From: Nitrospirota bacterium
GTDB taxonomy: Bacteria; Nitrospirota; Thermodesulfovibrionia; Thermodesulfovibrionales; Dissulfurispiraceae
Assembly: GCA_040758355.1 (NCBI GenBank)
Contig: JBFLWF010000004.1
Coordinates: forward strand, 1-64,000
Reading direction: 5' to 3'
DNA: 64,000 nt
The notes under the pieces: model-generated
The model's input: only the letters and a program-made list of their open reading frames with translations
The model's database searches: none
Told to the model about the DNA's origin: nothing
Program-made: the position numbers and the translations under genes
Part shown: in pieces, positions 1 to 64,000 of the stretch
How positions within the stretch are numbered: the stretch's first letter is position 1
How the letters are laid out: the number at the start of each line of letters is the position of its first letter

Positions 1-453
1 ATGTTCGGAAAGGAGGTGAAGCTCGATAGAAAGGTACTGTTTCAGGGAATCAAAGAGCCCCCTGATGACATAAGGGCATATCTGAAGACAGAAGACAGGA
101 TATACTGCATCCTGAGCAAGAGGATCGTTGACAAAAAGACGGCATACATAGAAGAGGCATTTATTCCTTACCAGATGCTGCCCTACATAGAAAAGTTAGA
201 TATTACCCACAGCTCGCTGTATTCGGTCCTTCAGGAAAAGGGCACAAAAAAGATATTCAAGATGATACAGACGATCGAGATTTCGCAGGCAACAGGAGAG
301 GCTGCAAAGAATTTAGGCATAGAAGAAGGGGTTCCTGTACTGGTTGTACACCGGCTTTTCTTTAGCTCGGATAATACGCCGGTGGCTTACACTAAGATTC
401 AGGGCAGGAGCGACAGGTATAAATTCCAGACAGAGTTTGAAAGGATTCGATGA
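1..453 (+). CDS. GntR/HutC-family regulator, C-terminal UTRA domain (probably 5'-truncated by window edge)
   Basis: UTRA-like motifs (SLYSVL, QTIE, A..LGIEEG.PVL...R, GRSDRYKF); no HTH in window. Confidence 0.8.
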   Translation: MFGKEVKLDRKVLFQGIKEPPDDIRAYLKTEDRIYCILSKRIVDKKTAYIEEAFIPYQMLPYIEKLDITHSSLYSVLQEKGTKKIFKMIQTIEISQATGEAAKNLGIEEGVPVLVVHRLFFSSDNTPVAYTKIQGRSDRYKFQTEFERIR

Positions 454-468
454 AAGGAGGGTTTTATA

Positions 469-981
469 ATGAATGGTAAACTGGTCAAGGAAATATTGGT
501 TCCTATCTCTGATTATCCTAACATCGGAGATGGCGCATCTGTGAAGGATGCATTCCTTATTCTTAAAAATAATTTCGAAAAGGGTAAAGGATACCGAAGT
601 ATTCTCGTCCTAAACGAAAGGAATCAGTTGAAGGGTGTCCTGTCCCTTGCAGACCTGATCAAAGCCGTTGAGCCTCAGTTTCTGAAGGTTACAAAGCCGG
701 ATGCCTATCAGGGAATCTCCGTGGGATATCCTGCTTTATCCCTTATCTGGCAGGAACTTTTTTCTGAAGAATGCAAAGAAGAAGCTAAGAAAGCTGTTAA
801 AGAAGTTATGGCCCCGGTTCAGGCTACCGTTACTCTGGAGGATCCAATTGCAAAGGCCGCATATCTGCTGATAATGACCAATTCCCGTATCCTGCCGGTT
901 CTCGATAAGGATAAAGTGATCGGGGTGGTGCGGCTGGTTGATGTATTTAAGGAGATTACCGATGTGGTTCTTCAAAGTTGA
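469..981 (+). CDS. CBS-domain pair protein
   Basis: Two CBS repeats (ILVLNERNQLKGVLSLADL; LPVLDKDKVIGVVRLVDV); RBS aggagg. Confidence 0.85.
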   Translation: MNGKLVKEILVPISDYPNIGDGASVKDAFLILKNNFEKGKGYRSILVLNERNQLKGVLSLADLIKAVEPQFLKVTKPDAYQGISVGYPALSLIWQELFSEECKEEAKKAVKEVMAPVQATVTLEDPIAKAAYLLIMTNSRILPVLDKDKVIGVVRLVDVFKEITDVVLQS

Positions 982-1013
982 TTTGCAAAATATAATTTTG
1001 ACGGAGGCTAAAA

Positions 1014-2498
1014 ATGGCAGGCGAAACAGAGGTGATAAAAATGACACCGGAAAAACCTAAGTTTGACTGGAGGCGTGTATTTTTTATTCTCCTGGGATTG
1101 GGTCTTTTCCTTTTTATTTATTTCATGCCCCAATGGAAGGAGGCTGTTGATCCAACAGGAAAGGCATTTCCTTTATCAACAGAAGGCAAAGGGGCTATTG
1201 CCCTGTTTTTACTGGCGGGCATATGGTGGGTTTTTGAGGTTTTGCCGATAGGTGTTACAGCCATTGCCATAGGTGTGTTTCAGGCGTTATTTTCTATCCG
1301 CCCCGCCAAGGAAGCATTCAGGGACTTTATGGATCCATCTGTTATGTTTATCTTCGGTTCCGTTGTAATCGGTCTCGCCTTTACAAAATCAGGTTTAACA
1401 AAACGAATTGCATACAAAATGCTTGAGGTAGTCGGTGAAAAGACGAGCATGATACTTCTTGGCTGCCTTGTTGTTACAGCAGGGCTTGCACATTTTATGG
1501 CGCATACAGCAGCGGCGGCAACTGTATTCCCCATCCTTTTAGCAATTTATGCCCTTTATGGAGAGGGTGATAAGCAATCAAAATTCGGAAAGGCTTTATT
1601 TATCGGCATGGCATATGCAGCCGGCGCCGGTAGTATTGTCACCTTTTTGGGAGCCGCACGCGGCCCTGCAGCAGCAGGTATGTTCAAGGAATTTACAGGA
1701 AGGGATGTAGGATTTTTTGAACTTACAAAATACATGTTCCTTGTGGGCTGGGTTATGGTCCTTCTGATATGGGGCTATCTGATGATATTCCTGAAGCCTG
1801 AAAAGAATGTTATACATGGCCTGAAAGACAAGGTTAAACGTCTCTCAAAGGAATTAGGACCGATGAGCTTCAATGAGAAATTCGTTATTGTTGCCGTTAT
1901 ACTGGTTGTTATCGTTATGGCAATGCAGTCATTCGTCCCGGCTCTTAAGCCTCTCGACAGGGCAGCCATAATGCTTGTATCCACGCTCCTGTTTTTTATA
2001 TTCAAAGTGCTTACAGTGAAAGAGCTTGAGGAAATTCCGTGGAACATCATACTTCTTTTCAGCGGCGCGATGAGCATCGGCTTCTGTCTGTGGAAGACAG
2101 GTGCAGCGCAGTGGATGGCTGTTAACTGGCTTGTAATGTTCCAGAAGGCGCACTGGATGGTATTTGTCCTGAGTATAGCAAGTTTTGTCTTGATTATGAC
2201 CAACTTTATTATGAATGTCGCTGCAATAGCTATAGCTCTGCCAGTTTCTCTTGTTGTAGCAGGGTATCTCGGGGTCGCACCCGATGTTATATTTTACTCA
2301 TCTCTTGTAACAGCGGGTATGCCTTTCTTGCTGTTAATTGGCGCTGCGCCCAATGCCATTGCGTATGAGTCAAAACAGTTTGCCACTGGTGAGTTCTTTA
2401 AGCACGGAATTCCAATGAGCATAATTCTTATTGCGGTTTTAGCCATAGCCATTATTACCATATGGCCTGTAACGGGAATGCCGATACAGGGGAAGTAA
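1014..2498 (+). CDS. DASS/SLC13 family Na+/anion (sulfate/dicarboxylate) symporter
   Basis: Multi-TM; WWVFEVLP, FMAHTAAAA, IPWNIILLFSG, AAPNAIAY motifs. Confidence 0.85.
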   Translation: MAGETEVIKMTPEKPKFDWRRVFFILLGLGLFLFIYFMPQWKEAVDPTGKAFPLSTEGKGAIALFLLAGIWWVFEVLPIGVTAIAIGVFQALFSIRPAKEAFRDFMDPSVMFIFGSVVIGLAFTKSGLTKRIAYKMLEVVGEKTSMILLGCLVVTAGLAHFMAHTAAAATVFPILLAIYALYGEGDKQSKFGKALFIGMAYAAGAGSIVTFLGAARGPAAAGMFKEFTGRDVGFFELTKYMFLVGWVMVLLIWGYLMIFLKPEKNVIHGLKDKVKRLSKELGPMSFNEKFVIVAVILVVIVMAMQSFVPALKPLDRAAIMLVSTLLFFIFKVLTVKELEEIPWNIILLFSGAMSIGFCLWKTGAAQWMAVNWLVMFQKAHWMVFVLSIASFVLIMTNFIMNVAAIAIALPVSLVVAGYLGVAPDVIFYSSLVTAGMPFLLLIGAAPNAIAYESKQFATGEFFKHGIPMSIILIAVLAIAIITIWPVTGMPIQGK

Positions 2499-2508
2499 CG
2501 GAGGTTTT

Positions 2509-3222
2509 ATGGGATTTGACGATGTGCTGAGCAAATTATTCGGCAGCTACTATACAGAAGCCGATTTTGTGGAAAAGACATATGCTGAGTTGAGCAAATT
2601 CGGTTTCAGTGCTGACAATGCCATCGCCTGCGTGAGTGTCTGCAGGGACGAGATTACACAACCCTTAATTGCATTGATAAGAGAAAAATGGGGAGAGGCA
2701 TTTAATCTCTCAAGCCTTGCCGGCATGTTCTTTGCCGGACAGACCGGATTAGCTGCGGCAATGCACCACTCGCCGAACATCGGAGGTAAGGAACGGTATG
2801 TATTTTATTCCCTGCCTCATATAGCTATAGATGCCGATGGACGCATAGGAGTTTGTAAAAGAATTGGCAGGCAGGGAGAGTCTACAGCATGCGGCGCACT
2901 TGTCGCATTCCAGAAGGAGCTTTCAGAGGGTAAGTTGAACCTTTCCATGGACGACGTAGACATCGAGCAGAATCTTCTTAAGAGGAGGCTTTTAAGGGAG
3001 ATACCTTACGGTCATGTCCCTGACCTGCTTGAATTGACGAAGATAACACAGAAGGTTGTCCAGAAGGATATAGAATATGCCCTGAACACAATAGTTGACA
3101 GGAGGAAAAGCGATTATGCGGTGATTTCAGGCATCCAGATACACGGGCCTGAGCGCAATTATGTCTGGATCGCCTCATGCTATGCTGTGGTAAATGAGGT
3201 AATGGAGAAGATAGAAATATAA
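2509..3222 (+). CDS. LCIB/LCIC-like beta-carbonic anhydrase homolog
   Basis: CRDE, PHIAI, ACGAL and GIQIHGP motifs of the LCIB family (Cys/His/Cys Zn ligands). Confidence 0.75.
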   Translation: MGFDDVLSKLFGSYYTEADFVEKTYAELSKFGFSADNAIACVSVCRDEITQPLIALIREKWGEAFNLSSLAGMFFAGQTGLAAAMHHSPNIGGKERYVFYSLPHIAIDADGRIGVCKRIGRQGESTACGALVAFQKELSEGKLNLSMDDVDIEQNLLKRRLLREIPYGHVPDLLELTKITQKVVQKDIEYALNTIVDRRKSDYAVISGIQIHGPERNYVWIASCYAVVNEVMEKIEI

Positions 3223-3230
3223 AACCAAGA

Positions 3231-3731
3231 ATGGAGGAAATCATGAAGGCAAAGGATTTGATGATTCCGATTCAGGATTATTTACGGCCTGACAATACTT
3301 TGAAGGAGGCTGTCAATCTGCTGAAGACTGCAAAGAGGGGAGAAGAGAGGATTGGAGTTAAGGGATTGCCGGTGCTCGATGAAAAGGGCAAACTTGTAGG
3401 AATGCTTTCAATGAGGGACATTCTAAAGGTTGTCTTCCCTTTTTACATGACGATGATGGATCTGGGGGATTTTACATGGGACGGCATGGTAGAGGCGATT
3501 GCAAAGAAATCATCTGACAGAAAAGTAAGCGAGATAATGAGTAAAGTGGTTATAACAGTTAATGGAGATGCTTCTTTGATGGAATGCGTTGACCACATGA
3601 TAAAACACAATATAAAGAGACTCCCCGTGACCGATCCTTCAGGCAGGGTAATCGGGATGATATATGAAAGGGATGTGTTTTTTGCAATAACAAAGGCAAT
3701 GCTCGAGGAAAACAATGGAGGCAGCAAATGA
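3231..3731 (+). CDS. CBS-domain pair protein
   Basis: LPVLDEKGKLVGMLSMRDIL; IKRLPVTD..GRVIGMI. Confidence 0.85.
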   Translation: MEEIMKAKDLMIPIQDYLRPDNTLKEAVNLLKTAKRGEERIGVKGLPVLDEKGKLVGMLSMRDILKVVFPFYMTMMDLGDFTWDGMVEAIAKKSSDRKVSEIMSKVVITVNGDASLMECVDHMIKHNIKRLPVTDPSGRVIGMIYERDVFFAITKAMLEENNGGSK

Positions 3732-5098
3732 GCCCTGAAACAGCAACTGCATCTCAGCCATTTGTCATGGATACGGCCTTCTGGACTGCCACGACAATAT
3801 TTTTATTAGCCTATGCGGTAATAGTATCCGAGAAGATACATAAAACAATAGTCGCCGTCTTTGGCGCCGGATTAATGCTCGTCTTAAAGATACTTCATCA
3901 ACACGAGGCATTCCATATCGAAGAATTCGGCATAGACTGGAATGTCATATTCCTTCTCATCTCCATGATGGTGATAATCAATCTCATGCGTCCAACAGGA
4001 GTATTTGAGTATATTGCGATTAAGAGCGCAAAATGGGGCAAAGGCGAGCCTTTCAGGATAATGGCCATTTTTGCCGTTGTTACCGCAGTTTTAAGTGCAT
4101 TTTTAGATAATGTTACAACGGTTCTGCTTATCACACCGGTAACGCTTCTTATAGCGGATGCCCTCGAAGTAGACCCTATACCATATCTCATTTCATGCGC
4201 CCTGGCATCAAATATTGGAGGCACTGCAACTCTTATCGGCGACCCGCCGAACATCATGATAGCATCAAAGGCACAACTGAACTTCATGGACTTTATTTAC
4301 CACCTTGCTCCAATTGTGGTTGTTATGATGGCCTTCTATATCTTTGCGATAAAGCTCATATGGGGCAGGAAGATGAATACAAGGGAGGAACTAAAAAAGA
4401 GGATAATGGCAATGGATGAGAATGAGGCGATAAAAGACCCTGTAATGCTCAAAAAGTCTCTCTTTGTCCTCGCTGTTGTATTGACAGGTTTTGTCTTTCA
4501 CGGTGTCCTTCATTTCCAGCCTGCAACTATCGCTCTTTTCGGAGCGGGTCTTTTGCTGCTTCTTTCAAAGACTCACGAACCACATCACATATTGGCAGAA
4601 GTTGAGTGGCCTACGATTTTCTTCTTCATGGGGCTTTTCATAATAGTTGGCGGCGTTGTAAAGGTGGGACTCATAAAATGGATGTCCTTGCAGATACTCG
4701 ATTTAACGCAGGGCAACCTCTTTGCAACCTCGATGGTAATCATGTGGTTCTCTGCATTTGCATCTGCAATAGTTGACAATATCCCGTATGTTGCGACCAT
4801 GAATCCGTTGGTGATCGATATGGCAAAACAGCTCTGGCCGAATTTATCCGGCATCCAGCTTTTACAGCATCCTGATCTGATGCCCATCTGGTGGTCGCTG
4901 GCTCTCGGCGCGTGCCTTGGAGGCAACGGTTCAGCAATCGGAGCATCTGCAAACGTAATCGTCGTAGGCATGTCCGAAAAGGCGGGCAGGAAAATATCGT
5001 TCATGAAATTCATGGCATACGGAATGCCAATAATGATTATGACCGTAATAGTGTCAACAATATATGTATGGCTCAGGTATTATGTGATGAAGATATAG
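3728..5098 (+). CDS. ArsB/NhaD (P-protein-like) ion transporter
   Basis: SAFLDNVTTVLL, SNIGGTATLIGDPPN, IVDNIPY, GACLGGNG motifs. Confidence 0.85.
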   Translation: MSPETATASQPFVMDTAFWTATTIFLLAYAVIVSEKIHKTIVAVFGAGLMLVLKILHQHEAFHIEEFGIDWNVIFLLISMMVIINLMRPTGVFEYIAIKSAKWGKGEPFRIMAIFAVVTAVLSAFLDNVTTVLLITPVTLLIADALEVDPIPYLISCALASNIGGTATLIGDPPNIMIASKAQLNFMDFIYHLAPIVVVMMAFYIFAIKLIWGRKMNTREELKKRIMAMDENEAIKDPVMLKKSLFVLAVVLTGFVFHGVLHFQPATIALFGAGLLLLLSKTHEPHHILAEVEWPTIFFFMGLFIIVGGVVKVGLIKWMSLQILDLTQGNLFATSMVIMWFSAFASAIVDNIPYVATMNPLVIDMAKQLWPNLSGIQLLQHPDLMPIWWSLALGACLGGNGSAIGASANVIVVGMSEKAGRKISFMKFMAYGMPIMIMTVIVSTIYVWLRYYVMKI

Positions 5099-5231
5099 CA
5101 AATTATTCTTTCCGCAATTCCGGCAATTGGAATTTCGCGATTTGGCAAAGATGTTTAATACATCCCGATTTTATCGGGTTCATCTTAGGTGGAGACTGTC
5201 AGAAAGGAAAAGATAAAGGAGGATTCAACTT

Positions 5232-6512
5232 ATGATGACCATGGTCGCAGTTGTATTTGTGCTCGCATATTCAATGATCGCGCTCGAACACCCGCTTAGA
5301 ATCAACAAGTCCGCCACAGCCCTGCTTGCTGCAGGTTTGATGTGGACACTATACTCGCTCGCCAGCCCGCTCGGAGTCGAAACTGTAAGCCATCAGCTCA
5401 CAGAAAAGCTTGCGGAAACAGCGGCAATAGTATTTTTCCTCATCTGTGCCATGACTATTGTCGAGGTGACAGATTCGCACGGAGGTTTTGAGGTCATCAC
5501 ATCCCGCATTAAGGCAAAGAAGCTTTCGAGCCTCCTCTGGATTATCGGCTTCATTACCTTTTATCTGTCATCAATTCTTGACAACATGACCACTACCATC
5601 GTGATGGTCGCTCTTATGAAACGCCTTCTCAAGGATCATAAACAAAGGCTTTTCTTTGCGGGTATTATTGTTATTGCAGCAAATGCGGGCGGCGCATGGT
5701 CGCCTATCGGCGATGTCACGACTACAATGCTCTGGATCGGCGGACAGATTACAACACTTAATATTATGAAGACTACATGGATTGCTTCCATGGTTAATCT
5801 GCTCGTTCCTCTTGTCATAGCCTCTTTTATGCTCAAGGGCGATGTTGTGCCTCCTGACAAAGTTGAAAGCGGTGCCACGAATACCTCCCAGTTCGAAAAG
5901 AACCTGATGTTCTTTATGGGCATGGGATCTCTGATCTTTGTTCCAATCTTCAAGGCTGTTACGCATCTGCCTCCTTACCTCGGCATTTTGTTTGCCCTCG
6001 GCATACTCTGGCTGACAGGCAATATACTACACAGGGAAAAACCCGCAGAAGCTAAGGAACACCTTACTTTGACAAAAGCGCTAAGGCGCATTGATATGGC
6101 ATCGGTAGTCTTCTTTATCGGCATCTTGCTCGCCGTGGCTACTCTTTCCGCAAACGGCATGCTCCCAGCATTGGCACATTGGCTTGATGCCAAACTCGGC
6201 AGCCAGTCTCTGATAGTCATTATCATAGGCCTTGTTTCAGCTATTGTGGACAATATTCCTCTGGTAGCGGCTTCGATGGGCATGTATCCGCTTGCCCAGT
6301 TCCCGCCGGATTCTTTTATTTGGGAGTTCATGGCATACTGCGCAGGCACAGGCGGCTCCATCCTGATAATCGGTTCTGCTGCGGGTGTGGCTGCAATGGG
6401 ACTGGAGAAGATCGAGTTTTTCTGGTATGCCAAGCGAATCGGGCCGCTTGCCTTTATCGGGTATTTCGCCGGTGTGGCAGCCTACATAATACAGTACAAT
6501 CTGCTGCACTGA
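5232..6512 (+). CDS. nhaD: Na+/H+ antiporter NhaD
   Basis: INKSA, LDNMTTTIVM, ANAGGAWSPIGDVTT, AGTGGSILIIGSAAG motifs. Confidence 0.88.
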   Translation: MMTMVAVVFVLAYSMIALEHPLRINKSATALLAAGLMWTLYSLASPLGVETVSHQLTEKLAETAAIVFFLICAMTIVEVTDSHGGFEVITSRIKAKKLSSLLWIIGFITFYLSSILDNMTTTIVMVALMKRLLKDHKQRLFFAGIIVIAANAGGAWSPIGDVTTTMLWIGGQITTLNIMKTTWIASMVNLLVPLVIASFMLKGDVVPPDKVESGATNTSQFEKNLMFFMGMGSLIFVPIFKAVTHLPPYLGILFALGILWLTGNILHREKPAEAKEHLTLTKALRRIDMASVVFFIGILLAVATLSANGMLPALAHWLDAKLGSQSLIVIIIGLVSAIVDNIPLVAASMGMYPLAQFPPDSFIWEFMAYCAGTGGSILIIGSAAGVAAMGLEKIEFFWYAKRIGPLAFIGYFAGVAAYIIQYNLLH

Positions 6513-6525
6513 AACTCGAATCCAC

Positions 6526-6585
6526 GGGGACAGTCCCGATTCTACGACTTAGCTTCGCTCAGTCCGTAAATCTGGGACAGTCCCC
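6526..6585. repeat. REP-like element with two GGGACAGTCCC palindromes
   Basis: GGGACAGTCCC at 6527-6537 and 6574-6584, intergenic. Confidence 0.6.
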
Positions 6586-6667
6586 TATGTCTATGCTGAA
6601 GGCTGACGGCTGATTGATTGCTGTTGTTGCCATTTTAAATTATGTGGTATAGACTAAAATTACCATT

Positions 6668-8104
6668 ATGAAGATCAGGGACAAACTCTTTTTAGGTTTC
6701 GGCCTTTACATATTCCTCGCTGCGGTGCTCGGCTTTTTCGCATACAAAGAGATGCAGACGATCACTACACGACTGTCTCTCGTAGAGACAGCAGACGATA
6801 TAGCCAACAGCTTCCTCGAGGTGAGGAGGTACGAGAAGAATTTTCTGTTATTCAGGGACGAAGACAGCCTGCTGGAGCTTAAAAAAAACCTCGACCAGTT
6901 CAAAGACAATATCGATGAAATCAGGACAGAGATAGTCAAGGAGATGGGCCATGATAATTACCGGATGATAAAGAAGGCAATCGCCGAATATGAATACCTT
7001 GTCAACAGGATTAATGAAGAGGGATCGATTGATAAAATGAGGGCAATGGCAAGGGATATACAGACATTTGCCGAAGACCTGTCGATGAAGGAGAGGGCGG
7101 ATATAAACGCCTTGATGGCAAGGTCCAAGATACTGCTTCTATTTGCGATGCTTGTAATTTTAACAGCCGGCACTGCCATAAACATGAAGCTTGCTGTCAG
7201 CATTGCCAATCCAATAAGAAATCTCGAAAAGATAACGAAGAGGGTCGCAGATGGAGACTTCTCGGGTCGAATAGATGTTAAGGGAAGGGATGAACTCTCT
7301 ACACTCGGCGCATCCTTTAACCAGATGCAGGAGAGGCTTCAGGATACGATGAGGTCTCTCGAGCTCGCAATCAGGAGATTGCACGAAAAGCAGGAGCAGC
7401 TTGTGGAGGCTGAGAAACTTGCCTCTCTCGGCAGGATTGCCGCTGGTGTTGCACATGAGATCAATAACCCTCTTGCGATAGTCAATGAAAAGGCAGGGCT
7501 GATGCAGGACATTCTGGAGATGTCCGGGGATTTCGAGAACAAGGAGAAGTTTTCGAACTTAATAAACGGGATTATCGGCAGTGTCAACCGCTGCCGTGCC
7601 ATTACCCATCGCCTCCTCGGATTTTCCCGCAAAATGGATGTGACCATCGGGCCTATGGATTTGAACGAGAGCATTAAAGAGGTGAAAGGGTTCCTCGAAA
7701 AGGACATTTTGCTCAGAGGCATCAGGTTGCAGATGGACCTTATGGAGGGGCTTCCAGAAATCAACAGCGACAGGGGACAGCTTGAGCAGGTCTTTCTGAA
7801 CATTATGAAAAACGCCATCGATGCAGTTGAAGAAGGCGGCCTGATAGCGGTTTCGACAGGGATGAAGGACGAAGATACTGTTCGGGTTTCCATCAGGGAC
7901 AACGGTCCCGGAATACCAAAGGATAAACTGAAACAGATATTCGAGCCTTTTTTTACGACAAAGGGGAGGGAAAAGGGAACAGGTCTCGGGCTCTTTGTAT
8001 CATACGGGATTATGAAAAAATTAGGGGGGAGCATAATTGTAGAGAGCGAGGTCGATAAAGGCACGACTTTTATTGTTGAAATCCCGGTGAGCTTTGGAGT
8101 ATAA
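6668..8104 (+). CDS. Membrane HAMP sensor histidine kinase
   Basis: 2 TM, HAMP, H-box AHEINNP, N-box, DNGPG, FEPFFTT, GTGLGL. Confidence 0.92.
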   Translation: MKIRDKLFLGFGLYIFLAAVLGFFAYKEMQTITTRLSLVETADDIANSFLEVRRYEKNFLLFRDEDSLLELKKNLDQFKDNIDEIRTEIVKEMGHDNYRMIKKAIAEYEYLVNRINEEGSIDKMRAMARDIQTFAEDLSMKERADINALMARSKILLLFAMLVILTAGTAINMKLAVSIANPIRNLEKITKRVADGDFSGRIDVKGRDELSTLGASFNQMQERLQDTMRSLELAIRRLHEKQEQLVEAEKLASLGRIAAGVAHEINNPLAIVNEKAGLMQDILEMSGDFENKEKFSNLINGIIGSVNRCRAITHRLLGFSRKMDVTIGPMDLNESIKEVKGFLEKDILLRGIRLQMDLMEGLPEINSDRGQLEQVFLNIMKNAIDAVEEGGLIAVSTGMKDEDTVRVSIRDNGPGIPKDKLKQIFEPFFTTKGREKGTGLGLFVSYGIMKKLGGSIIVESEVDKGTTFIVEIPVSFGV

Positions 8105-8116
8105 AAGGGGGCGGTA

Positions 8117-8491
8117 GTGAATAAGACAAAAGTGCTTGTTGTGGACGACGAGGTTGAATTTGCATCAACGCTTGCCGAGAGGCTACAGTTGAGAGGCTAT
8201 GATGCAAAGTCCGTATACTGCGCTGAAGACACATTCGCTGTCGTAAAGAGCGAGCCGCCGGATGTGATACTCCTCGACCTGAAGATGCCGGGCATGAGCG
8301 GCATAGAGATACTAATGACTGTCAGGACATTTGCCCCTGATATTTATGTTATTTTACTGACAGGACATATGGATGTAGAGAAAGAGATCGAGGGGATAAG
8401 CCTCGATAACTTCGATTATATTATGAAGCCAGTAGATATCAAAGAGCTGATACAGAAGATAGAAGATGCGGTGAGACAGAGAAAAGACTAA
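8117..8491 (+). CDS. Single-domain response regulator
   Basis: VDDE, DLKMP, TG, KP receiver motifs. Confidence 0.9.
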   Translation: MNKTKVLVVDDEVEFASTLAERLQLRGYDAKSVYCAEDTFAVVKSEPPDVILLDLKMPGMSGIEILMTVRTFAPDIYVILLTGHMDVEKEIEGISLDNFDYIMKPVDIKELIQKIEDAVRQRKD

Positions 8492-8501
8492 AGAGGTTGT
8501 C

Positions 8502-9176
8502 ATGGAACACGAGAAAGAGGAAATGCTCAGGTTGCATCAATTGCAGTTTATAGGAAAGGTTTTATCGGTATTTACCCACGAGCTTAACAACCACCTCGCA
8601 ATTATTAAGGAGTCTGCGGGTTTAGTGGAAGACACCTTAAGGTTTCAGAAGTCATCCGCTAAATATGATATAGAGGAGAGCCTGAAGATCATTCAATCTA
8701 TAGAGAACCAGATCGGAAAGACCTCCTGGATTTCAAAGGAGCTCAACAGCTTCGGCCACAGAATGGACAAGCCTCTCTCCATGTTCAGCGTAAACGAAAG
8801 CATAGAGGAACTCCTTATACTGTTAAGCAGGGTCGCAAACCAGAAAAAGGTGAGCTTTGAAAAGGATTTTCAGGAAGGCATCCCTATGACCTGCAGCGAT
8901 CCCGCGAAGCTGCAATTTGCGGTCTTCTGCCTTATTGACAAAAACCTGAAGATGCTCGATAAAGACAGCAGTATTGTTTTGAAGACCGCACATTCTCATG
9001 GTTCGATAAAAATAGGCATCATCCCAAAAGGGAATTTTGTAGAGTCAGCAGAAGAAGAGACCTGTTCTGAAGGGGTCGTTGAATATGTCGTAGAGCAGTT
9101 GGGTGGAAGTATTGCGAAAAATGCAGAGGACAAAGGCATAACCATTACGCTTCCTGTACAGGGAGCGACTGTATAA
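8502..9176 (+). CDS. Histidine-kinase-like protein with degenerate ATPase domain (possible phosphotransferase)
   Basis: H-box THELNNH present; N-box and G-boxes not recognisable. Confidence 0.65.
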   Translation: MEHEKEEMLRLHQLQFIGKVLSVFTHELNNHLAIIKESAGLVEDTLRFQKSSAKYDIEESLKIIQSIENQIGKTSWISKELNSFGHRMDKPLSMFSVNESIEELLILLSRVANQKKVSFEKDFQEGIPMTCSDPAKLQFAVFCLIDKNLKMLDKDSSIVLKTAHSHGSIKIGIIPKGNFVESAEEETCSEGVVEYVVEQLGGSIAKNAEDKGITITLPVQGATV

Positions 9177-9231
9177 GGTTGAGTTTCATAACAGATATAG
9201 ATTATAATGAATCTTTTTAAGGAGGGGGCTC

Positions 9232-9690
9232 ATGAAGAAAAAGAAGGAGATAAAAGTCTTACTGGTTGACGACGAAGTGGATTTTGTCGATACCCTCGCG
9301 CAGAGACTCAAAATGCGTGAGCTGCTGGTGGATACGGTTTATGACGGAGAGCAGGCGCTCTCTTTTATCAAGAAAATCGAACCTGACGTAATAGTGCTTG
9401 ACTTAAAGATGCCCGGCCTGCACGGTATCGAGGTCCTCAGGGAGATAAAGAGATCGTCCCCTCAGATACAGGTCATTATCCTTACAGGGCATGGCACAGA
9501 AAAAGACGAAGAAGAAGCAAGGAGGCTCGGCGGGTTCGACTTCCTCAGAAAACCCGCTGACATAGACCTTCTTGTCGCAAAGATTAAAGAGGCATTCATG
9601 GAAAAGGTTGAGAGGGCTATGACGGCGGTTGCATTTGCCGAGGAAGGGGATCTGGACAGGGCTCAAAAAATAATAAAAAAGGAAGAGTAA
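9232..9690 (+). CDS. Response regulator receiver protein
   Basis: VDDE, DLKMP, TGHG, KP; C-terminal AVAFAEEG tail. Confidence 0.9.
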   Translation: MKKKKEIKVLLVDDEVDFVDTLAQRLKMRELLVDTVYDGEQALSFIKKIEPDVIVLDLKMPGLHGIEVLREIKRSSPQIQVIILTGHGTEKDEEEARRLGGFDFLRKPADIDLLVAKIKEAFMEKVERAMTAVAFAEEGDLDRAQKIIKKEE

Positions 9691-9716
9691 AGGCAAAACA
9701 GAAAGGAGGTTGCATT

Positions 9717-10157
9717 ATGTCTGAAGAGCTTAAAGCCAATGTCCTCGTGGTGGATGACGAAGAGCAGTTTCTCGATGTGTTTTCCAAGAGACTGGAGGGA
9801 CGCGGACTCAAGATTGATACTGCTACAAGCGGCGAGGAAGCTGTAAAGCATGCGAAGGAGAGGGATTTCGACGCAATTGTGCTTGACCTCGTAATGCCCG
9901 GAATGGGCGGCATAGAGACTCTGAAGCGCCTGAGGGAAGAGAACCCGGATCTCCAGATAATAGTCCTCACAGGGCATGCCACGGTAGAAAAAGGCGTTGA
10001 GGCCATCAAGGCCGGGGCAGTGGACTTTATGGAGAAGCCTGTGGATATTAATAAATTAATGGAGAAGATAGGAGAGGCAGCTCACAAAAAAATACTTATA
10101 GTCGAGAAAAAGGCAGAGGAGCATGTAAAAGATATTCTTCAGAGTAAGGGCTGGTAA
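9717..10157 (+). CDS. Response regulator receiver protein
   Basis: VDDE, DLVMP, TGH, KP. Confidence 0.9.
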   Translation: MSEELKANVLVVDDEEQFLDVFSKRLEGRGLKIDTATSGEEAVKHAKERDFDAIVLDLVMPGMGGIETLKRLREENPDLQIIVLTGHATVEKGVEAIKAGAVDFMEKPVDINKLMEKIGEAAHKKILIVEKKAEEHVKDILQSKGW

Positions 10158-10199
10158 TTTTTTCGACTATTTAACTTTTCTAAACAGGAGGCATTCAAA

Positions 10200-11168
10200 A
10201 TGCATCGCAGGTTTTTTGTGGTTTTATGTATTCTCGTAATCGCAGTCGGTTTTTTCGTTCACTTTCCAGAAAGTGCTTATAGCGGTGAATTGGCAGCAGA
10301 AAGTGTCGAGAAAGCATCTTCTACGCCTTGGTGGGTGTGGCCGTTAGTCTTGTTTGTCGTAACATTTGTTCTGGGAATAGTTGCTGTTCTGGGTGGTGTT
10401 GGCGGAGGAGTTCTTTTTGTGCCTATCATAGGAGGTTTTTTCCCGTTCCATCTCGATTTTGTAAGGGGTGCAGGTCTTCTGGTTGCTCTTGCCGGCGCAC
10501 TGGCTGCAGGCCCCGGACTTCTTAAAAAAGGAATGGCAGACTTGAGATTGGCCCTTCCTGTTGCCCTTATTGCATCATCCTGTGCAATTGTCGGCGCAAT
10601 GATCGGACTCGCACTTCCGGCAAATGTTGTCCAGACCGCCTTAGGTGCAACTATTCTGGGTATTGTTGCTATCATGCTTATTGCAAAGAAATCGGAATAT
10701 CCCGAGGTTAAACAGGCCGATGCCCTTTCCACTGCCCTCAGGATAAACGGCATATATTACGAGGTATCCACAGGACAGGAGGTTAACTGGAAGATACACA
10801 GGACACCTCAGGGGCTTGCAACATTCATCATAATCGGCGTTATGGCAGGCATGTTCGGGCTCGGTGCAGGATGGGCAAATGTGCCTGTATTGAACCTTAT
10901 GATGGGTGCGCCGTTAAAGGTCTCTGTTGCAACGAGCAAGTTCCTGCTCTCTATAACAGATACATCTGCCGCGTGGATTTATGTAAACAACGGTGCGGTA
11001 TTGCCGATGATGGTAGTTCCGTCTATCATTGGAATAATGCTCGGCTCTATCGTGGGTGTCAGGATCTTGGCAAAGACAAAGCCCGCAGCGATTCGATATA
11101 TGGTTATAGGCCTGCTTCTCTTTGCAGGGGCAAGGGCATTGCTTAAAGGTCTTGGAATCTGGAATTAA
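10200..11168 (+). CDS. TauE/SafE family sulfite exporter-like membrane protein
   Basis: GGVGGGVLFVP, GMFGLGAGW, ATS motifs. Confidence 0.85.
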   Translation: MHRRFFVVLCILVIAVGFFVHFPESAYSGELAAESVEKASSTPWWVWPLVLFVVTFVLGIVAVLGGVGGGVLFVPIIGGFFPFHLDFVRGAGLLVALAGALAAGPGLLKKGMADLRLALPVALIASSCAIVGAMIGLALPANVVQTALGATILGIVAIMLIAKKSEYPEVKQADALSTALRINGIYYEVSTGQEVNWKIHRTPQGLATFIIIGVMAGMFGLGAGWANVPVLNLMMGAPLKVSVATSKFLLSITDTSAAWIYVNNGAVLPMMVVPSIIGIMLGSIVGVRILAKTKPAAIRYMVIGLLLFAGARALLKGLGIWN

Positions 11169-11174
11169 TAAAAA

Positions 11175-11240
11175 CAGTGAATAGTGTCAGTTGTCAGTGT
11201 CAGAAAAAATGCTGACACTAATCACTGACACTGAACACTG
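11175..11240. repeat. Intergenic inverted array of short GTGTCAG/CTGACAC repeats
   Basis: cagtgaatagtgtcagttgtcagtgtcag ... ctgacactaatcactgacactgaacactg. Confidence 0.6.
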
Positions 11241-11257
11241 AATAAAGGAGGGATATT

Positions 11258-11674
11258 ATGGATAAAAAGATAAAGGCAACGGAAGAACAGCTTGCCTATG
11301 CAAAGATACTTGATATGGGGATGAAAATAGGATTGCTTGTCCTTATCATTACATTTATTGTTTATCTAACAGGGGTGCTTACCCCGCATGTGCCTGTAAA
11401 TGACCTTCCTAAATACTGGGGGATGTCGGTTCATAAATATCTTGAAACTACCGGCATCCATCCGGGATGGGCATGGCTCGGCATGATCGGGAAGGGCGAT
11501 TTCCTTAATTTCATAGGCATTGCATTCCTTGCCGGAGTGACTGCAATCTGTTATCTTGCCATTATACCGATATTATTCAGGAAAAAGGATACGGTATATG
11601 GAGTGCTTGCAATAATCGAGGTTTTGGTGCTGGTGCTTGCAGCTTCAGGGATATTGAAGGCAGGGGGCCATTGA
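11258..11674 (+). CDS. DUF1634-like membrane protein (TauE partner)
   Basis: Small 3-TM protein directly after TauE; typical pairing. Confidence 0.65.
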   Translation: MDKKIKATEEQLAYAKILDMGMKIGLLVLIITFIVYLTGVLTPHVPVNDLPKYWGMSVHKYLETTGIHPGWAWLGMIGKGDFLNFIGIAFLAGVTAICYLAIIPILFRKKDTVYGVLAIIEVLVLVLAASGILKAGGH

Positions 11675-11675
11675 C

Positions 11676-12539
11676 ATGGCAGTCCATAAGACTGATTTCA
11701 TGGGGAGGTTTAAATCGATCTTTCTCTGTACAGACGGTTCTGATTACAGTTCAGGTGCAATACACTCAGCAATAAATATAGCGCGTGAGTGTGGTCGGCC
11801 AAGGCTCACAGTCTTTCGCGCCCTTGAGTTCAATCCCGAGTTCGAAACAGAGGGTGCAAGGTTTGCGGAGAAAATAGAACTCCAGGCAAGGGAACACCTT
11901 GAGATGATAAGGGAGGCTGCTGCGGAAAATGATGTCGAATGCGAGGCTGTGGTAAGAAGGACGACAGAACCATGGAAGGCAATAATCGAAGAAGCCAAAA
12001 AGAGAAATGCGGACATGATAGTCATGGGAAGGCGGGGGATGACAGGACTCAAGAAGATCCTTATCGGAAGCCAGACATCAAAGGTTATAGCCTACTCCCC
12101 ATGCAATATACTCGTTGTGCCAAAGGATGCTGTAATGAAAGGAAAGACCCTGCTGCTTGCCACAGATGGCTCAAAATACAGTGAAGCAGCAGAAATGGCT
12201 GCCTTAAATATGTGCAGCAGGTGCACGGAGGAAGGGGTCTGCATTATAAAGGATTTTATTGCTTTATCGGTTGCAAAAACGGATGCCTTGCTCAATGAAG
12301 CAAAGGCAAATGTGGAGAAGGTCAAAGGGGATGCAGAAAAGAGAGGAATAAAGGCAGAACCACTCGCACGGGTTGGAAGGCCGTACGAGACGATATTAAA
12401 GACTGCGGAAGAAAGGAATGCAGACCTGATCGTAATGGGAACCCACGGCAGAACAGGAATAGACAGGGTTCTCATGGGAAGTGTGGCTGAAAGGGTAGTG
12501 GCCCTTTCTCACTGTGCGGTTCTTGTGGTTAAGGCATAA
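11676..12539 (+). CDS. Tandem-domain universal stress protein
   Basis: Two USP domains (TDGS; DMIVMGRRG..GS; DLIVMGTHGRTG..GSVAERV). Confidence 0.9.
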   Translation: MAVHKTDFMGRFKSIFLCTDGSDYSSGAIHSAINIARECGRPRLTVFRALEFNPEFETEGARFAEKIELQAREHLEMIREAAAENDVECEAVVRRTTEPWKAIIEEAKKRNADMIVMGRRGMTGLKKILIGSQTSKVIAYSPCNILVVPKDAVMKGKTLLLATDGSKYSEAAEMAALNMCSRCTEEGVCIIKDFIALSVAKTDALLNEAKANVEKVKGDAEKRGIKAEPLARVGRPYETILKTAEERNADLIVMGTHGRTGIDRVLMGSVAERVVALSHCAVLVVKA

Positions 12540-12542
12540 GAT

Positions 12543-14534
12543 GTGGACACCGAAAGTTATCTCTACATAGGTCTTTTATTTTTTCTTTCGGGTGCGGTTG
12601 TCTCACTACTGCCTCTCCAGAAAGTTAAAAACTACAGCTATATTTTTCCTGCCCTCGGTTCTGTAAGCTTTGCTTTGTTAAGCCTGTATTTATTGTTTGC
12701 CACGCCTGCGGATTTGTTTTCCCTGCCATTATCTTCCATATTTGAATTTTCCTTCGGCGGAGATGCAATCTCTGGATTTTTTGTTCTGACAATATCCATC
12801 CTCACCTTTGCCGTATCAGTCTATTCCATCGGATATACAAAAGATTTGAATAACAAAGGCTTGATGGGATTTCTGTTCAATATCTTTATCCTCAGCATGT
12901 ACGCAGTTATCCTTTCTGGAAATATCATTACTTTTCTTATTTCATGGGAGACCATGTCCATTGTCTCTTACTTCCTCGTAACCTTTGACAGGGAAGAAAA
13001 ATCAGCAAAGGCAGGACTTATTTATGCAGTGATGACGCATATAGGGACAGCATTTATTATTGCTCTTTTCCTTATGCTGTATAAGCAGACAGGCAGCATG
13101 AATTTCTCTGAAATGAAAGGCCTCTCTGCGCAAATTCCGGAGAACCTCAAGCATCTGATATTTATCTTCTCCATTATCGGATTCGGCACAAAGGCAGGAA
13201 TAATACCCCTTCACACATGGCTTCCGAAGGCGCATCCTGCAGCGCCTTCCAACATCTCATCATTGATGTCCGGAGTGATGATAAAGACAGGGATTTACGG
13301 ATTCATAAGGATAAGCATGGATATAATGGGACAGGGGCCTGAATGGTGGGGAATCGCAATAATTATAATCGGTGCGGTAACCGCTGTTTACGGTGTTTTG
13401 TTTGCCCTCATGGAGAATGACATAAAGAAGCTCCTTGCGTATTCCAGCGTTGAGAATATCGGGATTATCCTTCTCGGCATCGGTGCTTCGATGATATTCA
13501 AGAGTCACGGCCTTTATAATCTTTCTGCCATAGGTCTTATAGCGGCATTTTATCATGTATTCAACCATGCCATGTTTAAGGGATTGCTGTTTCTGGGTGC
13601 AGGCTCTGTCATGCATGCAACGCATACAAAGAATATGGAGAAGATGGGAGGCCTTATCAAATCGATGCCCTATACAAGTCTGTTCTTTCTCATCGGCTCT
13701 GTCTCCATATGCGCCTTTCCCCCGTTCAACGGCTTTGTGAGCGAATGGCTCACATATCAGTCACTGCTTCTTGGCTTTAAATCTCCATCAATTACATCAA
13801 AGATAGTATCGCCTCTTGGAGGCGCGGCGCTTGCCCTTACAGGAGCGCTTGCTGCTGCGGGATTTGTTAAGGCATTCGGCATATCATTTTTAGGGATGCC
13901 GAGGAGCAATCATGCAGAAAATGTCAAGGAATCATCACCAACAATGATAGCAGGCATGGCTTTTCTTGCAGTGCTATGCCTTATATTCGGGATATTTCCC
14001 GGTCTTGTGATAACGACGATTTCCCCTGCCTCATTTCCGATTACAGGCTCGCATGGCGTGTTGTCAGAAAAGGGCTTTCTGCATGTAGGAGAGACATTTT
14101 CTTCTCTTTCGCCCATGGCAATACTGATTACAATGGTTGTTATGTTCATCGCTACGGTTGTATTTATCCGTAATGTCGGCGGAAAAAGAAAAACTGCCTA
14201 TGGCGATTCATGGGATTGCGGAATTCCTTCATTAAATGCACGGATGCAATATACAGCCACGGCATTCATAAAACCGGTAAAGCTCATATTCAAGCGCATC
14301 TACCTTCCGAGAAGAGAGATTAAAGTTTCGTACATTGTTAAACCCTTCTTTGTGAAGTCCATAAAGTACAGCGGTGAAATAACACCATTCTTTGAGAGAT
14401 ACATCTATGAGCCTTTCACGGGCTTTATCCATAGAGTCGCAGGAAAGGTGAGGATGCTCCAATCAGGAAGCCTGCACCTATATCTCGGCTATATTTTAGT
14501 GACACTAATACTGCTTTTGATATTTGGAACATGA
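12543..14534 (+). CDS. hyfB: Hydrogenase-4 subunit B-like antiporter subunit (Ehr complex)
   Basis: WE, KAG..PLHTWLPKAHPAAPS, LAYSSVEN, NHAMFKGLLF, WDCG, RMQYTA. Confidence 0.85.
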   Translation: MDTESYLYIGLLFFLSGAVVSLLPLQKVKNYSYIFPALGSVSFALLSLYLLFATPADLFSLPLSSIFEFSFGGDAISGFFVLTISILTFAVSVYSIGYTKDLNNKGLMGFLFNIFILSMYAVILSGNIITFLISWETMSIVSYFLVTFDREEKSAKAGLIYAVMTHIGTAFIIALFLMLYKQTGSMNFSEMKGLSAQIPENLKHLIFIFSIIGFGTKAGIIPLHTWLPKAHPAAPSNISSLMSGVMIKTGIYGFIRISMDIMGQGPEWWGIAIIIIGAVTAVYGVLFALMENDIKKLLAYSSVENIGIILLGIGASMIFKSHGLYNLSAIGLIAAFYHVFNHAMFKGLLFLGAGSVMHATHTKNMEKMGGLIKSMPYTSLFFLIGSVSICAFPPFNGFVSEWLTYQSLLLGFKSPSITSKIVSPLGGAALALTGALAAAGFVKAFGISFLGMPRSNHAENVKESSPTMIAGMAFLAVLCLIFGIFPGLVITTISPASFPITGSHGVLSEKGFLHVGETFSSLSPMAILITMVVMFIATVVFIRNVGGKRKTAYGDSWDCGIPSLNARMQYTATAFIKPVKLIFKRIYLPRREIKVSYIVKPFFVKSIKYSGEITPFFERYIYEPFTGFIHRVAGKVRMLQSGSLHLYLGYILVTLILLLIFGT

Positions 14535-14535
14535 T

Positions 14536-15453
14536 ATGGAATATTTTCAGTTTTTGATAATAATTCTGTTTTCGCCGCTGGTTAACGGGGTTATAAAGAA
14601 ACTCAAGGCAAACATGCAGGGCAGGGTCGGGCCCGGCATATTCCAGCCCTATTTTGACCTGATAAGACTGTTTAAAAAGGATATGGTTATATCCAATGTG
14701 ACATCATGGATATTCAAGGCAACTCCATACATCGTCTTTATATCCATTATCGCAGCCTCTATGCTCGTCCCTGTCATAACCACAAAGGCATCTCTCGGAA
14801 TGATGGGAGATGTCATAGCATTGATTTATGTATTGGCCCTCGGGAGATTCTTCATGGCCCTTGCCGGCCTTGATGCTGGAACAGCCTTCGGCGGCGAGGG
14901 GAGCAGCAGGGAGATGACAGTGGCGATACTTGTAGAGCCTATGATGATGCTGAGCATATTCACCGCAGCAATATCAACAGGCTCAACGAATATAGCAAGG
15001 ATTGCAGAAACACATGGCATATTCTATTCGCCTTCGCATATCCTTGCCCTTTCTGCATTCATTGTAGCGATTATTGCAGAGACAGGAAGGATTCCTGTGG
15101 ATAATCCCGACACCCACCTCGAATTGACAATGATCCATGAAGGGATGCTGCTTGAATATTCGGGCAGATACCTTGCTCTCATGGAGTGGTCGCATTACAT
15201 GAAGCAGATACTTTTATTCACCATTGCAGCAGACATGTTCTTTCCATTCGGTATTGCGAATAATACAGAGGTTTCAGGGCTTGCCGTGTCGTCCGGTGTT
15301 TATATTTTAAAGATGTTTTTAATGTCGTTTTTAATGGCATTGATAGAATCGACGAGGGCAAAGATGAGGTTCTTCCAGCTTCCGTCGCTGTTAGGAAGCG
15401 CATTTGTCCTTGCTTTGCTTTCGCTTTTAACTTACATAATGATGGGGAAATAG
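14536..15453 (+). CDS. hyfC: HyfC/HycD (NuoH-like) membrane subunit
   Basis: QGRVGPGIFQPY, GSSRE, AETGRIPVDNP, HLELTMIHE; ATG at 14536 chosen. Confidence 0.85.
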   Translation: MEYFQFLIIILFSPLVNGVIKKLKANMQGRVGPGIFQPYFDLIRLFKKDMVISNVTSWIFKATPYIVFISIIAASMLVPVITTKASLGMMGDVIALIYVLALGRFFMALAGLDAGTAFGGEGSSREMTVAILVEPMMMLSIFTAAISTGSTNIARIAETHGIFYSPSHILALSAFIVAIIAETGRIPVDNPDTHLELTMIHEGMLLEYSGRYLALMEWSHYMKQILLFTIAADMFFPFGIANNTEVSGLAVSSGVYILKMFLMSFLMALIESTRAKMRFFQLPSLLGSAFVLALLSLLTYIMMGK

Positions 15454-15454
15454 G

Positions 15455-16114
15455 ATGAAAGGTTGGATTCAGGCATTTTCTGTGATTGATTTCTTATCTG
15501 TCGGGATACTCCTTACCGCTATAGCAATGAGTTCTATTAAAAGGCTTGAGTCATGCGTTAAGGCATATACCCTCAATTCATGGCTTCTTTCTCTGTTGAT
15601 TGCCATCGTTGCTTTCATGGTCGGAGAGGTGCATCTTTACATAGCATCCATAGTCACCATTTTAAGCAAGGGCATTCTCATACCAATGTTTCTCAGGAAG
15701 ATAGTCAGACAGATGAAGGTCACCCATGACGTTGAGCCTTACATCAGCAACGCCTTGTCTCTTACAATATCCGGGATACTTGTGGCTGTGGTATACGCAT
15801 CGTTAAAGGAAGGGATATTCGTTACGGGATTTTCAAAGAATGTCCTTCAGATATCCATTGCGGTGATACTTATCGGACTATTCATGATGATAACCAGAAG
15901 AAAGGCGATAACACAGGTGATCGGATTGCTCTTTATGGAAAACGGGCTCTTCCTTGCGGGCTTTTCCCTTACATTCGGGATGCCCACGATTATAGAGCTC
16001 GGGGTCTTGTTCGACATGTTGATGGGCGTGATAATACTCGGTATGTTTGCTGTGCAGATTAAGAGGGCATTTTCGTCTTCAGACCTCGACAAGCTGACGA
16101 CACTGAAGGGATGA
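15455..16114 (+). CDS. hyfE: HyfE membrane subunit
   Basis: RRKAITQVIGLLFMENG, ELGVLFD, L..LKG end. Confidence 0.85.
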   Translation: MKGWIQAFSVIDFLSVGILLTAIAMSSIKRLESCVKAYTLNSWLLSLLIAIVAFMVGEVHLYIASIVTILSKGILIPMFLRKIVRQMKVTHDVEPYISNALSLTISGILVAVVYASLKEGIFVTGFSKNVLQISIAVILIGLFMMITRRKAITQVIGLLFMENGLFLAGFSLTFGMPTIIELGVLFDMLMGVIILGMFAVQIKRAFSSSDLDKLTTLKG

Positions 16115-16132
16115 GAAATATGACCCAAGTTA

Positions 16133-16212
16133 AGCGATTTTATATGTCAGGCACGGCTCAAAGACGCTCTCTTTTCGCCGCACCTGACATATATTTCTAA
16201 ATTAGAATCGCT
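16133..16212. repeat. Intergenic palindromic element between hyfE and hyfF
   Basis: TATATGTCAGG (16141-16151) / CCTGACATATA (16183-16193) plus outer AGCGATT/AATCGCT. Confidence 0.55.
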
Positions 16213-16237
16213 CAATTTAGAATGGAGTGGTGGAGTA

Positions 16238-17731
16238 ATGATTGCGATACTTTTAATACCGATTGTCACGGCAGTTATATGCTATATGCTGAAGAGCCAG
16301 AAAATAATAGGCTATGTCAGCCTTACAGGTGCTGCTGCACTCACAATTTTTTCCATGCCTGCGATTGTTTCATCCATATCATCGCCCATCGAGATGATGA
16401 ACGGCATGCTCTATATGGATGCCCTTTCGGGCTATATTATGGCGCTGGTAATATTTTTAGGTCTTGCCTCTGCGGTCTATTCCATTGGATACCTTGAGCA
16501 TGAGTTGAATGTCGGGCTTACTGACATTACAGGAATGAGGAGGTATTATGCGCTGCTGCATTTGTTCATATTCACGATGCTTTTAGTAACAGTGGCAAAT
16601 AACCTCGCCCTCATGTGGATCGCCATAGAGGCGACAACCATAGTCTCTGCCGTGCTCATAGGCCTTGGATTTACAAAAAGGCAGCTTGCGATAGAGGCTG
16701 CATGGAAATATATAATTCTCTGCACTGTAGGAATTACATTCGCACTTCTCGGCACATTCATAACATACTATGCCTCAACCACTGTTATGGGAACAGAAGG
16801 CGCACTGAACTGGACAGTTCTTAAAGGCATTGCAGGTAAACTGAATCCTTCGACAATGAAGCTTGCATTTATCTTTGTCCTTGTAGGATACGGAACAAAG
16901 GCAGGGCTTGCGCCTGTGCACAACTGGCTCCCCGATGCCCACAGCCAGGCGCCGAGCCCCATAAGCGCCCTTCTCTCCGGAATACTTTTGAATACTGCAT
17001 TCTACGGCATTATCAGATTTGTATCCATTGTGGAGCCTTCAACAGGGAGTGCTTTTACAGGCAACCTTCTTATTCTTTTCGGGATTATCTCCATCGGCAT
17101 ATCTTCGATATTCATACTCGTTCAGGACAACTACAAGAGGCTTCTTGCATACAGCAGCATAGAGCATATGGGAATTATTTCCCTCGGTGTGGGAATAGGA
17201 GGGCCTGTTGGGCTTTACGGCGCGCTTTTGCATATCTTAAACCATGCCATTTCAAAGCCGCTCATGTTCTTCGCATCCGGAAAAATCCAATCCCATTACG
17301 GCTCAACAAGGATCGAGAATGTAAGCGGGGTGCTTTCATCGATGCCTCTCCTCGGAATGCTTACATTTATCGGTGCATTATCCCTTGCAGGCACGCCGCC
17401 ATTTAATATCTTTTTAAGCGAATTCACTATTTTAAAGGCAGGGGTGGATAAAGGCATGTGGCTTGTAGTTGCCTTGTTTCTGTTTTTTGTGGTGATCGTC
17501 TTTTATGGTATCCTTTCAGGATTTGGAAGGATGCTGTTTGGGAGCAGTCAGCCATTAGCCATCAGCCATCAGCAAACAGCTTTTACTGAAAGAGAGTCGT
17601 CAATTGCTAATGCGCTATCTAATACAGTAATGATTATAATGGCGCTATTTGTAATTGTCCTCGGGTTTAAAATCCCTGATTTTATAGACGGCACAATTAA
17701 AACATGCATTAATGTCCTTGGAGTTAAGTGA
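16238..17731 (+). CDS. hyfF: HyfF antiporter-like subunit
   Basis: EATT, EAAWKY, GYGTKAGLAP.H.WLPDAHS, LAYSSIEH, F.SEF. Confidence 0.85.
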   Translation: MIAILLIPIVTAVICYMLKSQKIIGYVSLTGAAALTIFSMPAIVSSISSPIEMMNGMLYMDALSGYIMALVIFLGLASAVYSIGYLEHELNVGLTDITGMRRYYALLHLFIFTMLLVTVANNLALMWIAIEATTIVSAVLIGLGFTKRQLAIEAAWKYIILCTVGITFALLGTFITYYASTTVMGTEGALNWTVLKGIAGKLNPSTMKLAFIFVLVGYGTKAGLAPVHNWLPDAHSQAPSPISALLSGILLNTAFYGIIRFVSIVEPSTGSAFTGNLLILFGIISIGISSIFILVQDNYKRLLAYSSIEHMGIISLGVGIGGPVGLYGALLHILNHAISKPLMFFASGKIQSHYGSTRIENVSGVLSSMPLLGMLTFIGALSLAGTPPFNIFLSEFTILKAGVDKGMWLVVALFLFFVVIVFYGILSGFGRMLFGSSQPLAISHQQTAFTERESSIANALSNTVMIIMALFVIVLGFKIPDFIDGTIKTCINVLGVK

Positions 17732-19299
17732 TGGAAAGGGTTCTTAATAAAGCAGTCAAATCAAGAGAACATCTGAACGAACTCTATATAGAGGTCAGAA
17801 GAGAAGACTTTAAGGATGCGTGTGTTTATCTTTATGAAAAGAAAAACGCTGTTTTACGCATGATGTTTGCAGCCGATGAAAGGCAGATTGATAATTCATT
17901 CAGAATATATGCTGTTTTTTCCATACCGGATGTAGATAAATTCTGTATAATTGCAATAGCATTAAAAGATAACGACCCCGTATTCCCATCGATGACCCCT
18001 CATATCCCTGCAGCCCACTGGTATGAGCGTGAGATACATGATATGTTCGGTTTAATACCAAAAGGCCATCCTGATCATAGAAGGCTTATATTGCATGATT
18101 CTTTTCCGCAAAACTCGTATCCACTAAGAAAGGACTGGAGCATTGCCGAGAGTGATTTGAAAGAATGGGGAGAGGGCATTAAACAAAAAGAGCCATATAA
18201 ATTCATGGAGGTTGAAGGGGAAGGAATCTATGAAATACCTGTTGGTCCTGTTCATGCAGGAATTATAGAGCCAGGCCATTTCAGATTCAGCGCAGTGGGC
18301 GAGACCATATTCTTCCTTGAGCCGAGGCTCTTTTATACGCACAAAGGAACCGAGAAACACTTCGAAGGAATGGGTTTTTCTGACGGAGTCAGGCTTGCAG
18401 AGAGGGTTTCCGGAACATCTTCTTTTTCCCACTCGGCTGCATACTGCATGGCAGTTGAGAGAATGGCAGACATCGAAATAACAGAGAAGGCAAAGGCAAT
18501 AAGAACACTTCTTCTGGAGCTTGAGAGACTTTACAACCATATAGGCGATATCGGCAATATGTGTGCTGGAACCGCCCTTCAAGTTGGATATGCAAGAGGA
18601 GCGGTTATAAAAGAAAGGCTGATGCAGCTCAATGAAAGGCTTACGGGGAGCAGATATTTGAGAGGAATAAACGTGATAGGAGGAGTAAAAAGAGATGTGT
18701 TTTTGCATTCGGATGATATCCTCTCAACAATAGATGCAGTCACAAGGGAATACAAGGATTTAATGAAATTGCTGCTCGGCTCGCTGTCTCATGTTGACAG
18801 GCTCGAAAACACGGGCAAGCTGTCAAAGGACATAGCACAAAAACTGGGAGTAGCCGGTGTTGCAGCAAGGGCATCAGGAATTAACGATGATATCAGAAAG
18901 GCGCATCCCCATCTTTTATACGACAGGCTTGAGTTCGAGGCGCACACTATGGCAAAGGGAGATGTCTTTGCAAGGATGATGGTGAGGGCAGAAGAGGCAG
19001 AGTGTTCCATATCGATAATCAATACACTTCTTGAGGTTAAACACAGAGGCGATTTGACTGCCGGAATAAAGGATATTCCAGAATATTCCTCTGCACTCGG
19101 TTATACAGAAACGCCAAGGGGATCGGTATTTTACTGGATGATGTCTGGTAAGGATGGAAAACCTCTGAGGGTGAAATTGAGGTCGCCGTCTTTTTGCAAC
19201 TGGCCTGCAGTGCCCTTTGCAGTGCACGGCAACATAGTGCCGGATTTTCCATTGTGCAATAAGAGCTTTAATCTGTCGTATTCGGGATGCGATATGTAG
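17728..19299 (+). CDS. HyfG/NuoCD-like large subunit lacking NiFe-binding cysteines (EhrL type)
   Basis: GPVHAGIIEPGHF; L1 site reads RVSGTSSFSH and L2 site reads NKSFNLSYSGCDM, so no CxxC pairs. Confidence 0.85.
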   Translation: MMERVLNKAVKSREHLNELYIEVRREDFKDACVYLYEKKNAVLRMMFAADERQIDNSFRIYAVFSIPDVDKFCIIAIALKDNDPVFPSMTPHIPAAHWYEREIHDMFGLIPKGHPDHRRLILHDSFPQNSYPLRKDWSIAESDLKEWGEGIKQKEPYKFMEVEGEGIYEIPVGPVHAGIIEPGHFRFSAVGETIFFLEPRLFYTHKGTEKHFEGMGFSDGVRLAERVSGTSSFSHSAAYCMAVERMADIEITEKAKAIRTLLLELERLYNHIGDIGNMCAGTALQVGYARGAVIKERLMQLNERLTGSRYLRGINVIGGVKRDVFLHSDDILSTIDAVTREYKDLMKLLLGSLSHVDRLENTGKLSKDIAQKLGVAGVAARASGINDDIRKAHPHLLYDRLEFEAHTMAKGDVFARMMVRAEEAECSISIINTLLEVKHRGDLTAGIKDIPEYSSALGYTETPRGSVFYWMMSGKDGKPLRVKLRSPSFCNWPAVPFAVHGNIVPDFPLCNKSFNLSYSGCDM

Positions 19300-19345
19300 C
19301 CTCGGGCTGTCGAAGCCGCGATGATGTCTTGTAACTATAATCCAG

Positions 19346-19374
19346 TTGCATAATCTTTTTCTCCATGATATCAT
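19346..19374 (+). promoter_or_regulatory. sigma70 promoter of hicAB, probably leaderless mRNA
   Basis: TTGCAT-17-TATCAT with TGn extension; ATG 6 nt after the -10 box; no SD. Confidence 0.5.
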
Positions 19375-19379
19375 AAACT

Positions 19380-19640
19380 ATGAGCAAAGCAGAAAAGCTG
19401 TTGCAAAGGTTTTTGACAAAACCGAAGGATTTTACTTTTGAGGAGCTTGTCAGGTTATTAGAATGGTTAGGTTATTCCGAGATAAAGACCGGAAAGACAT
19501 CTGGATCAAGGGTGGCGTTTTACAATGATAAACTGGATGATATGATTAAGTTTCATAGGCCACACCCTTCATCTACTATGAAACGGTGCTATCTGGCAGA
19601 GATTGAACGGCAGTTAAAAGACAAGGGGGTTATAAAATGA
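19380..19640 (+). CDS. hicA: HicA family toxin
   Basis: GKTSGSRV.F ... HRPHP motif; overlaps hicB start. Confidence 0.85.
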   Translation: MSKAEKLLQRFLTKPKDFTFEELVRLLEWLGYSEIKTGKTSGSRVAFYNDKLDDMIKFHRPHPSSTMKRCYLAEIERQLKDKGVIK

Positions 19641-19972
19641 GCGATGTGATGACTTATAAGGGTTATATAGGCTCCGTCCACTACAGCGAGGATGATGAGG
19701 TTTTTTACGGCAAGATAGAAGCCATTAACGACCTTATCATGTTTGAGGGCGAGAGCGTTAAAGAGCTTAAAAAGGCATTTTATGAGGCTGTGGACGATTA
19801 CCTTGATACTTGTAAAAAAGTGGGGCGTCATCCGCATAAGCCGTTTAAGGGCAGTTTTAATGTAAGAGTGTCTCCGGCTGTTCACCGTATGGCTGCTGTC
19901 AAGGCAAAAATGCTTGGGATGTCTTTGAATCAATTCGTGCAAAAGGCTATAGAGGAGAAGGTGACGGTTTAA
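19637..19972 (+). CDS. hicB: HicB family antitoxin
   Basis: YKGY.GSV, AVDDYL..C, P.KPFKGSFNVR, SLNQ (RHH). Confidence 0.9.
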   Translation: MSDVMTYKGYIGSVHYSEDDEVFYGKIEAINDLIMFEGESVKELKKAFYEAVDDYLDTCKKVGRHPHKPFKGSFNVRVSPAVHRMAAVKAKMLGMSLNQFVQKAIEEKVTV

Positions 19973-20116
19973 GCGTCCGAAATATTAAGCTTCAATTCAG
20001 ACATAATCAGCGGCACTGTTGAAAACTCAGCTTCGGATTTATATTGTTCTCATAGCCTTTGCTCAAGAACTCCTCTTTTCATGCTTTAGATATTCTGTTA
20101 AAGAATTTTAGCATAT

Positions 20117-20287
20117 TTACACCCACTCAATCTTAACCCTCTTCCCGCATCTCTTGAATTCAGGGTCTCCTGTTACGACTGTAGCATTTTTGATAATTCC
20201 GAGAGCGGCTGCAAAACAATCGGCATAGGCAACGGGATGCTGAGCTTTAAGTTTGGCAGCTTCAATGGTGATGTCCTTGATCCCATC
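20117..20287 (-). pseudogene. vapC: Truncated VapC/PIN toxin, C-terminal fragment
   Basis: Minus-strand translation ...DITIEAAKLKAQHPVAYADCFAAALGIIKNATVVTGDPEFKR...KIEWV*; in-frame stop upstream and no N-terminus. Confidence 0.75.
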
Positions 20288-20364
20288 TCATAATCCGTAA
20301 TCAATCATGCAAAGATATGATGGTAAATAAGAAAAAGCTATAGATAGTTTTGTATAATAGATAA

Positions 20365-20901
20365 ATGCTTAAAGATATCTTTAAAAATATTATAACAAAA
20401 AGGCCTGCAATTTCATTTCCTGAAGGATTTGAAATCGCGCCGGAATATGCCGCAAAGATTGTTTCCCTTCAGGAAAAAATAGATGCTGTATTCGGCAGGT
20501 CATTGAGGATAAGGCAGGTGGATGCAGGCTCGTGCAATGCATGCGAGTGGGAATGCACAGCACTCACAAACCCGATTTATGATATTCAGAGATTCGGTAT
20601 GGACTTTGTAGCATCGCCGAGACATGCTGATGTACTTCTTGTTACAGGCCCTGTCTCAAGGCAGATGGAACTTGCCCTCAGAAAGACTTATCTCGCAACC
20701 CCCGAGCCGAGGCTTGTAGTTGCCTGCGGCGACTGCCCCATTGACGGAGGTGTATATAAAGGAAGCTATGCTGTGACAAACGGCGTTGCCAATGTTATTC
20801 CTGTCGATTGCTATATTCCAGGCTGCCCGCCCACACCTATACAGATAATATTGGGAATAATGCAATTAATGGATAAACTAACTCATTCACAGTCAGTATG
20901 A
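20365..20901 (+). CDS. hyfI: HyfI/NuoB-like FeS small subunit (EhrS)
   Basis: DAGSCNACE, ASPRHAD, GDC, PGCPP. Confidence 0.85.
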   Translation: MLKDIFKNIITKRPAISFPEGFEIAPEYAAKIVSLQEKIDAVFGRSLRIRQVDAGSCNACEWECTALTNPIYDIQRFGMDFVASPRHADVLLVTGPVSRQMELALRKTYLATPEPRLVVACGDCPIDGGVYKGSYAVTNGVANVIPVDCYIPGCPPTPIQIILGIMQLMDKLTHSQSV

Positions 20902-20985
20902 GTTTATTATTGACACCATCGGCGCTGCTGAAAGGGATATTAAGGGCTAACTCATCCCCCTGTATCGGCTTACGGCTTGGATGGT

Positions 20986-21201
20986 TTAGGCGATCTTCTT
21001 TTGCCTTTTAGTTTTAATAATGTCAGTCAATGCTCTCAAAGCTTGATTTACAGAATCGTGATCAGGGAAAAATTTTGCAACATCTGGTTCGATAACCACA
21101 ACATTTGTGCCTTTTGCATACTTCTTTGCATATTTGCCCTGAACGCCTTTGCTGAAATCATACTCTTCAAGCATGTCTGAATCTTTTCGCATTCTCTTCA
21201 T
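20986..21201 (-). CDS. BrnA-like antitoxin
   Basis: EYDFSKG..GKY, DVA..F....VN.ALR; lies downstream of the brnT remnant. Confidence 0.7.
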   Translation of the reverse strand: MKRMRKDSDMLEEYDFSKGVQGKYAKKYAKGTNVVVIEPDVAKFFPDHDSVNQALRALTDIIKTKRQKKIA

Positions 21202-21449
21202 ATTGTTTCCTTTCATGTTTTGTCGCTTTTCTTGCGCTTATTATTCTGATTTTATCTCGTCTTTCCGTATGGACAACTACCAAAAGGCGATTGTCAACGG
21301 AGTTCCCAGTCCTCATCGTCGGAATGCAGGGGGTCATAAATCGTTAACGACAGGGTATCTTTAAAAACTGTACATGCCTCATCGAAGGATATTCCATGAA
21401 TTTTTAGATTCTTCTTTGCCTTGTTTTTATTCCATTCGAATAGAAGCAT
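21167..21449 (-). pseudogene. brnT: Frameshifted BrnT family toxin
   Basis: MLLFEWNKNKAKKNLKIHGISFDEA...HSDDED, then a frame change to GNSVDNRLLVVVHTERRDKIRIISARKAT. Confidence 0.8.
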
Positions 21450-21521
21450 AACTTGTTGTCTTTATTATAACTTGAGTCGGGAAGTTTAACAATTGCCGAA
21501 AGTTTTCATATTAAGCTTCGG

Positions 21522-21626
21522 CGTTGCGGCGGCGTGGAGCGCCAGTTTAATTGTCTTTATTATATTTATTTAAATCTAAAACCTTCTCTAACTCGTTGCC
21601 AGGCGGCGCTGCGCGCCGCCGCAACG
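21522..21626. repeat. GC-rich imperfect inverted repeat flanking an AT-rich spacer
   Basis: CGTTGCGGCGGCGTGGAGCGCC ... GGCGCTGCGCGCCGCCGCAACG. Confidence 0.55.
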
Positions 21627-21975
21627 TTCTCTTTTAAGTTTCTTCAACATTATGATAGATTATAGGAAGTAAGATTATCATAGTCAAGCAAAAAATCTTA
21701 TAAAACAATTGGAAACGGCTATGAAATGCAATATAATAATGCCATATTAATTGTTATATTGTTGAAATATAGTATTGCATATTAATTATGTTAGAGTCCT
21801 TTAAACATTTCTTGTCATCGAAAGGCAATAGAAGGGATTTTTAAAGCCGCATTATTTTATCTTTTATCGCCTTGAACGGTTTGGACTCGTGATTAATGAA
21901 TTCATTGTACCTATTTCCAGAAATGCTCATTGTGTGTTGACATAAATACAGCCTAAGGTCTATTTTAATCACTGA

Positions 21976-22683
21976 ATGAGCGCCACATCAGAAATTAACC
22001 GCGACCTGAAGGTCCTTCCATGCCTGTCTGTCATAGGGGATGAGTATCTCTCCCTTATAAGCGAGAAGGCCTTTGCAAGAAGATTTGCCAAAAATGAGGC
22101 GATATTCGCCGAATTAGATTCAATGAAGTTCTTTTTTGTTGTGAGGTCAGGGGCAATAAAATTATTCAAGACATCCAAAGAGGGTCGTGAGATCGTTGTT
22201 AAGATAATGGGGCCCGGAGAATTCTCCTGCTGTGCGCCTCTGTACACGGATGATGAAAGGTTCTTTATGAACGCAGTGGCAATCGAGGATTCCGTTATTG
22301 TGATGATCCCGTCGGACAGTTTCAAAGAGATGCTTAACAGCAGTATTAGCCCGATGGGATTGAGAATAATAAACGGCCTCTGCATGAGGATAAAATACCT
22401 TTCAAAGTTGGTCGAGGATCTTACATTTAAAGATGTCGAACAGAGAATAATTTTAACGCTTTTAAAGATGGCAGAAGAGAAAGCATCAGAAGAAAATATC
22501 GTTGCCCTTGCCGTAACACATCAGGATATTGCAGCTATGACAGGGACGGTAAGGGAGGTTGTATCGAGGACGATGGCAAGATTCAAAAGAGAGGGAGTTA
22601 TTGCCGACAGCAGCGCCAGAGGGTTCAAAGTAGATAAAGACAGGCTTTCCCATCTTCTGAAAAGAAAATATCCTTCCAACTGA
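21976..22683 (+). CDS. Crp/Fnr family transcriptional regulator
   Basis: cNMP-binding fold (G.IKLFK....GRE, GPGE), HTH THQDIAAMTGTVREVVSR. Confidence 0.9.
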   Translation: MSATSEINRDLKVLPCLSVIGDEYLSLISEKAFARRFAKNEAIFAELDSMKFFFVVRSGAIKLFKTSKEGREIVVKIMGPGEFSCCAPLYTDDERFFMNAVAIEDSVIVMIPSDSFKEMLNSSISPMGLRIINGLCMRIKYLSKLVEDLTFKDVEQRIILTLLKMAEEKASEENIVALAVTHQDIAAMTGTVREVVSRTMARFKREGVIADSSARGFKVDKDRLSHLLKRKYPSN

Positions 22684-22775
22684 GTCTTCACGGTTCACCC
22701 TCTACTCAGAATGTGAATTCCAGTTAACAAAATGCCGGCGTTTCTGATATTATAAATAGGGGCATTTCCTTCCTG

Positions 22776-23432
22776 ATGAAAAGAGAGACAGAGATACATC
22801 AACTCATTAAGGCCGTTGTTGACGGAGAGACCAAAAGCGCTGTTGAACTTTCGGAGAGGCTCCTCGGCAGCGGCTTTCCTGTAGAAGGGCTTATCCATGA
22901 AGGTCTTACGGCAGCGCTCCGCTCTCTTGATGCAAAATGCACGAATGAGGAGTTCAACCTCCTCGAAATAATGCTCGCAGGGCGTTCAATGATGGCGGTG
23001 ATGGATAAGGTGGTGGCAAAGTATCTGCCACAGTCTTCCATGGCAGAGCCTGCACCCGGAAGGACCATTGTTTTAGGCACTATAAGGGGCGATATCCATG
23101 AACTGGGGAAGCACGTGGTAAAAATGCTTATGAAGGCCAATGGCTTCAGGGTAATCGACCTTGGAAAGGATGTGAATCCAGCGAGTTTTGTAAAGGCAGC
23201 GGTAGTGGAAGGCGCAGGGTATATAGGGGTGAGCAGTCTGATAACGCTCACAATCCCTTACATCAGGGAGATCAGGGAGATCCTTTATAAAGAAGGGTTG
23301 CCCGATATAAAGGTACTGGCAGGCGGCGCCGCAATCCAGCAGGCAAGGCCAGATGACCTGAACGTGGATTATATAGCTAAGGATGCATTTGATGCATTGC
23401 ATTATCTCAATAGTGTCGGAGTTGGTGTTTAA
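22776..23432 (+). CDS. Corrinoid (B12-binding) protein, MtaC/MtbC-like
   Basis: Cap domain plus DIHELG (DxHxxG), DLGKDV, SSL, GGA. Confidence 0.9.
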   Translation: MKRETEIHQLIKAVVDGETKSAVELSERLLGSGFPVEGLIHEGLTAALRSLDAKCTNEEFNLLEIMLAGRSMMAVMDKVVAKYLPQSSMAEPAPGRTIVLGTIRGDIHELGKHVVKMLMKANGFRVIDLGKDVNPASFVKAAVVEGAGYIGVSSLITLTIPYIREIREILYKEGLPDIKVLAGGAAIQQARPDDLNVDYIAKDAFDALHYLNSVGVGV

Positions 23433-23443
23433 GAGGATGAATA

Positions 23444-24460
23444 ATGACATCATACGAGAGACTGCTTGCTGCGATCAACGGTGATTTTTCAGACAGGCCT
23501 CCTGTTGCTCCTGAGGTCTTTGGCATTACTGCAAGGCTTAACGGGTACAGGATTTCTCAGTATGTTACGGACGGAAGAATTATAGCCGAGAGCCAATTAA
23601 AGGCAAGGGAGGCCATTGGTTATGATATCCTGTTTGCCTTTGCAGACCTGTCTGTCGAGGCCGAGGCATTGGGATGCAACCTTCGTTACGAGGATGATGC
23701 ATACCCGTCGGTGAATGAGCATATTCTGCAAAATGTAGAGGATGTGAAGGGGCTAAAACTCCCTGACCCTTTAAATGACGGCAGGATGCCTGTTGTCATC
23801 GAGGCATGCAGGCGGCTCAGGGGATCCGCAGGGAACGAATGTGTAATTGCGGCATGCGTCATGGGTCCTGTGAGCATTGCCTCGCAGATAATGGGGCTTG
23901 AGGGTTTTCTTTATCAACTGGTTGACAATCCGGACGGCATAAATCAGGTTCTGGACTTCACCGAAAAGGTTGCAATAAGTTATGGAAGGGCACTCATAAG
24001 GGCAGGCGCCCATTGTCCCGTTGTCTTTGATCCCGTGGCTTCCCCTGCTGTTATCCCTCCATCCCTGTTTGTTCATTACGAAGCCCGGAGATTAAAGAGG
24101 ATGTACGACTCTTTCAGGGACGAAGGTTCGCCTATTTCATGGATAAGCATTGCCGGCGCAACCCAGAAAATCATGCCATATTTTAAAAAAGCAGGAATAA
24201 ATCTTGCTACAATAGATTACGTGGTGCCAATTTCCGAGGCATTTAAACTTGCCGATGATATTGCACTTAATGGGAACCTGAAACCTTACTCTTTTGTCTC
24301 ATGCTCTCCTTCTGAGATTAAAGAGGAGGTAAGAAGGTGCCTTATGGAGGCGAAAGGCAAAGGAAATTATATAATCGGCTCGGGATGCGAAGTGCCTGTT
24401 GAATCCAATATCGAGAACATCCGGGCAGTGGTAGAGGCAGCGAGGGACTTTAAATATTGA
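23444..24460 (+). CDS. Uroporphyrinogen decarboxylase/MtaA-CmuA family protein with degenerate Zn site
   Basis: DRPPV, VEAEALG, GRMP, GP.S.A, DP.AS, GNL.P, GSGCEVP; the expected HxC reads SIA. Confidence 0.8.
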   Translation: MTSYERLLAAINGDFSDRPPVAPEVFGITARLNGYRISQYVTDGRIIAESQLKAREAIGYDILFAFADLSVEAEALGCNLRYEDDAYPSVNEHILQNVEDVKGLKLPDPLNDGRMPVVIEACRRLRGSAGNECVIAACVMGPVSIASQIMGLEGFLYQLVDNPDGINQVLDFTEKVAISYGRALIRAGAHCPVVFDPVASPAVIPPSLFVHYEARRLKRMYDSFRDEGSPISWISIAGATQKIMPYFKKAGINLATIDYVVPISEAFKLADDIALNGNLKPYSFVSCSPSEIKEEVRRCLMEAKGKGNYIIGSGCEVPVESNIENIRAVVEAARDFKY

Positions 24461-24467
24461 GGATATC

Positions 24468-25082
24468 ATGAGATTTTTGGTGATAGCCTGTAAGATATTT
24501 GAGAGGGAAATAAATAAGATGCTGGGTGATGGGCATGGACATTCCATTGTTATGCTTGATTTCGGGTATCACAAAATGCCTTTTGTTCTTCAGCAGCGGA
24601 TTCAGGCAATAATCGACAATGCTTCGGATGTCGATGCCATCCTGCTGCTTTACGGTTACTGCGGCGGCACTTTAAAGCTCGATACAGCGGATTTGCCTGT
24701 GGTAATGCCAAAGGCCCACGACTGCTTTGACATGATGCTCGGAAGCAATGAGCGTTTCTCTCTCTTTTCAGACGAGCCCGGGACATATTTTCTTTCGGAA
24801 GGATGGGTGAGGAGAGACGGCACCCCTTTTGAAAAGGTAAGAGGTGCAAGAAAACGTTTGAAAGATGATGACGACAAGATCATCGAAGAGATGTATTCGG
24901 GTTATAAAAGACTTCTCTTTGTGAGAACAGGGATAGAGACAGAAGAAAGTATTTTAAGGGCAAGGCGTGCAGCCACAGAAATGGGATGGCAATTTGAAGA
25001 GAAAATCGCCGACCTTCCGATAATGAAAAAACTTTTTTCAGAGGAGTGGGACAGCGATTTTATTGTAATGAATCCGCAATGA
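24468..25082 (+). CDS. DUF1638 family protein
   Basis: IAC, LDFGYH..P, LYGYCG, HDC, PGTYFLS.GW; family usually found with corrinoid activators. Confidence 0.75.
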   Translation: MRFLVIACKIFEREINKMLGDGHGHSIVMLDFGYHKMPFVLQQRIQAIIDNASDVDAILLLYGYCGGTLKLDTADLPVVMPKAHDCFDMMLGSNERFSLFSDEPGTYFLSEGWVRRDGTPFEKVRGARKRLKDDDDKIIEEMYSGYKRLLFVRTGIETEESILRARRAATEMGWQFEEKIADLPIMKKLFSEEWDSDFIVMNPQ

Positions 25083-26776
25083 ACGATTCCATCAAACTGA
25101 TAATTAATCCATTGAAACGGCAGATCGGTTTAACTGCAAAGAGCAACCTCCTTGAGGTCTTCCTTGCCGAAGGGGTGAAAATACCTGTGCTCTGCAACAA
25201 AAACGGTTCATGCGGCAAGTGCCGTGTTGTGGTGAAGGCTGAGGCAAGCCCTGTAGCGGAGATCGAGATGCTGTCCCTCGGTGAAACATTGATAAGCGAG
25301 GGATACAGGCTGGCTTGCAGAACAGAAATACTCGGAAGCGGCGAGGTGTTCATCCCTGTGGAAAGCCGTGAAGATATACTGGAGAGCACCTATTTCGGCA
25401 ATGAACTGACAGCCATAAGGAATAAAGATTTTCCGTATCCTGTAAGGCATGGTATTCGGGGCGGAAAGGGGCTCGTGGGGGAGATGAAATCTCCCCCACG
25501 CTTGGCAGCCGTTGACATGGGAACAACAACATTAACAGGTTATCTTTTTGATCATAATGGTGATATTTTAAGCAATTGCTCCTGCTTTAATCCGACCACC
25601 CTTTATGGATGCGATATAATAACGAGAATAACAAATCTAAAGAATGGCAGTGACTTCCAGAAACTGAGAAACAGTCTCCTGTCGGAAATCAAAAGGCTCC
25701 TCAATACACTCTGTTTCAGGGCAAAGGACATTAATGCAGATAACGGAAAACCCGCCGTCCCTGACAGTATCTGCAAAATAGCCGTGTGCGGCAATACAAT
25801 AATGCAGCACATATTTATGGGTATAAACCCCGTAGAGATAGGGCTTTTCCCGTATAGGCCCATTGTTAAAGACCTCCTGCACATGAAGGCAGTTGAACTA
25901 AAGGATTTTCACATTATAGGATTATCGGCAGATGCGGAGGTCGTTATTGCCCCCTCTGTGAGCGGCTTTATAGGCGGTGATGCAGTCTGCGGTGTCCTCG
26001 CTACAAGATTGCATAAGTCGTCAGAACCCTGCTTATTGATAGACCTCGGCACAAACGGAGAAATGGTGCTCAATTACAGGGGAAATATATTCGCTGCATC
26101 TGCAAGCGCAGGGCCGGCCTTTGAGGGTTATCAGATAGGCTCGGGTATGAGGGCGACTATAGGGGCTATAGATTTTGTAAGAATCGACGATGAATCAAAC
26201 ATCCACTACAGCGTTATCGGAGGTGTAAGACCGAAAGGCATATGCGGAACAGGCGCCATATCTGCCGTATCCTCTATGATTAAACGAGGGATATTGAACG
26301 AAAGGGGACATATCATACCGCCCATTGCGACAGGCAGGATGAGGAAAGGTTCCATAGTAATAGCTACAGAAAACGAGACATCGATCGGCAGGCCGATTAT
26401 TTTTACGGATAAAGATATCGAAGTAATCCAGCAGGCAAAGGCAGCCTTTGCATCAGGCATCGCCTGTCTCCTCCGCGCAGCAGGGCTTGAGGCCGGACAG
26501 CTCAAGAAAATCCTTATTGCAGGTGCATTCGGAAGCAGCGTGGACGTGGAGAGCCTGAAGACAATAGGTCTTATACCGTACAAAACCAGTGCAGATATAA
26601 TATCTGTCGGAAATGCCGCCGGAGCAGGCATTGCGATGACCCTCCTCTGCGAAGATGCAGAAAGGGAGGCAATGGAAGTGTCCGGCGCCATAAAAACAGT
26701 GGAGTTTGCCTTCATGAAGGAGTTTGAGGACGAATTTCTGGAGGCATTATTTTTCAGGACCAATGCGATCCGTTAA
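25079..26776 (+). CDS. ASKHA-type ATP-dependent reductive activator of corrinoid proteins (RACo-like) with N-terminal [2Fe-2S]
   Basis: CNKNGSCGKC...RLAC, DMGTTT, GFIGGD, DLGTNGE, AGPAFEG, GICGTG, AGAFG, GNAA; ATG at 25079 overlaps upstream stop. Confidence 0.88.
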   Translation: MNDSIKLIINPLKRQIGLTAKSNLLEVFLAEGVKIPVLCNKNGSCGKCRVVVKAEASPVAEIEMLSLGETLISEGYRLACRTEILGSGEVFIPVESREDILESTYFGNELTAIRNKDFPYPVRHGIRGGKGLVGEMKSPPRLAAVDMGTTTLTGYLFDHNGDILSNCSCFNPTTLYGCDIITRITNLKNGSDFQKLRNSLLSEIKRLLNTLCFRAKDINADNGKPAVPDSICKIAVCGNTIMQHIFMGINPVEIGLFPYRPIVKDLLHMKAVELKDFHIIGLSADAEVVIAPSVSGFIGGDAVCGVLATRLHKSSEPCLLIDLGTNGEMVLNYRGNIFAASASAGPAFEGYQIGSGMRATIGAIDFVRIDDESNIHYSVIGGVRPKGICGTGAISAVSSMIKRGILNERGHIIPPIATGRMRKGSIVIATENETSIGRPIIFTDKDIEVIQQAKAAFASGIACLLRAAGLEAGQLKKILIAGAFGSSVDVESLKTIGLIPYKTSADIISVGNAAGAGIAMTLLCEDAEREAMEVSGAIKTVEFAFMKEFEDEFLEALFFRTNAIR

Positions 26777-26807
26777 AGTTAAAGAGAAAACAGGAGTTGC
26801 GGAAACC

Positions 26808-28175
26808 ATGGGCAAACAGCAGGGGTCCCCAAAAAGTCAAAGACCTTTTGGGGCAGAATGGACTGCAGCTGCCCTTTCGACAGTTATTAAACTGAATAAC
26901 ATCATAGGTTTTCTTCCAATAAATATCGACAAGACTTTAAAGGCAGTTGTTGACGAGACATACAACCTTTTCAACCCCCAGATGTGCTGCATATATGTGG
27001 TTGGAGAAGGCAATAACCTTGAACTTGCTGCCTTCAGGACATCAGATGGTTTAATTCCCGATTTCCATGTCAACTCAACTACGGAGGCATGTTCTACATT
27101 GAGAGACGGACTGCCTTATTTAGCCTGTAGGGGAACAAGCTGCAGTGCGTCCATCTGTCCAAACCGCAAGACCCCTGATAATGCCGACATATCCCACGCC
27201 TGCATCCCAATGATAACAGGCAACGATATTCACGGTGTTTTGTCCCTGACATATCAACCGGAAAGGGTTTTGCCGCGGGATAAGTTAAACGTGCTCCTTT
27301 CAATAGCAAACCAGGTATCCATGGCAATCCAGAGGTATAACCTTTTCGAAAAGCTCAGGAAAGAGAAGTCCGAGATTGAGAGGACTTACAGCGAAATAGC
27401 CACCCTCAATGAAATGCTTACAAAGAAGATAGAGGAGCTGAAAGACACCCAGAACAGGCTTATCCAGTCGGAAAAGCTTGCTGCCACAGGGGAGCTTACG
27501 GCCGGTCTGTGCCATGAGATCAACAATCCAATAAGCATAATCCTGAACCGGATTGAGTGTCTTGAAATGGAAGCAAAGGAGCTTCTTTTGCCTGAGAGCG
27601 TGCTGAAAGACCTCGATGTTATATCTTCATATGCTGCAAAGGTTTCATCCATAGTTCAGGACCTCCTTATCTTCTCAAGGCATCATCCGGTAGAATTCGG
27701 ACATATAAATATAAAAGCAATTATTGAAACGGTTGCAGGGATGCTCCATGACGACCTGGACAGAAATGGATGCATCGCGCACATGGATATTCCGCATTCC
27801 GTCCCGGATATTTATGGAGATGCAGACAGATTGGAGCAGGTGTTCAGGAATCTGATAGCAAATGCAATCGATGCCATGCCTGATGGAGGGAATATCTATA
27901 TAGATGCCCGAATCCCCTCTGAAAGACCTGATTTCCTTTTAGTCAGGATAAAGGACGAGGGAGAGGGGATAGCAGAAGAAAATCTGCACAGGATATTCGA
28001 CCCCTTCTTTACAACTAAAAAATTGGGTAAGGGTTCGGGTCTCGGGCTGTCCATCTGTTATGGAATAATAAAGAATCACGGCGGCGATATCACTGTAAAG
28101 AGTGTCCTGAATAGCGGCACTATTTTCAGCGTGTATCTGCCTTTAAGACAGGGAATGGGTGCTGGGTGTGAATAA
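26808..28175 (+). CDS. Cytoplasmic GAF-domain sensor histidine kinase (Cys-rich GAF)
   Basis: GAF (CIPM...GVL, IANQVSMAI), coiled coil, CHEINNP, DEGEG, FDPFFTT, GSGLGL; ATG 26808 has a caggag RBS. Confidence 0.88.
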   Translation: MGKQQGSPKSQRPFGAEWTAAALSTVIKLNNIIGFLPINIDKTLKAVVDETYNLFNPQMCCIYVVGEGNNLELAAFRTSDGLIPDFHVNSTTEACSTLRDGLPYLACRGTSCSASICPNRKTPDNADISHACIPMITGNDIHGVLSLTYQPERVLPRDKLNVLLSIANQVSMAIQRYNLFEKLRKEKSEIERTYSEIATLNEMLTKKIEELKDTQNRLIQSEKLAATGELTAGLCHEINNPISIILNRIECLEMEAKELLLPESVLKDLDVISSYAAKVSSIVQDLLIFSRHHPVEFGHINIKAIIETVAGMLHDDLDRNGCIAHMDIPHSVPDIYGDADRLEQVFRNLIANAIDAMPDGGNIYIDARIPSERPDFLLVRIKDEGEGIAEENLHRIFDPFFTTKKLGKGSGLGLSICYGIIKNHGGDITVKSVLNSGTIFSVYLPLRQGMGAGCE

Positions 28176-29541
28176 AGGAAGGATTCTGGTTATAGAAGAT
28201 GACGAGGAGATGCTTGAAAACTATTCAAGGCTCCTTAAAAGGATGGATTATGAGTGCATCATGGAAAAGGACAGTGTAAAGGCCGCAGAAGAGTTGAGCC
28301 GGCTTTCGCCCGATGTTATTCTCACTGACCTCAGAATGCCCGGCAAAAGCGGTTTTGACATCCTCAGTGCTTCAAAGGAACTCAATCCCGACATGCCTGT
28401 AATTTTAATAACCGCCTATGCAAACATCTCAACCGCTGTAGAGGCTGTAAAACAGGGGGCCTTTGATTTCATTGCCAAACCATTCACATCGGAACAGCTC
28501 AGGATAGCCATTGAAAGGGCAATGAGGCAGAAGACCCTTACCGATGAGAACAAGCAGCTTAAGGAGCAACTAAAGGCATCTTCCATGATAGACGAAATTA
28601 TTGGCAAGAGTCCTGCAATTCAGGAAGTCATCGAGGTCATAAAACGGGTGTCACAGACAGATGCAAATATCCTGATAACAGGCGAAAGTGGAACAGGGAA
28701 GGAACTGGTTGCAAAGGCAATCCATGCAAGGAGCCTTAGAAAGCCGGAGCCCTTTATCCCTGTTGATTGCGCAGCGCTTCCGGAGAATCTCCTCGAAAGT
28801 GAATTGTTCGGATATGAGAAAGGCGCCTTTACGGGTGCAAACACAAGCAAGCCCGGTCTCTTCGAGACTGCGCATGGAGGCACACTGTTCCTTGATGAGA
28901 TCGGCGAGATTCCGATGACAATGCAGGCAAAACTCCTGAGGGCAATCCAGGAGCGGCAGGTGAGGCGGCTCGGCAGTAACAAGTTCATATCCATAGATGT
29001 CAGGATAATATCGGCAACGAACAGGGAAATTAAAAAAAGCGTACAGGAGAAAACATTCAGGGAGGACCTTTATTATCGTCTCAATGTCATCCAGATAAGC
29101 GTTCCTCCTCTTAGAGAGAGAAGGGGTGATATCCCTGTTCTTGCATTACATTTTATGGATAGATTTGCTGCACTGAATAAGAAAGACATAAGAAGTATTT
29201 CTCCCGATGCAATGGGGGTAATGGAAAACTATTCGTGGCCAGGCAATGTGAGGGAGCTTCAAAATATCATGGAAAGGGCAGTTGTTTTGTGCGATGCGGA
29301 TAAAATAACTATAGAGGATTTGCCAAAAGAGGTGTGTATGGCGCCGCCTCCCCTCCCTGTAGAAAACCTGCTGTATAAGGACGCTAAAGAGGCGTGGCTT
29401 GCTGCATTCGAAAAGAATTACCTCTCAAGCCTTCTGAAAGGCACATCAGGCAACATATCGCGGGCAGCGCAAAAGGCAGGAATCGACAGAAAAACAATTC
29501 ACCGGCTTATTAAGAGGTATAAGCTGAACGCTGAGACTTAA
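28168..29541 (+). CDS. sigma54-dependent response regulator (NtrC family)
   Basis: Receiver, GESGTGKE, GAFTGA, WPGNVREL, Fis HTH. Confidence 0.95.
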   Translation: MNKGRILVIEDDEEMLENYSRLLKRMDYECIMEKDSVKAAEELSRLSPDVILTDLRMPGKSGFDILSASKELNPDMPVILITAYANISTAVEAVKQGAFDFIAKPFTSEQLRIAIERAMRQKTLTDENKQLKEQLKASSMIDEIIGKSPAIQEVIEVIKRVSQTDANILITGESGTGKELVAKAIHARSLRKPEPFIPVDCAALPENLLESELFGYEKGAFTGANTSKPGLFETAHGGTLFLDEIGEIPMTMQAKLLRAIQERQVRRLGSNKFISIDVRIISATNREIKKSVQEKTFREDLYYRLNVIQISVPPLRERRGDIPVLALHFMDRFAALNKKDIRSISPDAMGVMENYSWPGNVRELQNIMERAVVLCDADKITIEDLPKEVCMAPPPLPVENLLYKDAKEAWLAAFEKNYLSSLLKGTSGNISRAAQKAGIDRKTIHRLIKRYKLNAET

Positions 29542-29659
29542 ATGTCTCAGTGGGGAAATTCTGCGCCACTCCAAAACAATTACTCTCCTTCCTTATAATT
29601 CTTAATAACTCTTAAATTTTTGAAATGCTGCCTGTATTGTCTGGGGCATTTATGTCTCA
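29532..29659 (+). promoter_or_regulatory. Three 18-bp upstream activator sites
   Basis: TGAGACTTAAATGTCTCA (29532-29549), TGGGGAAATTCTGCGCCA (29551-29568), TGGGGCATTTATGTCTCA (29642-29659). Confidence 0.65.
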
Positions 29660-29722
29660 ATGCACATCCATGAGGAAGTAAATTTAGTGTAAGATACTTG
29701 TTTTTCTTGCTGTTTTTCAATA

Positions 29723-29738
29723 AGGCACGATATTTGCT
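29723..29738 (+). promoter_or_regulatory. sigma54 (-24/-12) promoter of the nos island
   Basis: AGGCACGATATTTGCT, GG-N10-GC. Confidence 0.8.
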
Positions 29739-29767
29739 TATTACCCCCTCCTGAGTTCAAAAATACC

Positions 29768-29785
29768 CTGTAACTTAAGTTACAG
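29768..29785. promoter_or_regulatory. Perfect 18-bp palindrome, Crp-family-like operator
   Basis: CTGTAACTTAAGTTACAG (TGTAA-N6-TTACA). Confidence 0.5.
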
Positions 29786-29919
29786 AAATAAACAAATGTT
29801 TTCATAAATAATGATTTGTTTAGGATTCACATTCGTAAAAATTAACAACAAATTTACAACGATAACGGTTATTATTTAAAAAAATAATAGAAGTATTTAA
29901 AAAACGGGGGAATGCATTA

Positions 29920-31755
29920 ATGCCAAAACAGACCTTTCATGTAGTAATTCCAGACTATAAATACTGGCGGCAGAATATCAAGTGCCAGACAGGATGTCCT
30001 GTAAATACCGATTCCAGAGGATATGTAAGGGCCATATCGGATGGCGATTATGAAAAGGCATACTGGATAGCAAGGATGCCGAATCCCCTTGCATCCATAT
30101 GCGGCAGGGTATGCGCAGCACCATGCGAACTTGCCTGCAGGAGGGGCTGGATTGACGCCTCGATATCGATAAGGGCATTAAAGAGGTTTGTTACCGAGAA
30201 ATACGGTGTAGAGATATATAAAGATAAAAAGGATTTTGCAAAGGATTTCATAAACAGGTTTAAAGAAGAAGGTGTCGGTGTATCAGGCGTAACAGCTAAA
30301 GACATATCAAAGCCTATTTCCATTGTCGGCGCCGGGCCTGCCGGATTAGCATGCGCGCATGAGCTCGCACTCATGGGATATAAGCCCATAATCTATGAAA
30401 TGGAGAAGGTAGCCGGCGGCATGTGCGCTGTCGGGATTCCGCCGTACAGGCTTCCGAGGGAAATACTCCAGGCAGAGATAGATGCGATAAAGGCACTGGG
30501 TGTCGAGATAAGGCTTGGAGTTCAGATAGGCAAGGATATTCCAATAAAAAAATTATACGATGAATCTGCTGCGGTGCTTCTGTCTGTTGGCGCAAAAAAG
30601 TCGAGGATGCTTCCCATAGAAGGCGCTAACGGCAAAGGGGTATTGGGCGGAGTTGATTTCTTAAGAGACGTATTTACAGGCAAAGATGTGAAGATAGGGC
30701 CGAAGGTTGTAGTTATAGGGGGCGGCAATGTTGCATATGATGTGGCAAGGACTTCGGTAAGGCAGAAGGGTATTGAATCTGTCTCTCTCGTATGCCTTGA
30801 GGACTTAGAACATATGCTTGCCGACAAAATAGAGATAGAAGAAGGTGCCGAAGAAGGCATTGAGAGGTTTAACAGCTTTGGCCCTGAAAAGATAAATCTC
30901 GATGAAAACGGAGCTGTGAAGTCAATAACCTTCAAAAAGGTTATATCCATATTCGACAGCGAGGGGAATTTCAATCCGAGGTTTGACGAATCAGACACAA
31001 TGACACTTCCGGCAGATACAATCTTCTTTACAGTAGGACAGGCCTTTGACCTTTCATTTCTTGAAAATTGCGGACTCGATATCGAGAGGACGCCGAGAGG
31101 GACGATAAAGGTAGAACCGGACAAGATAACCACCTCTCTGCCAGGCCTCTTTGTGGCAGGCGACCTGTCATACGGCCCGAGGATTGTGATAGATGCTGTC
31201 GCGAGCGGTAAAAAGGCCGCGCTGGTGATCCATGAGTATATAAGCGGAAGGCATTTAACCATTAAGACATCAGAGATGCACATGGAGCATTACGGCAAGG
31301 ATGTTTTAAATAACGAGGTTTCGCATCCAGAGGATTACGAAAAGATAAAAAGGATCCCTGTTCCGGCACTGCCAACAGAAGAGAGGATAAAGGCCGTATT
31401 TGCTCCTGTTGAACTCGGTTTTACAAAGGATATGGCAGAGGGGCAGGGAGGGAGATGCCTGAACTGTGCTGTCAATACAATATTCAACGGCGACAGATGC
31501 ATACTCTGCGGAGGCTGTTCCGATGTATGCCCTGAATACTGTCTGAGGCTTGTAAGCCTCGAAAATATAAGAGGGGATGAGACCCTGACAGCCCTTTATA
31601 AAAACAGATACGGGAAAGAGCCTGAAGGCACGGGTTCGGCAATCATAAAGGACGAAGACAGGTGCATCAGGTGCGGTCTCTGCGCGAAGAGATGCCCTGT
31701 TGATGCAATAACAATGGAGAGATTTTTATTTAAGGAGGTATGGGTAAGTGAGTAA
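29920..31755 (+). CDS. GltD/NfnB/DsrL-like FAD-dependent NAD(P)H oxidoreductase with C-terminal 2x[4Fe-4S]
   Basis: [58 protein letters not shown]. Confidence 0.85.
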
Positions 31756-32224
31756 CGAGGCTCATGAGAAAACAGGGATGTCAAGGCGGGACTTTTTAGG
31801 TCTTGCATCATTAGGCGCAGCCATAATTTCATCGCTGGCTGTATTAGCAGGAACATTTAGGATGTTCAAACCGAATGTTCGTTATGAAGAGTCGACAAAA
31901 TTCAAGATAGGCAAGCCGGAAGACTTCCCTGCAGGAACAGTAAGAAAGCTTGATGACAAAGGCATCTTTATATTTTCAAAGGATGACGGCATCTATGCGA
32001 TATCGGCTATATGCACGCATCTCGGCTGCATCGTGAATCAGGTAGATTGGGGATTCCTGTGTCCATGCCACGGCTCGAGATACAATGAGCATGGAAAGGT
32101 CATTGGAGGTCCTGCACCGAGGAGCCTTGCATGGCTCGAGATAAGCGAGGCTATTGACGGCAGCCTTGAAGTTGACACGGCAAAGAGTGTTCCTGTCGGG
32201 ACAAAGCTCAAACTTTATGCATAA
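31748..32224 (+). CDS. Rieske [2Fe-2S] protein (Tat-exported)
   Basis: SRRDFL; CTHLGC; CPCHGS; GPAPRSL. Confidence 0.93.
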
Positions 32225-32244
32225 AAAATAAAGAGGTCAAGGCT

Positions 32245-33801
32245 ATGAATGAAATGAAACAATCCGGAATCGATGTATTTAAACATAACATTAAGTCTTT
32301 ACTGGGGTCGTTTGCAGGCTCCTATCTGAGAAGCGGCAAGCCCACATCCGACAAGTCGAGGGCGGCTGCAATGTTCAATAACTTTTTCCTCCATGTCCAG
32401 GGGGTCAAGACGCACATAAATACCTTAAGACCGACTTATACATTGGGTCTGGGGCTTATATCCTTCTTCCTTTTGATCATCACCGTCATATCGGGCGTCC
32501 TTCTTATGGTCTACTACAACCCATCGATAGAGCACGGGTATACCAGCGTAAAGGACATAAACTATGTGGTCTTTGCCGGCAAACTGATAAGGAATGTGCA
32601 TAAATGGGCAGGCGAAGGAATGATAATCTTTGTCCTGCTGCACATGGCAAGGGTCTTCTACACAAGCTCATACAAAAAAGGAAGGGAATTCAACTGGGTT
32701 GTCGGCATAGTACTGCTGATACTCACATTCGGAATCAACCTATCTGGTTATATGCTTCCATGGGATCAGCTTTCATACTGGGCATTGGTTATTGTTGCAA
32801 ACATCATACAATCTCCAAAAGAGATCACAGACTCGCTGGGCATAACAAACTTCTTCGATATCGGCGGCTTCTCTAAAGAGCTATTCCTCGGCGGTTTAAC
32901 TGCAGGCAAGGAATCCCTCACAAGGGTCTATCTACTCCATATAATGCTCTTTCCAATCTTTTTATTCATATTCCTCGGCGTGCATTTCTGGAGGATAAGA
33001 AAGGATGGAGGTCTCACAAAACCGGATGTGTTTGAGCCAAAGCCCATCGATGCAGGATTGGCAGCAATTCCTGAAAAAAGAGGAGGCATATTCCCTACAA
33101 ACAAGACATATGGCCTTATGGAGCTTGCCCATGGCAGGACGCCTGTTGTTGACAGGGATGTGGAAAACACCGTGCTCAGCTGGCCGAATCTCTTAATAGC
33201 AGAGGCAGCGTTGTTTGTATTCTGCCTTGCCGGCGTCACTGTTTATTCATTCTTTATAGACGCGCCGCTTAAAGAATTAGCTAATCCGATGATACCAGAA
33301 AACCCTGCAAAGGCGCCGTGGTATTTTCTTGGTCTTCAGGAACTTCTCTCATACTCTGCATTTATGGGCGGGGTAGGCCTTCCGGGATTGGCGCTCTTAG
33401 GGCTTGCACTTATACCGTATCTTGACAGGGAAGAACAGCATGTAGGAATCTGGTTTTCTAACAAACAGGGGAAGCGTGTTGCCATCGAGGCGCTGATTGC
33501 TGGCACGATTGTAGTAATCGGACTTCTTGCATTCGTGATAAATTTCGGATGGTTCAGGAACTGGTGGCCCAATGTTCCGCAGCTTTTAATCACCCTCATA
33601 AACCCGGGTAATATCTGGGTGGGCTTTATGATTGCGTGGTCGATTTATGTGATAAAGAGGACAGGTTCAACGAGGATGGGTGCAATAGCCTTATTCACGA
33701 TGTTCCTGATCAGCTTTCTGATTTATACATATGTAGGAACTGAATTAAGAGGGCCAAACTGGGATTTCTTCTGGTCGAAGAGCCAGTGGCCGGCTCATTA
33801 A
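32245..33801 (+). CDS. Cytochrome b (fused b6 + subunit IV) of a Rieske/cyt b complex
   Basis: RNVH, LHMAR, GYMLPWDQ, LLH, VHF; PAKAPWYF in place of PEWY. Confidence 0.9.
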   Translation: MNEMKQSGIDVFKHNIKSLLGSFAGSYLRSGKPTSDKSRAAAMFNNFFLHVQGVKTHINTLRPTYTLGLGLISFFLLIITVISGVLLMVYYNPSIEHGYTSVKDINYVVFAGKLIRNVHKWAGEGMIIFVLLHMARVFYTSSYKKGREFNWVVGIVLLILTFGINLSGYMLPWDQLSYWALVIVANIIQSPKEITDSLGITNFFDIGGFSKELFLGGLTAGKESLTRVYLLHIMLFPIFLFIFLGVHFWRIRKDGGLTKPDVFEPKPIDAGLAAIPEKRGGIFPTNKTYGLMELAHGRTPVVDRDVENTVLSWPNLLIAEAALFVFCLAGVTVYSFFIDAPLKELANPMIPENPAKAPWYFLGLQELLSYSAFMGGVGLPGLALLGLALIPYLDREEQHVGIWFSNKQGKRVAIEALIAGTIVVIGLLAFVINFGWFRNWWPNVPQLLITLINPGNIWVGFMIAWSIYVIKRTGSTRMGAIALFTMFLISFLIYTYVGTELRGPNWDFFWSKSQWPAH

Positions 33802-33850
33802 TTAAGAGAGCAAGTGAGTGATCAAATTTTAAGATAAAAGAGGGAGAGAC

Positions 33851-35266
33851 ATGCGCAACAGGTTCTTTTTATGGATATTGTTTTTGTCCGGAGCAGTTCT
33901 CTTTGTTTTTACACTGATTGCTGCTTACAGGGAGATATCGCCTGAATGGAAGAGATATCAGGCGCAATACAAAGAGCAGATCATCAAACTCGCAAAAGAC
34001 GATGCAGTGAAAAAAAAGGCAAAGGAATTGGTTCCGGCAGTGCAGCAGATGTACCTTGGAGCCCTTAACAGGATTGACCGCTGCACGAGCTGCCATATAG
34101 GCGTCGAAAATCCGATGATGGCGAATGCCAAACTGCCGCTTAAGCAGCACAGCGGTGATTATTTAAAGAATCATCCACCTGATAAGTTTGGCTGCACTGT
34201 CTGCCATTACGGACAGGGCCGCGCCACAAACAAAAAAGAGGCGCATGCTGCAACCCGCGATACGCATTGGGACTTCCCGACCATGCCATTAAAGTATATA
34301 CAGAGTTCATGCACGCAATGCCATGATTACGAGATGCTGAGCGCAAAGGGCTATGACAATATCGTTAAGGGGGCAAAACTCTTCAGGGAAAAAGGGTGCA
34401 GGGGATGCCACAAACTAAATGGCATCGGAGGCGCTCTCGGCAAAAAGCTCGATGTTGTCGGCTCACAGCCGATTGCATACTTCCCGATGAGATTTGTCGA
34501 AGGCGACAAGACAACCTACAACTGGCACAAACAGCACTTCACCGATCCGAGGGCGCTTGTCCCGGAGAGCGAGATGAAGATCAATGTTAAGCCGGAGGAA
34601 ACGGATTTGCTGGCAACCTATGCGCTCTCACTCCGCGCAGGGGAGATGCCCAAAGATTACAGGAGAATAAAGGGTACAATGACTGTAGAAAAGCCCGACG
34701 AAGGCGAAGCGCTTTACAAGATGTTCTGCATCGCATGCCATACAGATGGCAAGGAGAGCTACTTTGATGAGATATTCAACCGCACAGTCCCTGCGATTAT
34801 GAAACCTGCGTTCTTAAAGACTGCCGATGAAAAGTACATCAAAAAGGTTATGGAAGATGGTCGTGCAGGCACACAGATGACCTCATGGAAGGCAACTGCC
34901 GGAGGACTTACCGATGCAGAGATTAACAAGATAATCACCTATATAACAAAGGATAGACCGGCTGCAAAACCCGAGAGGTTTGATTTTGCCGGATTTAAAA
35001 CGGATTTAAAACGCGGCGAAGATCTATACAATATCCGCTGTGCGCTCTGCCACGGCAAAAAAGGTCAGGGCGGTGAGGGATTCCTTGGGCTTAACCTGAG
35101 AAATCCTGTGGTGCAGGGCGCCGACCCCGAGTTTCTTGCCATAACGGTCAGGGATGGAAGGTCAGAGACATCCATGCCTCCATTCGGCAAAAAAGGCGTG
35201 GGGCTTACAGACCATGATATAGCAGATGTGGTCTCTTATGTAAAAACACTGTCAAAAAAGAAATGA
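33851..35266 (+). CDS. Membrane-anchored hexaheme cytochrome c
   Basis: Six CxxCH motifs (CTSCH, CTVCH, CTQCH, CRGCH, CIACH, CALCH). Confidence 0.88.
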   Translation: MRNRFFLWILFLSGAVLFVFTLIAAYREISPEWKRYQAQYKEQIIKLAKDDAVKKKAKELVPAVQQMYLGALNRIDRCTSCHIGVENPMMANAKLPLKQHSGDYLKNHPPDKFGCTVCHYGQGRATNKKEAHAATRDTHWDFPTMPLKYIQSSCTQCHDYEMLSAKGYDNIVKGAKLFREKGCRGCHKLNGIGGALGKKLDVVGSQPIAYFPMRFVEGDKTTYNWHKQHFTDPRALVPESEMKINVKPEETDLLATYALSLRAGEMPKDYRRIKGTMTVEKPDEGEALYKMFCIACHTDGKESYFDEIFNRTVPAIMKPAFLKTADEKYIKKVMEDGRAGTQMTSWKATAGGLTDAEINKIITYITKDRPAAKPERFDFAGFKTDLKRGEDLYNIRCALCHGKKGQGGEGFLGLNLRNPVVQGADPEFLAITVRDGRSETSMPPFGKKGVGLTDHDIADVVSYVKTLSKKK

Positions 35267-35300
35267 TTGAAATTAAATATAAAGTGTGAGAGGATTGGAG

Positions 35301-36059
35301 ATGAAAGTTAAAGTATTTGTATTGTCGGTTATTCTCTTAATGTCTCAACAAACAGTCTTTGGAGCAGAGGCTCAAAAGGGCGATTTAGGCAAGAAGGTTT
35401 ATGAAGAGCGCTGCCAGATTTGCCATGGCGCAAAAGGCGATGGCAAGGGACTGGTGGGCGTTATGAAGAGGTCGGAAAAGAGTGGAAGAATTATAAATGT
35501 AGAGGCGAGGGACTTTACCCTCGGTGTCTTCAGGTTCCGCACCACCTCAACCGGATGTCTGCCTGCAAATGAAGACCTTGTATCTTTAGTAAATAAGGGC
35601 ATTCCAAGGTCATTTATGCCGCCTCATAAAGACCAGCTTTCAATGGAAGAAAAGAAGGCTGTTGCCGACCATATAAAGACCTTTTCAACGAGGTGGAAAG
35701 AGGAAGAACCCTGCAAATCCATACCTGTAAAAAAACCAAAATGGGTTGGCAGTCGTTCTTCTGTTGAAAAGGGCAAAAAGATATATAAAGAGATGAAATG
35801 CTGGGAATGCCACGGCGATGATGGAAAAGGCAAAGGACCAAAGTCGGATACGATCAAAGACGACTGGGGAAAACCTATAGTGCCGTTTGATTTTACTACA
35901 GGCGCTACCAAGATGGGAGATGCCCCTGAAAATGTTTATACAGCATATACAACAGGACTTGACGGCACGGGTATGCCTTCATATGAGGACTCTCTGAAAG
36001 AGGACGAGAGATGGCATCTTGTCTCATATACGCTCAAATTGATGGGAAAGGTTAAGTAG
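35301..36059 (+). CDS. Periplasmic diheme cytochrome c, paralog 1
   Basis: Signal peptide; CQICH, CWECH; distal MP motifs. Confidence 0.88.
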   Translation: MKVKVFVLSVILLMSQQTVFGAEAQKGDLGKKVYEERCQICHGAKGDGKGLVGVMKRSEKSGRIINVEARDFTLGVFRFRTTSTGCLPANEDLVSLVNKGIPRSFMPPHKDQLSMEEKKAVADHIKTFSTRWKEEEPCKSIPVKKPKWVGSRSSVEKGKKIYKEMKCWECHGDDGKGKGPKSDTIKDDWGKPIVPFDFTTGATKMGDAPENVYTAYTTGLDGTGMPSYEDSLKEDERWHLVSYTLKLMGKVK

Positions 36060-36218
36060 GGCCTCTGAAGGCCTTTATCTTACAGCACAAGGGGGTGAAT
36101 ATCGAAGAAAAAAGCACGGGGGAATTAGATTAAGGGGTAGCAGTATCTTTTAAACAGTCGGGTAAAAGGAGCAACAAACAGTATCAATAAAAATTGATAC
36201 AAACGGGGAGGCAGAAAA

Positions 36219-37004
36219 ATGAAAGATAATAGTAAAAAGTTAACGACTGCTACAATAATCTTTTTAATGCTTCTAACATTGATCGTTGGAGCAGTTGCTG
36301 TGGATGCAGCAGAGAATAAGACAATCGAGTTGGGCAAGAAGGTCTATGAAAAACGTTGTGTTATCTGCCACGGCCCTAAAGGCGATGGCAAGGGGCTGGT
36401 CGGCATCGTTCACAGGTACCAGAAGAGGGGTGCTGTACAGACTATTTTCCCGAGGGATTTTACAACAGGAGTTTATAGATTCCGCACAACTGCCACAGGT
36501 TGCCTGCCGACAAACGACGATCTTCTGAGAGTTGTAACAGGCGGTATTCCGAGGGCATACATGCCGTCTCATGAGGATGTGCCATTGGATGAAAGGAAAG
36601 CCGTCGCAGAGTATATCAAGACATTTTCAAAAAGGTGGAAAGAGGAAGAAGCGTGCAAGCCTTTTATCGTGAAAGCTCCCAAGTGGGTTGGAAATTCCGA
36701 ATCAACGGATAAAGGTAAAAAATTATACAAAGAGATGAAGTGCTGGGAGTGCCACGGCGAGCACGGCAAGGGTGACGGTCCCAAATCAGACAGGCTGAAA
36801 GACGACTGGGGAGATCCGATACTTCCATTTGATTTTACTACTGGTGCCCTTAAACTGGGGTTTGCTCCCGAAAATGTTTACACAGCATATACAACAGGAC
36901 TCGATGGTTCGGGCATGCCGTCTTATGAGGACTCAATGAGCGAGGAAGATAGATGGCATCTTGTATCGTATACCCTGATATTGATGGGACGCACCAAGAA
37001 ATAA
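36219..37004 (+). CDS. Periplasmic diheme cytochrome c, paralog 2
   Basis: CVICH, CWECH; highly similar to the preceding gene. Confidence 0.88.
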   Translation: MKDNSKKLTTATIIFLMLLTLIVGAVAVDAAENKTIELGKKVYEKRCVICHGPKGDGKGLVGIVHRYQKRGAVQTIFPRDFTTGVYRFRTTATGCLPTNDDLLRVVTGGIPRAYMPSHEDVPLDERKAVAEYIKTFSKRWKEEEACKPFIVKAPKWVGNSESTDKGKKLYKEMKCWECHGEHGKGDGPKSDRLKDDWGDPILPFDFTTGALKLGFAPENVYTAYTTGLDGSGMPSYEDSMSEEDRWHLVSYTLILMGRTKK

Positions 37005-37042
37005 TTTCTTCATGAAACCGAGAAAAAGAAGGAGGTTTGGAA

Positions 37043-38899
37043 ATGTCTGAAAATAAAAATAAAGACAAAAAGCTTGACAGAAGAGGTTTTCTTAAATTTT
37101 TAGGCGTTGCCGGTGCTGCTGCAGGCGCAGGCATGATTACAAAGGAAATTATCCCGGATTCGGCAAAGAAGACCATTGTAGCAAAGGCTGAGGCTGCTGC
37201 CAACGGCAAGCAGAAGTATGAGGTAAAGCCCGGCGAGTATGATACACACTATGGCTTCTGGAGCGGAGGCCATTCGGGCGAGGTAAGGATTCTTGGTGTC
37301 CCTTCAATGCGCGAGCTCAAAAGGATACCGGTCTTTAACCTGGAGTGCGGCTCCGGCTGGGGATATACCAATGAGAGCAAGAAGCTCCTGAGAGGCGTTA
37401 CTGTTGGAGATACCCATCATGTCCACGGCTCTTATAAAAACGGCACATATGATGGCAAATACCTCTTTGTGAACGATAAGATCAACAACAGGGTTGCGAG
37501 GATAAGGATCGATTATATGGAGGTGGATGCGATACTTGAAGTGCCCAATATACAGGGAATGCACGGACTCTTCCCGCAGAGGCATCCAAAGACAGAATGG
37601 GTTGTTGTAAACAGCGAATTTCAGGTGCCTTTCCCCAACAGGCCGGAAGCGCCGCAAAAGGAGTATTATGGAGCACATACCATAATAGATGCAGAAAGGA
37701 TGGCAGTAATATGCCAGGTCATGATAGAGGAAAACCTTGACCTTGCTGCAACAGATTATCAGGGCAAATACTCGATGGCTACTTCCTACAACACGGAGCA
37801 GGGTGTTGTCATCTCAGAGATGCTCGCAGCCGACCATGACTACATGATTGTCTTTAACTGGGAAAGGATAAGGAATGCGCTGAAGAAAGGCAATTACAAG
37901 ACTATAAACGGCGTGAAGGTCATAGACGGAAGGAGGGGTAAATCCGACATAGTTTTAAGGATACCTGTTCCGAAGAACCCGCATGGCGTCAACATATCGC
38001 CTGACGGGAAATATGCTGTCTGCTCAGGAAAGGTCTCTCCGACATGTACGGTTGTCGACCTCTCAAAGTTGGACCTTGCCTATGCAGGAAAGATAAAGCC
38101 GGCAGAATGCGTAGTTGCAGAGCCGTTCATAGGGCTTGGTCCGCTGCATACAACATTTGACGGCAGGGGCAATGCCATAACATCCGTATTCATTGACAGC
38201 ACCAATGTGAAATGGAATATTGCCAAGGCAATTGAAGCAGAAAGGCAGGGACCCGAGGCAAAGAAGAAGAACCCGCATATTGTGGATGTCCTGGATGTCC
38301 ACTACCAGGTAGGACACATGATGGCATCAATGGCCGAGACAAAAGAGCCGGACGGCAAATGGCTCATATCGCTTAATAAGATGTCAAAGGACAGATTCAT
38401 CAATGTGGGCCCGCTGAAGCCCGAGTGTGAACAGCTTGTGGACTGTAGCGGCGACAAGCTCAAGATCGTTCATGACGGCTCGGCTTATATAGAGCCACAT
38501 GACGTTATCCTTGTGAGGAGGGATTTAATAGAGCCGCATGTAAAAGACCGTTACAATATGTTTGAACATCCACTTGCAACAACAAAGAGCGGGGTTGAGA
38601 GGAAGGGGAATGATGTTATTGTCAGAATGACAGCAAATGCCCCGATGTACGGGCTTCAGGAAGTCAGGGTGAAGAAAGGCAACAGGGTTACTGTCATTGT
38701 GACGAACAATGATGAGATATCCGATCTTACGCACGGCTTTGCCCTTGAACGCCACAACATCAGCTTTGTGGTCGCACCCTTCCAGACAAAATCAGCGACA
38801 TTCACAGCAGACAAGCCCGGCGTATACTGGGCATACTGCACAAACTTCTGCCATGCACTACACCTCGAGATGAGGATGAGGTTCATAGTGGAAGCATGA
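37043..38899 (+). CDS. nosZ: Nitrous oxide reductase with Tat signal
   Basis: DRRGFLK; CuZ histidines (DTHH, MHG, NPHG, GPLH, VGH, EPH); CuA HG...CTNFCHALHLEM; no C-terminal heme domain. Confidence 0.97.
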   Translation: MSENKNKDKKLDRRGFLKFLGVAGAAAGAGMITKEIIPDSAKKTIVAKAEAAANGKQKYEVKPGEYDTHYGFWSGGHSGEVRILGVPSMRELKRIPVFNLECGSGWGYTNESKKLLRGVTVGDTHHVHGSYKNGTYDGKYLFVNDKINNRVARIRIDYMEVDAILEVPNIQGMHGLFPQRHPKTEWVVVNSEFQVPFPNRPEAPQKEYYGAHTIIDAERMAVICQVMIEENLDLAATDYQGKYSMATSYNTEQGVVISEMLAADHDYMIVFNWERIRNALKKGNYKTINGVKVIDGRRGKSDIVLRIPVPKNPHGVNISPDGKYAVCSGKVSPTCTVVDLSKLDLAYAGKIKPAECVVAEPFIGLGPLHTTFDGRGNAITSVFIDSTNVKWNIAKAIEAERQGPEAKKKNPHIVDVLDVHYQVGHMMASMAETKEPDGKWLISLNKMSKDRFINVGPLKPECEQLVDCSGDKLKIVHDGSAYIEPHDVILVRRDLIEPHVKDRYNMFEHPLATTKSGVERKGNDVIVRMTANAPMYGLQEVRVKKGNRVTVIVTNNDEISDLTHGFALERHNISFVVAPFQTKSATFTADKPGVYWAYCTNFCHALHLEMRMRFIVEA

Positions 38900-38911
38900 T
38901 TGTATAAACAA

Positions 38912-38947
38912 GAATTGGGGTCAGGAAATCGCTCCTGACCCCAATTC
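38912..38947 (+). terminator. 15-bp stem-loop after nosZ (terminator or mRNA stabiliser)
   Basis: GAATTGGGGTCAGGA-aatcgc-TCCTGACCCCAATTC. Confidence 0.7.
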
Positions 38948-39018
38948 AATTCTTGATTATAAGAACAGATAGTAATTTATGTTAAAGTATAAATTATAAT
39001 TAGAAAGAAGGAACTGCC

Positions 39019-40098
39019 ATGAGAAAAACCATACTATCACTAATATTCCTTTTTGTTTTCATTTACACAGGCATTGGGTACAGTGAGCAATGGAAACTGT
39101 TTGAACATAGATACAGCTATAAATTGGAGGATGTGCTTCAGGCATCGAAATTTGTACAGAAAAAGGGCTACTGGGAAGGTTACAAAGATAATAAACTCGT
39201 AGGTTATGTCTTTATATCCAAGGATTGGACGAGCAAATTGGTCGGTTATGCAGGTAAGCATCTCGAAACGCTTATCGGTATGGATACAAACGGAAACATT
39301 ACGGGCGTAAAACTTCTCTTTCACTCGGAGCCTATAGTCCTGATCGGCCTTAAAGAGGAGCATTATCTGGACTTTATAAAACAATATAAAGGGAAAAACA
39401 TAAAGAGCCCCCTGTCTGTGGGCAGGGAAATATCGATGGATGTCATTACAGGGGCTACGGTTACTGCTGTCGTTCAGAACTCGATAATCCTCGAGAGTGC
39501 GAGAAAGGTTGCCGATGCCACAGGCGTGCTGAAGGTTGCAAAAGGCAAAGGTCGGAAGCTCAGCCAGAAATATGCAGCGCTCACATGGGATGAACTGAAG
39601 AAATCAGGCGCACTTAAAAACATCGTGATAAGGCACAAAGACCTGGGAATCGAAGGCGAAGACCCCTTTCTCGACCTCTATGTCGGAGTTGCGACACAGC
39701 CTTCCATAGGCAGGAGTCTTCTCGGAGATGCTCTCTACAGGGATATCATGGGAAGGCTGAAGAACGGCGAATCTGCGATAGTCATATTTTCAAGAGGGAA
39801 AGGGTCGTTTAAAGGCACCGGATTTGTCCGCGGAGGCGTATTTGACAGATTTAATATTGAACAGGGCGCCAAGGTTCATATGCTGACGGACAAGGATTAC
39901 AGGGTCTTATCCGAACTCCATGCAAAGGGCGCTCCATCTATAGATGAAGGGGGCGTGTTCATTATCAGGGGCAGGGATTTTGATCCGACAGAGCCTTTTA
40001 AATTGAATCTTATACTCCCTTACCGTGTTTCTGTTGCCAAAAAGGAGTTCAAATCTTTTTATACGGAGTACGAGATTCCGGAGAGGTTTTTAGAATAA
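39019..40098 (+). CDS. nosR: NosR N-terminal periplasmic FMN-binding part
   Basis: GYAGK, HSEPI.LIG, DVITGATVT flavinylation motif, FKG.GFVRGG.FDR. Confidence 0.85.
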   Translation: MRKTILSLIFLFVFIYTGIGYSEQWKLFEHRYSYKLEDVLQASKFVQKKGYWEGYKDNKLVGYVFISKDWTSKLVGYAGKHLETLIGMDTNGNITGVKLLFHSEPIVLIGLKEEHYLDFIKQYKGKNIKSPLSVGREISMDVITGATVTAVVQNSIILESARKVADATGVLKVAKGKGRKLSQKYAALTWDELKKSGALKNIVIRHKDLGIEGEDPFLDLYVGVATQPSIGRSLLGDALYRDIMGRLKNGESAIVIFSRGKGSFKGTGFVRGGVFDRFNIEQGAKVHMLTDKDYRVLSELHAKGAPSIDEGGVFIIRGRDFDPTEPFKLNLILPYRVSVAKKEFKSFYTEYEIPERFLE

Positions 40099-40101
40099 TT
40101 C

Positions 40102-42366
40102 ATGTCATCGTTTAGCAGCTTATTAAAGCATATCTTCGAAGATACAATTGAGACACTGAAAATTATCCCATGGATGCAGATATGGGCGCAGAAATGGGCC
40201 TCGATTGCCGTCTTCGCAATATTCCTGTTCGCATTGATAATGATGATGGTTTTCAAGGACAGGCTTGCTAAAAACAGGAAGGTGCTGAATATAGTCGCTT
40301 ACGGTATACTGCCATTTTCGTTTATATATGTTGGACTCGTACTAAAGGCGCAGCCCACAACAACCAACATCGTTATATTGATCAATGGAATAAAAGAAGG
40401 GTCTTTTCCTTTAGGCCTCTTTATCATGGAGCCGTATATATTCCTGTCATTTCTCTTTATTCTTTTAACCATCCTTTTATGGGGCAGGGGCGTTTTCTGC
40501 GGCTGGCTCTGTCCATATGGTGCAATGGTTGAACTTTTAAATAAACTTTATGATAGGTTTTTCCGCAGATTCAGGTTGAGCCTTCCAGAGAAGATTCACT
40601 GGAAGCTTATTTACCTTAAATATGTAATATTCGCAATCATATTAGGCGTATCTTTCTACAACTTCATGCTTTCCGAATACCTTGCCGAGGTCGAACCCTT
40701 CAAGAGCTTTGTATTGAAACTTCACAGGCAGTGGTATTTTGTCCTTTATTTTATCCTGATAACAGCAGGCTCGGTAATAATATACAGGGCGTACTGTCGC
40801 TACCTCTGTCCCCTCGGCGCTGCTTTGAGCTTACCCTCATTCATTAAGTTGATACCTCTGATAAAACTCAAAAGACATGACACGTGTAGAATATGTAAGA
40901 TATGCGGCAGGAGCGAATGCAATTATCAGGCCATTACACCGCATGGCAATATTAAAGTTACCGAATGCCTTAGCTGTCTTGAATGTCAGATAAACTTCTG
41001 GGATGAGGACAAATGCCCTGCATTGATAAAAAAGAAAAAGGAGGGTCGCTCTACAGTCTTCAGCCTTTTACCGTTTGCTTTTTTAATTATATCTGCAATG
41101 CTATTTGTCCCTTCGCTGACATATGCAAAGGCTATAATTGTAGGGACCGATTATCGCACAATCGGCGATGCCCTGAAAAAGGCTAAAAATGGAGATGTCA
41201 TAGAGGTCAAGGCAGGAGAATACAGGGAGAGGCTTAAGATAGATAAGGCCGTGCATCTTAAGGGTATAAACAACCCTGCAATCATTGAAAGCGGAGGGCT
41301 TATAATCACGATAGCGGGCAGGGGCGTTACTGTAGAAGGGTTTACAATCAGAGACGAAAATCCAACATCCCAGTTAGAGAGCGCCGGGATATATATTTCC
41401 AAAGGTTCCGATGGGGCTGTTATAAAAAACAACCGCCTTTACAGCGTTATGCACGGCGTCTGGAGCGTTAGCGCCAGAGGCATAAGGGTGGAAAACAATT
41501 ACATCGAGAGCAAAAAGGATCTCGATAGGAACTACAGGGGTAATGGAATATATCTCGTAGACAGTCAGGAAGCAACTATTATAGGGAACAGAATGGATCA
41601 CTGCCGGGATGGAATGTACATAGAGGTTTCTCACGACGGGAAAATAATGGGCAATGATGTAACAAACTCCCGTTATGCAGTACACACAATGTGGGTGGAC
41701 AGGGTTGTTTTCTCTAAAAACAGGGCATCAGGCAATCTGGTTGGGTTTGCTATTATGTATTCAAAGCAATCCGAGATTACAGATAATATTGCTGTGGGCA
41801 ACAGCACGCACGGCATCCTTCTGATTCAGACTGTAAGGAGCTACATAGCAAGAAATACAGTAATAGGCAATACCAAAGGGGTCTACTTTTACAACTCGAT
41901 ATTTAACAACTTAGTCTCCAATCTTATAATGAATAATAGTCTTGGCCTGCATAACTGGGGAGGTTCCGAAGACAATGCCGTGAATAAGAATTCCTTTATC
42001 GGCAACGAGGTTCAGGTAAAGTTTGTTGCAGGCAGAAACCAGCAGTGGGATAATAACTACTGGAGCGATTATCTGGGATGGGATATGAACGCCGACGGCA
42101 TCGGCGATATGCCATTCGAATCCAATACAGTGGTTGACCATATCTTATGGAGATACCCTGCTGCCAAGTTGTTGTATGCAAGTCCTTCTTTCCAGTTTCT
42201 CTGGATGCTCGAAAAGCAGTTTCCGGTTCTGAAGGTTCCGAGGGTGTTTGATGCAAAACCATCCATGCTTCCGTTGCACAAAGACTGGAAGGAGTTAAAG
42301 GCCAAATATCCATACGCCCCTGAAAAATACTACGGTGAGATGGAAAAAATCCCTGTTGCCCATTGA
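40102..42366 (+). CDS. nosD: Fusion of the NosR C-terminal membrane/FeS domain with NosD
   Basis: WGRGVFCGWLCPYG, EVEPFK, YCRYLCPLG, C..C....C, CLSCLEC, then NosD beta-helix (RGNGI, RDG.Y, RY.VH.M, NYWSDY.GWD...DGIGD). Confidence 0.88.
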   Translation: MSSFSSLLKHIFEDTIETLKIIPWMQIWAQKWASIAVFAIFLFALIMMMVFKDRLAKNRKVLNIVAYGILPFSFIYVGLVLKAQPTTTNIVILINGIKEGSFPLGLFIMEPYIFLSFLFILLTILLWGRGVFCGWLCPYGAMVELLNKLYDRFFRRFRLSLPEKIHWKLIYLKYVIFAIILGVSFYNFMLSEYLAEVEPFKSFVLKLHRQWYFVLYFILITAGSVIIYRAYCRYLCPLGAALSLPSFIKLIPLIKLKRHDTCRICKICGRSECNYQAITPHGNIKVTECLSCLECQINFWDEDKCPALIKKKKEGRSTVFSLLPFAFLIISAMLFVPSLTYAKAIIVGTDYRTIGDALKKAKNGDVIEVKAGEYRERLKIDKAVHLKGINNPAIIESGGLIITIAGRGVTVEGFTIRDENPTSQLESAGIYISKGSDGAVIKNNRLYSVMHGVWSVSARGIRVENNYIESKKDLDRNYRGNGIYLVDSQEATIIGNRMDHCRDGMYIEVSHDGKIMGNDVTNSRYAVHTMWVDRVVFSKNRASGNLVGFAIMYSKQSEITDNIAVGNSTHGILLIQTVRSYIARNTVIGNTKGVYFYNSIFNNLVSNLIMNNSLGLHNWGGSEDNAVNKNSFIGNEVQVKFVAGRNQQWDNNYWSDYLGWDMNADGIGDMPFESNTVVDHILWRYPAAKLLYASPSFQFLWMLEKQFPVLKVPRVFDAKPSMLPLHKDWKELKAKYPYAPEKYYGEMEKIPVAH

Positions 42367-42376
42367 GGTGAATTTA

Positions 42377-43273
42377 ATGCTTGAGTTAAGTGAAATATCG
42401 AAGAACTTCGGAGATGTAAAGGCAGTAGACTCTGTCTCGCTGAAGATGAAGGAAGGCGAGATGCTCGGTCTTGTGGGGCCCAATGGTTCCGGCAAGTCGA
42501 CACTGCTGAAGATAATGCTCGGAATTACAAGGCCGTCGTCAGGCAAGGTCCTTTTCAGCGGCAAAGAATTGGCAGAAAGGGATTGGAAGGAGATCAGAAA
42601 GAGAATAGGGTACATGCCAGAGAGGGTTAACTTTTATGACAACCTCACAGGAAAGGAGACCCTTGAGTTGTTTGCAAGAATCAAAGGAGGAAATCTTAAT
42701 AATATCTCTGAGCTATTAAAAAAGGTTGGCCTTGAGAATGCAGTTGACAGGAGGGTTGGAGGCTATTCCAAGGGGATGAGGCAGAGGCTGAACCTGGCAC
42801 AGGCATTGTCCAATGACCCTGACTTTTTAGTTCTCGATGAACCCACATCAGGGCTTGATCCTGTCGGGACAAAGGAATTCTACAGCATACTCGATGATGT
42901 AAGAACGAGGAAAAAGCTCACGGTCATCCTTTCATCCCATATACTGGCAGAGATTGAAGACAAGATAGACAGGGTCGCAGTGTTGAAGTCAGGATCTCTC
43001 AGGGCAGTGGGGAGTCTTGAAGAACTCTATTCCGGATTCAATCTCCCTTTAAAGATTTCAATAGCCCTTAAGGAAAGGAATGAATCTCTGGAAGATCTTT
43101 TGAAAAAGGAAGGGGCTATGGATATTGGATATAAAGAAGGCTATATTACAGCCAGCATTCAGAGGGAAGATAAACTGAGGCTGCTTTCGGCAGTAATGGA
43201 GAAAAAGGAAAGTTTTGTCGACCTTTCCATAAGAGAGCCGAACCTTGAGGAGGTATTCTTTGGTATTCACTAA
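42377..43273 (+). CDS. nosF: ABC ATPase NosF
   Basis: GPNGSGKST, YSKGMRQR, LDEPTSGLD. Confidence 0.9.
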   Translation: MLELSEISKNFGDVKAVDSVSLKMKEGEMLGLVGPNGSGKSTLLKIMLGITRPSSGKVLFSGKELAERDWKEIRKRIGYMPERVNFYDNLTGKETLELFARIKGGNLNNISELLKKVGLENAVDRRVGGYSKGMRQRLNLAQALSNDPDFLVLDEPTSGLDPVGTKEFYSILDDVRTRKKLTVILSSHILAEIEDKIDRVAVLKSGSLRAVGSLEELYSGFNLPLKISIALKERNESLEDLLKKEGAMDIGYKEGYITASIQREDKLRLLSAVMEKKESFVDLSIREPNLEEVFFGIH

Positions 43274-43277
43274 TGCT

Positions 43278-44090
43278 ATGAGGGCTATAGCCCATAAAGA
43301 ACTTTCCGATAAATTGAAGAGCAGGTGGGTCCTGGTGATTGCTGTGGGATTTGCTGCGCTCACCATTGTTATTTCATATTTTGGAGGGGCTACTGCAGGC
43401 GTTGCAGGGTTCAGGAGCATAGATGCAACCATTGCCAGTCTCACGAGCCTCGTAACCTACTTTATACCTATCTTAGCCCTCACCCTCGGCGGCGGAATAG
43501 TTGCGGATGAGCGTGATAAGGGCACGCTCGAGATATATCTATCGTCCCCTATATCCATCGGTGAATTCATCATGGGAAAATTCTTCGGCCTCGCCATTGC
43601 CCTCGCCATCTCCACACTTGTGGGTCTCGGCGTTTCCGGCGCAATATTGCTGATAAATCTGGGCTTCGGCGCAATAGGCAGTTACAGCATATTCATGCTC
43701 AACTCTGTAGTCCTCGGCCTTATTTTCCTGAGCGTCTCATTTTTAGTGTCCATTCTCTTCAATGAGAGGGCAAGGGTTATTGCCTTTACCGTATTCCTCT
43801 GGCTTTTCTTCGCAGTGCTTTATGACCTGGGTCTGGTGGGCCTTCTCATAATAACCAAAGGCACTGTCGGAAATGAAATATTTTCCACCCTCCTGACATT
43901 AAATCCAGTTGATGTGTATCGCATTCTGAACTTCTTATCCATCGGTGAACTCAAGGTGTTTTTAGGACTGGCATCTGTCGAGCTTCCGTCATACATGAAG
44001 ACGCCTGTCCTATGGGTCATATCGCTGCTGTGGGTGGTGCTGCCCCTTATTGCGAGCTATCGCCTCTTTAAAAGGAGATATCTGGCGTGA
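43278..44090 (+). CDS. nosY: ABC permease NosY
   Basis: IA.KE, E...GTLE..LS.P, GKF.G, YDL, LNP.D.YR. Confidence 0.9.
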   Translation: MRAIAHKELSDKLKSRWVLVIAVGFAALTIVISYFGGATAGVAGFRSIDATIASLTSLVTYFIPILALTLGGGIVADERDKGTLEIYLSSPISIGEFIMGKFFGLAIALAISTLVGLGVSGAILLINLGFGAIGSYSIFMLNSVVLGLIFLSVSFLVSILFNERARVIAFTVFLWLFFAVLYDLGLVGLLIITKGTVGNEIFSTLLTLNPVDVYRILNFLSIGELKVFLGLASVELPSYMKTPVLWVISLLWVVLPLIASYRLFKRRYLA

Positions 44091-44890
44091 AACAAAGAAT
44101 AAAAAACATGGAGGTTAGTATTGTGATTAAGTGTCTTGTAGGTGTTGTATCTGCCCTGCTGTTTTTTGCTGGTGCAGCAATGGGGCATGAGGTTGTGGAT
44201 GTTAAGAATGGTGCAACCATTAAAGGTGTGGTTAAGTTCAAGGGTACTATGCCGCCTGATGAGAGTATTGCCATTGACAGAAATGTGGAGGTCTGCGGAA
44301 AGGAGCAGAAGCTCAATAAATACACTATTACCAACTCGATGGTAAAGAATGTAGTCGTTTTTATAGATGAGCCGAAGAAGGGCAAGCCGATTCCTAAAAA
44401 TACAGCGGTTGCTCTCACCATAAATAAGTGCAGGGTAGAGCCGCTGGTAAGTGTTGGGTTTGTGGGCGGCAAGTTTTTACTCAGAAACGATGATGATATT
44501 CTTCACACTCTTCAGTTAAAGCTCTGGCTTGAGTATCAGAGAAGGGTTTCAGCAAGGCCATTAGAAAATGGCGCAACTATTTACAACATTGCCTTGCCGC
44601 TCAAGGGCAAAAAGATAGAGAAGCCCATAAAAGAATCTCATAGATACCAGCCGGATACAGGGGTCATCAGGGTGACGTCCAATTCCCATTCATGGATGAG
44701 GGGATATGTATTTGTATTTGACCATCCGTATGCAGCAGTGACCGATGAAAAAGGCTCCTTTGTAATAGACAACCTGCTGCCAGGCGAGTATGTCTTGAAG
44801 GTATGGCATGAAGGCTTTGGCTTTCAGGAAAAGAAGATAAAACTTTCACCCAATGAGACGGCAAATATCGAGATAGTGTATGAAAAATAG
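44087..44890 (+). CDS. Secreted carboxypeptidase-regulatory/cupredoxin-like protein, paralog A
   Basis: Signal peptide; N.D..LH, SNSHSWM, HPY.AVTD..G.F, PG.Y...WHE. Confidence 0.7.
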   Translation: MKQRIKNMEVSIVIKCLVGVVSALLFFAGAAMGHEVVDVKNGATIKGVVKFKGTMPPDESIAIDRNVEVCGKEQKLNKYTITNSMVKNVVVFIDEPKKGKPIPKNTAVALTINKCRVEPLVSVGFVGGKFLLRNDDDILHTLQLKLWLEYQRRVSARPLENGATIYNIALPLKGKKIEKPIKESHRYQPDTGVIRVTSNSHSWMRGYVFVFDHPYAAVTDEKGSFVIDNLLPGEYVLKVWHEGFGFQEKKIKLSPNETANIEIVYEK

Positions 44891-45788
44891 GTGGCTCATA
44901 GCCATATTTTTTGTATTTCTTATAGTACTGGCTGTTAATTACAGTGCAGTGGCCAGTGCATTGGAAAAAAGCGCCATGGATTTCAGCCTCAACAACTGGG
45001 ACGGCAGGACTGTATCCCTGAAAGACCTGAAGGGGAAGGTGGTGGTTCTCACCTTTTCATATGCCTACTGTTCTGCCAGATGCCCGATTATAACAGGCCG
45101 CCTTTATTACCTCGATAAAACGATGAATGCACCCGGAGACGTGGTATATCTCCATATGTCTGTTGATCCTGATAATGATACGCCAGAAAGGCGGAAGAAA
45201 TACTTTAACCTATACGGCATAGATGCAACAAAAGACGGCAGATGGATGTTTTTATCAGGCCAAAAAAACAAGATGTCAGAGATATGGGGATTTTATGGGG
45301 TAACGGCAAAGAAGGTTAAAGACAGGAGACTGCCTGAGAAATATTACATGCAGTATGACCCGAAGGTAGTGGTTATAGACAGCAACGGTCTTATCAGGTA
45401 TGAGGTCGGCTTTGATTTTTCGGAAGAAGAAATAAAGTCCCTGATCGAAAAAATATCCTCTAAACCTTCCATAAGGTTTTCTGAAACTAAATTCGATTTC
45501 GGCACGGTTAAAGAGGGGGATATTGTAAGTCATGACTTTGAATTCATTAATGAGGGCAATGGCGTTTTAAAGATAAAAGACCTTATTCCGGCCTGAAAGG
45601 CATGCACGAGCGCCTCTGCCAGTTCGGCAGAGATAGGACCGGGGGAAAAGGGAAAGATCACAGTGACTTTAAACACAAAGGGAAGGTCTGGCAGATGGAG
45701 CAGGACAGTAGAGGTCTGGACGAATGATCCTGAAAAGAAGATGGTAGTGCTTTCGGTCTCGGTTAATTCAATAAAGGAGCGGCAGTGA
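44880..45788 (+). CDS. SCO1/SenC-DUF1573 fusion selenoprotein (UGA 45594-45596 read as Sec; 302 aa)
   Basis: SCO CSARC; the DUF1573 domain continues in frame past the TGA (IPA-U-KACT...IGPGEKGKITV...WTNDP) to TGA 45786-45788, which overlaps the next GTG; SECIS hairpin present. Confidence 0.8.
45614..45632 (+). other. Bacterial SECIS element
   Basis: CTCTGCC-AGTTC-GGCAGAG: 7-bp stem, GU in apical loop, 24 nt between UGA and loop. Confidence 0.75.
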
Positions 45789-46792
45789 TAAATAGGAGGG
45801 AGTTTCTTGCAGGTTCATTGATGCTGGCCGGCTATGCAGCGATGGGGGGCAGTAATGTCTTTGCATTGCCTGTCAGTGATGCAAAGGTAAAGGCTGTAAG
45901 CATGAAAATAACATGCACGATGGAGGTGTTGAAACCGCCAAGGAATAAAAACATAAATATATGGACGCCCATTCCATCCGACAACAGCGAGCAGAAAATC
46001 TCTAACCTCTCTGTCAAATCGAGGATGCAATACAAAATGACAGAAGATATCTCTAATAGGAACAGGATGTTCTTTTTCAATACAGACAAACTGACAGCAG
46101 GCGAAGCCATAACCATGAAATATATGATGGTCAGGAAGACTGCGGATGTGGCCGAAGACAGAGACGAAAGGCCTGAAAAACATATCGAGCCGTCTGAATG
46201 GGAAAGATGGGATGACAATATCGCAAGATATGTCGATGAACTTGTGGGCAAAGAAAACGATCCTGTAAAGATAGGAAGAAAGATATACGATGCGCTTATA
46301 GACAGCCTCAAATATGTTCATGAGGCATGCGGGAGGGGAGTAAGCACATTGATGTTTGAAGAGAAGATCGGCAGGTGCGATGAGTTCCATGCCCTCTTCA
46401 GGAGCATGATGATGTATAAGAAGATTCCGGTTAAATGGGAACAGGGCATGGCCCTGCCATATCCATCTGTTATTAAAAAGAGTGGCGAGGTCGAAGCAGA
46501 CTGCATAAACGCCCATAGCTGGGTGAAATTCTATATAGGCGACAACAAATGGATGCCTGTGGATTTATCGGAGGCAAAGAGGAGACCTGACTTGAGGGAT
46601 TTCTATTTTGGCAAGCTTGCTGCCAACAGGGTCAAGATGTCCAATGGAAGGGGGATAACACTTAATCCGCCGCAGAAAAGCCCTATGAATACTTTTCCGT
46701 ATACTTATGCAGAGGCAGACGGCATACCGTTGATATACGGTCATAACTACAAAAACAGGATGAAATACGAAGTAATAAAGATCGAGGCATAA
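45785..46792 (+). CDS. Tat-exported transglutaminase-like protein
   Basis: NRREFL; G.CDEFH, HSW, W.PVD catalytic triad. Confidence 0.8.
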   Translation: MINRREFLAGSLMLAGYAAMGGSNVFALPVSDAKVKAVSMKITCTMEVLKPPRNKNINIWTPIPSDNSEQKISNLSVKSRMQYKMTEDISNRNRMFFFNTDKLTAGEAITMKYMMVRKTADVAEDRDERPEKHIEPSEWERWDDNIARYVDELVGKENDPVKIGRKIYDALIDSLKYVHEACGRGVSTLMFEEKIGRCDEFHALFRSMMMYKKIPVKWEQGMALPYPSVIKKSGEVEADCINAHSWVKFYIGDNKWMPVDLSEAKRRPDLRDFYFGKLAANRVKMSNGRGITLNPPQKSPMNTFPYTYAEADGIPLIYGHNYKNRMKYEVIKIEA

Positions 46793-46798
46793 ACGAAG

Positions 46799-47287
46799 AT
46801 GAAATGGTTAGTAGCACTAATTTTATCGATTTCTTTGATATTGCCGGCATATGCTACGGAAGGAGTGAAAGAAGGCACGCCGGCGCCGACATTTGTGCTC
46901 CTCGATGAGAATAACAAGAACGTTGATATTGGCACATTTATGGATAGGCCGACGATCATATATTTCACGCACAATGCCTGTTTTTACTGCACACAGTTGA
47001 TATTGTACCTGAAAAGGGCGCAGGCAAAATTTGGAGAGAAGAACCTTCGAATTATAGGCATAAATATTATGGCTAAAGACCAGAAGCTGATAAAGGCATA
47101 CAAGGAAGAACTCGGCTTTATCTTCCCAATGTTTGCCGGAAACAGGGAAGATGTCCTCAGGGCATACAGGATAAATTATGTTCCTGTCATAGTATTTGTG
47201 GACTCAAAAAAAATAGTAAGAAAGGTGGTGGGACATTACATACACGAGGATGAGCTTCACAGAAATATAAAAAATATAATGAAGTAA
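46799..47287 (+). CDS. Periplasmic TlpA/peroxiredoxin-like thioredoxin-fold protein
   Basis: Signal peptide; G..AP.F.L, CFYC, cis-Pro VP. Confidence 0.8.
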   Translation: MKWLVALILSISLILPAYATEGVKEGTPAPTFVLLDENNKNVDIGTFMDRPTIIYFTHNACFYCTQLILYLKRAQAKFGEKNLRIIGINIMAKDQKLIKAYKEELGFIFPMFAGNREDVLRAYRINYVPVIVFVDSKKIVRKVVGHYIHEDELHRNIKNIMK

Positions 47288-47333
47288 TGTGCAGGGCATT
47301 GTCCTGACGATTACTCAAACGAGGAGGAAGAAG

Positions 47334-48092
47334 ATGAAAAAGATGAAGAAGGTTTTTGCATTAGTTGTAGTTTTCTCTATGTTGCTTGCAGCAACCTCTT
47401 TTGCCTATGAGGTTGTGGATGTTAAGGGTGGAGGGAGCATTAAGGGTAAGATCAAGGCAACAGAAAAGATAAAAGACCCTGTAATCCCCATTAAGATCAA
47501 ACCAAAACCGGATCCAAAAGAGACCGAGCAGGAAAAGGCTACCTGCGGCGAAAGCCAGCAGGCAGGGATGTATATTATATCGGCTGCAAATGAGGTAAAG
47601 AATGTCTTTGTTATAGTAGAGGATGTGAAGAAGGGAAAGGCTGCGCCAAAGGCTGACCTCACAATCGACAACAATAAATGTTATTTTGTGCCGCTCGTAG
47701 GCATCACCTATAAAGGTTCTGATTTTATAGTGAAGAACAGCGACCCCCTTCTGCACAACACAAACCTTGGGCTAAAGCTCGATGACAAGAGAAGCACCGT
47801 GTATAATCTTGCCCTTCCGAGGAAGGATCAGGTCATAAAAAAGCCTGCAAGGAGAACAGGCCTTCACGAGGTGAAATGCGATGCCCATGAGTGGATGAGG
47901 GCATATGTATATGTTTCGGAGCATCCGTATGTAGCCATAACAGATGCAAGCGGCAGCTTCGAGATAAAGGACCTGCCTCCCGGAAAATACAAGGTAAGGA
48001 TATGGCATGAAGGATTCAAAGAGGTTACAAAGGATGTGGATGTATCCGCAGGCAAGGCTTCGGACCTGAGTGTGACTCTTACAAAGAAATAA
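47334..48092 (+). CDS. Secreted carboxypeptidase-regulatory/cupredoxin-like protein, paralog B
   Basis: gaggagg RBS; LLHN ... CDAHEWM type-1-Cu-like ligand set. Confidence 0.72.
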   Translation: MKKMKKVFALVVVFSMLLAATSFAYEVVDVKGGGSIKGKIKATEKIKDPVIPIKIKPKPDPKETEQEKATCGESQQAGMYIISAANEVKNVFVIVEDVKKGKAAPKADLTIDNNKCYFVPLVGITYKGSDFIVKNSDPLLHNTNLGLKLDDKRSTVYNLALPRKDQVIKKPARRTGLHEVKCDAHEWMRAYVYVSEHPYVAITDASGSFEIKDLPPGKYKVRIWHEGFKEVTKDVDVSAGKASDLSVTLTKK

Positions 48093-48107
48093 GATGATGC
48101 TATTGCA

Positions 48108-48146
48108 AATATCGCAGGGCTTGCTAATGGCAAGCCCTGCGATATT
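48108..48146 (+). terminator. 17-bp perfect intergenic hairpin
   Basis: AATATCGCAGGGCTTGC-taatg-GCAAGCCCTGCGATATT. Confidence 0.65.
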
Positions 48147-48165
48147 ATAATTTAATACAAAAATT

Positions 48166-48639
48166 ATGAGACAGCTTTTTTGGGTAATAGTAGTTCTGTG
48201 CCTTGCAGCATGTGCCAGGGATAAGGGAGAAAAACCCCTTCCTGTCGAGTTTACCAGAGACCATGCATGCAATGTATGCGGAATGATCATAGTGGATTTC
48301 CCAGGTGCAAAGGCGCAGATACATTATAAGAACAAGAAATACGATGCATTCTGCAGCACGCTGGATATGTTCCTGTTTTACCTTCAGCCTGACCGTCCGG
48401 GAAATATCGTTGCCGTCTATGTGAATGATATGGGGAAGTCCGATTGGGAACATCCAAAGGGCAACTGGATAGATGCTGAAAAGGCATTTTATGTTTACGG
48501 AGGGGATGTGATGGGGCCTATGGGCGAGGCACTGGTCCCATTTTCTGATATAAAGGATGCCGAGGCATACATAAAGAAACACGGAGGCAGGATAATCAGA
48601 TTCAATGACGTGACAATGGAGATCCTTAAGCCAAGGTGA
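48166..48639 (+). CDS. nosL: NosL copper chaperone lipoprotein
   Basis: Lipobox LAAC; CNVCGM, PG.KAQ, WIDA..A.YV, GPMG, HGG. Confidence 0.9.
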   Translation: MRQLFWVIVVLCLAACARDKGEKPLPVEFTRDHACNVCGMIIVDFPGAKAQIHYKNKKYDAFCSTLDMFLFYLQPDRPGNIVAVYVNDMGKSDWEHPKGNWIDAEKAFYVYGGDVMGPMGEALVPFSDIKDAEAYIKKHGGRIIRFNDVTMEILKPR

Positions 48640-48648
48640 AATTCTTAA

Positions 48649-48960
48649 ATGAAGGCCAATAAACTGATAATAACGATTGCCTTCCTTTTGGTATCATCCC
48701 TGCTTATTATTTTAAGCGAGTGGCATTTATGGAGAAATTATGAGTCTGTGAAGATGAAGGCGTTTCAAGGCTATGTGTGCGGGCTTGGGCTCGGTGCCGC
48801 TGTAAATCCTGCATGGGGTTTCATAAACTATGATGCGAGAATCGATTCTGTGGACGAGACACAATTATGGCCCATACCCGGAGGGTATAGCTATTCCCCT
48901 GACAGGGGGCTGTCTGTAAGTGATTTCAGAGAGCTTGCTTTTGAAGTAAGCCGCAAATAG
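48649..48960 (+). CDS. Small membrane-anchored hypothetical protein
   Basis: N-terminal TM; GLGLGA..P.W...YD.R; in operon. Confidence 0.55.
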   Translation: MKANKLIITIAFLLVSSLLIILSEWHLWRNYESVKMKAFQGYVCGLGLGAAVNPAWGFINYDARIDSVDETQLWPIPGGYSYSPDRGLSVSDFRELAFEVSRK

Positions 48961-48983
48961 AACCGATGAGGAGGTAGATAACG

Positions 48984-49424
48984 ATGAAGAAGACATTCCT
49001 ATCAACATTAATATTTTTATTCACAGTGACGGTATTGACGGGATTTGTCTTTGCCGAAGGTAAAAAGGCAAAGGCTGCTAAGAGCACCTCTGCAAGCAAT
49101 ATCCTTTATGTATGCAACTGCGGTCCTGAGTGTAAGTGTAATACCGTATCGACAAAGACCGGCAAATGTGCATGCGGCGCCGAGCTTGTCCCGATGCATA
49201 TCCTGAAGATCGAAAATGACGAGGCCATACTCTGCACATGCGGCAAGGACTGCACATGCAAGCTTGATCCTAACGACCCTTCAAAGTGCGGCTGTGGAAA
49301 GCAGGTAAGAAGGGTCAGCATAAAGGGCATGTATGCGTGCAGTTGCGGCGCTGGCTGCGAGTGCAATACTGTGTCTGACAAGCCAGGCAAGTGCAAGTGC
49401 GGCGCTGATTTGAAAAAGATATAG
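48984..49424 (+). CDS. Secreted Cys-rich (metallothionein-like) protein
   Basis: Signal peptide; 18 Cys as three CxC-x3-CxC-x9-CxCG repeats; gaggagg RBS. Confidence 0.75.
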   Translation: MKKTFLSTLIFLFTVTVLTGFVFAEGKKAKAAKSTSASNILYVCNCGPECKCNTVSTKTGKCACGAELVPMHILKIENDEAILCTCGKDCTCKLDPNDPSKCGCGKQVRRVSIKGMYACSCGAGCECNTVSDKPGKCKCGADLKKI

Positions 49425-49436
49425 ACGGAGGTCTTA

Positions 49437-49937
49437 ATGAACAGAAGAGGTATTTTTGTTTTTTTTGTTTTAGTATTTTTTTGTATCCCGGCAGTAAGTG
49501 TTTTATCTGCCGAGAAACTCGATATTGAACATCCTTTTAAGAGTCCGAAAAAATATACCGAAAAGGAGAAATGCGACAACTGCGGTATGAACTTGAATAA
49601 GTTTGCAAGGACGAGGTACGAGTTTCAGACATCGAAGGGTACATTCCATACATGCTCGATACAATGTGTTGCTGTAATGGGCATGAAGCTGAAAGAGGAA
49701 CCAAAAAATGTGAAAGCGGCTGAATATCTCCATCCGGAGCATATGCTCGATGCTGAAAAGGCATTTTTTGTCGTGGGTTCTACAGCGCCCGGGACAATGA
49801 CCACAAAGAGCAAGATAGCATTTCCATCGAAGAAAGAGGCAGAAAGGTTTGCTGCCAAATACGGCGGCACTGTGACCAATTATGAAGGCGCCCTGTCCGA
49901 GGCAAAGAAGGGTGTTTATGTCGGGCACAACCACTAA
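49437..49937 (+). CDS. nosL: Second NosL-family protein (non-lipoprotein)
   Basis: CDNCGM, CSIQC, DAEKAFFVVGS...GTM, AF, F...YGG. Confidence 0.8.
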   Translation: MNRRGIFVFFVLVFFCIPAVSVLSAEKLDIEHPFKSPKKYTEKEKCDNCGMNLNKFARTRYEFQTSKGTFHTCSIQCVAVMGMKLKEEPKNVKAAEYLHPEHMLDAEKAFFVVGSTAPGTMTTKSKIAFPSKKEAERFAAKYGGTVTNYEGALSEAKKGVYVGHNH

Positions 49938-49964
49938 TCGAACAAAAGGCAATCGGTAGACTCT

Positions 49965-51131
49965 TTGAAGCACTTTAATCTTCTATATACTGCTATAGGG
50001 AATATAACAAGACACAGGCTGAGGAGTATTGTTGTGATCCTCTGCCTTGTGGCTATCCTGTTTCCGTTCATATCCGCAATTGCCATCCTGGACGGCGTTA
50101 AGTCCCAATCCCGCATTTCTGTGAATGAGGGGGCAAACATATATGTGACAATGGACATGTACGGCAGAAACGGTGTTACCCCCATCGAAATGGTCGAACC
50201 GATAAAAAAGGTAGATGGCGTCATAAAGGCAGTTCCGAGGGCCATCGGCAGGATATACATCAGCGGCAAGCTGGCAGTCCTGCTCGGAATACCAATTGAT
50301 GAATTGTCATCGGTAAGTTTTATCAGGGGAACATTGCCGAAGGCCGGTGAAATAGTCATCGGCAAAGGCATGGCAGATGCCCTCAATCTGAATATCAACG
50401 ACAGCATAACCATTGGAGTAAGGATAATGGCCATTATCGATGATACACCGTATATAATAAAAAGGCAGTATCGCATAGCAGGGATATTCGAACCACAATC
50501 AGGCATATGGGCATCCGACCTTGTTATGATGGATATCGATGATGCCAATTCGGTTTTTGAGACAGAGGGCTTTGCAACAGACATTGCTGTGTATGTAAAG
50601 CCCGGATATGAGTCGTCTGTGAGTAAAAGCATTCAGAAAATAAATCCCTTTTTCAGGATACAGACTAAAGGGCTTGTTAAGACCTATTTTGAGAGGGGAT
50701 TTAATATAAAGGGCGGCATCTTTGCCGCCCTTTACACTCTGGCCTTTGCCCTCGCTATCCCTGCAATCCTTGTCTCATCGGGCTTTGGCATGTCAGAGAG
50801 GAGGAAGGAGATAGGGATATTGAAGGCAGCCGGCTGGCAGACCCATGATGTTCTCGAGATGGTTCTTTTTGAGAATATTGTCCTTGCTATGATAAGCGCT
50901 CCGCTTTCCTTTATTATCTCATTCGTATGGGTGAGGTTATTCAACGGCTTTTTCATCGCCCAATTCTTTATTGCAGGCATAGAGAGCATCCCTTCATTCC
51001 CTGTGCCGTCTAAATTCATGCCTTTGCCGTTTTTGCTCTCCATATTCTTTTCCCTTGTCCTCACAATGGTAGGGAGCATCTATTCTGCGTGGAGGGCAGC
51101 CACTGTTCCACCTGCCGAGGCATTGAGATGA
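49965..51131 (+). CDS. MacB/FtsX-type ABC permease
   Basis: ERRKEIGILKA.GW; large periplasmic loop. Confidence 0.85.
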   Translation: MKHFNLLYTAIGNITRHRLRSIVVILCLVAILFPFISAIAILDGVKSQSRISVNEGANIYVTMDMYGRNGVTPIEMVEPIKKVDGVIKAVPRAIGRIYISGKLAVLLGIPIDELSSVSFIRGTLPKAGEIVIGKGMADALNLNINDSITIGVRIMAIIDDTPYIIKRQYRIAGIFEPQSGIWASDLVMMDIDDANSVFETEGFATDIAVYVKPGYESSVSKSIQKINPFFRIQTKGLVKTYFERGFNIKGGIFAALYTLAFALAIPAILVSSGFGMSERRKEIGILKAAGWQTHDVLEMVLFENIVLAMISAPLSFIISFVWVRLFNGFFIAQFFIAGIESIPSFPVPSKFMPLPFLLSIFFSLVLTMVGSIYSAWRAATVPPAEALR

Positions 51132-51799
51132 GTTTTATTCGGTGCGAAGGCGTATGGAAGATCTACAACGAGGCCAAGCCCTATGAGGTCAGGGCACTCG
51201 AGGATGCGAGTTTGGACATCGAGAAGGGTTCTTTTGCCATTTTCACAGGGCCATCAGGTTCCGGCAAGACAACCCTTATAAGCATAATAGGCTGCATTGA
51301 CAGACAGACAAGGGGAAGGGTATATATAGATGGAAAGGACCTGACCGATTTATCGGACATCGCACTTTCTTCATTAAGACGGAAAAGGATAGGTTTTGTA
51401 TTCCAGAACTTCAATCTCATACAGGGGCTTCCTGCATGGGAGAATGTATCCATGCCACTCATACCGATGGGAATGAAGGAGAATGATAGAAAACACACAG
51501 CAATTGAACTCCTGAAAAAAGTGGGATTGTCAGAGAGGTCTGAGCATTCGCCTGAAGAGATGAGCGGAGGAGAACAGCAGAGGGTTGCCATTGCAAGGGC
51601 ACTGGTCAACAATCCTGACATAATCATCCTCGATGAGCCTACATCGAATATAGATATCGATGCCGCATGTCTACTGATAGATATCCTTTCGGATTTAAAG
51701 CGGGAAGGCAAAACAATTCTCATGGCATCCCATGACGAAGGCATGCTGAAAATTGCCGATATAATCCATGAACTGAAACGCGGCCGTTTAGTAAAATGA
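51128..51799 (+). CDS. LolD/MacB-type ABC ATPase
   Basis: GPSGSGKTT, GFVFQ.FNL, SGGEQQRVAIARAL, DEPT. Confidence 0.9.
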   Translation: MSFIRCEGVWKIYNEAKPYEVRALEDASLDIEKGSFAIFTGPSGSGKTTLISIIGCIDRQTRGRVYIDGKDLTDLSDIALSSLRRKRIGFVFQNFNLIQGLPAWENVSMPLIPMGMKENDRKHTAIELLKKVGLSERSEHSPEEMSGGEQQRVAIARALVNNPDIIILDEPTSNIDIDAACLLIDILSDLKREGKTILMASHDEGMLKIADIIHELKRGRLVK

Positions 51800-52803
51800 T
51801 ACTCAACGCTTTCACCATAATAATGCTCTTTATTGCAGTCCTCACAGGCGTCCTCGCCATCCCCCTCGGCATCCTCTCCTTTAAGGTTTATCAGAAATGG
51901 GGCAATGTCCTTTATGACGAGGAAAAGACCGCTATTATAAACAGGTCTTATCTCCTCGGTCTCATGGCCACTGTAATACTCTTTGTAAGGCTCCTTTCGT
52001 GGCCTTTGTTTTATGTGGCACTCCAGAGCTATGTTCCTGATGTCCACGGCGCAATGTGCATCTTTGGTGTTACAAGGCTCCAGCCAAATTTAACGGGGAT
52101 TGTCCAGGTATTAAAGCCCCTTGTATTTTTCTCGATTGGGGCATGGCTCCTCCTGAACCGCCTTGACAGGGCGACTGAGACCTCTCCGCTCTTCAGGAGG
52201 AAATTCCTCTTTCTTTCCATTGTGAGCGTTATGATAATCATGGACAGCACAGGAGACCTGATATACCTTACGGGATTTGATGTAAAGACATTTGTTTCTT
52301 GCTGCACTACCTACTTTGATCTGCCGGAAAGGCCTACAGCCGTGATTACAGAGTCATTATTGGGTGAAGGTTATGACCGCTATATGCTTCCCCTGTATTA
52401 TCTATCCGGCGCTTTATTCATTGCCGTGCAGTTTATCTCGTACCACCGCATGAGGAAAGGCTTTTCACATTCTATTAAGATCGGAATAATCGGCTTCGTC
52501 ATAGCTGTGATAAACGCAGTGATTACCGTTCTATCCATGTTTGAGGTTATTGCCCCTGAGATTATGAATATGCCTTTGCATCACTGCATCTATTGCATGT
52601 GGCAATATTCACCGCATTCCATTCTGATGACAACTCTATTTATTATTGGCACATTCTCGCCTGGATGGTCCCTTATCCTCAATGTAACAGGAAGGGACAA
52701 AGAGACAACGGCAGTTCTTGAAAGTTACCTTAAGAATCTCAATATACTCGGCATCGCAGGAATAGGCGCATCAGTATTAATGGCTACAGTGCATTTAGTC
52801 TGA
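51796..52803 (+). CDS. Polytopic membrane protein with Cys/His motifs
   Basis: GAMC, SCC, HHCIYC motifs; about 8 TM. Confidence 0.65.
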   Translation: MILNAFTIIMLFIAVLTGVLAIPLGILSFKVYQKWGNVLYDEEKTAIINRSYLLGLMATVILFVRLLSWPLFYVALQSYVPDVHGAMCIFGVTRLQPNLTGIVQVLKPLVFFSIGAWLLLNRLDRATETSPLFRRKFLFLSIVSVMIIMDSTGDLIYLTGFDVKTFVSCCTTYFDLPERPTAVITESLLGEGYDRYMLPLYYLSGALFIAVQFISYHRMRKGFSHSIKIGIIGFVIAVINAVITVLSMFEVIAPEIMNMPLHHCIYCMWQYSPHSILMTTLFIIGTFSPGWSLILNVTGRDKETTAVLESYLKNLNILGIAGIGASVLMATVHLV

Positions 52804-52806
52804 TTA

Positions 52807-52845
52807 AGGGACACACAATCCACATTTCGGGGCAATGATGTCCCA
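52807..52845 (+). promoter_or_regulatory. Upstream activator sites (pair, 21-bp period)
   Basis: AGGGACACACAATCCACA (52807-52824), CGGGGCAATGATGTCCCA (52828-52845). Confidence 0.6.
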
Positions 52846-52906
52846 TTTATCAGAGATGCATACCGTAATCTATAACCTATAGCCTTGTTTTTCAACGGCT
52901 TTTTTA

Positions 52907-52922
52907 TGGCATCTATTTTGCA
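52907..52922 (+). promoter_or_regulatory. sigma54 promoter
   Basis: TGGCATCTATTTTGCA, GG-N10-GC. Confidence 0.75.
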
Positions 52923-52960
52923 ACGATATTGCATCGATGCCCTAAAACTGCAACTTCAAG

Positions 52961-52989
52961 TTGACATCCAACAGGGAGGTTTATAAAAT
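52961..52989 (+). promoter_or_regulatory. sigma70 promoter giving a leaderless transcript of leader peptide 1
   Basis: TTGACA-17-TAAAAT; ATG 52996 is 7 nt after the -10 box. Confidence 0.65.
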
Positions 52990-52995
52990 TAAATA

Positions 52996-53277
52996 ATGAG
53001 GCTGATTTCAGTAATAATTCTGATCGCCCTGAGCCTGTCGGTGATACCGCAGACGGTTGTTATACACCCATATGCCGGCACAGAGACGTCTATTTCGGTG
53101 CTTAATGTCTGCAACGGCTCCGGCACAGGCGTTCTGAGCAGCCTTGATATGCCATTTGTTAATGAATGTCCGTGCAAGCTTGTTCCATCGAGCTTTGCCG
53201 GTTTCCACGATATTCCAAATCCCATATTTAATCGATTCTTGGTAGCCTTTCAAAAAGAGCGCCCCCCTAAAGTCTAA
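52996..53277 (+). CDS. Putative metal-sensing ribosome-arrest leader peptide 1 (CruR/CutF/DUF2946-like)
   Basis: Signal peptide, VCN, ECPC, C-terminal ERPP. Confidence 0.65.
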   Translation: MRLISVIILIALSLSVIPQTVVIHPYAGTETSISVLNVCNGSGTGVLSSLDMPFVNECPCKLVPSSFAGFHDIPNPIFNRFLVAFQKERPPKV

Positions 53278-53436
53278 TCTGTAGTTCCGAAGTTGCGAGT
53301 TGCTTTCATCTTACAGGCATTTCTGTGTCTGTATTTCGGATTGTCCATTAGGACATTCCTCCCCGTTTGACTCGGCTCCACTTCGGGAATCAACGCAAGA
53401 TCATAATCAAAAATTTCTGAAGTGGAGTCTTTTTTT
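53275..53436 (+). promoter_or_regulatory. Attenuator RNA copy 1 (antiterminator plus intrinsic terminator)
   Basis: 53275-53394 nearly identical to 59250-59370; stem 53374-53390/53413-53429 plus T7; alternative pairing with 53285-53293. Confidence 0.7.
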
Positions 53437-53459
53437 AAGATTTATCAGGAGGGTTTATA

Positions 53460-53642
53460 ATGGAAACAAACAATGAAGATGTAAATATGGGTTCGCTTTT
53501 AATTGAAACAGGTACAACAATTGCTTCTTTAATCCTGTTTCCGGTTCTGGCTCAGAGCTTGAAAATTCCCCCTGCACTTGTGCATGCTTTAAGAGTGATA
53601 AAAGCGAGAAGAAATGAATTAAGGGTTGAAACTACGAAATAA
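53460..53642 (+). CDS. Small hypothetical protein
   Basis: Strong RBS caggaggg; first ORF after the attenuator. Confidence 0.45.
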   Translation: METNNEDVNMGSLLIETGTTIASLILFPVLAQSLKIPPALVHALRVIKARRNELRVETTK

Positions 53643-53826
53643 AAATAAAGCAGATTTTAGCGGGTTGACAGAGAAGAGAAACTGTAAACTTAGATGCGAT
53701 CTCTGTCAGCTTGAGATAGAAGGGAAGCCGTTTGTTTTACATACAAAAGAAGGGGATAGATATTTCTGCTGTAAGGGCTGTATAGGAGTGTATGAAATTC
53801 TGCACTGGAATGAACTATCAAAATAA
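53626..53826 (+). CDS. Stand-alone metal-binding domain (TRASH/CcoI N-terminal-like)
   Basis: CDLC...FCCKGC.GVY; start uncertain. Confidence 0.7.
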   Translation: MKLRNKNKADFSGLTEKRNCKLRCDLCQLEIEGKPFVLHTKEGDRYFCCKGCIGVYEILHWNELSK

Positions 53827-53850
53827 GGCAGACGTCAGGAGGTGATGGAT

Positions 53851-53916
53851 ATGGCTTCAAGGTTTAGATTCATAATACCGAGGGTAGCCCACTGTAGCGA
53901 GGGTTGCCATAGATAG
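53851..53916 (+). CDS. 21-aa small ORF with HCxxxCH motif
   Basis: AGGAGGTG SD; MASRFRFIIPRVAHCSEGCHR. Confidence 0.45.
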   Translation: MASRFRFIIPRVAHCSEGCHR

Positions 53917-54004
53917 TCCCGGGCATGACTTTAAACTGCCTGTTAGGAGCTTCTGGATAGCATGTGCCACCTGTAGCTTAAGACAGGAAGTTTTACGGGA
54001 GAAC

Positions 54005-54033
54005 TTGACGGAAGCAGGATTTCATATTACACT
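54005..54033 (+). promoter_or_regulatory. sigma70 promoter upstream of the Cu-ATPase genes
   Basis: TTGACG-17-TACACT. Confidence 0.55.
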
Positions 54034-54068
54034 TGAGGTACGATTTGAAGAAATTCAGGGGGTGTGTT

Positions 54069-54446
54069 ATGGATCCGAAGATGATGGAAGAGTGCGCAAA
54101 GATGATGCAGGCTATGCAAGCTGGGGAAGGCAGTAAAATGGCTGCGGGTGCGACAGCAGGTGGTTATTTTCTGGGAAAGGGGATATTACGGAGACTCTTC
54201 GCAAGCCCTCTGGCAGTATTCGGCATCGGCGCTGCAGCAGGGATATTGGCTTATAAATATAGAAAAGAGATAATTAATGCCGTTGAACCTGCCAGGAAGG
54301 AAATTGTAAAGGCAGCCATGAAGGCGGCCGATGTTGGAAAGGATTTTGTCCTTGAGCAGAAAGAGAAGCTCTCCGATATAATCGCCGAAATAAAGGAGGA
54401 AGAGGAGGAAAAGGCCAAAAAACCCAAGGAAGCCCCTGAGAGATAA
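54069..54446 (+). CDS. Glycine-zipper membrane/coiled-coil small protein
   Basis: Met-rich N-terminus; GATAGG and GIGAAAG; charged helical tail. Confidence 0.6.
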   Translation: MDPKMMEECAKMMQAMQAGEGSKMAAGATAGGYFLGKGILRRLFASPLAVFGIGAAAGILAYKYRKEIINAVEPARKEIVKAAMKAADVGKDFVLEQKEKLSDIIAEIKEEEEEKAKKPKEAPER

Positions 54447-54450
54447 AGAT

Positions 54451-54996
54451 ATGAAAGGCCCGGGATCTGTTATAGATGATATCTACTTGCGTTATTCCGG
54501 AAAGGGGCATCTCAGGTTTTCCATCCCCCATGAGATATGTGGCGATGAGGCATCTGCTGTAATAGAGCAGGAGCTCATCCGGAAGGAAGGAGTTTACAGG
54601 GTCAGTGTATTTAAAAAGAGCAAGAAACTCTCGATCCGGTTTGATGAGACGGTTACGGGATTTAAAGATATATGCCTGAGCCTTAAGGAGATCGTGGAGG
54701 GGCTGCCCGAAACATCCCTGCAGAAGCCTGCCATTTCCGATCCCCCGGCCTTCTGGAGTGGACTGAAGGCAAAGATTAAGAAGGGGGAGAAGATACTTAG
54801 CGGTAAAATACCGATAACTAAAAAGGCAGAAAAAGAAGTAATAACCATCCTCAATGAAATTGCCGTATTCTACCTGATAGCACTCCACAGGGATGTTATC
54901 ACGAAAAAGCTGATCAAGAGCCCTCTTAAATATATTGGTGCATGGCTTACCCTCTTTTATCTTATTTTTCTCTATGTAAGACACAAGAAAGGCTGA
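54451..54996 (+). CDS. HMA2-like domain membrane protein
   Basis: Y..KGHLRF, GVYRV, KLSI.FD; two C-terminal hydrophobic segments. Confidence 0.6.
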   Translation: MKGPGSVIDDIYLRYSGKGHLRFSIPHEICGDEASAVIEQELIRKEGVYRVSVFKKSKKLSIRFDETVTGFKDICLSLKEIVEGLPETSLQKPAISDPPAFWSGLKAKIKKGEKILSGKIPITKKAEKEVITILNEIAVFYLIALHRDVITKKLIKSPLKYIGAWLTLFYLIFLYVRHKKG

Positions 54997-54997
54997 G

Positions 54998-57460
54998 ATG
55001 ACCGAAAAAACGCTCCCTTTCACCGTAGTCCACACACTTAAAAGGAGGTTGAGGGTCAAGGTCCCTGTTATAAGGAAAGACCCTCAAAAGGCATATATCC
55101 TTGAGATACTTTTGCGGAAGAGACCGGGGATAAAGGGTGTCAAATCCATTCCTCATACAGCAGGGGTTGTTATCCTTTTCGATCCATGCGAGCTTTCTCT
55201 AAATGACCTCCTCATGTTTTTAAAGGGTGTTGTCTCTGCACTCCCTGAGAAAAGGCTGTCATTCTTCAATAAGAAACATAGAAAAAAAACAACCTCATCC
55301 TTGCCATCAAGAGAGGTGAACCTTGCAATAGAAGGCATGACATGTCTGGCCTGTGCCCTCCTGATAGAGCTTGTTCTGAACAGGCATGATGATATAGAAA
55401 AGGCCTCAGTCAACTTCGCATCATCAACAGCCACGGTGCTTGGAGCGGCTTCGAGGGAGGAGATATTCGATTCCATCAAGAGGCTGGGTTATACGCCGCG
55501 GCCAATGGATACGCTCAGCCAGAGAAGGCTTCTCATGGAAAGGGAAAAGGAGCGCTTGAGAGAGGCAAAGAGGAGATTTATCTTCTCATCTCTGCTTACA
55601 CTTCCGGTTGTTGCAGCAGGCATGGCCATGCCAAGGTCGTTTGTTCCAAGATTTATCTCATTTCTGTTTGCCACGCCTGTGGTCTTCGGGGCAGGCAAAA
55701 CATTTTTTGCAAAGGCCATTAATCTGTCCAGGCAGGGAGCGACCAGCATGGATACCCTTATAGCCCTCGGCTCTGGTTCTGCATATTTCTACAGTACGGC
55801 AGCATTCCTTACAGGGAAAAGGGGTCTGTACTTTGATGCAGCGGCAGGGATAATAACGCTTATACTCTTTGGCAGATACCTCGAGGAAAAGGCAAAAGGC
55901 AAGGCAAGTGAAGCCGTAAGAAAGCTCATTGAACTCCAACCACTCACAGCCACAGTGATAAGGGACGGCGAGGAGAAAAGGATCGGGATTGATGAAGTGG
56001 TTGTTTACGATGAAATAATCGCGCGTTCCGGAGAAAGGATCCCTGTGGATGGAGAGGTTATTTTTGGAACTGCAGCAGTGGATGAATCCCTTGTTACCGG
56101 CGAGAGCATGCCGGTTGCTAAAAAACCAAAAAGCATGGTGACAGGTGGAACCATAAACATAAGCGGCACGATACGATTTAAGGCAACTGCCGTGGGAGCA
56201 GACACAATACTTTCCGGGATAATCAAAATGGTTGACCATGCACAGTCCTCAAAGGTTCCGGTCCAGCGACTGGCCGATAAGGTCTCCTCTGTCTTTATCC
56301 CTGTTGTTATGGGGATATCGGGAATGACATTTTTAGGATGGTTGCTCAGGGGCTATTCATTGTCAGCGTCCATGATGAATTCGGTCTCTGTGCTGTTAAT
56401 AGCCTGCCCGTGCTCCCTTGGCCTTGCCACACCCACGGCTATAATGGCAGGGACCGGAAGGGCGGCCAGGGAAGGGATATTTATAAGAAATGCAGAGGCT
56501 TTGGAAACTGCCTGTAAAATAGATGTCCTGATCATGGACAAGACAGGCACGATTACCGAGGGAATGCCTGCAGTGACAGACTTCCTGAACATCTCTAAGA
56601 TGAAAGATGATAAGGTGATACAATTTGCTGCCTCTGCCGAGTATTATTCAGAACACCATCTGGGCAATGCAGTCGTGGACTATGCAAGGTCAAAGGATAT
56701 AAGAATTGTTGAGGCATCTAAATTTAAATCCTTTATCGGCAAAGGGATTAAGGCGGTTGTAAATAAAAAGGAGGTAGTGGTTGGTAATGCTGTCCTGTTT
56801 AAAAACCAGAAAATACCTTTAGGAGGGTTGTTGAAAGAGGCAAGCCGATTGAGCGAACAAGGCAAGACCCCTGTTTTTATAGGAGTAGATGGTAAGGCTG
56901 TTGGTCTCCTTGCCATTTCAGACAGCCCCAGAAAGACATCCTCTGATGCAATAAAAAAACTCGGGTCAATGGGCATAGAGACCATCATGGTCACAGGCGA
57001 CAATCCGAGGACAGCCAGATATATTGCCGAAATGGTCGGAATAGAACATGTCATTGCCCACGCAGTCCCGGAGCAGAAGGTAAAGATAATAAAATCGCTG
57101 AGAGAAAAGGGGAGGGTCGTTGGGATGATAGGCGATGGCATTAATGATGCCCCAGCCCTTGCTACTGCGGATGTTGGGTTTGCCATAGGCACAGGCACAG
57201 ATATAGCGATTGAGACTGCCCAGGTTACCCTTGTGGGCGGGGATATCTCCAAGGTGCTGGATGCCATCTCTCTCAGCAGAAAAACAATGACCATTATCAA
57301 ACAGAACCTCTTCTGGGCATTTGCCTATAATACCCTCTCCATACCGCTGGCAGCCTTTGGTGCATTAAGCCCCACCATAGCTGCAGGGGCGATGGCCTTG
57401 AGTTCTGTTTCGGTTGTAACCAATTCCCTCAGATTGCAGAAATATAAGAGTGATATATAG
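54998..57460 (+). CDS. copA: Cu(I)-translocating P1B-1 ATPase with extra N-terminal HMA2-like domain
   Basis: GMTCLAC, TGES, CPC, DKTGT, GDGINDAP, YN, MALSS. Confidence 0.9.
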   Translation: MTEKTLPFTVVHTLKRRLRVKVPVIRKDPQKAYILEILLRKRPGIKGVKSIPHTAGVVILFDPCELSLNDLLMFLKGVVSALPEKRLSFFNKKHRKKTTSSLPSREVNLAIEGMTCLACALLIELVLNRHDDIEKASVNFASSTATVLGAASREEIFDSIKRLGYTPRPMDTLSQRRLLMEREKERLREAKRRFIFSSLLTLPVVAAGMAMPRSFVPRFISFLFATPVVFGAGKTFFAKAINLSRQGATSMDTLIALGSGSAYFYSTAAFLTGKRGLYFDAAAGIITLILFGRYLEEKAKGKASEAVRKLIELQPLTATVIRDGEEKRIGIDEVVVYDEIIARSGERIPVDGEVIFGTAAVDESLVTGESMPVAKKPKSMVTGGTINISGTIRFKATAVGADTILSGIIKMVDHAQSSKVPVQRLADKVSSVFIPVVMGISGMTFLGWLLRGYSLSASMMNSVSVLLIACPCSLGLATPTAIMAGTGRAAREGIFIRNAEALETACKIDVLIMDKTGTITEGMPAVTDFLNISKMKDDKVIQFAASAEYYSEHHLGNAVVDYARSKDIRIVEASKFKSFIGKGIKAVVNKKEVVVGNAVLFKNQKIPLGGLLKEASRLSEQGKTPVFIGVDGKAVGLLAISDSPRKTSSDAIKKLGSMGIETIMVTGDNPRTARYIAEMVGIEHVIAHAVPEQKVKIIKSLREKGRVVGMIGDGINDAPALATADVGFAIGTGTDIAIETAQVTLVGGDISKVLDAISLSRKTMTIIKQNLFWAFAYNTLSIPLAAFGALSPTIAAGAMALSSVSVVTNSLRLQKYKSDI

Positions 57461-57887
57461 TATGCTGGTTTCTGTTATCAAGACAATTCTTGCAGTATTG
57501 CTGGTGTTTTATTATACTCATGCCTGCCGGCAGTATGAACCTGATTATGGACCCGACTGTGATATTGACAGGGGTCCCTGTACTAAAAGGATTGACAATA
57601 TAGAGATTGCCATTGACATAAACCCAAAGCCTGTGGAGGCAATGAAAGAACTCTCATTCACTGTTAATTTAAGAGGCAGCAGTGGCCATGAAAAATTAAT
57701 TGTCGACCTCGTTATGCCTGGCATGTATATGGGGGAAAACAGGGTTTTATTGAAAAAGTCTGCTGACGGTGAATTTACCGGCGTAGGTATAATACCGAGA
57801 TGTCCCAGCGGGAAAAGGCTGTGGCGTGCCACGATAGAAATACCCGATATAGGGAAAGTTGATTTTTTATTCAATGTTAAAAAGTGA
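57450..57887 (+). CDS. FixH/YtkA-like exported protein
   Basis: N-terminal TM; CDI..GPC, MPGMYMG, IPRC..G...W. Confidence 0.6.
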   Translation: MIYSMLVSVIKTILAVLLVFYYTHACRQYEPDYGPDCDIDRGPCTKRIDNIEIAIDINPKPVEAMKELSFTVNLRGSSGHEKLIVDLVMPGMYMGENRVLLKKSADGEFTGVGIIPRCPSGKRLWRATIEIPDIGKVDFLFNVKK

Positions 57888-58563
57888 TTCCCTTTATATT
57901 TTGATGTTTACCTCAGGCCTCCTCGGCGGTTTTGGACATTGCATCGGCATGTGCGGCCCGATTGTAGCTACATATTCGCTGAATTTAAAGGGCAGGTACC
58001 TTCCCCATCTGCTCTACAATCTGGGAAGGATCACCACTTATACCATCATCGGCGGGATAATGGGATTAACAGGTTCATTTGTTGGTGTTGTTAAATTCAT
58101 AAAAGGCCTTCAGAATATAACGATGGCATTTGCCGGGATAATGATGGTCCTCATGGGGCTTGGTATTGGTGGATGGTTGCCATTTTTAAAAGGCAAAAAC
58201 ACCCCTTCTCTGATCCCTTTTATAGCCCGTGCAATGCGATCGATTTCCGAGGTGAAGACAATAAGTGCATTTTACCCAATGGGTGTTATACTCGGGTTTC
58301 TTCCCTGCGGAATCCTTTATACTGCCTTTATTGCAGCAGCGGGTGTGGGCATGGAATCCGGGAATCAAATCGAGGGATTTCTGAAAGGGATGCTCATGTT
58401 GTTTTTATTCGGGGTCGGCACATTTCCATCTCTTTTTCTCTTTGGGAAGTTTGTCTCAGTTATAGGCGAAAAGTTGAGGGGAAAGCTATATAAAGGCTCT
58501 GCAATCCTGATTATTTTGATGGGGATCATATTTGTTTACAGGTCATTAAAACTGTGGTACTAA
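57874..58563 (+). CDS. DsbD_2/TauE-like membrane protein (HCxGMCG family)
   Basis: HCIGMCG, YNLGRI..Y, GFLPCG..Y, FG.GT.P. Confidence 0.85.
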   Translation: MLKSDSLYILMFTSGLLGGFGHCIGMCGPIVATYSLNLKGRYLPHLLYNLGRITTYTIIGGIMGLTGSFVGVVKFIKGLQNITMAFAGIMMVLMGLGIGGWLPFLKGKNTPSLIPFIARAMRSISEVKTISAFYPMGVILGFLPCGILYTAFIAAAGVGMESGNQIEGFLKGMLMLFLFGVGTFPSLFLFGKFVSVIGEKLRGKLYKGSAILIILMGIIFVYRSLKLWY

Positions 58564-58574
58564 AACTTTAATAT

Positions 58575-58702
58575 GCGGAAAACAAAGCATTTTCGCTTCA
58601 TTCTCGGCAGGCATCCAGCCTGCCTCCGAAGCAAAGACAGCCCGCTTAGGCATCCATGCCACGCTTGGGCTGTCCAAGTCGCTCCAATACTTTGTCTTCC
58701 GC
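58575..58702. repeat. MITE/REP-like structured intergenic element
   Basis: Terminal inverted repeats GCGGAAAACAAAGCATT / AATACTTTGTCTTCCGC; internal hairpins, GGCATCCA twice. Confidence 0.55.
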
Positions 58703-58748
58703 TTTGACTTGCGTAATTTATGAATTATAGGCTAAAAGAGGAGAAAAT

Positions 58749-58766
58749 TGCGGCATAAATGTCACA
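58749..58766 (+). promoter_or_regulatory. Upstream activator site
   Basis: TGCGGCATAAATGTCACA, same consensus as 29642 and 52828. Confidence 0.65.
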
Positions 58767-58827
58767 GTGTGTTTGTGCAGGGGAATATGCCTTGCTGAAA
58801 ATAAAGCGTTTTTTCTCTGGTTTTAAT

Positions 58828-58843
58828 AGGCATAATATTTGCT
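58828..58843 (+). promoter_or_regulatory. sigma54 promoter
   Basis: AGGCATAATATTTGCT, GG-N10-GC. Confidence 0.75.
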
Positions 58844-58964
58844 CTACACATATAATAATTTAATATTATTCTTTGGATTGAAGAAGTGCAGTTAGTTAAA
58901 TGGTAAGATTTTATAATTATAATTTGATATTGACATGGAAAGATTGCATAGTTTAAATTTCCAC

Positions 58965-59252
58965 ATGAAAATTAAAAGCATATTGGTTCTGATTGCTATA
59001 ATTGTCTCAATAGCATCGCCATTTCATCCCGCTGTTTCCTATGCATCAGACAGCAATGGAACAAAGATCTTCACTCTCGATGTATGCAACGCATCGAGCC
59101 CATCCCTGTCCGTAAATGCAGATATGCCGTTCGTTTACGAATGTCCGTGTAAACATATCTCTTTAGGATTTGCCAGCTTTTATGAAGGGTTAAACCCTGT
59201 ATTCAATACATTCCTTGTTGTCTTCCAGAAAGAATATCCTCCGGAAGTATAA
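58965..59252 (+). CDS. Putative metal-sensing ribosome-arrest leader peptide 2
   Basis: Paralog of 52996: signal peptide, VCN, DMPFVxECPC, FQKEYPP; TTGACA at 58930 and an AT-rich -10 just before ATG 58965. Confidence 0.65.
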   Translation: MKIKSILVLIAIIVSIASPFHPAVSYASDSNGTKIFTLDVCNASSPSLSVNADMPFVYECPCKHISLGFASFYEGLNPVFNTFLVVFQKEYPPEV

Positions 59253-59412
59253 TCTGTAGTTCCGAAGTTGCGAGTTGTTTTTCATCTTACAGGCATTTCT
59301 GTGTCTGTATTTCGGATTGTCCATTAGGACATTCCTCCCCGTTTGACTCGGCTCCACTTCGGGAATCAACTAAATCCATTTAAATTAATTTCTGGGGTGG
59401 AGCCACCTTTTT
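59250..59412 (+). promoter_or_regulatory. Attenuator RNA copy 2
   Basis: Stem 59350-59366/59388-59404 followed by accttttt; pairing kept despite substitutions. Confidence 0.7.
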
Positions 59413-59437
59413 AAAAAATCATAATCAGGAGGGTTGG

Positions 59438-61525
59438 ATGAGGTGTTTTCTATTGATATTATTATCTGTAGTGCTTTCTTGCAGCATTGTATTTGCAGAA
59501 GAAGCAAAGAAGCTTGAGGAAGTTGTTGTAACCGCAACGAGGACCGAGAGAACAACGGAAGAAATTCCAGCAGGCGTAAGCGTTGTGACAAAAGAGGATA
59601 TAAAAGACATGAGGATGTTCGGAGTAAGAGAGGCGCTTACAGGCATTGCGGGCGTACAGTCAGAGACAAAGAACGGAGGCTATGATGCGCGACTGATAAT
59701 AAGGGGCGCAGGCCTTAAGGCGAGATACGGCATAAGAGAGATCATGGTACTCCTTGACGGTGTTCCTCTCACAGATCCGGATGGCATGACAAATCTTGAT
59801 CGTGTCGACACCCAGCTTGTTGACAGGGTTGATGTTGTGAAAGGGCCAAATTCGACTCTTTACGGCGCAAATGCAGCAGGCGGCGTTATCAACATCATTA
59901 CCAAAAACCCATTTGAAGAAATAAAAAGCGTAAAAATCGGTTACGGCAGCGACAATACGCAGTTGTATAACCTGATTTACGGGACAAGTTTTGGCGGAAA
60001 AACTTATATCACGCTTTCCGGAAGCAGGCGCTCAACCGATTCATGGAGGGCATGGAATGAGTTCAGCACCAATCAGGCAGGCTTGAAACTCGGACACATG
60101 TTTGATGACAAAACCCTGCTTGAGGCGAACATCAGTTATACAAAGTCCGATTTTCAGCTACCGGGCGTGCTTACAAAGCCACAGTTTGACAGCGATATCA
60201 CACAGCTTACCAGCGAGAGGTGGAGACATTCCGGCAGGTACAGCGAGGTATTAAATACAAGCCTGAAGTTTGAAAAAGAGATTGGCAATGTGAAACTGAA
60301 GCCTCTTGCCTATTTCCAGTCATGGCATCATTACCATCCGGTTACGGCATTTATCAATGACGGAGGAGCAAATGTCTATGGCGCGGATATTCAGCTTGAC
60401 ATAAAGCACAAGATAGCAGGCATGGAAGGGGTGCTGACAGCAGGAATTACAGGACAGATAGATGAGGCGAGCGGAGATAAATATACTTATAGGGATGTGT
60501 TTCCATCTACCGCAAGATATCCTTCCACAGCAACCCTTGAGTATACCCTTTCCGATGAAAAGGATGCGCTTGCTGAAAAGAGCAGCGATACTACAACGAA
60601 GTGGGGTATTTATCTTCAGGAATCAATAAGGCCGTCTGATAAATGGATAATAGACCTCGGAGTGAGATACGACGAGGTGGGTTTTGATATCAGTACGGAC
60701 ACTTATATAAAGTATCGCTATGCCCCTCCTGGCGCTCCTAACAGGTATTATGCGAGCACAGAGACAATCAGAAGAGATAAGACTTTTGACTATGTGAGTC
60801 CGAGAGCAGGTGTTGTTTATAAGCTGAGCAAGATTTTTAATCTCTACGGCAATATTTCGACAGGGTTTCAGACTCCACAGTCATCTGAACTCAGCACCAG
60901 TTCAGACCTGAATCCTTCCGTGACTACCAATTACGAGGCAGGAGTAAAGGCAAGGTTTGACGGAGGACACAGTTTTGACCTTTCCCTATTTCATGCAATA
61001 GTGGATGACGAGATCGTGCAGATAAGGCAGCCTGACACCAGCACGACCTACAGCAATGCAGGCGAAACAAGAAAGAGGGGTGTTGAATTATCGGGCAGGG
61101 CGCAGGTATTAAAAGGTCTTTTCCTCGGGGGCTCTTATACATACAGCGATTTTAAATTTGTGAAGTTTACAGAGGTAATAAGCGGCGTCAACAGGAGCAG
61201 GGATGACAACAGATACCCTTATATCCCGATGCATCAATACAGCCTGTATGCTTACTACAAACACCCATCAGGCTTCAAGTTCAAGGTCGATACCTACACA
61301 TGGGGGAAATATTTTGTGGACAATGCAAACTCCGATACTTATAAAGGATATACATTCCTTACAAATGCCCTTATCGGATATGAGATGAAGAATTTTGATA
61401 TAACCTTTGATGTAAACAATGTCTTTGACAAGAGGTATGCCATGGAGGTGACAAAGGAGACAGACTTGAAATATCGGCCTGGAGCGCCTATGTCAATGAT
61501 GGGAAGGATAACATATAAATTTTAA
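59438..61525 (+). CDS. TonB-dependent outer-membrane receptor
   Basis: TonB box EEVVVTATR, plug (IRG, DG.P, KGP.S.LYG..A.GGVINIITK), C-terminal YKF. Confidence 0.93.
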   Translation: MRCFLLILLSVVLSCSIVFAEEAKKLEEVVVTATRTERTTEEIPAGVSVVTKEDIKDMRMFGVREALTGIAGVQSETKNGGYDARLIIRGAGLKARYGIREIMVLLDGVPLTDPDGMTNLDRVDTQLVDRVDVVKGPNSTLYGANAAGGVINIITKNPFEEIKSVKIGYGSDNTQLYNLIYGTSFGGKTYITLSGSRRSTDSWRAWNEFSTNQAGLKLGHMFDDKTLLEANISYTKSDFQLPGVLTKPQFDSDITQLTSERWRHSGRYSEVLNTSLKFEKEIGNVKLKPLAYFQSWHHYHPVTAFINDGGANVYGADIQLDIKHKIAGMEGVLTAGITGQIDEASGDKYTYRDVFPSTARYPSTATLEYTLSDEKDALAEKSSDTTTKWGIYLQESIRPSDKWIIDLGVRYDEVGFDISTDTYIKYRYAPPGAPNRYYASTETIRRDKTFDYVSPRAGVVYKLSKIFNLYGNISTGFQTPQSSELSTSSDLNPSVTTNYEAGVKARFDGGHSFDLSLFHAIVDDEIVQIRQPDTSTTYSNAGETRKRGVELSGRAQVLKGLFLGGSYTYSDFKFVKFTEVISGVNRSRDDNRYPYIPMHQYSLYAYYKHPSGFKFKVDTYTWGKYFVDNANSDTYKGYTFLTNALIGYEMKNFDITFDVNNVFDKRYAMEVTKETDLKYRPGAPMSMMGRITYKF

Positions 61526-61535
61526 AAAGGGGGAT

Positions 61536-61566
61536 TCAGTAAGGGGGACAAAGTCCCCCTTACTGA
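61536..61566. repeat. GGGGGAC-AAA-GTCCCCC palindrome, intergenic copy
   Basis: 14-bp perfect stem; related copies at 61637-61663 and 63752-63778. Confidence 0.65.
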
Positions 61567-61568
61567 TT

Positions 61569-62603
61569 ATGGAAATGCGATTCTTTTTGAGTTTAGTTGT
61601 AGTTTTAATTGCAGTGGTCAATTCTGAAGGAAATTTCGGAAGGGGGACAAAGTCCCCCTTCCGTGCAGAGGCTATGTTCCTCTCCGAAAATCCTCCTGCC
61701 GGACATTCAGGCGGCCATAAAGAGCACAGGGGTGGAGAAAGAAGCGATAGGAAAAGCGGGCAAAGAGGCGGCGAACATTCGGAGCACAGGGCTGCGCCCG
61801 TAAAAAAGTTTTATCTCAATATTCATGACCTTTCTGACAGCGCAAAGGCTTATGTCCTGCGGCCTGATGGCTCAATAACAGAAGGCAGATTAAGCCATGA
61901 CGAAGGCGCATGGAGCGTTACATTCGATACAAAACCGATGGACGGCTCGATGGATGGGGTTTTTAATGTCTATGTAGTGGACAAGCAGGTTTCCGACGGA
62001 ACGCTCCTTATCAGGGTTGCAAAGATGAATGCAATAAACCATAGCTGCGGATGGGGACATAAGTACAAATTCGATAAGGAAAGGCAGAGGCCGAAACATC
62101 TTGATTCAATACCGCTTGAGATAGTAGGTCATGACCTGTGGAACAGCTACTTTCATACGCAGACAATGTCAGGCGATAAATTTGTTTTTTCTGTGTTGCA
62201 TAACGGAAAGCCTGTCAGTGCCTCTGTTAAAGTGCGGACTCAGAGCGGATGGATGAAGATGTTCAAGACCGATGACGACGGCAAGGGTTCATTCCAGCTT
62301 ATAAGGGATTATTACCCTGAAAAGTGGAATGATTTCAAGGCAAGGAAGAGGAGCGGTTTCGTAATCACGGCAGAGTATGAGGCCGATGAAAAAGGCATGT
62401 ATGAAGGCAAGAGCTATAACAGGATCAAGCTTGTAACGACCATTCCATGGAGATACCAGCCCCAGCGCAGTGAATATACATCTTACGCATATGGTCTGGG
62501 AATAGCAGTTGCCTTTGCTATTGCCGGAGGTCTTGCTGTTTATATTCACCGTGAGAGGCGCAAGAGGCCTTACAGAGAGGTAAGGTTTAATGAGAAGAAT
62601 TAG
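61569..62603 (+). CDS. Exported protein with His-rich N-terminal region and C-terminal TM anchor
   Basis: Signal peptide, GHSGGHKEH...EHSEH, HSCGWGH, C-terminal TM. Confidence 0.65.
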   Translation: MEMRFFLSLVVVLIAVVNSEGNFGRGTKSPFRAEAMFLSENPPAGHSGGHKEHRGGERSDRKSGQRGGEHSEHRAAPVKKFYLNIHDLSDSAKAYVLRPDGSITEGRLSHDEGAWSVTFDTKPMDGSMDGVFNVYVVDKQVSDGTLLIRVAKMNAINHSCGWGHKYKFDKERQRPKHLDSIPLEIVGHDLWNSYFHTQTMSGDKFVFSVLHNGKPVSASVKVRTQSGWMKMFKTDDDGKGSFQLIRDYYPEKWNDFKARKRSGFVITAEYEADEKGMYEGKSYNRIKLVTTIPWRYQPQRSEYTSYAYGLGIAVAFAIAGGLAVYIHRERRKRPYREVRFNEKN

Positions 62604-63582
62604 GGAGTTTATCTATAGCGCAGACATAAATCGCTTCAGGATTTACTTCCAAGTATTCGCTTTCGGACTGCTCATATACGGAGGCTATCTGGCCATTGAT
62701 ATAAGCACAAACCTCCCGACCTTTGCCTGTCCTTTTGTAGGAAACAGCAGGGGAGGAACCTGCTATCTGTATCCGCTTCAACATCAGGTCAATATGCCTT
62801 TTGCACAGTTTATAGGCGGAAGGGGCATCGCCTTTTTGACAGGGCTTATAACGTTTGTGCTTCTGTTCATGCTTTTCAACAAGGCGTGGTGCGGGTTTGC
62901 ATGTCCCCTCGGCACAATTCAGGACTGGATAACAAAGCTGCGGAGCAAGCTCGGCACAAGATACAGCACATACCCTGAAGGCACATTTAACGGGCTGAAA
63001 AAAATAAAGTATATACTTCTTGCTCTACTCATTCTGTTGACGCTGGGCATGAGCAACGCTGTCCCGGGTATTGGGAAACTCTCCGAGGACTTCATGACTC
63101 CTTACTGTATGCTATGTCCAGGAAGGACAGTGCTTCCGATTTTCAATGGGGACATAAAACAACTCGTTGTGGATTTCAGTTCAAAGACAAAGCTTACCCT
63201 CACAGCGCTCGGCATGGCCGTTACAGGGACTTTTTTTGTGGGGGCGTTCGTTAAAAAACGCTTTTTCTGTTTTTTCTGTCCAATGAGCGCACTGCATTAC
63301 ATATTTTCGAAGGCTGGACTTTTGAGACTGATTAAGGACGGCTCAAAGTGTACGAAATGCGGCAACTGCTACAGGGTCTGCGATGTGGGGATAAAAGAGA
63401 TAGCGGATGACGTGGTCAGCAAAAACATAGTGAAGGATGACTGCATGATGTGTTTTAAATGCGTTGCAGCTTGCCCTGAGGAGAAGTGTCTTGATGTGAA
63501 ATTTTTAGGTTTGCCTGTTTATCGCTCTACAGAGCAGGGCTTTTTCAAAAGAATGGAGGGAAAAGTTAAAAATGGAAATTGA
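62590..63582 (+). CDS. NapH/MauN-like 4Fe-4S membrane protein
   Basis: WCGFACPLG, FCFFCP, CTKCGNCYRVC, CMMCFKCVAACP. Confidence 0.85.
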   Translation: MRRIREFIYSADINRFRIYFQVFAFGLLIYGGYLAIDISTNLPTFACPFVGNSRGGTCYLYPLQHQVNMPFAQFIGGRGIAFLTGLITFVLLFMLFNKAWCGFACPLGTIQDWITKLRSKLGTRYSTYPEGTFNGLKKIKYILLALLILLTLGMSNAVPGIGKLSEDFMTPYCMLCPGRTVLPIFNGDIKQLVVDFSSKTKLTLTALGMAVTGTFFVGAFVKKRFFCFFCPMSALHYIFSKAGLLRLIKDGSKCTKCGNCYRVCDVGIKEIADDVVSKNIVKDDCMMCFKCVAACPEEKCLDVKFLGLPVYRSTEQGFFKRMEGKVKNGN

Positions 63583-64000
63583 AAGACTCGAAAGAATAAA
63601 AAAGACAACTGCGGTTCATCTCGCAATGGAGGCAAAGGATGCCCTGAAAAAGATAACAGAGGATTTCCCGGATAATCCTGATGCAATGGAATACTTTTAT
63701 TCCCTGCTTCATAAGTTTTATACAGATGGCGAGCTTTTTAAAGAGGGGGTTCGTGGGGTAGACAAAGTCTCCACCACGCTCATAGGAACGATGTGCATTC
63801 AGGTTCCTGAAGAGCTTATCTATGCAGCAGGAGCAAGACCGATAAGATTATGCAGCGGCGCTTACGCATATGATCAGACAGGCGCTGAATTCATGCCTGC
63901 GAAGTCATGCTCTCTGGTTAAGGCAACACTGGGGATGCTGAATATCAAAAATATGCCTTTCAAGGATTCATTGAGCGCCATAATAGTCTCTACAACCTGC
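63572..64000 (+). CDS. 2-hydroxyacyl-CoA dehydratase / double-cubane cluster protein family (partial, runs off window)
   Basis: Not in the ORF track; GTMCIQVPEELIYAAGARPIRLCSG...PAKSCSLVK...STTC. Confidence 0.8.
   Translation, partial: MEIERLERIKKTTAVHLAMEAKDALKKITEDFPDNPDAMEYFYSLLHKFYTDGELFKEGVRGVDKVSTTLIGTMCIQVPEELIYAAGARPIRLCSGAYAYDQTGAEFMPAKSCSLVKATLGMLNIKNMPFKDSLSAIIVSTTC

Follow-up and report, generated by a model that had tools for sequence, protein, structure and literature searches.

A candidate corrinoid-dependent sensor cassette upstream of a nitrous oxide reductase operon in a Nitrospirota bacterium

Introduction

The nearest relatives of two of the proteins considered here are components of corrinoid-dependent methyl transfer, namely MtaA (PDB 4ay7) and the corrinoid proteins covered by the MtaC/MtbC/MtgC models. 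MtaA carries the motif LHICGN, the HxC of which we take to be zinc ligands. The DUF1638 family has been linked genetically to RamA-like B12 reactivation, through cofitness and a shared distribution (PMC5764234), and a further report deals with the inactivation of bacterial cobalamin-dependent methionine synthase by N2O (PMC13059711). Homologs of such proteins precede a two-component system and a nitrous oxide reductase operon in the window, that is, the whole 64,000-nucleotide stretch of Nitrospirota DNA that was analyzed; all features given below lie on its forward strand.

Our main reading, to which we assign a probability of about 0.5 with the claim of N2O as the ligand left out, is that a corrinoid protein, a zinc-less MtaA-like barrel, DUF1638, and RACo together make up the device through which a soluble GAF histidine kinase receives its signal. 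RACo, probably with the help of DUF1638, would use ATP and its 2Fe−2S cluster to hold the corrinoid on its protein in the Co(I) state. The MtaA-like barrel would dock on the corrinoid protein as MtaA does on MtaC and, having no thiol-activating zinc, would offer a pocket above the cobalt rather than transfer a methyl group to a thiol. Reaction with an oxidizing or alkylating small molecule would turn Co(I) into Co(II) or Co(III)-R, and the N-terminal GAF-like domain of the kinase would read the change. The kinase would then phosphorylate the NtrC-type regulator, which would bind GAGACA-N4-TGTCTC repeats behind ntrC and open a sigma54 promoter at 29723, turning on a Rieske/cytochrome b/cytochrome c/NosZ operon.

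Results

The run of seven genes proposed in the initial annotation was recovered in full, each gene at its position by open reading frame and domain matches, with successive gaps of 92, 11, 7, −37, −53, and −17 nt from the first gene to ntrC. It comprises a Crp/Fnr-family regulator (21976 to 22683; Pfam cNMP_binding and HTH_Crp_2), an MtaC-type corrinoid protein (22776 to 23432; B12-binding_2 and B12-binding domains with GDIHELG, SSL, and GG motifs), a URO-D/MtaA-like TIM-barrel protein without the HxC zinc ligands (23444 to 24460; ISIAG replaces HICG), a DUF1638 protein assigned by domain match (24468 to 25082), a RACo-type reductive activase (25046 to 26776; Fer2, RACo_middle, and RACo_C_ter), a soluble histidine kinase (26724 to 28175; N-terminal GAF-like sensor domain, HisKA, and HATPase_c), and an NtrC-type response regulator (28159 to 29541; REC, a sigma54 AAA+ domain with GAFTGA at 222, and HTH_8). 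A consensus scan yielded a weak sigma70-like promoter candidate 5′ of the corrinoid protein gene (22724 to 22753; TTAACA-18-TATTAT with TG). The Crp/Fnr gene holds the place ascribed to it but is a neighbor rather than a fixed member of the block: it is missing upstream of the cassette in a 94%-identical relative (G022), and its homologs in L019 and L032 (44 to 46% identity) lie between ntrC and the respiratory genes. Judged by gene content, the conserved cassette consists of the corrinoid protein, the MtaA-like protein, sometimes DUF1638 and RACo, and then a four-cysteine GAF kinase and the NtrC-type activator.

The 378-nt intergenic region 3′ of ntrC contains two putative upstream activator sites recognized by their repeat pattern, GAGACTTAAATGTCTC (29533 to 29548, overlapping the ntrC stop codon) and GGGGCATTTATGTCTC (29643 to 29658), followed by a sigma54 −24/−12 promoter, AGGCACGATATTTGCT (29723 to 29738), with one mismatch to TGGCAC-N5-TTGC. 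By itself the sigma54 site does not exceed chance, five −24/−12 matches being found in the window versus 4.6 expected; a comparable site lies 3′ of ntrC in 10 of 13 orthologous loci, and rpoN is present in the genome. The GAGACA-N4-TGTCTC repeats behind ntrC are conserved. The looser pattern GNGNC-N5-[TG]GTCNC occurs behind ntrC in 10 of 14 loci, with 26 matches across the 6.3 kb of intergenic sequence that follows ntrC versus 21 across the remaining 267 kb of these loci, and the stricter GRGRCW-N4-TGTCYC has five matches in the genome, four of them within the window, including two in the intergenic region behind ntrC. Of 12 loci inspected 5′ of the corrinoid protein gene, 11 gave no such repeat and one gave a weak match. 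The position of the repeats and of the promoter therefore points to the operon downstream, and not the corrinoid genes, as the target of the activator, and control of that operon by the regulator is very likely.

The sigma54 promoter is followed, ahead of the first gene of the operon, by a perfect palindrome, TGTAACTTAAGTTACA (29769 to 29784), a candidate Crp/Fnr-type box to which Crp may bind. It has two perfect copies in 2.77 Mb and recurs in G022, and L019 and L032 have boxes resembling it. A possible second target of the activator (52829 to 52921), consisting of the UAS-like GGGGCAATGATGTCCC (52829) and the sigma54-like TGGCATCTATTTTGC (52907), precedes small Cys-rich open reading frames and a copper P-type ATPase gene (54998 to 57460); since it is a single site, it is regarded as tentative.

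According to domain matches, the operon starts with genes for a GltD-like Fe−S flavoprotein, a Rieske protein, cytochrome b, and three c-type cytochromes (29920 to 37004), in an order also seen after ntrC in G022, L030, and L032. These are followed by a Tat-type (clade I) NosZ (37037 to 38899; TIGR04244, 815.7 bits, cut-off 625) and by nos accessory genes (39019 to 48639) for NosR halves, NosD, NosF, NosY, SCO1-like and thioredoxin-like proteins, and NosL; the N-terminal half of NosR is encoded by its own gene, and the C-terminal half is fused to NosD. The sigma54 promoter had been thought to start the nosZ island; it does precede the operon, but the first genes are for electron transfer, and nosZ lies 7.1 kb further on.

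A synteny comparison across genomes, as suggested in the initial annotation, showed that the link with nos recurs: NosZ is encoded downstream of the cassette in six loci of five lineages, both as the Tat-type enzyme (in the window) and as the Sec-type enzyme (in G024 and L024). Among 41 relatives, three have the cassette and nos, adjacent in all three, two have only nosZ, two have only the kinase, and 34 have neither; four genomes of the same genus lack both cassette and nos, and the two relatives with only nosZ, G027 and G039, carry a nosZ of 74 to 76% identity with no cassette upstream. An NxrA-like molybdoenzyme is encoded downstream in one lineage of two genomes (E = 2e-276 to PDB 7b04), and RdhA/B/C are encoded downstream in one Clostridiaceae MAG (TIGR02486, 165.6 bits, cut-off 160.35). 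With these NxrA-like and reductive dehalogenase outputs, the cassette family is not N2O specific.

The occurrence of NxrA-like outputs beside NosZ would suit a sensor of oxidants or N-oxides in general, in which Co(I)/Co(II) or a GAF cysteine site reports NO, nitrite, O2, and N2O alike and switches on high-potential respiratory chains. The operons usually open with the GltD-like/Rieske/cytochrome b module whatever the terminal enzyme (window, G022, G013, L021, L030, and L032), and L033 has this module too, after an inserted cytochrome c/Fer4_11/NrfD unit. Also in favor of such a sensor, nos genes in denitrifiers usually respond to NO, not to N2O. For the Nss regulators of Wolinella, N2O is named only as a “possible signal” (PMC11539149). 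On the other side, nirK was not found in the genome, nor was a convincing nirS, and the organism is therefore not obviously a maker of NO itself; a Co(I)-reactive substrate would also match the reductive dehalogenase output better than a general redox signal would.

The switch from nos to NXR argues in the same direction. In a tree whose root lies on a single, very long branch (L025), the NXR-linked cassettes nest among the nos-linked ones as sister to L030 (support 99/98). Among the columns that do not vary across six nos-linked cassettes, the NXR pair has changed in 20 of 253 input-protein columns versus 10 of 271 transmitter/regulator columns, whereas a control pair, which is more divergent, has 3 input versus 11 transmitter/regulator changes (Fisher p = 0.009); the comparison covers one evolutionary event, in two related genomes. 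Among the changes on the input side are N278T, K280D, and P281T, which share one loop of the MtaA-like barrel. A generic sensor would need no such disproportionate change, and we consider that reading somewhat unlikely. The sister cassettes appear to be the same device retuned to an NxrA-like nitrate/nitrite enzyme and to a reductive dehalogenase.

The DxHxxG motif that had been read in the corrinoid protein is present as GDIHELG (D106 to G111) and is invariant in 8/8 orthologs, and KCT in the cap domain is invariant as well; the protein scores 110.8 bits against TIGR02370, under the cut-off of 215.3. The MtaA-like protein (186.3 bits against the mtaA_cmuA model, cut-off 235.4) aligns to MtaA with E = 1e-27, placing ISIAGA opposite LHICGN. 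The reported loss of the zinc motif was thereby corroborated, with the His and Cys missing in all eight orthologs, while the later GSGCE cysteine is retained. In DUF1638, of which the cassette gene is the single copy in the genome, C8, H35, C65, and C86 are invariant in seven orthologs. The activase has intact RACo motifs (2Fe−2S ferredoxin domain cysteines C50, C56, C59, and C91; ASKHA motifs DMGTTT at 157 and DLGTNGE at 332).

The kinship of the corrinoid protein and the MtaA-like protein with methyl-transfer components would fit a sensor of methylation state or corrinoid supply, in which the MtaA-like protein exchanges methyl groups between the corrinoid protein and a small molecule, the kinase distinguishes methyl-Co(III) from Co(I) or holo- from apoprotein, and one-carbon or B12 status rather than an electron acceptor is reported. 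The MtaA-like protein retains the third cysteine of the MtaA site, B12 supply would be relevant to the RdhA-linked cassette, and CobS points to at least a part of cobalamin synthesis in the genome. However, the zinc ligands for thiol methylation are gone, and methyl-donor methyltransferases of the MtaB and MttB families were found neither in the block, as noted initially, nor anywhere in the window or the 99%-complete genome. The cassette encodes the sole small corrinoid protein of the genome, and of its two URO-D family genes the other scores as HemE-like, which upholds the view that no complete methyl-transfer pathway is present. There is no evident reason for one-carbon or B12 status to govern N2O or NXR-type reductases, and no cobalamin riboswitch was found in the window. 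We find this explanation improbable.

No segment of the kinase is hydrophobic enough to suggest a membrane span (Kyte-Doolittle maximum over 19 residues, 1.44). In its GAF-like domain, C88, C123, C145, C160, and H115 are invariant in nine orthologs, the Clostridiaceae one included, and the predicted structure is a GAF fold (pLDDT 85) with tetrapyrrole-binding and regulator GAF domains among its structural neighbors. The four cysteines could be a sensor of their own, and together with the histidine they could hold a metal or Fe−S center that responds directly to redox state or NO. The GAF domain might then be the whole sensor, holding an Fe−S cluster, metal, or tetrapyrrole responsive to redox, NO, or O2, with the corrinoid genes merely cotranscribed for an unrelated task. 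One kinase ortholog, on contig 31 of G036, does lack adjoining corrinoid genes, but this locus is damaged, with an internal stop codon, an inserted 23S-IVP gene, and an adjoining IS element. In the other 17 of 18 loci corrinoid genes lie directly 5′ of the kinase: in 14 both the corrinoid protein and MtaA-like genes, and in three, which end at a contig edge, still the RACo or MtaA-like gene.

In a wider Nitrospirota family, a homologous sensor domain (hhalign probability 95.6%, E = 1e-8) directly follows the corrinoid protein and MtaA-like genes, in part with RACo, in 18 of 18 further loci. These domains lack the four GAF cysteines and are equally tied to the corrinoid genes; one locus encodes a fusion of the sensor domain and a kinase with a RACo-like Fer2 domain. 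The corrinoid genes, moreover, have no partner pathway in the genome, and a GAF domain acting by itself seems to us an improbable explanation. Seven cassettes lack both DUF1638 and RACo; in the four genomes of this kind that were checked, RACo is encoded elsewhere in three to five copies, and one has no DUF1638 anywhere. That a two-component system controlling nos has corrinoid genes upstream by accident is already very unlikely, since, frequent as unrelated neighbors of two-component genes are, the genes overlap, the linkage holds in 17/18 and 18/18 loci, and the order is kept across the tree, where sequence divergence reaches ~50%, and extends to another phylum.

Discussion

The corrinoid genes are thus probably the input of the kinase. 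We infer that the kinase contacts the corrinoid proteins and that it is the state of the cobalt that is read. Co(I)-based chemistry is plausible because the RACo motifs are intact, DUF1638 is tied to RamA-like B12 reactivation, and N2O inactivates cobalamin-dependent methionine synthase; that the signal works through a change of Co(I) is put forward tentatively. N2O or a tightly linked oxidant is the likeliest signal in this organism, without being universal for the family, while N2O itself as that signal is doubtful. The initial annotation, which proposed an N2O-sensing system, is therefore supported in part: the corrinoid genes as input to the kinase and the repeated link with nos find support, and N2O specificity as a property of the family is weakened. 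The relatives that have nosZ and no cassette, the cassettes devoid of DUF1638 and RACo, and the invariant GAF cysteines also weigh against parts of it.

MtaA has the HxC in LHICGN, whereas the MtaA-like protein of the cassette has ISIAGA in its place and keeps the cysteine of GSGCE. No paper describing the cassette was found in the literature, and it appears to represent a previously undescribed mode of respiratory-substrate sensing based on B12.

The corrinoid gene block and its genome

Seven genes on the forward strand, defined by ORF and Pfam calls, lead up to the nos operon of the window: a Crp/Fnr gene (21976–22683) and those of an MtaC-type corrinoid protein (22776–23432), a URO-D/MtaA-like protein (23444–24460), DUF1638 (24468–25082), a Fer2-RACo activase (25046–26776), a GAF-HisKA-HATPase kinase (26724–28175), and a REC-sigma54 AAA-HTH_8 activator (ntrC, 28159–29541). 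Successive genes, starting with the corrinoid gene, are 11, 7, −37, −53, and −17 nt apart, and 378 nt of intergenic DNA come after the last. The initial annotation had presented these genes as one tightly packed run. All seven are indeed present and packed or overlapping, but the Crp/Fnr gene stands upstream of the cassette in the window only and is not a fixed member of it; a DUF441 gene occupies that place in a 94%-identical relative (G022), and a Crp/Fnr homolog lies between ntrC and the respiratory genes in two other loci.

The source genome is a 2.77-Mb bin, 99% complete, in which CobS, rpoN, and NrfA are present and neither nirK nor a convincing nirS was found. The block had been described as free of an MtaB/MttB-type methyltransferase, and none was found even in the whole genome. 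Nor does the genome contain a second small corrinoid protein, the remaining PF02310 matches lying in frames of 363 to 498 aa. Its second RACo gene is stand-alone on contig 14, with purL and cysS on either side. Only one other URO-D gene is present, on a different contig; it is HemE-like and scores 457 bits, which is why a role of the MtaA-like gene in making haem for the numerous cytochromes was considered and dropped. A search of the window with Rfam returned no family and hence no cobalamin riboswitch.

Directly upstream of the Crp/Fnr gene is an AT-rich gap of 1.1 kb (20902–21975; 39% GC) with small minus-strand ORFs and a GC-rich inverted repeat (~21515–21625). This gap may be an island border, because four genomes of the same genus have neither the cassette nor nosZ. 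Elsewhere in the window, a HicA/HicB toxin-antitoxin pair (19380–19972) is inserted in a hydrogenase-4/Mrp-like gene row, between a fused 30/49-kDa subunit gene and a NuoB-like gene, and an LCIB-type beta-carbonic anhydrase homolog (2509–3222; 201 bits) lies amid CBS-domain proteins and CitMHS/Na-sulfate-type transporters.

Cassette proteins and their family assignments

The corrinoid protein (218 aa) consists of a B12-binding_2 cap (PF02607) and a B12-binding Rossmann domain (PF02310), and its GDIHELG sequence (DxHxxG motif) is invariant in 8/8 orthologs. It has no HTH and scores 19.3 bits with the CarH model (cut-off, 400) and 110.8 with TIGR02370 (cut-off, 215.3); scores with the MtgC, MtbC, and MtaC models are also under their cut-offs. 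The MtaA-like protein matches PF01208 (232 bits), and its top PDB match is MtaA (4ay7; E = 1e-27, residues 4–335). The LHICGN sequence of MtaA, whose His and Cys we take to be the zinc ligands for thiol activation (HxC...C), aligns with ISIAGA. As claimed in the initial annotation, the zinc motif is thus lost: His and Cys are missing in 8/8 orthologs, and the third cysteine of the MtaA site (C315, in GSGCE) is retained. The scores are 186.3 for TIGR01463 (cut-off, 235.4) and 133 for the MtaA equivalog (cut-off, 400).

The RACo protein (PF00111, PF17651, and PF14574, the last at 246 bits) has kept ferredoxin cysteines C50/C56/C59/C91, presumably the 2Fe-2S site, as well as DMGTTT and DLGTNGE, presumably the ASKHA phosphate-binding motifs. 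It is below equivalog level with 319.5 bits for AcsV (cut-off, 800) and 126 for TIGR04270 (cut-off, 500). In DUF1638, three cysteines and one histidine are invariant in the ortholog alignment, and a PDB sequence search gave no match under E = 0.3.

The N-terminal domain of the kinase was modeled as a GAF fold (pLDDT 85), and its Foldseek neighbors were generic GAF domains only, with no informative metal-binding relative among them. Four cysteines and one histidine of this domain are invariant in nine orthologs, and the kinase has no membrane-type hydrophobic stretch. The activator comprises REC, a sigma54 AAA+ domain with GAFTGA at 222, and HTH_8; the top NCBIfam matches of the two-component pair are AtoS/AtoC, under the cut-offs. 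All hallmarks of an NtrC-type sigma54 system were found, namely the activator domains, a cognate kinase, a −24/−12 promoter, upstream repeats, and rpoN. Complex prediction of the corrinoid protein, the MtaA-like protein, and the GAF domain gave a score of 0.00 (mark, 0.32), which, from a run without controls, weighs neither way.

Conservation of the cassette

The kinase was searched in 40 relatives, the sensor-domain alignment was searched against GTDB (one genome per species) and JGI metagenomes, and the MtaA-like protein was searched across the phylum; together these searches yielded 18 loci with a window-type kinase. Corrinoid and MtaA-like genes are directly upstream of the kinase in 14 of them, and in three others, on short contigs, a RACo or MtaA-like gene is the last one visible upstream. 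The one locus without corrinoid genes (L013, on contig 31 of genome G036) has a stop codon in the kinase match, a 23S-IVP gene ahead of ntrC, and an IS element behind it. On contig 79, the same genome has a full corrinoid cassette (L036) that ends in a hybrid GAF kinase-receiver and has no sigma54 activator. DUF1638 and RACo are both present in seven cassettes, RACo alone in one, and neither in seven; four checked genomes with cassettes of the last kind have three to five RACo genes elsewhere, and one of these genomes is without any DUF1638.

At the protein level, 26 clusters carry a window-type sensor domain (at least 54% identity), and those that are named are only GAF or signal-transduction histidine kinases from Nitrospirota. 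One 660-aa protein (P0005; sensor domain 86% identical) has RACo_C_ter ahead of GAF-HisKA-HATPase; this may be a true fusion of RACo and kinase or the product of a gene call that read across the 53-nt overlap.

A wider family became visible through the MtaA-like protein, which occurs at 37% identity or more in 21 of 401 sampled Nitrospirota genomes. We examined 18 additional loci, 16 of them new. The corrinoid protein gene is directly upstream of the MtaA-like gene in 18/18, and directly behind the two (with RACo in addition in 12) all 18 have a gene with a conserved N-terminal domain of ~170 aa. This domain is homologous to the GAF-like domain of the window (hhalign 95.6%, E = 1e-8, 88 columns), is without the four cysteines, and, in the annotated loci, heads kinases of varied architecture. 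In one such locus (L044, 7026–9098), a RACo-like 2Fe-2S ferredoxin domain, the cassette sensor domain, PAS, and a kinase core are parts of one 690-aa protein, whose gene comes directly after those of the corrinoid and MtaA-like proteins.

Operons behind the cassette

The activator gene of the window is followed by genes for a GltD-like Fe−S flavoprotein of NAD(P)H type, a Rieske protein, cytochrome b, and three c-type cytochromes (29920–37004), which serve, and share an operon with, a Tat-type (clade I) NosZ (TIGR04244, 816 bits). Behind nosZ come a split NosR, nosF, nosY, SCO1-like genes, and two NosL genes. The gene for the FMN-binding N-terminal half of NosR stands by itself (359 aa); the NapH-like 4Fe-4S C-terminal half and NosD make up one fusion protein of 754 aa (both within 39019–42366). 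In the relative G024, each of the three parts has a gene of its own.

Nine loci show a terminal enzyme, which is NosZ in six (five lineages, both clades), NxrA-like in two, and RdhA in one; two further loci end inside Rieske/cytochrome b/cytochrome c genes. NosZ is Tat-type in the window and G022, 72% identical to the window protein in L019, and Sec-type in G024 and L024 (TIGR04246, 863 and 879 bits), and L030 contains the first 92 nosZ codons before the contig ends. In G013 and L021 (the NXR pair), the front module of the window operon stands instead ahead of a 1,170-aa molybdoenzyme with full-length similarity to Kuenenia NxrA (7b04; E = 2e-276), accompanied by Fer4_11, EB_dh, and NarJ-like partners. 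In L025 (892–8356), from a Clostridiaceae MAG, genes for a corrinoid protein, an MtaA-like protein, a Cys4 GAF kinase, and an NtrC-type activator precede rdhA (TIGR02486, 165.6 bits; cut-off, 160.35), a 98-aa gene, and an FMN_bind/Fer4_5 RdhC-like gene. This locus also has TGTCAC-type repeats between cassette and rdhA and is bordered by a fragment of a group II intron maturase and by an IS200 transposase. The cassette family is therefore wider than N2O.

In the 41 closest genomes, cassette and nosZ occur together in three (adjacent in each), nosZ alone in two, the kinase alone in two, and neither in 34; as the genomes are kin, these counts are descriptive.

Regulator sites and direction of control

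Behind ntrC, two inverted repeats, GAGACTTAAATGTCTC at 29533 and GGGGCATTTATGTCTC at 29643, precede a candidate sigma54 −24/−12 site, AGGCACGATATTTGCT, at 29723, all on the forward strand. The strict repeat pattern has five matches in the 2.77-Mb genome, four of them within the window; an extra match resembling an upstream activator site, on contig 61 near a ShlB-type transporter gene, is uninformative. When the pattern is relaxed and the loci are taken together, the 6.3 kb of intergenic DNA behind ntrC contains 26 matches (10/14 loci) and the other 267 kb contains 21. A −24/−12 site lies behind ntrC in 10/13 loci, and in G024 it is found ~80 nt before the Sec-type nosZ. Upstream of the corrinoid gene, no activator repeat was found in 11/12 loci. 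Given repeats and −24/−12 sites behind ntrC and, in all but one locus, none ahead of the corrinoid gene, the regulator very probably acts on the downstream operon. On these predicted sites, the corrinoid genes would be co-expressed with the kinase and would not be a target of the regulator. Autoregulation from upstream of the corrinoid gene was considered and rejected, the predicted repeats or sigma54 site being absent there in 11/12 loci.

Two further features of the window may belong to the same circuit. The stretch from the sigma54 promoter to the first gene contains a perfect palindrome, TGTAACTTAAGTTACA (29769–29784, forward strand), which is conserved in G022; similar boxes in L019 and L032 adjoin Crp/Fnr genes. 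The palindrome suggests additional Crp/Fnr control of the operon. It has two perfect copies in the genome, the second of which, on contig 2 between a ChrB-like gene and a TPR-peptidase gene, is uninformative. Farther downstream, an activator-site-like repeat at 52829 and a sigma54-like −24/−12 site at 52907 stand ahead of a 93-aa signal-peptide ORF, a 66-aa Cys-rich ORF, and a copper P-type ATPase (region ending at 57460), and may mark a second target through which copper supply for NosZ comes under the same regulator.

Input and output

A maximum-likelihood tree of the concatenated corrinoid protein, MtaA-like protein, kinase, and regulator (12 rows, the short L028 row left out) was rooted on the long Clostridiaceae branch. 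The NXR pair branches from within the nos-linked group, where L030 is its sister (support 99/98), and L024, linked to Sec-type nosZ, is basal. We then counted substitutions in columns invariant in six nos-linked cassettes, with L032 and L037 as the control pair. The NXR pair has changed 6 of 89 such columns in the corrinoid protein, 9 of 107 in the MtaA-like protein, and 5 of 57 in the sensor domain (control pair, 1 in each), as against 4 of 85 in the kinase core (control pair, 3) and 6 of 186 in the regulator (control pair, 8). Three of the changes, N278T, K280D, and P281T, fall in one loop of the MtaA-like protein. For input versus transmitter, Fisher's test gives p = 0.009, a value that stems from one evolutionary event and an imperfect control; for that reason these counts give a hint, and no more, that the input proteins have been retuned where the output is NXR.

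A proposed corrinoid-based input device

The most economical account of the cassette is that corrinoid protein, barrel partner, and activase form an input device for the kinase, and that the kinase, by way of sigma54, then turns on a terminal-reductase operon. It is established chemistry that N2O and organohalides both react with Co(I) corrinoids. Since these are two of the three substrates, and both are Co(I)-reactive, the outputs favor a Co(I)-consuming signal that is reset by RACo, as the initial annotation had proposed for N2O. In mechanistic terms, ATP-driven RACo would hold a dedicated corrinoid protein as sacrificial Co(I) inside the zinc-less MtaA-like barrel. This Co(I) would be oxidized by N2O or, in retuned versions, by an organohalide or a nitrogen oxyanion, and the GAF kinase would read the loss of Co(I) and switch on the matching reductase via sigma54. 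Kinetically inert electron acceptors would then be detected by a sacrificial super-reduced B12 protein, and the window would contain the first molecularly defined N2O sensor; we give this reading a probability of roughly one in four. N2O is the leading candidate for the signal of the window cassette, although its being the ligand itself is likewise a tentative proposition, less likely than not.

Doubtful as well is a sensor of oxidants in general or of N-oxides, a proposal to be weighed with the NosZ and NxrA-like outputs on one side and the RdhA output on the other. It is distinctly improbable that the cassette senses methylation state or B12 supply; the relevant evidence is the kinship of its proteins with methyl-transfer components and the want of a substrate methyltransferase in the genome. 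Equally improbable is a cysteine-based GAF sensor to which the corrinoid genes are unrelated, given invariant cysteines in the window-type domain and a cysteine-free homolog behind the same corrinoid genes in the wider family.

To our knowledge, no receptor for N2O has been defined in molecular terms. The cassette is a concrete, testable candidate that rests on the oxidation of Co(I) corrinoid, the one well-known biological reaction of N2O, and it comes with a defined promoter and predicted binding sites. If the account is true, and irrespective of what the ligand is, two-component systems would gain a new class of signal input, made up of a corrinoid protein, a methyltransferase-like protein, and an activase that depends on ATP, and DUF1638 and many orphan MtaA-like genes would acquire a function. 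The account would also help to predict when environmental N2O sinks, here groundwater-type Nitrospirota, express NosZ.

Comparison with known systems

Our literature search, which covered few subscription journals, returned no description of such a cassette or of a corrinoid-kinase link to nos. The closest relatives by family are the MtaA/MtaC and MtbA/MtbC systems with RamA/RACo, which share with the cassette a DxHxxG corrinoid protein, a URO-D-fold partner, and an ATP-dependent 2Fe-2S/ASKHA activase. Unlike MtaA/MtaC, the cassette has no HxC zinc ligands, its genome has no substrate methyltransferase, all its NCBIfam scores are under the family cut-offs, and its genes form one operon with a kinase and a sigma54 activator.

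CarH/LitR and AerR/PpaA use a four-helix cap and a Rossmann B12-binding module for regulation rather than catalysis; their cue is light or the binding of B12, and their direct target is DNA or a repressor. The cassette resembles CarH and AerR in using this module for regulation, but it has no DNA-binding domain (CarH score of 19 versus 400), and its Co(I) activase, driven by ATP, suggests redox chemistry in the dark. With NtrC/AtoC/ZraR-type systems it shares REC-AAA+-HTH_8 with GAFTGA, upstream inverted repeats, and a −24/−12 promoter; it differs in its input, a soluble GAF kinase paired with corrinoid genes, and in its target, a respiratory reductase operon. A GAF-containing sigma54 activator that senses NO is known in NorR.

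In type 1 mlp clusters, a corrinoid protein and a RACE activase are found together with several MtaA-like proteins (Kountz & Balskus, PMC10418091). In the accessible sections of that article, a cluster of this type needs two Mlps or more, Mlp2 and Mlp3 being the minimum, and the proposed role lies in methyl-sulfur/selenide metabolism; there, "kinase" occurs solely in enzyme names, "two-component" is absent, and no kinase partner is mentioned. The window cassette, in contrast, has one URO-D family gene, not two or more, and its proposed role is signaling. For DUF1638, the excerpted text of Price et al. 2018 (PMC5764234) reports that Phaeobacter inhibens requires this protein and a RamA-like protein to make methionine by the B12-dependent route, and that the two proteins show almost the same presence/absence across Alphaproteobacteria; the prediction of B12 reactivation is repeated in the available part of PMC12478193. 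As far as the split methionine synthase system is described there, it likewise sets DUF1638 with a RACo/RamA-like activase beside a small B12-binding protein, but the client in that system is methionine synthase, and here it is a corrinoid protein without a catalytic partner, ahead of a kinase.

Inactivation of a cobalamin enzyme by N2O in bacteria is the subject of PMC13059711, to judge from its accessible portion. According to the accessible sections of PMC11033732, where the word "corrinoid" is absent, Tat-type NosZ and NxrA are common in Thermodesulfovibrionia. N2O is named as a possible signal for the Nss Crp/Fnr regulators of Wolinella succinogenes, which are reported to mediate a response to it (PMC11539149, accessible sections). 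As presented there, these regulators are tied to nos in a nondenitrifying N2O reducer with NrfA, and the window, too, contains a Crp/Fnr gene and a palindrome of Crp type; the cassette differs from Nss in protein family and promoter type, and the Crp/Fnr gene is not among its constant members.

Follow-up and report, generated by a model that had tools for sequence, protein, structure and literature searches.

A bc–flavoprotein module ahead of nosZ in a Nitrospirota bacterium: a candidate for menaquinol bifurcation to NAD+ and N2O

We describe a gene module, carried on a window of 64,000 nucleotides from a sulfur-cycling, anaerobic Nitrospirota bacterium (contig JBFLWF010000004.1), in which a flavoprotein, a Rieske protein, a cytochrome b and multihaem cytochromes c directly precede nosZ. 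In our view the chances are about even that the encoded complex oxidises menaquinol and splits its electrons between N2O and NAD+. The module itself is a plug-in, which relatives couple to nitrate or oxygen enzymes.

Gene organization

As shown in Table 1, the gene order first read from the sequence alone, from the flavoprotein through the Rieske protein, cytochrome b, hexahaem and two dihaem cytochromes to nosZ, proved correct throughout. The same order recurs in relatives and is therefore not a matter of chance. The intergenic gaps along it are −8, 20, 49, 19, 159 and 32 nt, the first being an 8 nt overlap of the flavoprotein and Rieske genes, and we infer that the genes from the bc module to nosZ are co-transcribed. 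The sigma-54 −24/−12 pattern has 34 matches genome-wide; it lies 5′ of the flavoprotein in 3/33 related loci (L001, L008 and L085), all three of which have a sigma-54-type activator upstream. No second such motif was found before nosZ within the window. The hairpin behind nosZ might be a terminator or 3′ stabiliser, such sites being no commoner over the whole scan than in shuffled sequence.

The nosZ product scores 815.7 bits on the TAT-type model TIGR04244 and 482.4 bits on the Sec-type model (cut-off 625 in each case). Since nosR, nosD, nosF, nosY and nosL were all found, nosR coming after nosZ in two halves of which the C-terminal one is fused to nosD, we assign these genes as a clade I nos cluster. 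The DNA of the surrounding island is ~90–92% identical to that of a genome from another genus (G078), for which a housekeeping gene is only 75% identical, and the island was not found in the four same-genus genomes examined; it is best described as laterally shared.

Table 1. Features of the nos island and its surroundings (window coordinates)
Feature	Position	Strand	Remarks
Island holding cassette, bc module and nos genes	22720-52801	+	
Corrinoid (B12-binding) protein, first cassette gene	22776-23432	+	PF02310/PF02607; DxHxxG
MtaA/CmuA-like protein, URO-D fold	23444-24460	+	PF01208; TIGR01463 below cut-off
DUF1638 protein	24468-25082	+	
RACo/AcsV-type corrinoid reductive activator	25046-26776	+	PF14574, PF17651, Fer2; NF040756 below cut-off
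GAF-domain histidine kinase	26724-28175	+	
Sigma-54-dependent response regulator	28159-29541	+	Receiver, AAA with GAFTGA, Fis HTH
Sigma-54 −24/−12 promoter motif	29724-29738	+	182 nt 5′ of flavoprotein start
Flavoprotein	29920-31755	+	611 aa; Fer4_20 + Pyr_redox_2 + C-terminal Fer4
Rieske [2Fe-2S] protein	31748-32224	+	TAT-type anchor; CTHLGC / CPCHGSRY
Cytochrome b	32245-33801	+	518 aa; b6 domain + subunit IV in one chain
Cytochrome b linker, residues 256-312, KTYGLMEL motif	33010-33180	+	Predicted cytoplasmic docking loop for flavoprotein
Hexahaem cytochrome c	33851-35266	+	6 CxxCH; membrane-anchored
Dihaem cytochrome c 1	35286-36059	+	2 CxxCH
Dihaem cytochrome c 2	36219-37004	+	2 CxxCH
nosZ	37037-38899	+	TAT-type, clade I-type; CuZ-type His motifs + CuA motif
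Hairpin, 15-16 bp, G+C	38912-38947	+	Directly 3′ of nosZ
NosR N-terminal half, FMN-binding	39019-40098	+	
NosR C-terminal Fe-S half fused to NosD	40102-42366	+	NF046105 positions 392-679, then TIGR04247 372 bits
NosF + NosY-like ABC transporter	42335-44090	+	
Accessory genes: 2 CarboxypepD_reg-domain, SCO, transglutaminase-like, thioredoxin-like, 2 NosL	44087-49937	+	

Relatives of the module

Ten of the 42 closest relatives of the module adjoin nosZ, eight Nxr/Nar and seven oxidase-like genes. Apart from nosZ, the neighbours of the module are periplasmic Nxr/Nar-type, cbb3-type or other haem-copper oxidase-like, or NapA-like enzymes, or there is no terminal enzyme; the substrates represented are N2O, nitrate/nitrite and O2. 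The idea of an electron path dedicated to N2O did not survive this survey, since the same module also stands beside nitrate- or oxygen-type enzymes, or beside none. The link to nosZ is nevertheless real in this lineage: among 151 genomes sampled from the class, nosZ lies directly behind the module in 11 of the 18 with clade I nosZ. In G030 and G130 nosZ–nosR occurs without a bc module. Adjacency of the flavoprotein is conserved across many phyla, and modules lacking it were found at L019, L023, L033, nine Bacteroidales loci and L066.

Flavoprotein

The best PDB matches of the flavoprotein are NfnABC, StnABC, NfnI and GltD, and its predicted structure has a pLDDT of 91.7. Seventeen near-invariant Cys residues would be enough for about four Fe-S clusters. 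With DsrL (Loeffler 2020, PMC7596348) and the NfnA/StnC/GltD-type proteins (PDB entries 9bov, 8oh5, 9n5u and 5jca) it shares an N-terminal Fe-S domain, FAD and NAD(P) Rossmann folds, a linker and a C-terminal 2[4Fe-4S] ferredoxin domain, but its first C-terminal motif contains an additional CxxC (513/516) as well as a fifth Cys (541), its partner is a membrane cytochrome b and it is not beside dsrAB. Residues 292–294 read CLE, as had been noted earlier, and align with the YRR of NfnABC-type proteins and of both Kuenenia flavoproteins; C-[ILVM]-E is present in 119/121 of the closest sequences. This is an NAD-type and not an NADP-type motif. YRR is likewise lost in NAD-type DsrL-1, and NAD-type DsrL enzymes accompany NAD+ reduction (PMC7596348). 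The protein is probably a cytoplasmic, NAD(H)-type FAD/Fe-S protein resembling NfnA, StnC, GltD and DsrL, its NAD specificity being read from the motif.

Assignment as an NfnI (NfnAB) transhydrogenase was rejected, with YRR missing and the operon lacking a gene for the small-subunit partner; contig C52 has its own NfnAB-like pair. Assignment as DsrL was also rejected despite the similar domain order, dsrAB being on another contig (C1). By analogy the protein may nevertheless work as DsrL does, as a docking NAD module, without being classed as one. In the alignment Arg591 is equivalent to Arg550 of Kustd1483, and the position of Arg511 in Kuste4570 is a Gly.

Rieske protein and cytochrome b

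The Rieske protein carries the Ser and Tyr signature (GSRY) which, by a rule given in excerpts of PMC4122944, marks high-potential forms; many of its close homologues have S-F, not S-Y. From the motif a potential of about +0.3 V may be expected, and a Kuenenia homologue was measured at +303 mV (Hauser 2025, PMC12954380). In cytochrome b the haem ligands are His119, His133, His232 and His247, and the APWY Qo motif is present as KAPWY at 356. Three further residues are invariant in the ungapped rows (His50, 77/77; Arg252, 79/79; Lys253, 79/79) and align with His43/Arg247 and His62/Arg266/Lys267 of the Kuenenia proteins, where the models of Hauser 2025 (PMC12954380) place a haem between cytochrome b and flavoprotein; an extra haem is predicted at this site. 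The haem cN cysteine is missing, GLGL replacing CxGG (CMGG in Kuenenia) with Gly in 76/77 rows, and the second His of the Kuenenia HLH is Gln52. The position that we take to be that of the bc1-type Qi His holds Arg. Glu320, at the Qi-site acid position, is retained in 79/80 rows, which makes quinone reduction at the inner face possible.

These features match the marks of the APWY clade (Kao and Hunte 2014, PMC4122944) or subfamily G (Dibrova 2017, PMC5600118), for which excerpts of the two papers give the APWY motif, an adjacent NAD(P) oxidoreductase gene, a mid-to-high-potential Rieske protein and loss of CxGG in long forms; those excerpts state no link of such complexes to nosZ.

Kinship with the anammox complexes, proposed in the sequence-only reading, is borne out by the best PDB match of the Rieske protein, Kuenenia 9rk4, and by residue-level matches; the complexes are homologous, but ours forms its own clade in the tree. 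Kuste4569–4574 and Kustd1480–1485 (Hauser 2025, PMC12954380, citing Kartal 2013 and de Almeida 2016) likewise comprise a Rieske protein, a b6-type cytochrome b, subunit IV, a multihaem cytochrome c and an NAD(P) Fe-S flavoprotein. APWY and the extra His with Arg/Lys are shared, a hexa- or octahaem cytochrome c stands in for c1/f and the gene set adjoins a high-potential terminal enzyme. Identity is 34–38% for the flavoprotein (34% and 38% over ~600 aa, with the Cys pattern aligned) and 37–41% for cytochrome b. In contrast, Kuenenia has split b6 and subunit IV with haem cN (CxGG) where ours are fused without its cysteine, YRR in both flavoproteins where ours has CLE, an HAO-like octahaem in place of NosZ as the terminal partner, and a hexahaem counterpart with only the N-terminal dihaem part in common.

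Docking of the flavoprotein

The cytochrome b linker is long (49–64 aa) in all 66 fused cytochromes b with an adjacent flavoprotein and 15–23 aa in 13/14 of those without one. Its loss maps to four separate deletions on the tree; counted by independent pairs, co-loss has n = 3 (sign test, p 0.25). The linker motif also occurs at the split-type locus L078, where no flavoprotein is encoded close by, and the exact KTYGLMEL motif is missing from Kuenenia subunit IV. The predicted complex with the flavoprotein scores 0.58, a weak value: 18/157 solved complexes fall in that band, as do the two false passes among 215 mismatches. The best control scored 0.00. Co-loss of the linker and the complex prediction together suggest that the flavoprotein may dock on cytochrome b.

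Cytochromes c

The N-terminal dihaem part of the hexahaem cytochrome is homologous to Kuste4573 (29% over 147 aa), and its C-terminal domains are of class I type with Met242, Met343 and Met442 conserved. Where nosZ is elsewhere, one dihaem cytochrome remains with the bc module (L087, L092 and L096), and in all six loci where nosZ does not follow the module on the same contig (L081–L084, L097 and L098) dihaem cytochrome c 2 lies directly 5′ of nosZ. Dihaem cytochrome c 2 is likely to be the direct donor to NosZ.

Paracoccus (clade I) and Wolinella (clade II, NosGC1C2H with Rieske/cytochrome bc) similarly pass quinol electrons through Rieske/cytochrome b and c-type cytochromes; the Wolinella arrangement was reportedly set out by Hein in 2017. 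The nosRZDFYL genes are shared with bc-dependent N2O respiration, but in our case the nos cluster itself contains the bc genes, together with one for a cytoplasmic flavoprotein, the host of the clade I nosZ is a Nitrospirota bacterium, and NosR is split with its C-terminal half fused to NosD.

Proposed mechanism and alternatives

In menaquinol bifurcation the two electrons would part at the Rieske/cytochrome b complex. One would pass from the Rieske protein through the hexahaem and dihaem cytochromes to NosZ, and the other from the b haems through the predicted extra haem and the docked flavoprotein to NAD+, giving the net reaction 2 MKH2 + NAD+ + N2O → 2 MK + NADH + N2 + H2O. Genes of the futalosine menaquinone pathway are present. 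NosZ and cbb3-type oxidases only accept electrons, and the outer branch must therefore run outward. With the haem cN cysteine and the second His lost, the trap that Hauser 2025 names as the main obstacle (PMC12954380) would be removed; in Kuenenia itself quinol-driven NAD(P)+ reduction is a proposal only (PMC12954380). If the Rieske centre is 100:1 oxidised, −2.5 to −12.6 kJ per quinol is available against 150–180 mV; for standard states the value under a membrane potential becomes −1 to +9 kJ. The reaction then lies close to equilibrium unless something keeps the high-potential chain oxidised, and N2O would matter as the irreversible sink that does so. The earlier suggestion that the high N2O/N2 potential drives reverse electron flow needs qualifying: the drive for bifurcation is capped by the potential of the Rieske protein (~+0.3 V) and is not that of +1.355 V. 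For reverse electron flow the bacterium could already call on complex I, Rnf and NfnAB, all encoded in its genome.

The flavoprotein could instead be an entry point, with electrons from NADH crossing the Fe-S chain and then the b haems to reduce menaquinone at the inner site, and a normal Q-cycle feeding NosZ, as a fast NADH:N2O sink shielding the Co(I)-dependent Wood–Ljungdahl enzymes. The conserved Glu320 and the NAD-type motif, as in catabolic flow, fit this, and NADH to N2O releases 323 kJ, so that efficiency would not be limiting. The host has CODH/ACS, N2O oxidises Co(I) corrinoids (excerpts of PMC10960958), and a corrinoid cassette lies upstream. We nevertheless consider this route rather unlikely: cytochrome b is without the haem cN cysteine and the Qi His, the genome encodes a full, pumping complex I (NuoEFG), which would make non-pumping NADH oxidation wasteful, and the same module accompanies nitrate enzymes, with which less energy is to be had. 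For Kuenenia, Hauser 2025 (PMC12954380) dismisses such a route on efficiency, by argument and not measurement. That the low-potential branch or flavoprotein feeds the cytoplasmic Fe-S part of NosR and keeps CuZ active, with NAD turnover minor, would suit the nosR halves placed after nosZ; it is made improbable by the equal conservation of the flavoprotein in Nar-, cbb3- and Nap-linked modules without nosR in the fetched loci, and by the two genomes with nosZ–nosR and no module.

In backward operation, Sox or nitrite oxidation would reduce periplasmic cytochromes and these, with NADH, would reduce menaquinone, nosZ being a mere neighbour that shares the cytochrome pool. It would draw on genes on contig C11 that we read as sox-like, next to what we read as an Nxr-like enzyme. 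Excerpts of Kao and Hunte 2014 (PMC4122944) also take APWY as a sign of reverse operation. The tight coupling to NosZ and cbb3-type oxidases, which drain the cytochrome pool, argues against it here, as does a promoter motif found before the module and not, within the window, before nosZ; we regard it as quite improbable. A soluble, independent flavoprotein, co-transcribed with a conventional menaquinol:cytochrome c reductase that serves NosZ, seems highly improbable. Cores without a flavoprotein do exist, and bc complexes feeding NosZ are textbook knowledge (excerpts of PMC6195509), but the gene overlap, the adjacency across phyla, the loss of the linker along with the flavoprotein and the finding, which Hauser 2025 (PMC12954380) cites, that the Kuenenia subunits migrate together all speak for association.

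Upstream cassette and implications

The DxHxxG motif of the corrinoid protein is retained in 20/20 aligned rows. We take H-x-C to be the Zn-ligand motif of MtaA. In the MtaA-like protein S-I-A replaces the H-I-C of MtaA (alignment to 4ay7); the Ser is found in 16/16 close rows (S-I-A/T), and His is kept in 2/3 distant rows. The protein is probably not a Zn methyltransferase, and identification as an MtaA/CmuA methylcobamide methyltransferase was rejected with this motif missing. The corrinoid, MtaA-like, kinase and sigma-54 genes track nosZ of both clades in 13/16 genomes.

It is possible, though doubtful, that the cassette is a cobalamin-based N2O sensor. The RACo-type activator would keep the corrinoid as Co(I), N2O would oxidise it, and the MtaA-like protein, catalytically dead on this reading, would sense the oxidation and pass the signal to the GAF kinase and on to the sigma-54 regulator. 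Once induced, the operon would use N2O to pull quinol bifurcation, reducing NAD+ at a bc complex without a working inner quinone site. That the whole island is such a self-contained N2O response unit, joining sensor to NAD+-reducing bifurcation, we hold to be unlikely.

If menaquinol bifurcation is correct, a Wood–Ljungdahl autotroph would gain NADH without reversing complex I, and nitrate or O2 could fill the same sink role as N2O. If the island is a response unit, its sensor would be one dedicated to N2O and based on cobalamin, and its bc complex would offer the first tractable example of the NAD+-reducing type proposed in anammox bacteria.

Gene organization and transcription

Every element named in the sequence-only reading is present in the window, in the order flavoprotein, Rieske protein, cytochrome b, hexahaem cytochrome, two dihaem cytochromes and nosZ, with intergenic gaps of at most 159 nt. 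The encoded NosZ belongs to the TAT-type, clade I group (TIGR04244, 815.7 bits; cut-off 625). Behind its gene lie a split nosR, nosFY and two copies of nosL. The fusion of the NosR Fe–S half to NosD recurs in four related loci (L018, L085, L083 and L084), and elsewhere among the relatives the two stand apart. The clade II cluster of genome G050 (L156) likewise has a split nosR.

We infer that the module and nosZ are cotranscribed. A σ54 motif precedes the flavoprotein gene; the same pattern occurs 34 times in the 2.77 Mb genome. Among 33 related loci the motif lies 5′ of the flavoprotein gene in three, all with a σ54-type activator upstream, and an FNR-type box was found there in none. Scans for σ70 promoters (16 versus 17.7) and terminators (6 versus 9.2) were no richer than shuffled sequences. 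Crp/Fnr regulators related to the one encoded in the window stand ahead of the module or nosZ in six other loci (L012, L020, L089, L165, L168 and L178).

Features of the window and its surroundings
Feature	Position (nt)	Strand	Remarks
CBS-domain proteins, SLC13/ArsB-NhaD-like transporters, TauE/SafE-like permease, two-component genes	469–11168		Named by reading
Hyf/Ech-like group 4 hydrogenase-type membrane complex	12543–20901		Candidate; large subunit matches Complex1_49kDa
Crp/Fnr-family regulator	21976–22683		Just beyond the edge of the shared island
Six-gene cassette	22776–29541	+	Corrinoid protein, MtaA-like, DUF1638, RACo, GAF kinase, σ54 regulator
σ54 motif	29724–29738	+	3′ of the GAF kinase and σ54 regulator genes
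Flavoprotein	29920–31755	+	8 nt overlap with the Rieske gene
Split NosR	39019–42366	+	C-terminal Fe–S half fused to NosD
Heavy-metal P-type ATPase, DsbD-like protein, TonB-dependent receptor, NapH/NosH-like polyferredoxin	54998–63582		Possibly copper supply for NosZ

Comparison with the anammox Rieske/cytochrome b complexes

The likeness to anammox complexes noted in the sequence-only reading extends to individual residues of both Kuenenia complexes. The closest solved structure for the Rieske protein of the window is 9rk4, whose exact Rieske protein is encoded in locus L132; together, L131 and L132 match the gene sets and residue numbers of Kustd1480–85 and Kuste4569–74 in Hauser 2025 (PMC12954380). 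Shared features include the APWY Qo motif, the four b-haem histidines and the cysteine pattern of the flavoprotein Fe–S clusters. The extra histidine (Kuenenia His43/His62) is H50 in the window cytochrome b, Arg247 and Arg266/Lys267 correspond to R252/K253, and Kustd1483 Arg550 corresponds to R591 of the flavoprotein. A proposed equivalence of flavoprotein R512 with Kuste4570 Arg511 was rejected, as the alignment pairs Arg511 with Gly532.

The window proteins also differ from those of Kuenenia. Cytochrome b is fused to subunit IV, the second histidine of HLH is a glutamine, and CMGG is replaced by GLGL (Gly in 76 of 77 aligned rows); haem cN therefore cannot be attached. Homology of the hexahaem cytochrome is limited to its first two haems. 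The CLE noted earlier in place of YRR in the flavoprotein is borne out by the alignment with Kuenenia, and C-[ILVM]-E occupies this position in 119 of 121 flavoprotein sequences. The module flavoprotein of locus L034 (7430–9364), which stands beside a second GltD/NfnB-like gene, retains YRR and appears to be a natural NADP-type variant. The identification of the window flavoprotein as DsrL was rejected, since dsrAB lies on another contig, and so was its identification as NfnAB, since the operon has no small-subunit partner gene and the protein has no YRR.

The phylogenetic comparison with Kuenenia proposed earlier was made for cytochrome b, and the window did not group with the cN-bearing anammox rows. 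In this quick tree of 83 b6 domains, which left out over-sampled Verrucomicrobiota, Bacteroidales and Chloroflexota rows (23 ids excluded), it lies in a 43-row Nitrospirota/Desulfobacterota clade (SH-aLRT 100). Dibrova 2017 (PMC5600118) describes subfamily G cytochromes b that often adjoin NAD(P) oxidoreductase genes and whose long forms tend towards loss of CxGG; PMC8906906 names the Nitrobium complexes simply Rieske bc1/petBC. The complex is of a kind already known, for which the function is a proposed one; the window encodes a variant of it, and members of its clade may already appear in the supplementary trees of Dibrova 2017 or Kao 2014. A targeted literature search for the module with nosZ, outside which most subscription papers fell, yielded little or nothing.

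Two further variants are noted. The modules of Ca. Magnetobacterium contain two tandem Rieske genes (L026, 9015–9983; L029, 9014–9982), and three planctomycetal loci (L137, L138 and L140) encode split, cN-bearing relatives with octahaem cytochromes and no adjacent flavoprotein gene.

Partner enzymes

The proposal that the module is dedicated to N2O must be abandoned, as its partner enzymes vary among relatives. Among the 42 other rows of the window's clade, nosZ lies downstream in ten, a periplasmic enzyme closest to the Kuenenia nitrite oxidoreductase 7b04 accompanies the module in eight, and a cbb3-type oxidase pair (below the NCBIfam cut-off) does so in five. Haem O synthase together with an oxidase-like gene, the latter named by reading only, is found in two rows; a further two are without the flavoprotein and carry a DMSO-reductase type II enzyme upstream. 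In nine rows no such partner lies within the fetched DNA, and in six the locus is cut by contig ends. NapA-like or Nxr-like partners occur in more distant loci. The partner label requires at least nine changes on the tree, and nosZ versus all others requires five.

The expected synteny with nosZ holds as a strong link within this class, but the module is not limited to that partner. In a sample of 151 genomes, which are related so that the counts carry no claim of significance, clade I-type nosZ is present in 18; 16 of these encode the module's cytochrome b, with nosZ 3–4.5 kb behind it in 11, and only two of the 123 genomes without the module have such a nosZ. In six loci nosZ does not follow the module on one contig (assembly breaks may account for two of them). 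All six have one dihaem gene directly ahead of nosZ, and this dihaem is therefore likely to be the electron donor to NosZ.

The flavoprotein-less modules in which a DMSO-reductase type II enzyme is encoded 5′ of the Rieske gene (L095, 11412–15176; L019; L023) have a shortened linker. In L088 (94–5608), two cytochrome b proteins fused to Hdr/MvhD-like Fe–S domains flank a NuoF-like gene and adjoin a flavoprotein module and haem O synthase.

Proposed cytochrome b–flavoprotein interface

The linker of cytochrome b (residues 256–312), with its KTYGLMEL motif, is a predicted docking loop for the flavoprotein. We surveyed 80 fused cytochromes b whose flanking DNA was long enough, dropping three contig-edge cases and excluding split forms. 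A linker of 49–64 residues is present in every one of the 66 that have a flavoprotein next to them, 65 of these showing a KTYGLMEL-like pattern, and the linker is only 15–23 residues long in 13 of the 14 without one. In the exception, L150, a flavoprotein homologue lies on the opposite strand at a distance of 6 kb. The tree requires four linker changes and five adjacency changes; only three independent pairs fall on starred branches (p = 0.25), which puts significance out of reach. The motif is also present in the split-form locus L078, with no flavoprotein nearby, and is missing in its exact form from the Kuenenia proteins.

Complex prediction with one copy of cytochrome b residues 25–335 and the whole flavoprotein, without haems, gave a score of 0.58 (best control 0.00), with at least 97% of contacts agreeing between runs and a partner pLDDT of at least 82. 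Of 157 solved complexes, 116 attained the mark, as did two of 215 mismatches. The prediction gives weak support to docking of the flavoprotein on cytochrome b, because scores at the mark of up to 0.60 comprise 18 of the 157 solved complexes and both mismatches.

Direction of electron flow

Since NosZ and cbb3 oxidases can only take up electrons, the outer branch would run outward from quinol through the Rieske protein, the hexahaem cytochrome, which has conserved Met ligand candidates, and the dihaems to NosZ. A reverse mode has been suggested for APWY complexes (PMC4122944), but enzymes that only drain electrons argue against it here. For the inner branch we favour NAD+ reduction, to which we give an even chance, because haem cN is absent, the proposed bridging-haem residues are invariant and the cell has a pumping complex I to oxidize NADH. 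Hauser (PMC12954380) names the haem cN trap as the main problem for bifurcation. In the main rival, which seems to us less likely, NADH would enter through the flavoprotein and quinone would be reduced. In its favour, 79 of 80 rows retain E320, at the Qi-acid position, and a rapid sink for N2O would shield Co(I) enzymes.

The energetics of NAD+ reduction are close to equilibrium. Taking −74 mV for menaquinone and assuming a Rieske potential between +0.26 and +0.335 V, we computed the bifurcation step as −1 to +9 kJ per quinol against 150–180 mV, and as −2.5 to −12.6 kJ per quinol with the Rieske protein held 100:1 oxidized. The reaction therefore calls for a powerful sink that works irreversibly. 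N2O, nitrate and O2 can each serve as one, in keeping with the exchange of partners among relatives.

The upstream corrinoid cassette

The MtaA-like protein of the cassette lacks the H-x-C (Zn) motif. A close homologue (at least 45% identity) was found in 16 of 390 genomes of the class, and nosZ is present in 13 of these versus 26 of the 374 others; it is absent from all 17 genomes whose homologues are distant ones only. In nine of the 13 the cassette and nosZ share a contig and strand, with the cassette at most 14 kb upstream. It tracks nosZ of both clades, and in G050 and G620 it stands directly 5′ of a clade II-type nosZ with a σ54 motif between. A metagenome scan with the MtaA-like protein returned three short loci. 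A B12-binding/URO-D fusion protein also exists (P0169).

Several observations speak against strict specificity for N2O. In G603 and G604 the cassette precedes an Nxr/Nar-linked module and nosZ was not found, in G561 it has neither the regulator nor nosZ, DUF1638 and RACo are often absent from related cassettes, and no σ54 motif was found in loci with a Crp gene after the regulator. N2O is reported to react with Co(I) (PMC10960958). We tentatively regard the cassette as a candidate corrinoid-based sensor of N2O or related oxidants, a reading that is possible rather than probable. No description of a corrinoid N2O sensor, or of any dedicated N2O sensor, was found in the literature searched, which excluded most subscription papers.

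Host genome and lateral sharing

The source genome (2.77 Mb, 99% complete), whose closest named relatives belong to the Nitrospirota, Thermodesulfovibrionia, encodes dsrAB, CODH/ACS, complex I with NuoEFG, a second Nuo set, NiFe hydrogenases and the futalosine menaquinone genes. To these, naming by reading of the sequences adds Rnf, NfnAB, cNorCB, NrfHA, sox genes, an Nxr-like enzyme and a further, plain Rieske/b6/subunit IV set; the search for NirS gave no clear hit, just a weak PF02239 match. This inventory marks the host as an NADH-requiring anaerobic autotroph able to use nitrogen oxides. Elsewhere in the genome (contig C11, 46370–56125; L152), Nxr/Nar-type molybdoenzyme genes lie amid soxB, soxA, soxY and soxX-like genes; this molybdoenzyme scores 59% against the module-linked enzyme.

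The block 22720–52801 is shared laterally. Apart from a gap at 44131–44879, it has 89.7–92.5% DNA identity with G078, which belongs to another genus. For a housekeeping gene (rpsA by reading) the identity is 75% with G078 and 94% with a same-genus genome. The four same-genus genomes searched yielded neither the module nor nosZ.

Significance

It has been asked since the anammox proposal, where the high-potential partner reaction is uncertain, whether quinol bifurcation lets Rieske/cytochrome b complexes reduce NAD(P)+. The partner in the window, NosZ, works in one direction only, which fixes that of the outer branch, and is simple to assay; variants with and without the flavoprotein and loop provide natural controls. 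Should the corrinoid cassette prove to sense N2O, this gas would have a sensor dedicated to it. The findings also suggest that sulfur-cycling Nitrospirota of the groundwater type are N2O sinks carrying a mobile clade I nos island.

Follow-up and report, generated by a model that had tools for sequence, protein, structure and literature searches.

Organization of the nos locus

The window, i.e., the whole stretch of 64,000 nt that was analysed, carries a nos gene cluster with an SCO gene that continues beyond an in-frame TGA into a DUF1573 domain (Table 1). The gene order nosZ-nosR-nosD-nosF-nosY-CPR1-SCO-TGL-thioredoxin-CPR2-nosL is conserved and recurs in the fetched loci as far as their contigs reach. 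The nosZ gene of the window matches the Tat-type clade I NosZ known from Thermodesulfovibrionia (PMC11033732, accessible part). The literature searched on this cassette together with nosZ yielded nothing on topic, and the conserved set of accessory genes is apparently undescribed. In the window, the C-terminal part of the split nosR (39019-42366) is fused in frame to nosD; several relatives have an intervening stop. In genome G022, the closest relative, CPR1 is absent between nosY and SCO (L030:9973-10001). In the nos clusters of family f4 (L100:16050-19134 and L155:10218-13302), CPR2 is followed by genes encoding a CydA-like membrane protein and cytochromes c. The region directly 5' of nosZ (29920-37004) encodes a flavoprotein, a Rieske protein, a cytochrome b, and three cytochromes c, which likely constitute an electron route dedicated to NosZ. 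An exported metallothionein-like protein of 146 aa with about 20 Cys is encoded between the two nosL genes (48984-49424).

The invariant residues of CPR2 resemble a blue-copper site, and we take them to be a possible copper site. CPR1 has Ser in place of the motif Cys of CPR2 (S-x2-H versus C-x2-H), and in family f26 (L101-L103) the motif reads C-x2-H-x2-E. Possibly, CPR1 and CPR2 are unrecognised cupredoxins of the nos cluster. The single-sequence fold of CPR2 reached a pLDDT of 44.5, which is too low to be used, and its Atlas matches were hypothetical CarboxypepD_reg clusters only. TGL is nearly restricted to genomes with nosZ. Its putative catalytic residues Cys198 and His244 are variable, Cys182 and Cys240 are invariant, and the protein may be non-catalytic in some lineages.

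Table 1. Features of the nos locus in the window, with coordinates, strand and supporting evidence.
Feature	Position	Strand	Evidence
nosZ, TAT-type (clade I)	37037..38899	+	TIGR04244, 815.7 bits
nosR, N-terminal part	39019-40098	+	profile/domain search
nosR, C-terminal part, fused to nosD	40102-42366	+	profile/domain search
nosF	42335-43273	+	profile/domain search
nosY	43245-44090	+	profile/domain search
CPR1, exported CarboxypepD_reg-like protein	44087..44890	+	domain search; fused to the Sec domain in 7 other loci
Full read-through CDS, 302 aa: signal peptide, SCO and Sec-containing DUF1573 (Ig-like) domain	44880..45788	+	translation with TGA=U, domain search
Predicted N-terminal export signal/anchor: basic N-region, hydrophobic core, A-S-A end	44880..44960	+	inferred from hydropathy
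SCO1/SenC thioredoxin-fold domain	44976..45389	+	PF02630, 69 bits; top folds ScoI/Sco1
C64-x3-C68 (CxxxC) motif	45069..45083	+	both Cys in 81/81 homologues
His92, invariant	45153..45155	+	His in 81/81 homologues of the SCO subfamily
Tyr159 at the canonical Sco copper-ligand His position	45354..45356	+	aligned to His of 4wbj and 4hde
DUF1573/OS_HP2-like Ig-fold domain	45471..45746	+	PF07610, 76.3 bits (cut-off 26.1)
UGA (Sec239) and U-K-A-C motif	45594..45605	+	frame, alignment, conservation
bSECIS hairpin CTCTGCC-AGTTC-GGCAGAG: 7-bp stem, AGUUC loop, 24 nt from UGA to loop	45614..45632	+	folding, covariation
TGL, transglutaminase-like protein with RR signal	45785..46792	+	domain search; directly 3' of the Sec domain in 13/13 loci
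TlpA/ResA-like exported thioredoxin (CxxC), candidate electron donor	46799..47287	+	C61 and C64 in 30/30
CPR2, paralogue of CPR1	47334..48092	+	His141 and C182-x2-H185-x2-M188 invariant, 24/24
nosL	48166..48639	+	domain search
nosL, second copy	49437-49937		domain search

An SCO-DUF1573 reading frame interrupted by UGA

The frame opened by the ATG at 44880 runs for 238 codons up to the TGA at 45594-45596. It remains open for another 63 codons until the TGA at 45786-45788, which overlaps the GTG start (45785) of the downstream TGL gene. An earlier note on this DNA had described exactly this arrangement, with a stop in the middle of a DUF1573 domain, and had claimed an SCO-DUF1573 fusion. Both domains are indeed found once TGA is translated as U, SCO1-SenC at residues 33-170 (E 5e-19) and DUF1573 at residues 198-289 (E 2e-21), the latter being complete only if the UGA is read through. 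U239 aligns with the first Cys of the C-G-C motif in the Cys homologues L081 and L091. The hydropathy maximum (3.5) is situated at residues 7-19 and no further membrane helix follows up to residue 238; the read-through product is thus predicted to be exported to the periplasm. The AlphaFold2 model of residues 28-302, computed from an alignment of 58 rows, is confident throughout (mean pLDDT 96.2, pTM 0.84) and places the UGA position centrally in a domain made up entirely of strands, a predicted beta-sandwich. A Foldseek search with the whole model returned mainly SCO folds (best 4txo, 1xzo, and 4wbj) plus 2qsv.

In read run X1, possibly the source of the assembly, the UGA codon occurs without alternative letters at a depth of 237, and contig X2 of a separate study covers it with 0 differences. 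Due to these uniform reads and the unchanged independent contig, the sequencing error that the earlier note had named as a possible refutation is excluded. A survey of 25 cluster genes in 43 loci detected no second in-frame UGA whose position is conserved.

Decoding of the UGA as selenocysteine

Almost certainly, as judged from the comparative data below, the in-frame UGA is decoded as selenocysteine. The source genome (99% complete) contains selA, selB, and selD above the respective cut-offs as well as tRNA-Sec (selC), i.e., all four components that had been proposed for a check; selD itself has an in-frame TGA. In 90 of the 401 Nitrospirota genomes, 99 family matches were found, of which 87 have one TGA and 12 are without stop. 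With the UGA retained to this extent and aligned to Cys in homologues, selection acting on the downstream codons and the Sec machinery in place, the postulated hidden selenoprotein is well supported. An exception is given by the draft genome G267, which carries the Sec domain and selB and in which selA was not found.

The hairpin 3' of the UGA has a folding energy of -12.7 kcal/mol with a z of -2.19 in the local window, and longer folding windows give z of -0.03 to -1.17. The bSECIS model (PMC13188914, Fig. 2 of the accessible part) allows loops of 3-9 nt, stems of 4-16 bp, a spacing of 16-37 nt, a G within the first two loop positions and an MFE <= -7.5. With a loop of 5 nt (A-G-U), a stem of 7 bp, a spacing of 24 nt and -12.7, the hairpin lies within all of these bounds. 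By itself it is weak evidence for a SECIS, since z approaches 0 in wider windows and similar hairpins follow all stop types: a loosely defined hairpin (at least 7 bp) was found after 46 of 729 TGA-ended ORFs of the source genome (~6%), 76 of 1118 TAA-ended and 45 of 483 TAG-ended ORFs. It is accepted as real because it is conserved across UGA loci. Stem cells are paired in 145 of 150 cases across 25 UGA loci with varying pair types, compared to 105 +/- 3.8 in 2000 shuffles, a count flattered by the choice of a 5- or 6-nt loop for each sequence and by the relatedness of the rows. In both Cys homologues tested (n=2), the loop motif is missing and the folding energies are -5.8 and 0 kcal/mol. Two UxxC hairpins, those of L080 (-5.5) and L084 (-6.1), are weaker than the threshold of -7.5 kcal/mol. 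Thus, the SECIS predicted in the earlier note is present at its place with a covarying stem, and the Cys-aligned homologues and the conserved combination of UGA and hairpin that it had suggested to look for were both found.

For the codons 3' of the UGA, dN (0.04-0.24) is far below dS (0.35-2.6) in 6 of 6 pairs, which argues for purifying selection past the UGA. Within the SECIS codons, 0 synonymous changes were counted relative to L030 and L031, the two closest informative pairs, compared to 10 and 20.5 further downstream.

The alternative that the TGA is a true stop, arisen by nonsense mutation or sequencing error, so that the protein finishes at residue 238, agrees with the occurrence of only truncated forms in databases: 20 of 81 homologous protein clusters in public databases terminate precisely at the UGA site, and a full-length SCO-DUF1573 fusion with Cys was not found among proteins of near or greater length (a second search was weak). 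The chance occurrence of comparable hairpins after some 6% of TGA stops would fit as well. Nevertheless, a true stop is extremely improbable in view of a codon shared across families, purifying selection downstream, a covarying SECIS, a complete Sec machinery and an identical independent contig; furthermore, it would halve the beta-sandwich predicted in the model. Under selenocysteine decoding, the 20 database clusters are revealed as truncated at a UGA codon.

Gating of TGL by read-through via translational coupling was considered and left as a weak idea, as TGL has its own Shine-Dalgarno-like AAGGAG and the overlap with TGL is not kept in L042, L055, and L100.

Other likely selenoproteins are encoded on contigs C3, C9, C13, and C29 of the source genome. 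Among the likely selenoproteins of this genome are a formate dehydrogenase (RL-U-HAP), SelD, a DsbC/G-like protein (D-U-PYC) and a rhodanese (GGVT-U), in case of the latter with a hairpin whose 5' stem is identical to that in the window.

A nos-restricted clade of DUF1573 domains

The Sec domain scores 73.6-76.8 bits with the OS_HP2 (seleno)protein model NF041425 and thus remains under its cut-off of 100, as do 4 of 4 U-G-C relatives from Nitrospirota (98-aa pieces, 71-90 bits). The UxxC motif claimed for the window was confirmed as U-K-A-C, with U at the first Cys position of the C-G-C of homologues, and it differs from the U-G-C of OS_HP2. In total, 14 domains with a U-[K/R]-x-C motif were identified in 13 loci, and in agreement with the nos context given in the earlier note, every one of these loci lies inside the conserved nos cassette. 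In a quick tree of 45 rows, these domains form a single clade (SH-aLRT 86) nested among 28 U-G-C rows. U-G-C DUF1573 relatives are common in the order outside nos clusters, either stand-alone or fused to cytochrome c; in L009, L015, L018, and L020 of the same order, a diheme cytochrome c is fused C-terminally. Searches of PDB sequences with the Ig domain, CPR2, and TGL gave no match below E 0.01.

Three fusion layouts of the Sec domain were observed. It is fused to SCO in six loci (the window, G022, L031, L032, L042, and L055) and to CPR1 in seven (G055, G051, G180, G267, G275, G286, and G346). The G286 fusion (L134:8604-10058) consists of CPR1 and a tandem pair of DUF1573 domains. Each of the two has a separate UGA (URLC and UKRA, the latter without the second Cys) and the same hairpin, and the product is predicted to be a double selenoprotein. 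New are the U-[K/R]-x-C motif, the fusions to SCO and CPR1, and the first pathway-specific context found for DUF1573.

Distribution and history of the Sec domain

The named homologues all belong to the Thermodesulfovibrionales of the Nitrospirota. In the sample of 401 Nitrospirota genomes, TGL and nosZ (above cut-off) occur in 16 genomes each, 15 of which share both. In G241, the cassette is situated at a contig edge and is without a nosZ match; G039 kept nosZ and lacks SCO, the Sec domain, TGL, and the thioredoxin, so that CPR1 adjoins CPR2. Due to the location of all 13 U-[K/R]-x-C loci in the cassette and the co-occurrence of TGL and nosZ, the Sec domain is tied to nos. Among the 16 cassette genomes, three contain SCO and the Sec domain, six the Sec domain only, seven SCO only, and none lacks both; the Sec domain is thus present in 9 of 16. 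This either-or pattern would fit overlapping functions of SCO and Sec domain but is suggestive only, since five of the six Sec-only genomes belong to one family. Four of five Sec-only genomes tested have weak, more distant SCO-family matches elsewhere.

Missing Sec machinery as an explanation for Sec-less cassettes was rejected, because all 11 distinct SCO-only genomes that were tested contain selA (from 22 entries that included two duplicates and four genus mates without nos). In a TGL tree of 31 rows, all 13 Sec-bearing cassettes together with the short Sec-less contig L057 form one clade (100/100). In the simplest history, a U-G-C-derived domain would have been inserted once 5' of TGL in an SCO-only cassette, would then have been fused to either neighbour, and SCO would have been lost in some lines. 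The best reading of these sequence data is that the Sec domain is an optional and late-acquired part of the nos cassette. It is not an essential nos maturation factor, since it is missing from 7 of 16 cassette genomes and the whole submodule is missing in G039.

The genomes G001-G004 of the same genus as the source genome (4 of 4) have neither nosZ nor DUF1573, and the fusion of G022, which belongs to another genus, is 86% identical to that of the window. This distribution would reflect patchy inheritance or transfer.

Possible role in N2O reductase maturation

In the SCO domain, the position of the copper-ligand His is occupied by Tyr in 79, Phe in 2, and His in 0 of 81 homologues, which brings to light a His-less SCO subfamily. 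In Sco proteins, this His confers the metal binding that thioredoxins lack (PMC6696091, accessible part). Because the ligand is replaced and the CxxxC motif is kept, the sequence points to a thiol reductase rather than a copper chaperone. The invariant His92, a position which is not His in the Sco proteins of B. subtilis or B. japonicum, might serve as a substitute copper ligand. For the SCO domain modelled together with the CuA domain of NosZ, the score was 0.01 (mark 0.32), and this model is given no weight.

NosZ gives the only match to the CuA domain (PF00116) in the source genome, PCuAC was not found there, and the one strong COX1-family match, which adjoins a NorC-like gene, is read as NorB (a second, weak match is located on C29). 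For these reasons, the CuA centre of NosZ is the candidate client. In other bacteria, Sco1 of T. thermophilus acts as an oxidoreductase that reduces CuA cysteines, TlpA does so in B. japonicum, and P. denitrificans requires senC2 and pcuC to reduce N2O when copper is low (PMC7558416, in the sections at hand). As the most likely explanation, although held at no more than about even odds, we propose that the Sec domain belongs to an optional thiol-reducing relay that keeps the CuA cysteines of NosZ reduced for copper loading. Electrons supplied by the neighbouring TlpA-like thioredoxin would pass to a fast Sec239-Cys242 pair and from there to the C64/C68 pair of SCO or directly to the client, which would be the NosZ CuA. 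Where SCO was lost, the Sec domain borne by CPR1 would meet the same need. Under selenium shortage, a stop at the UGA would leave a whole SCO domain, as in the Sec-less cassettes.

The earlier note had suggested selenium-dependent CuA assembly or thiol reduction. With the SCO His replaced by Tyr, thiol reduction is the better option. As a general requirement, selenium-dependent CuA assembly does not hold, since 7 of the 16 sampled cassettes are without the Sec domain despite selA in their genomes, and G039 lost this domain along with its neighbours and kept nosZ. In the genomes that lost SCO, selenium-dependent assembly may still apply. It is tempting to speculate that in the Thermodesulfovibrionales the Sec Ig domain took over the job of Sco in building the NosZ CuA centre, which we regard as a bold and rather unlikely scenario. 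If it were true, N2O reduction in the SCO-less lineages (6 of 16) would depend on selenium supply, i.e., selenium would directly control the only biological N2O sink and DUF1573 would have its first function.

Alternatively, the Sec-Cys pair may be a site for binding and hand-over of copper(I) that makes up for the lost His of Sco or the lacking Cys of CPR1 and takes the place of PCuAC. This is conceivable but somewhat improbable. The genome is devoid of PCuAC, each fusion partner is short of one canonical-looking ligand (His to Tyr in SCO and S-x2-H in CPR1), and with Cox11 an Ig-fold copper chaperone that uses Cys is described (PMC7558416, same sections). However, the His-to-Tyr exchange and Cys-less CPR1 are shared by cassettes in which the Sec domain was never present, therefore these losses are not compensated by it, and UxxC is commonly a redox motif according to the accessible part of PMC13188914. 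Less probable still, and in our view unlikely, is a service to the TGL/thioredoxin submodule, e.g., the reduction of Cys182/Cys240 of TGL, by which NosZ would be affected indirectly. The location of the Sec domain directly 5' of TGL in all 13 loci regardless of the fusion partner would be expected in this case, and the joint loss of Sec domain, TGL, and thioredoxin in G039 fits a TGL partnership equally well. On the other hand, a single insertion at one spot explains the adjacency, and 7 of the 16 sampled genomes have TGL but no Sec domain. At a site where TGL of most SCO-only cassettes carries an additional Cys, TGL of the Sec clade has Ser, but this difference tracks the clade and is hence not independent evidence. 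That the domain has a general antioxidant or stress function in the periplasm without a dedicated client would accord with the frequent U-G-C relatives outside nos clusters; it is very unlikely for the U-[K/R]-x-C clade, which was found solely in the nos cassette (13 of 13 loci), each time fused to one of its genes.

DUF1573 selenoproteins have been known since 2007 without a function, and the U-[K/R]-x-C clade connects one of them with a single pathway. Since a candidate client can be named and cassettes with and without the domain exist in nature, the function of DUF1573 becomes testable. Should the proposed role in a thiol-reducing relay prove true, the supply of selenium could influence how these anaerobes remove N2O.

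Comparison with known systems

DUF1573 is an already catalogued selenoprotein family without known activity. OS_HP2 (DUF1573) selenoproteins were reported in 2007 (PMC1976440), and the family is tabled with the motif UGC in PMC9312934 and PMC13188914, each cited from its accessible part. In the table of 119 selenoprotein families given in the latter, SCO is not an entry, and a differing Sec motif denotes a distinct subfamily. The deep-Sep representatives in the accessible main text and supplements of PMC12013277 have U-G-C and an N-terminal DUF1573 and are without SCO; a term search of this text and four supplements for SCO, carboxypeptidase, and Nitrospir gave no match. The literature searched for a function of DUF1573 contained nothing relevant, and a selenoprotein linked to N2O reductase maturation was not found in the literature searched, from which most subscription papers and bioRxiv supplements were outside the scope.

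The domain in the window shares with the DUF1573/OS_HP2 family (PF07610, NF041425) the Pfam domain, Sec at the first Cys, predicted export and an in-frame SECIS. In contrast to this family, its U-[K/R]-x-C motif is one residue longer than U-G-C, and the domains of its clade are located C-terminally on SCO or CPR1, occur in nos cassettes only and remain below the NF041425 cut-off.

Similar to Sco1/SenC/ScoI of B. japonicum, B. subtilis, and T. thermophilus and SenC2 of P. denitrificans, the window protein has the Sco fold, a CxxxC motif and an N-terminal export segment, and a candidate CuA client is encoded in the same genome. It differs from them by Tyr in place of the copper His, the invariant His92 and the extra Sec-bearing Ig domain. 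The N-terminal domain of DsbD is a periplasmic Ig-fold domain whose redox-active pair passes electrons to thioredoxin-fold partners; the Sec domain may work in a like manner, by analogy only. With the TlpA-ScoI-PcuC relay of B. japonicum (PMC7558416 and PMC6696091, accessible parts), the locus has in common that a TlpA-like thioredoxin and Sco are encoded together, here beside a likely CuA client. Unlike in that relay, PCuAC is absent, two CarboxypepD_reg-like proteins and a transglutaminase-like protein are encoded in the cassette, and selenium is probably involved.
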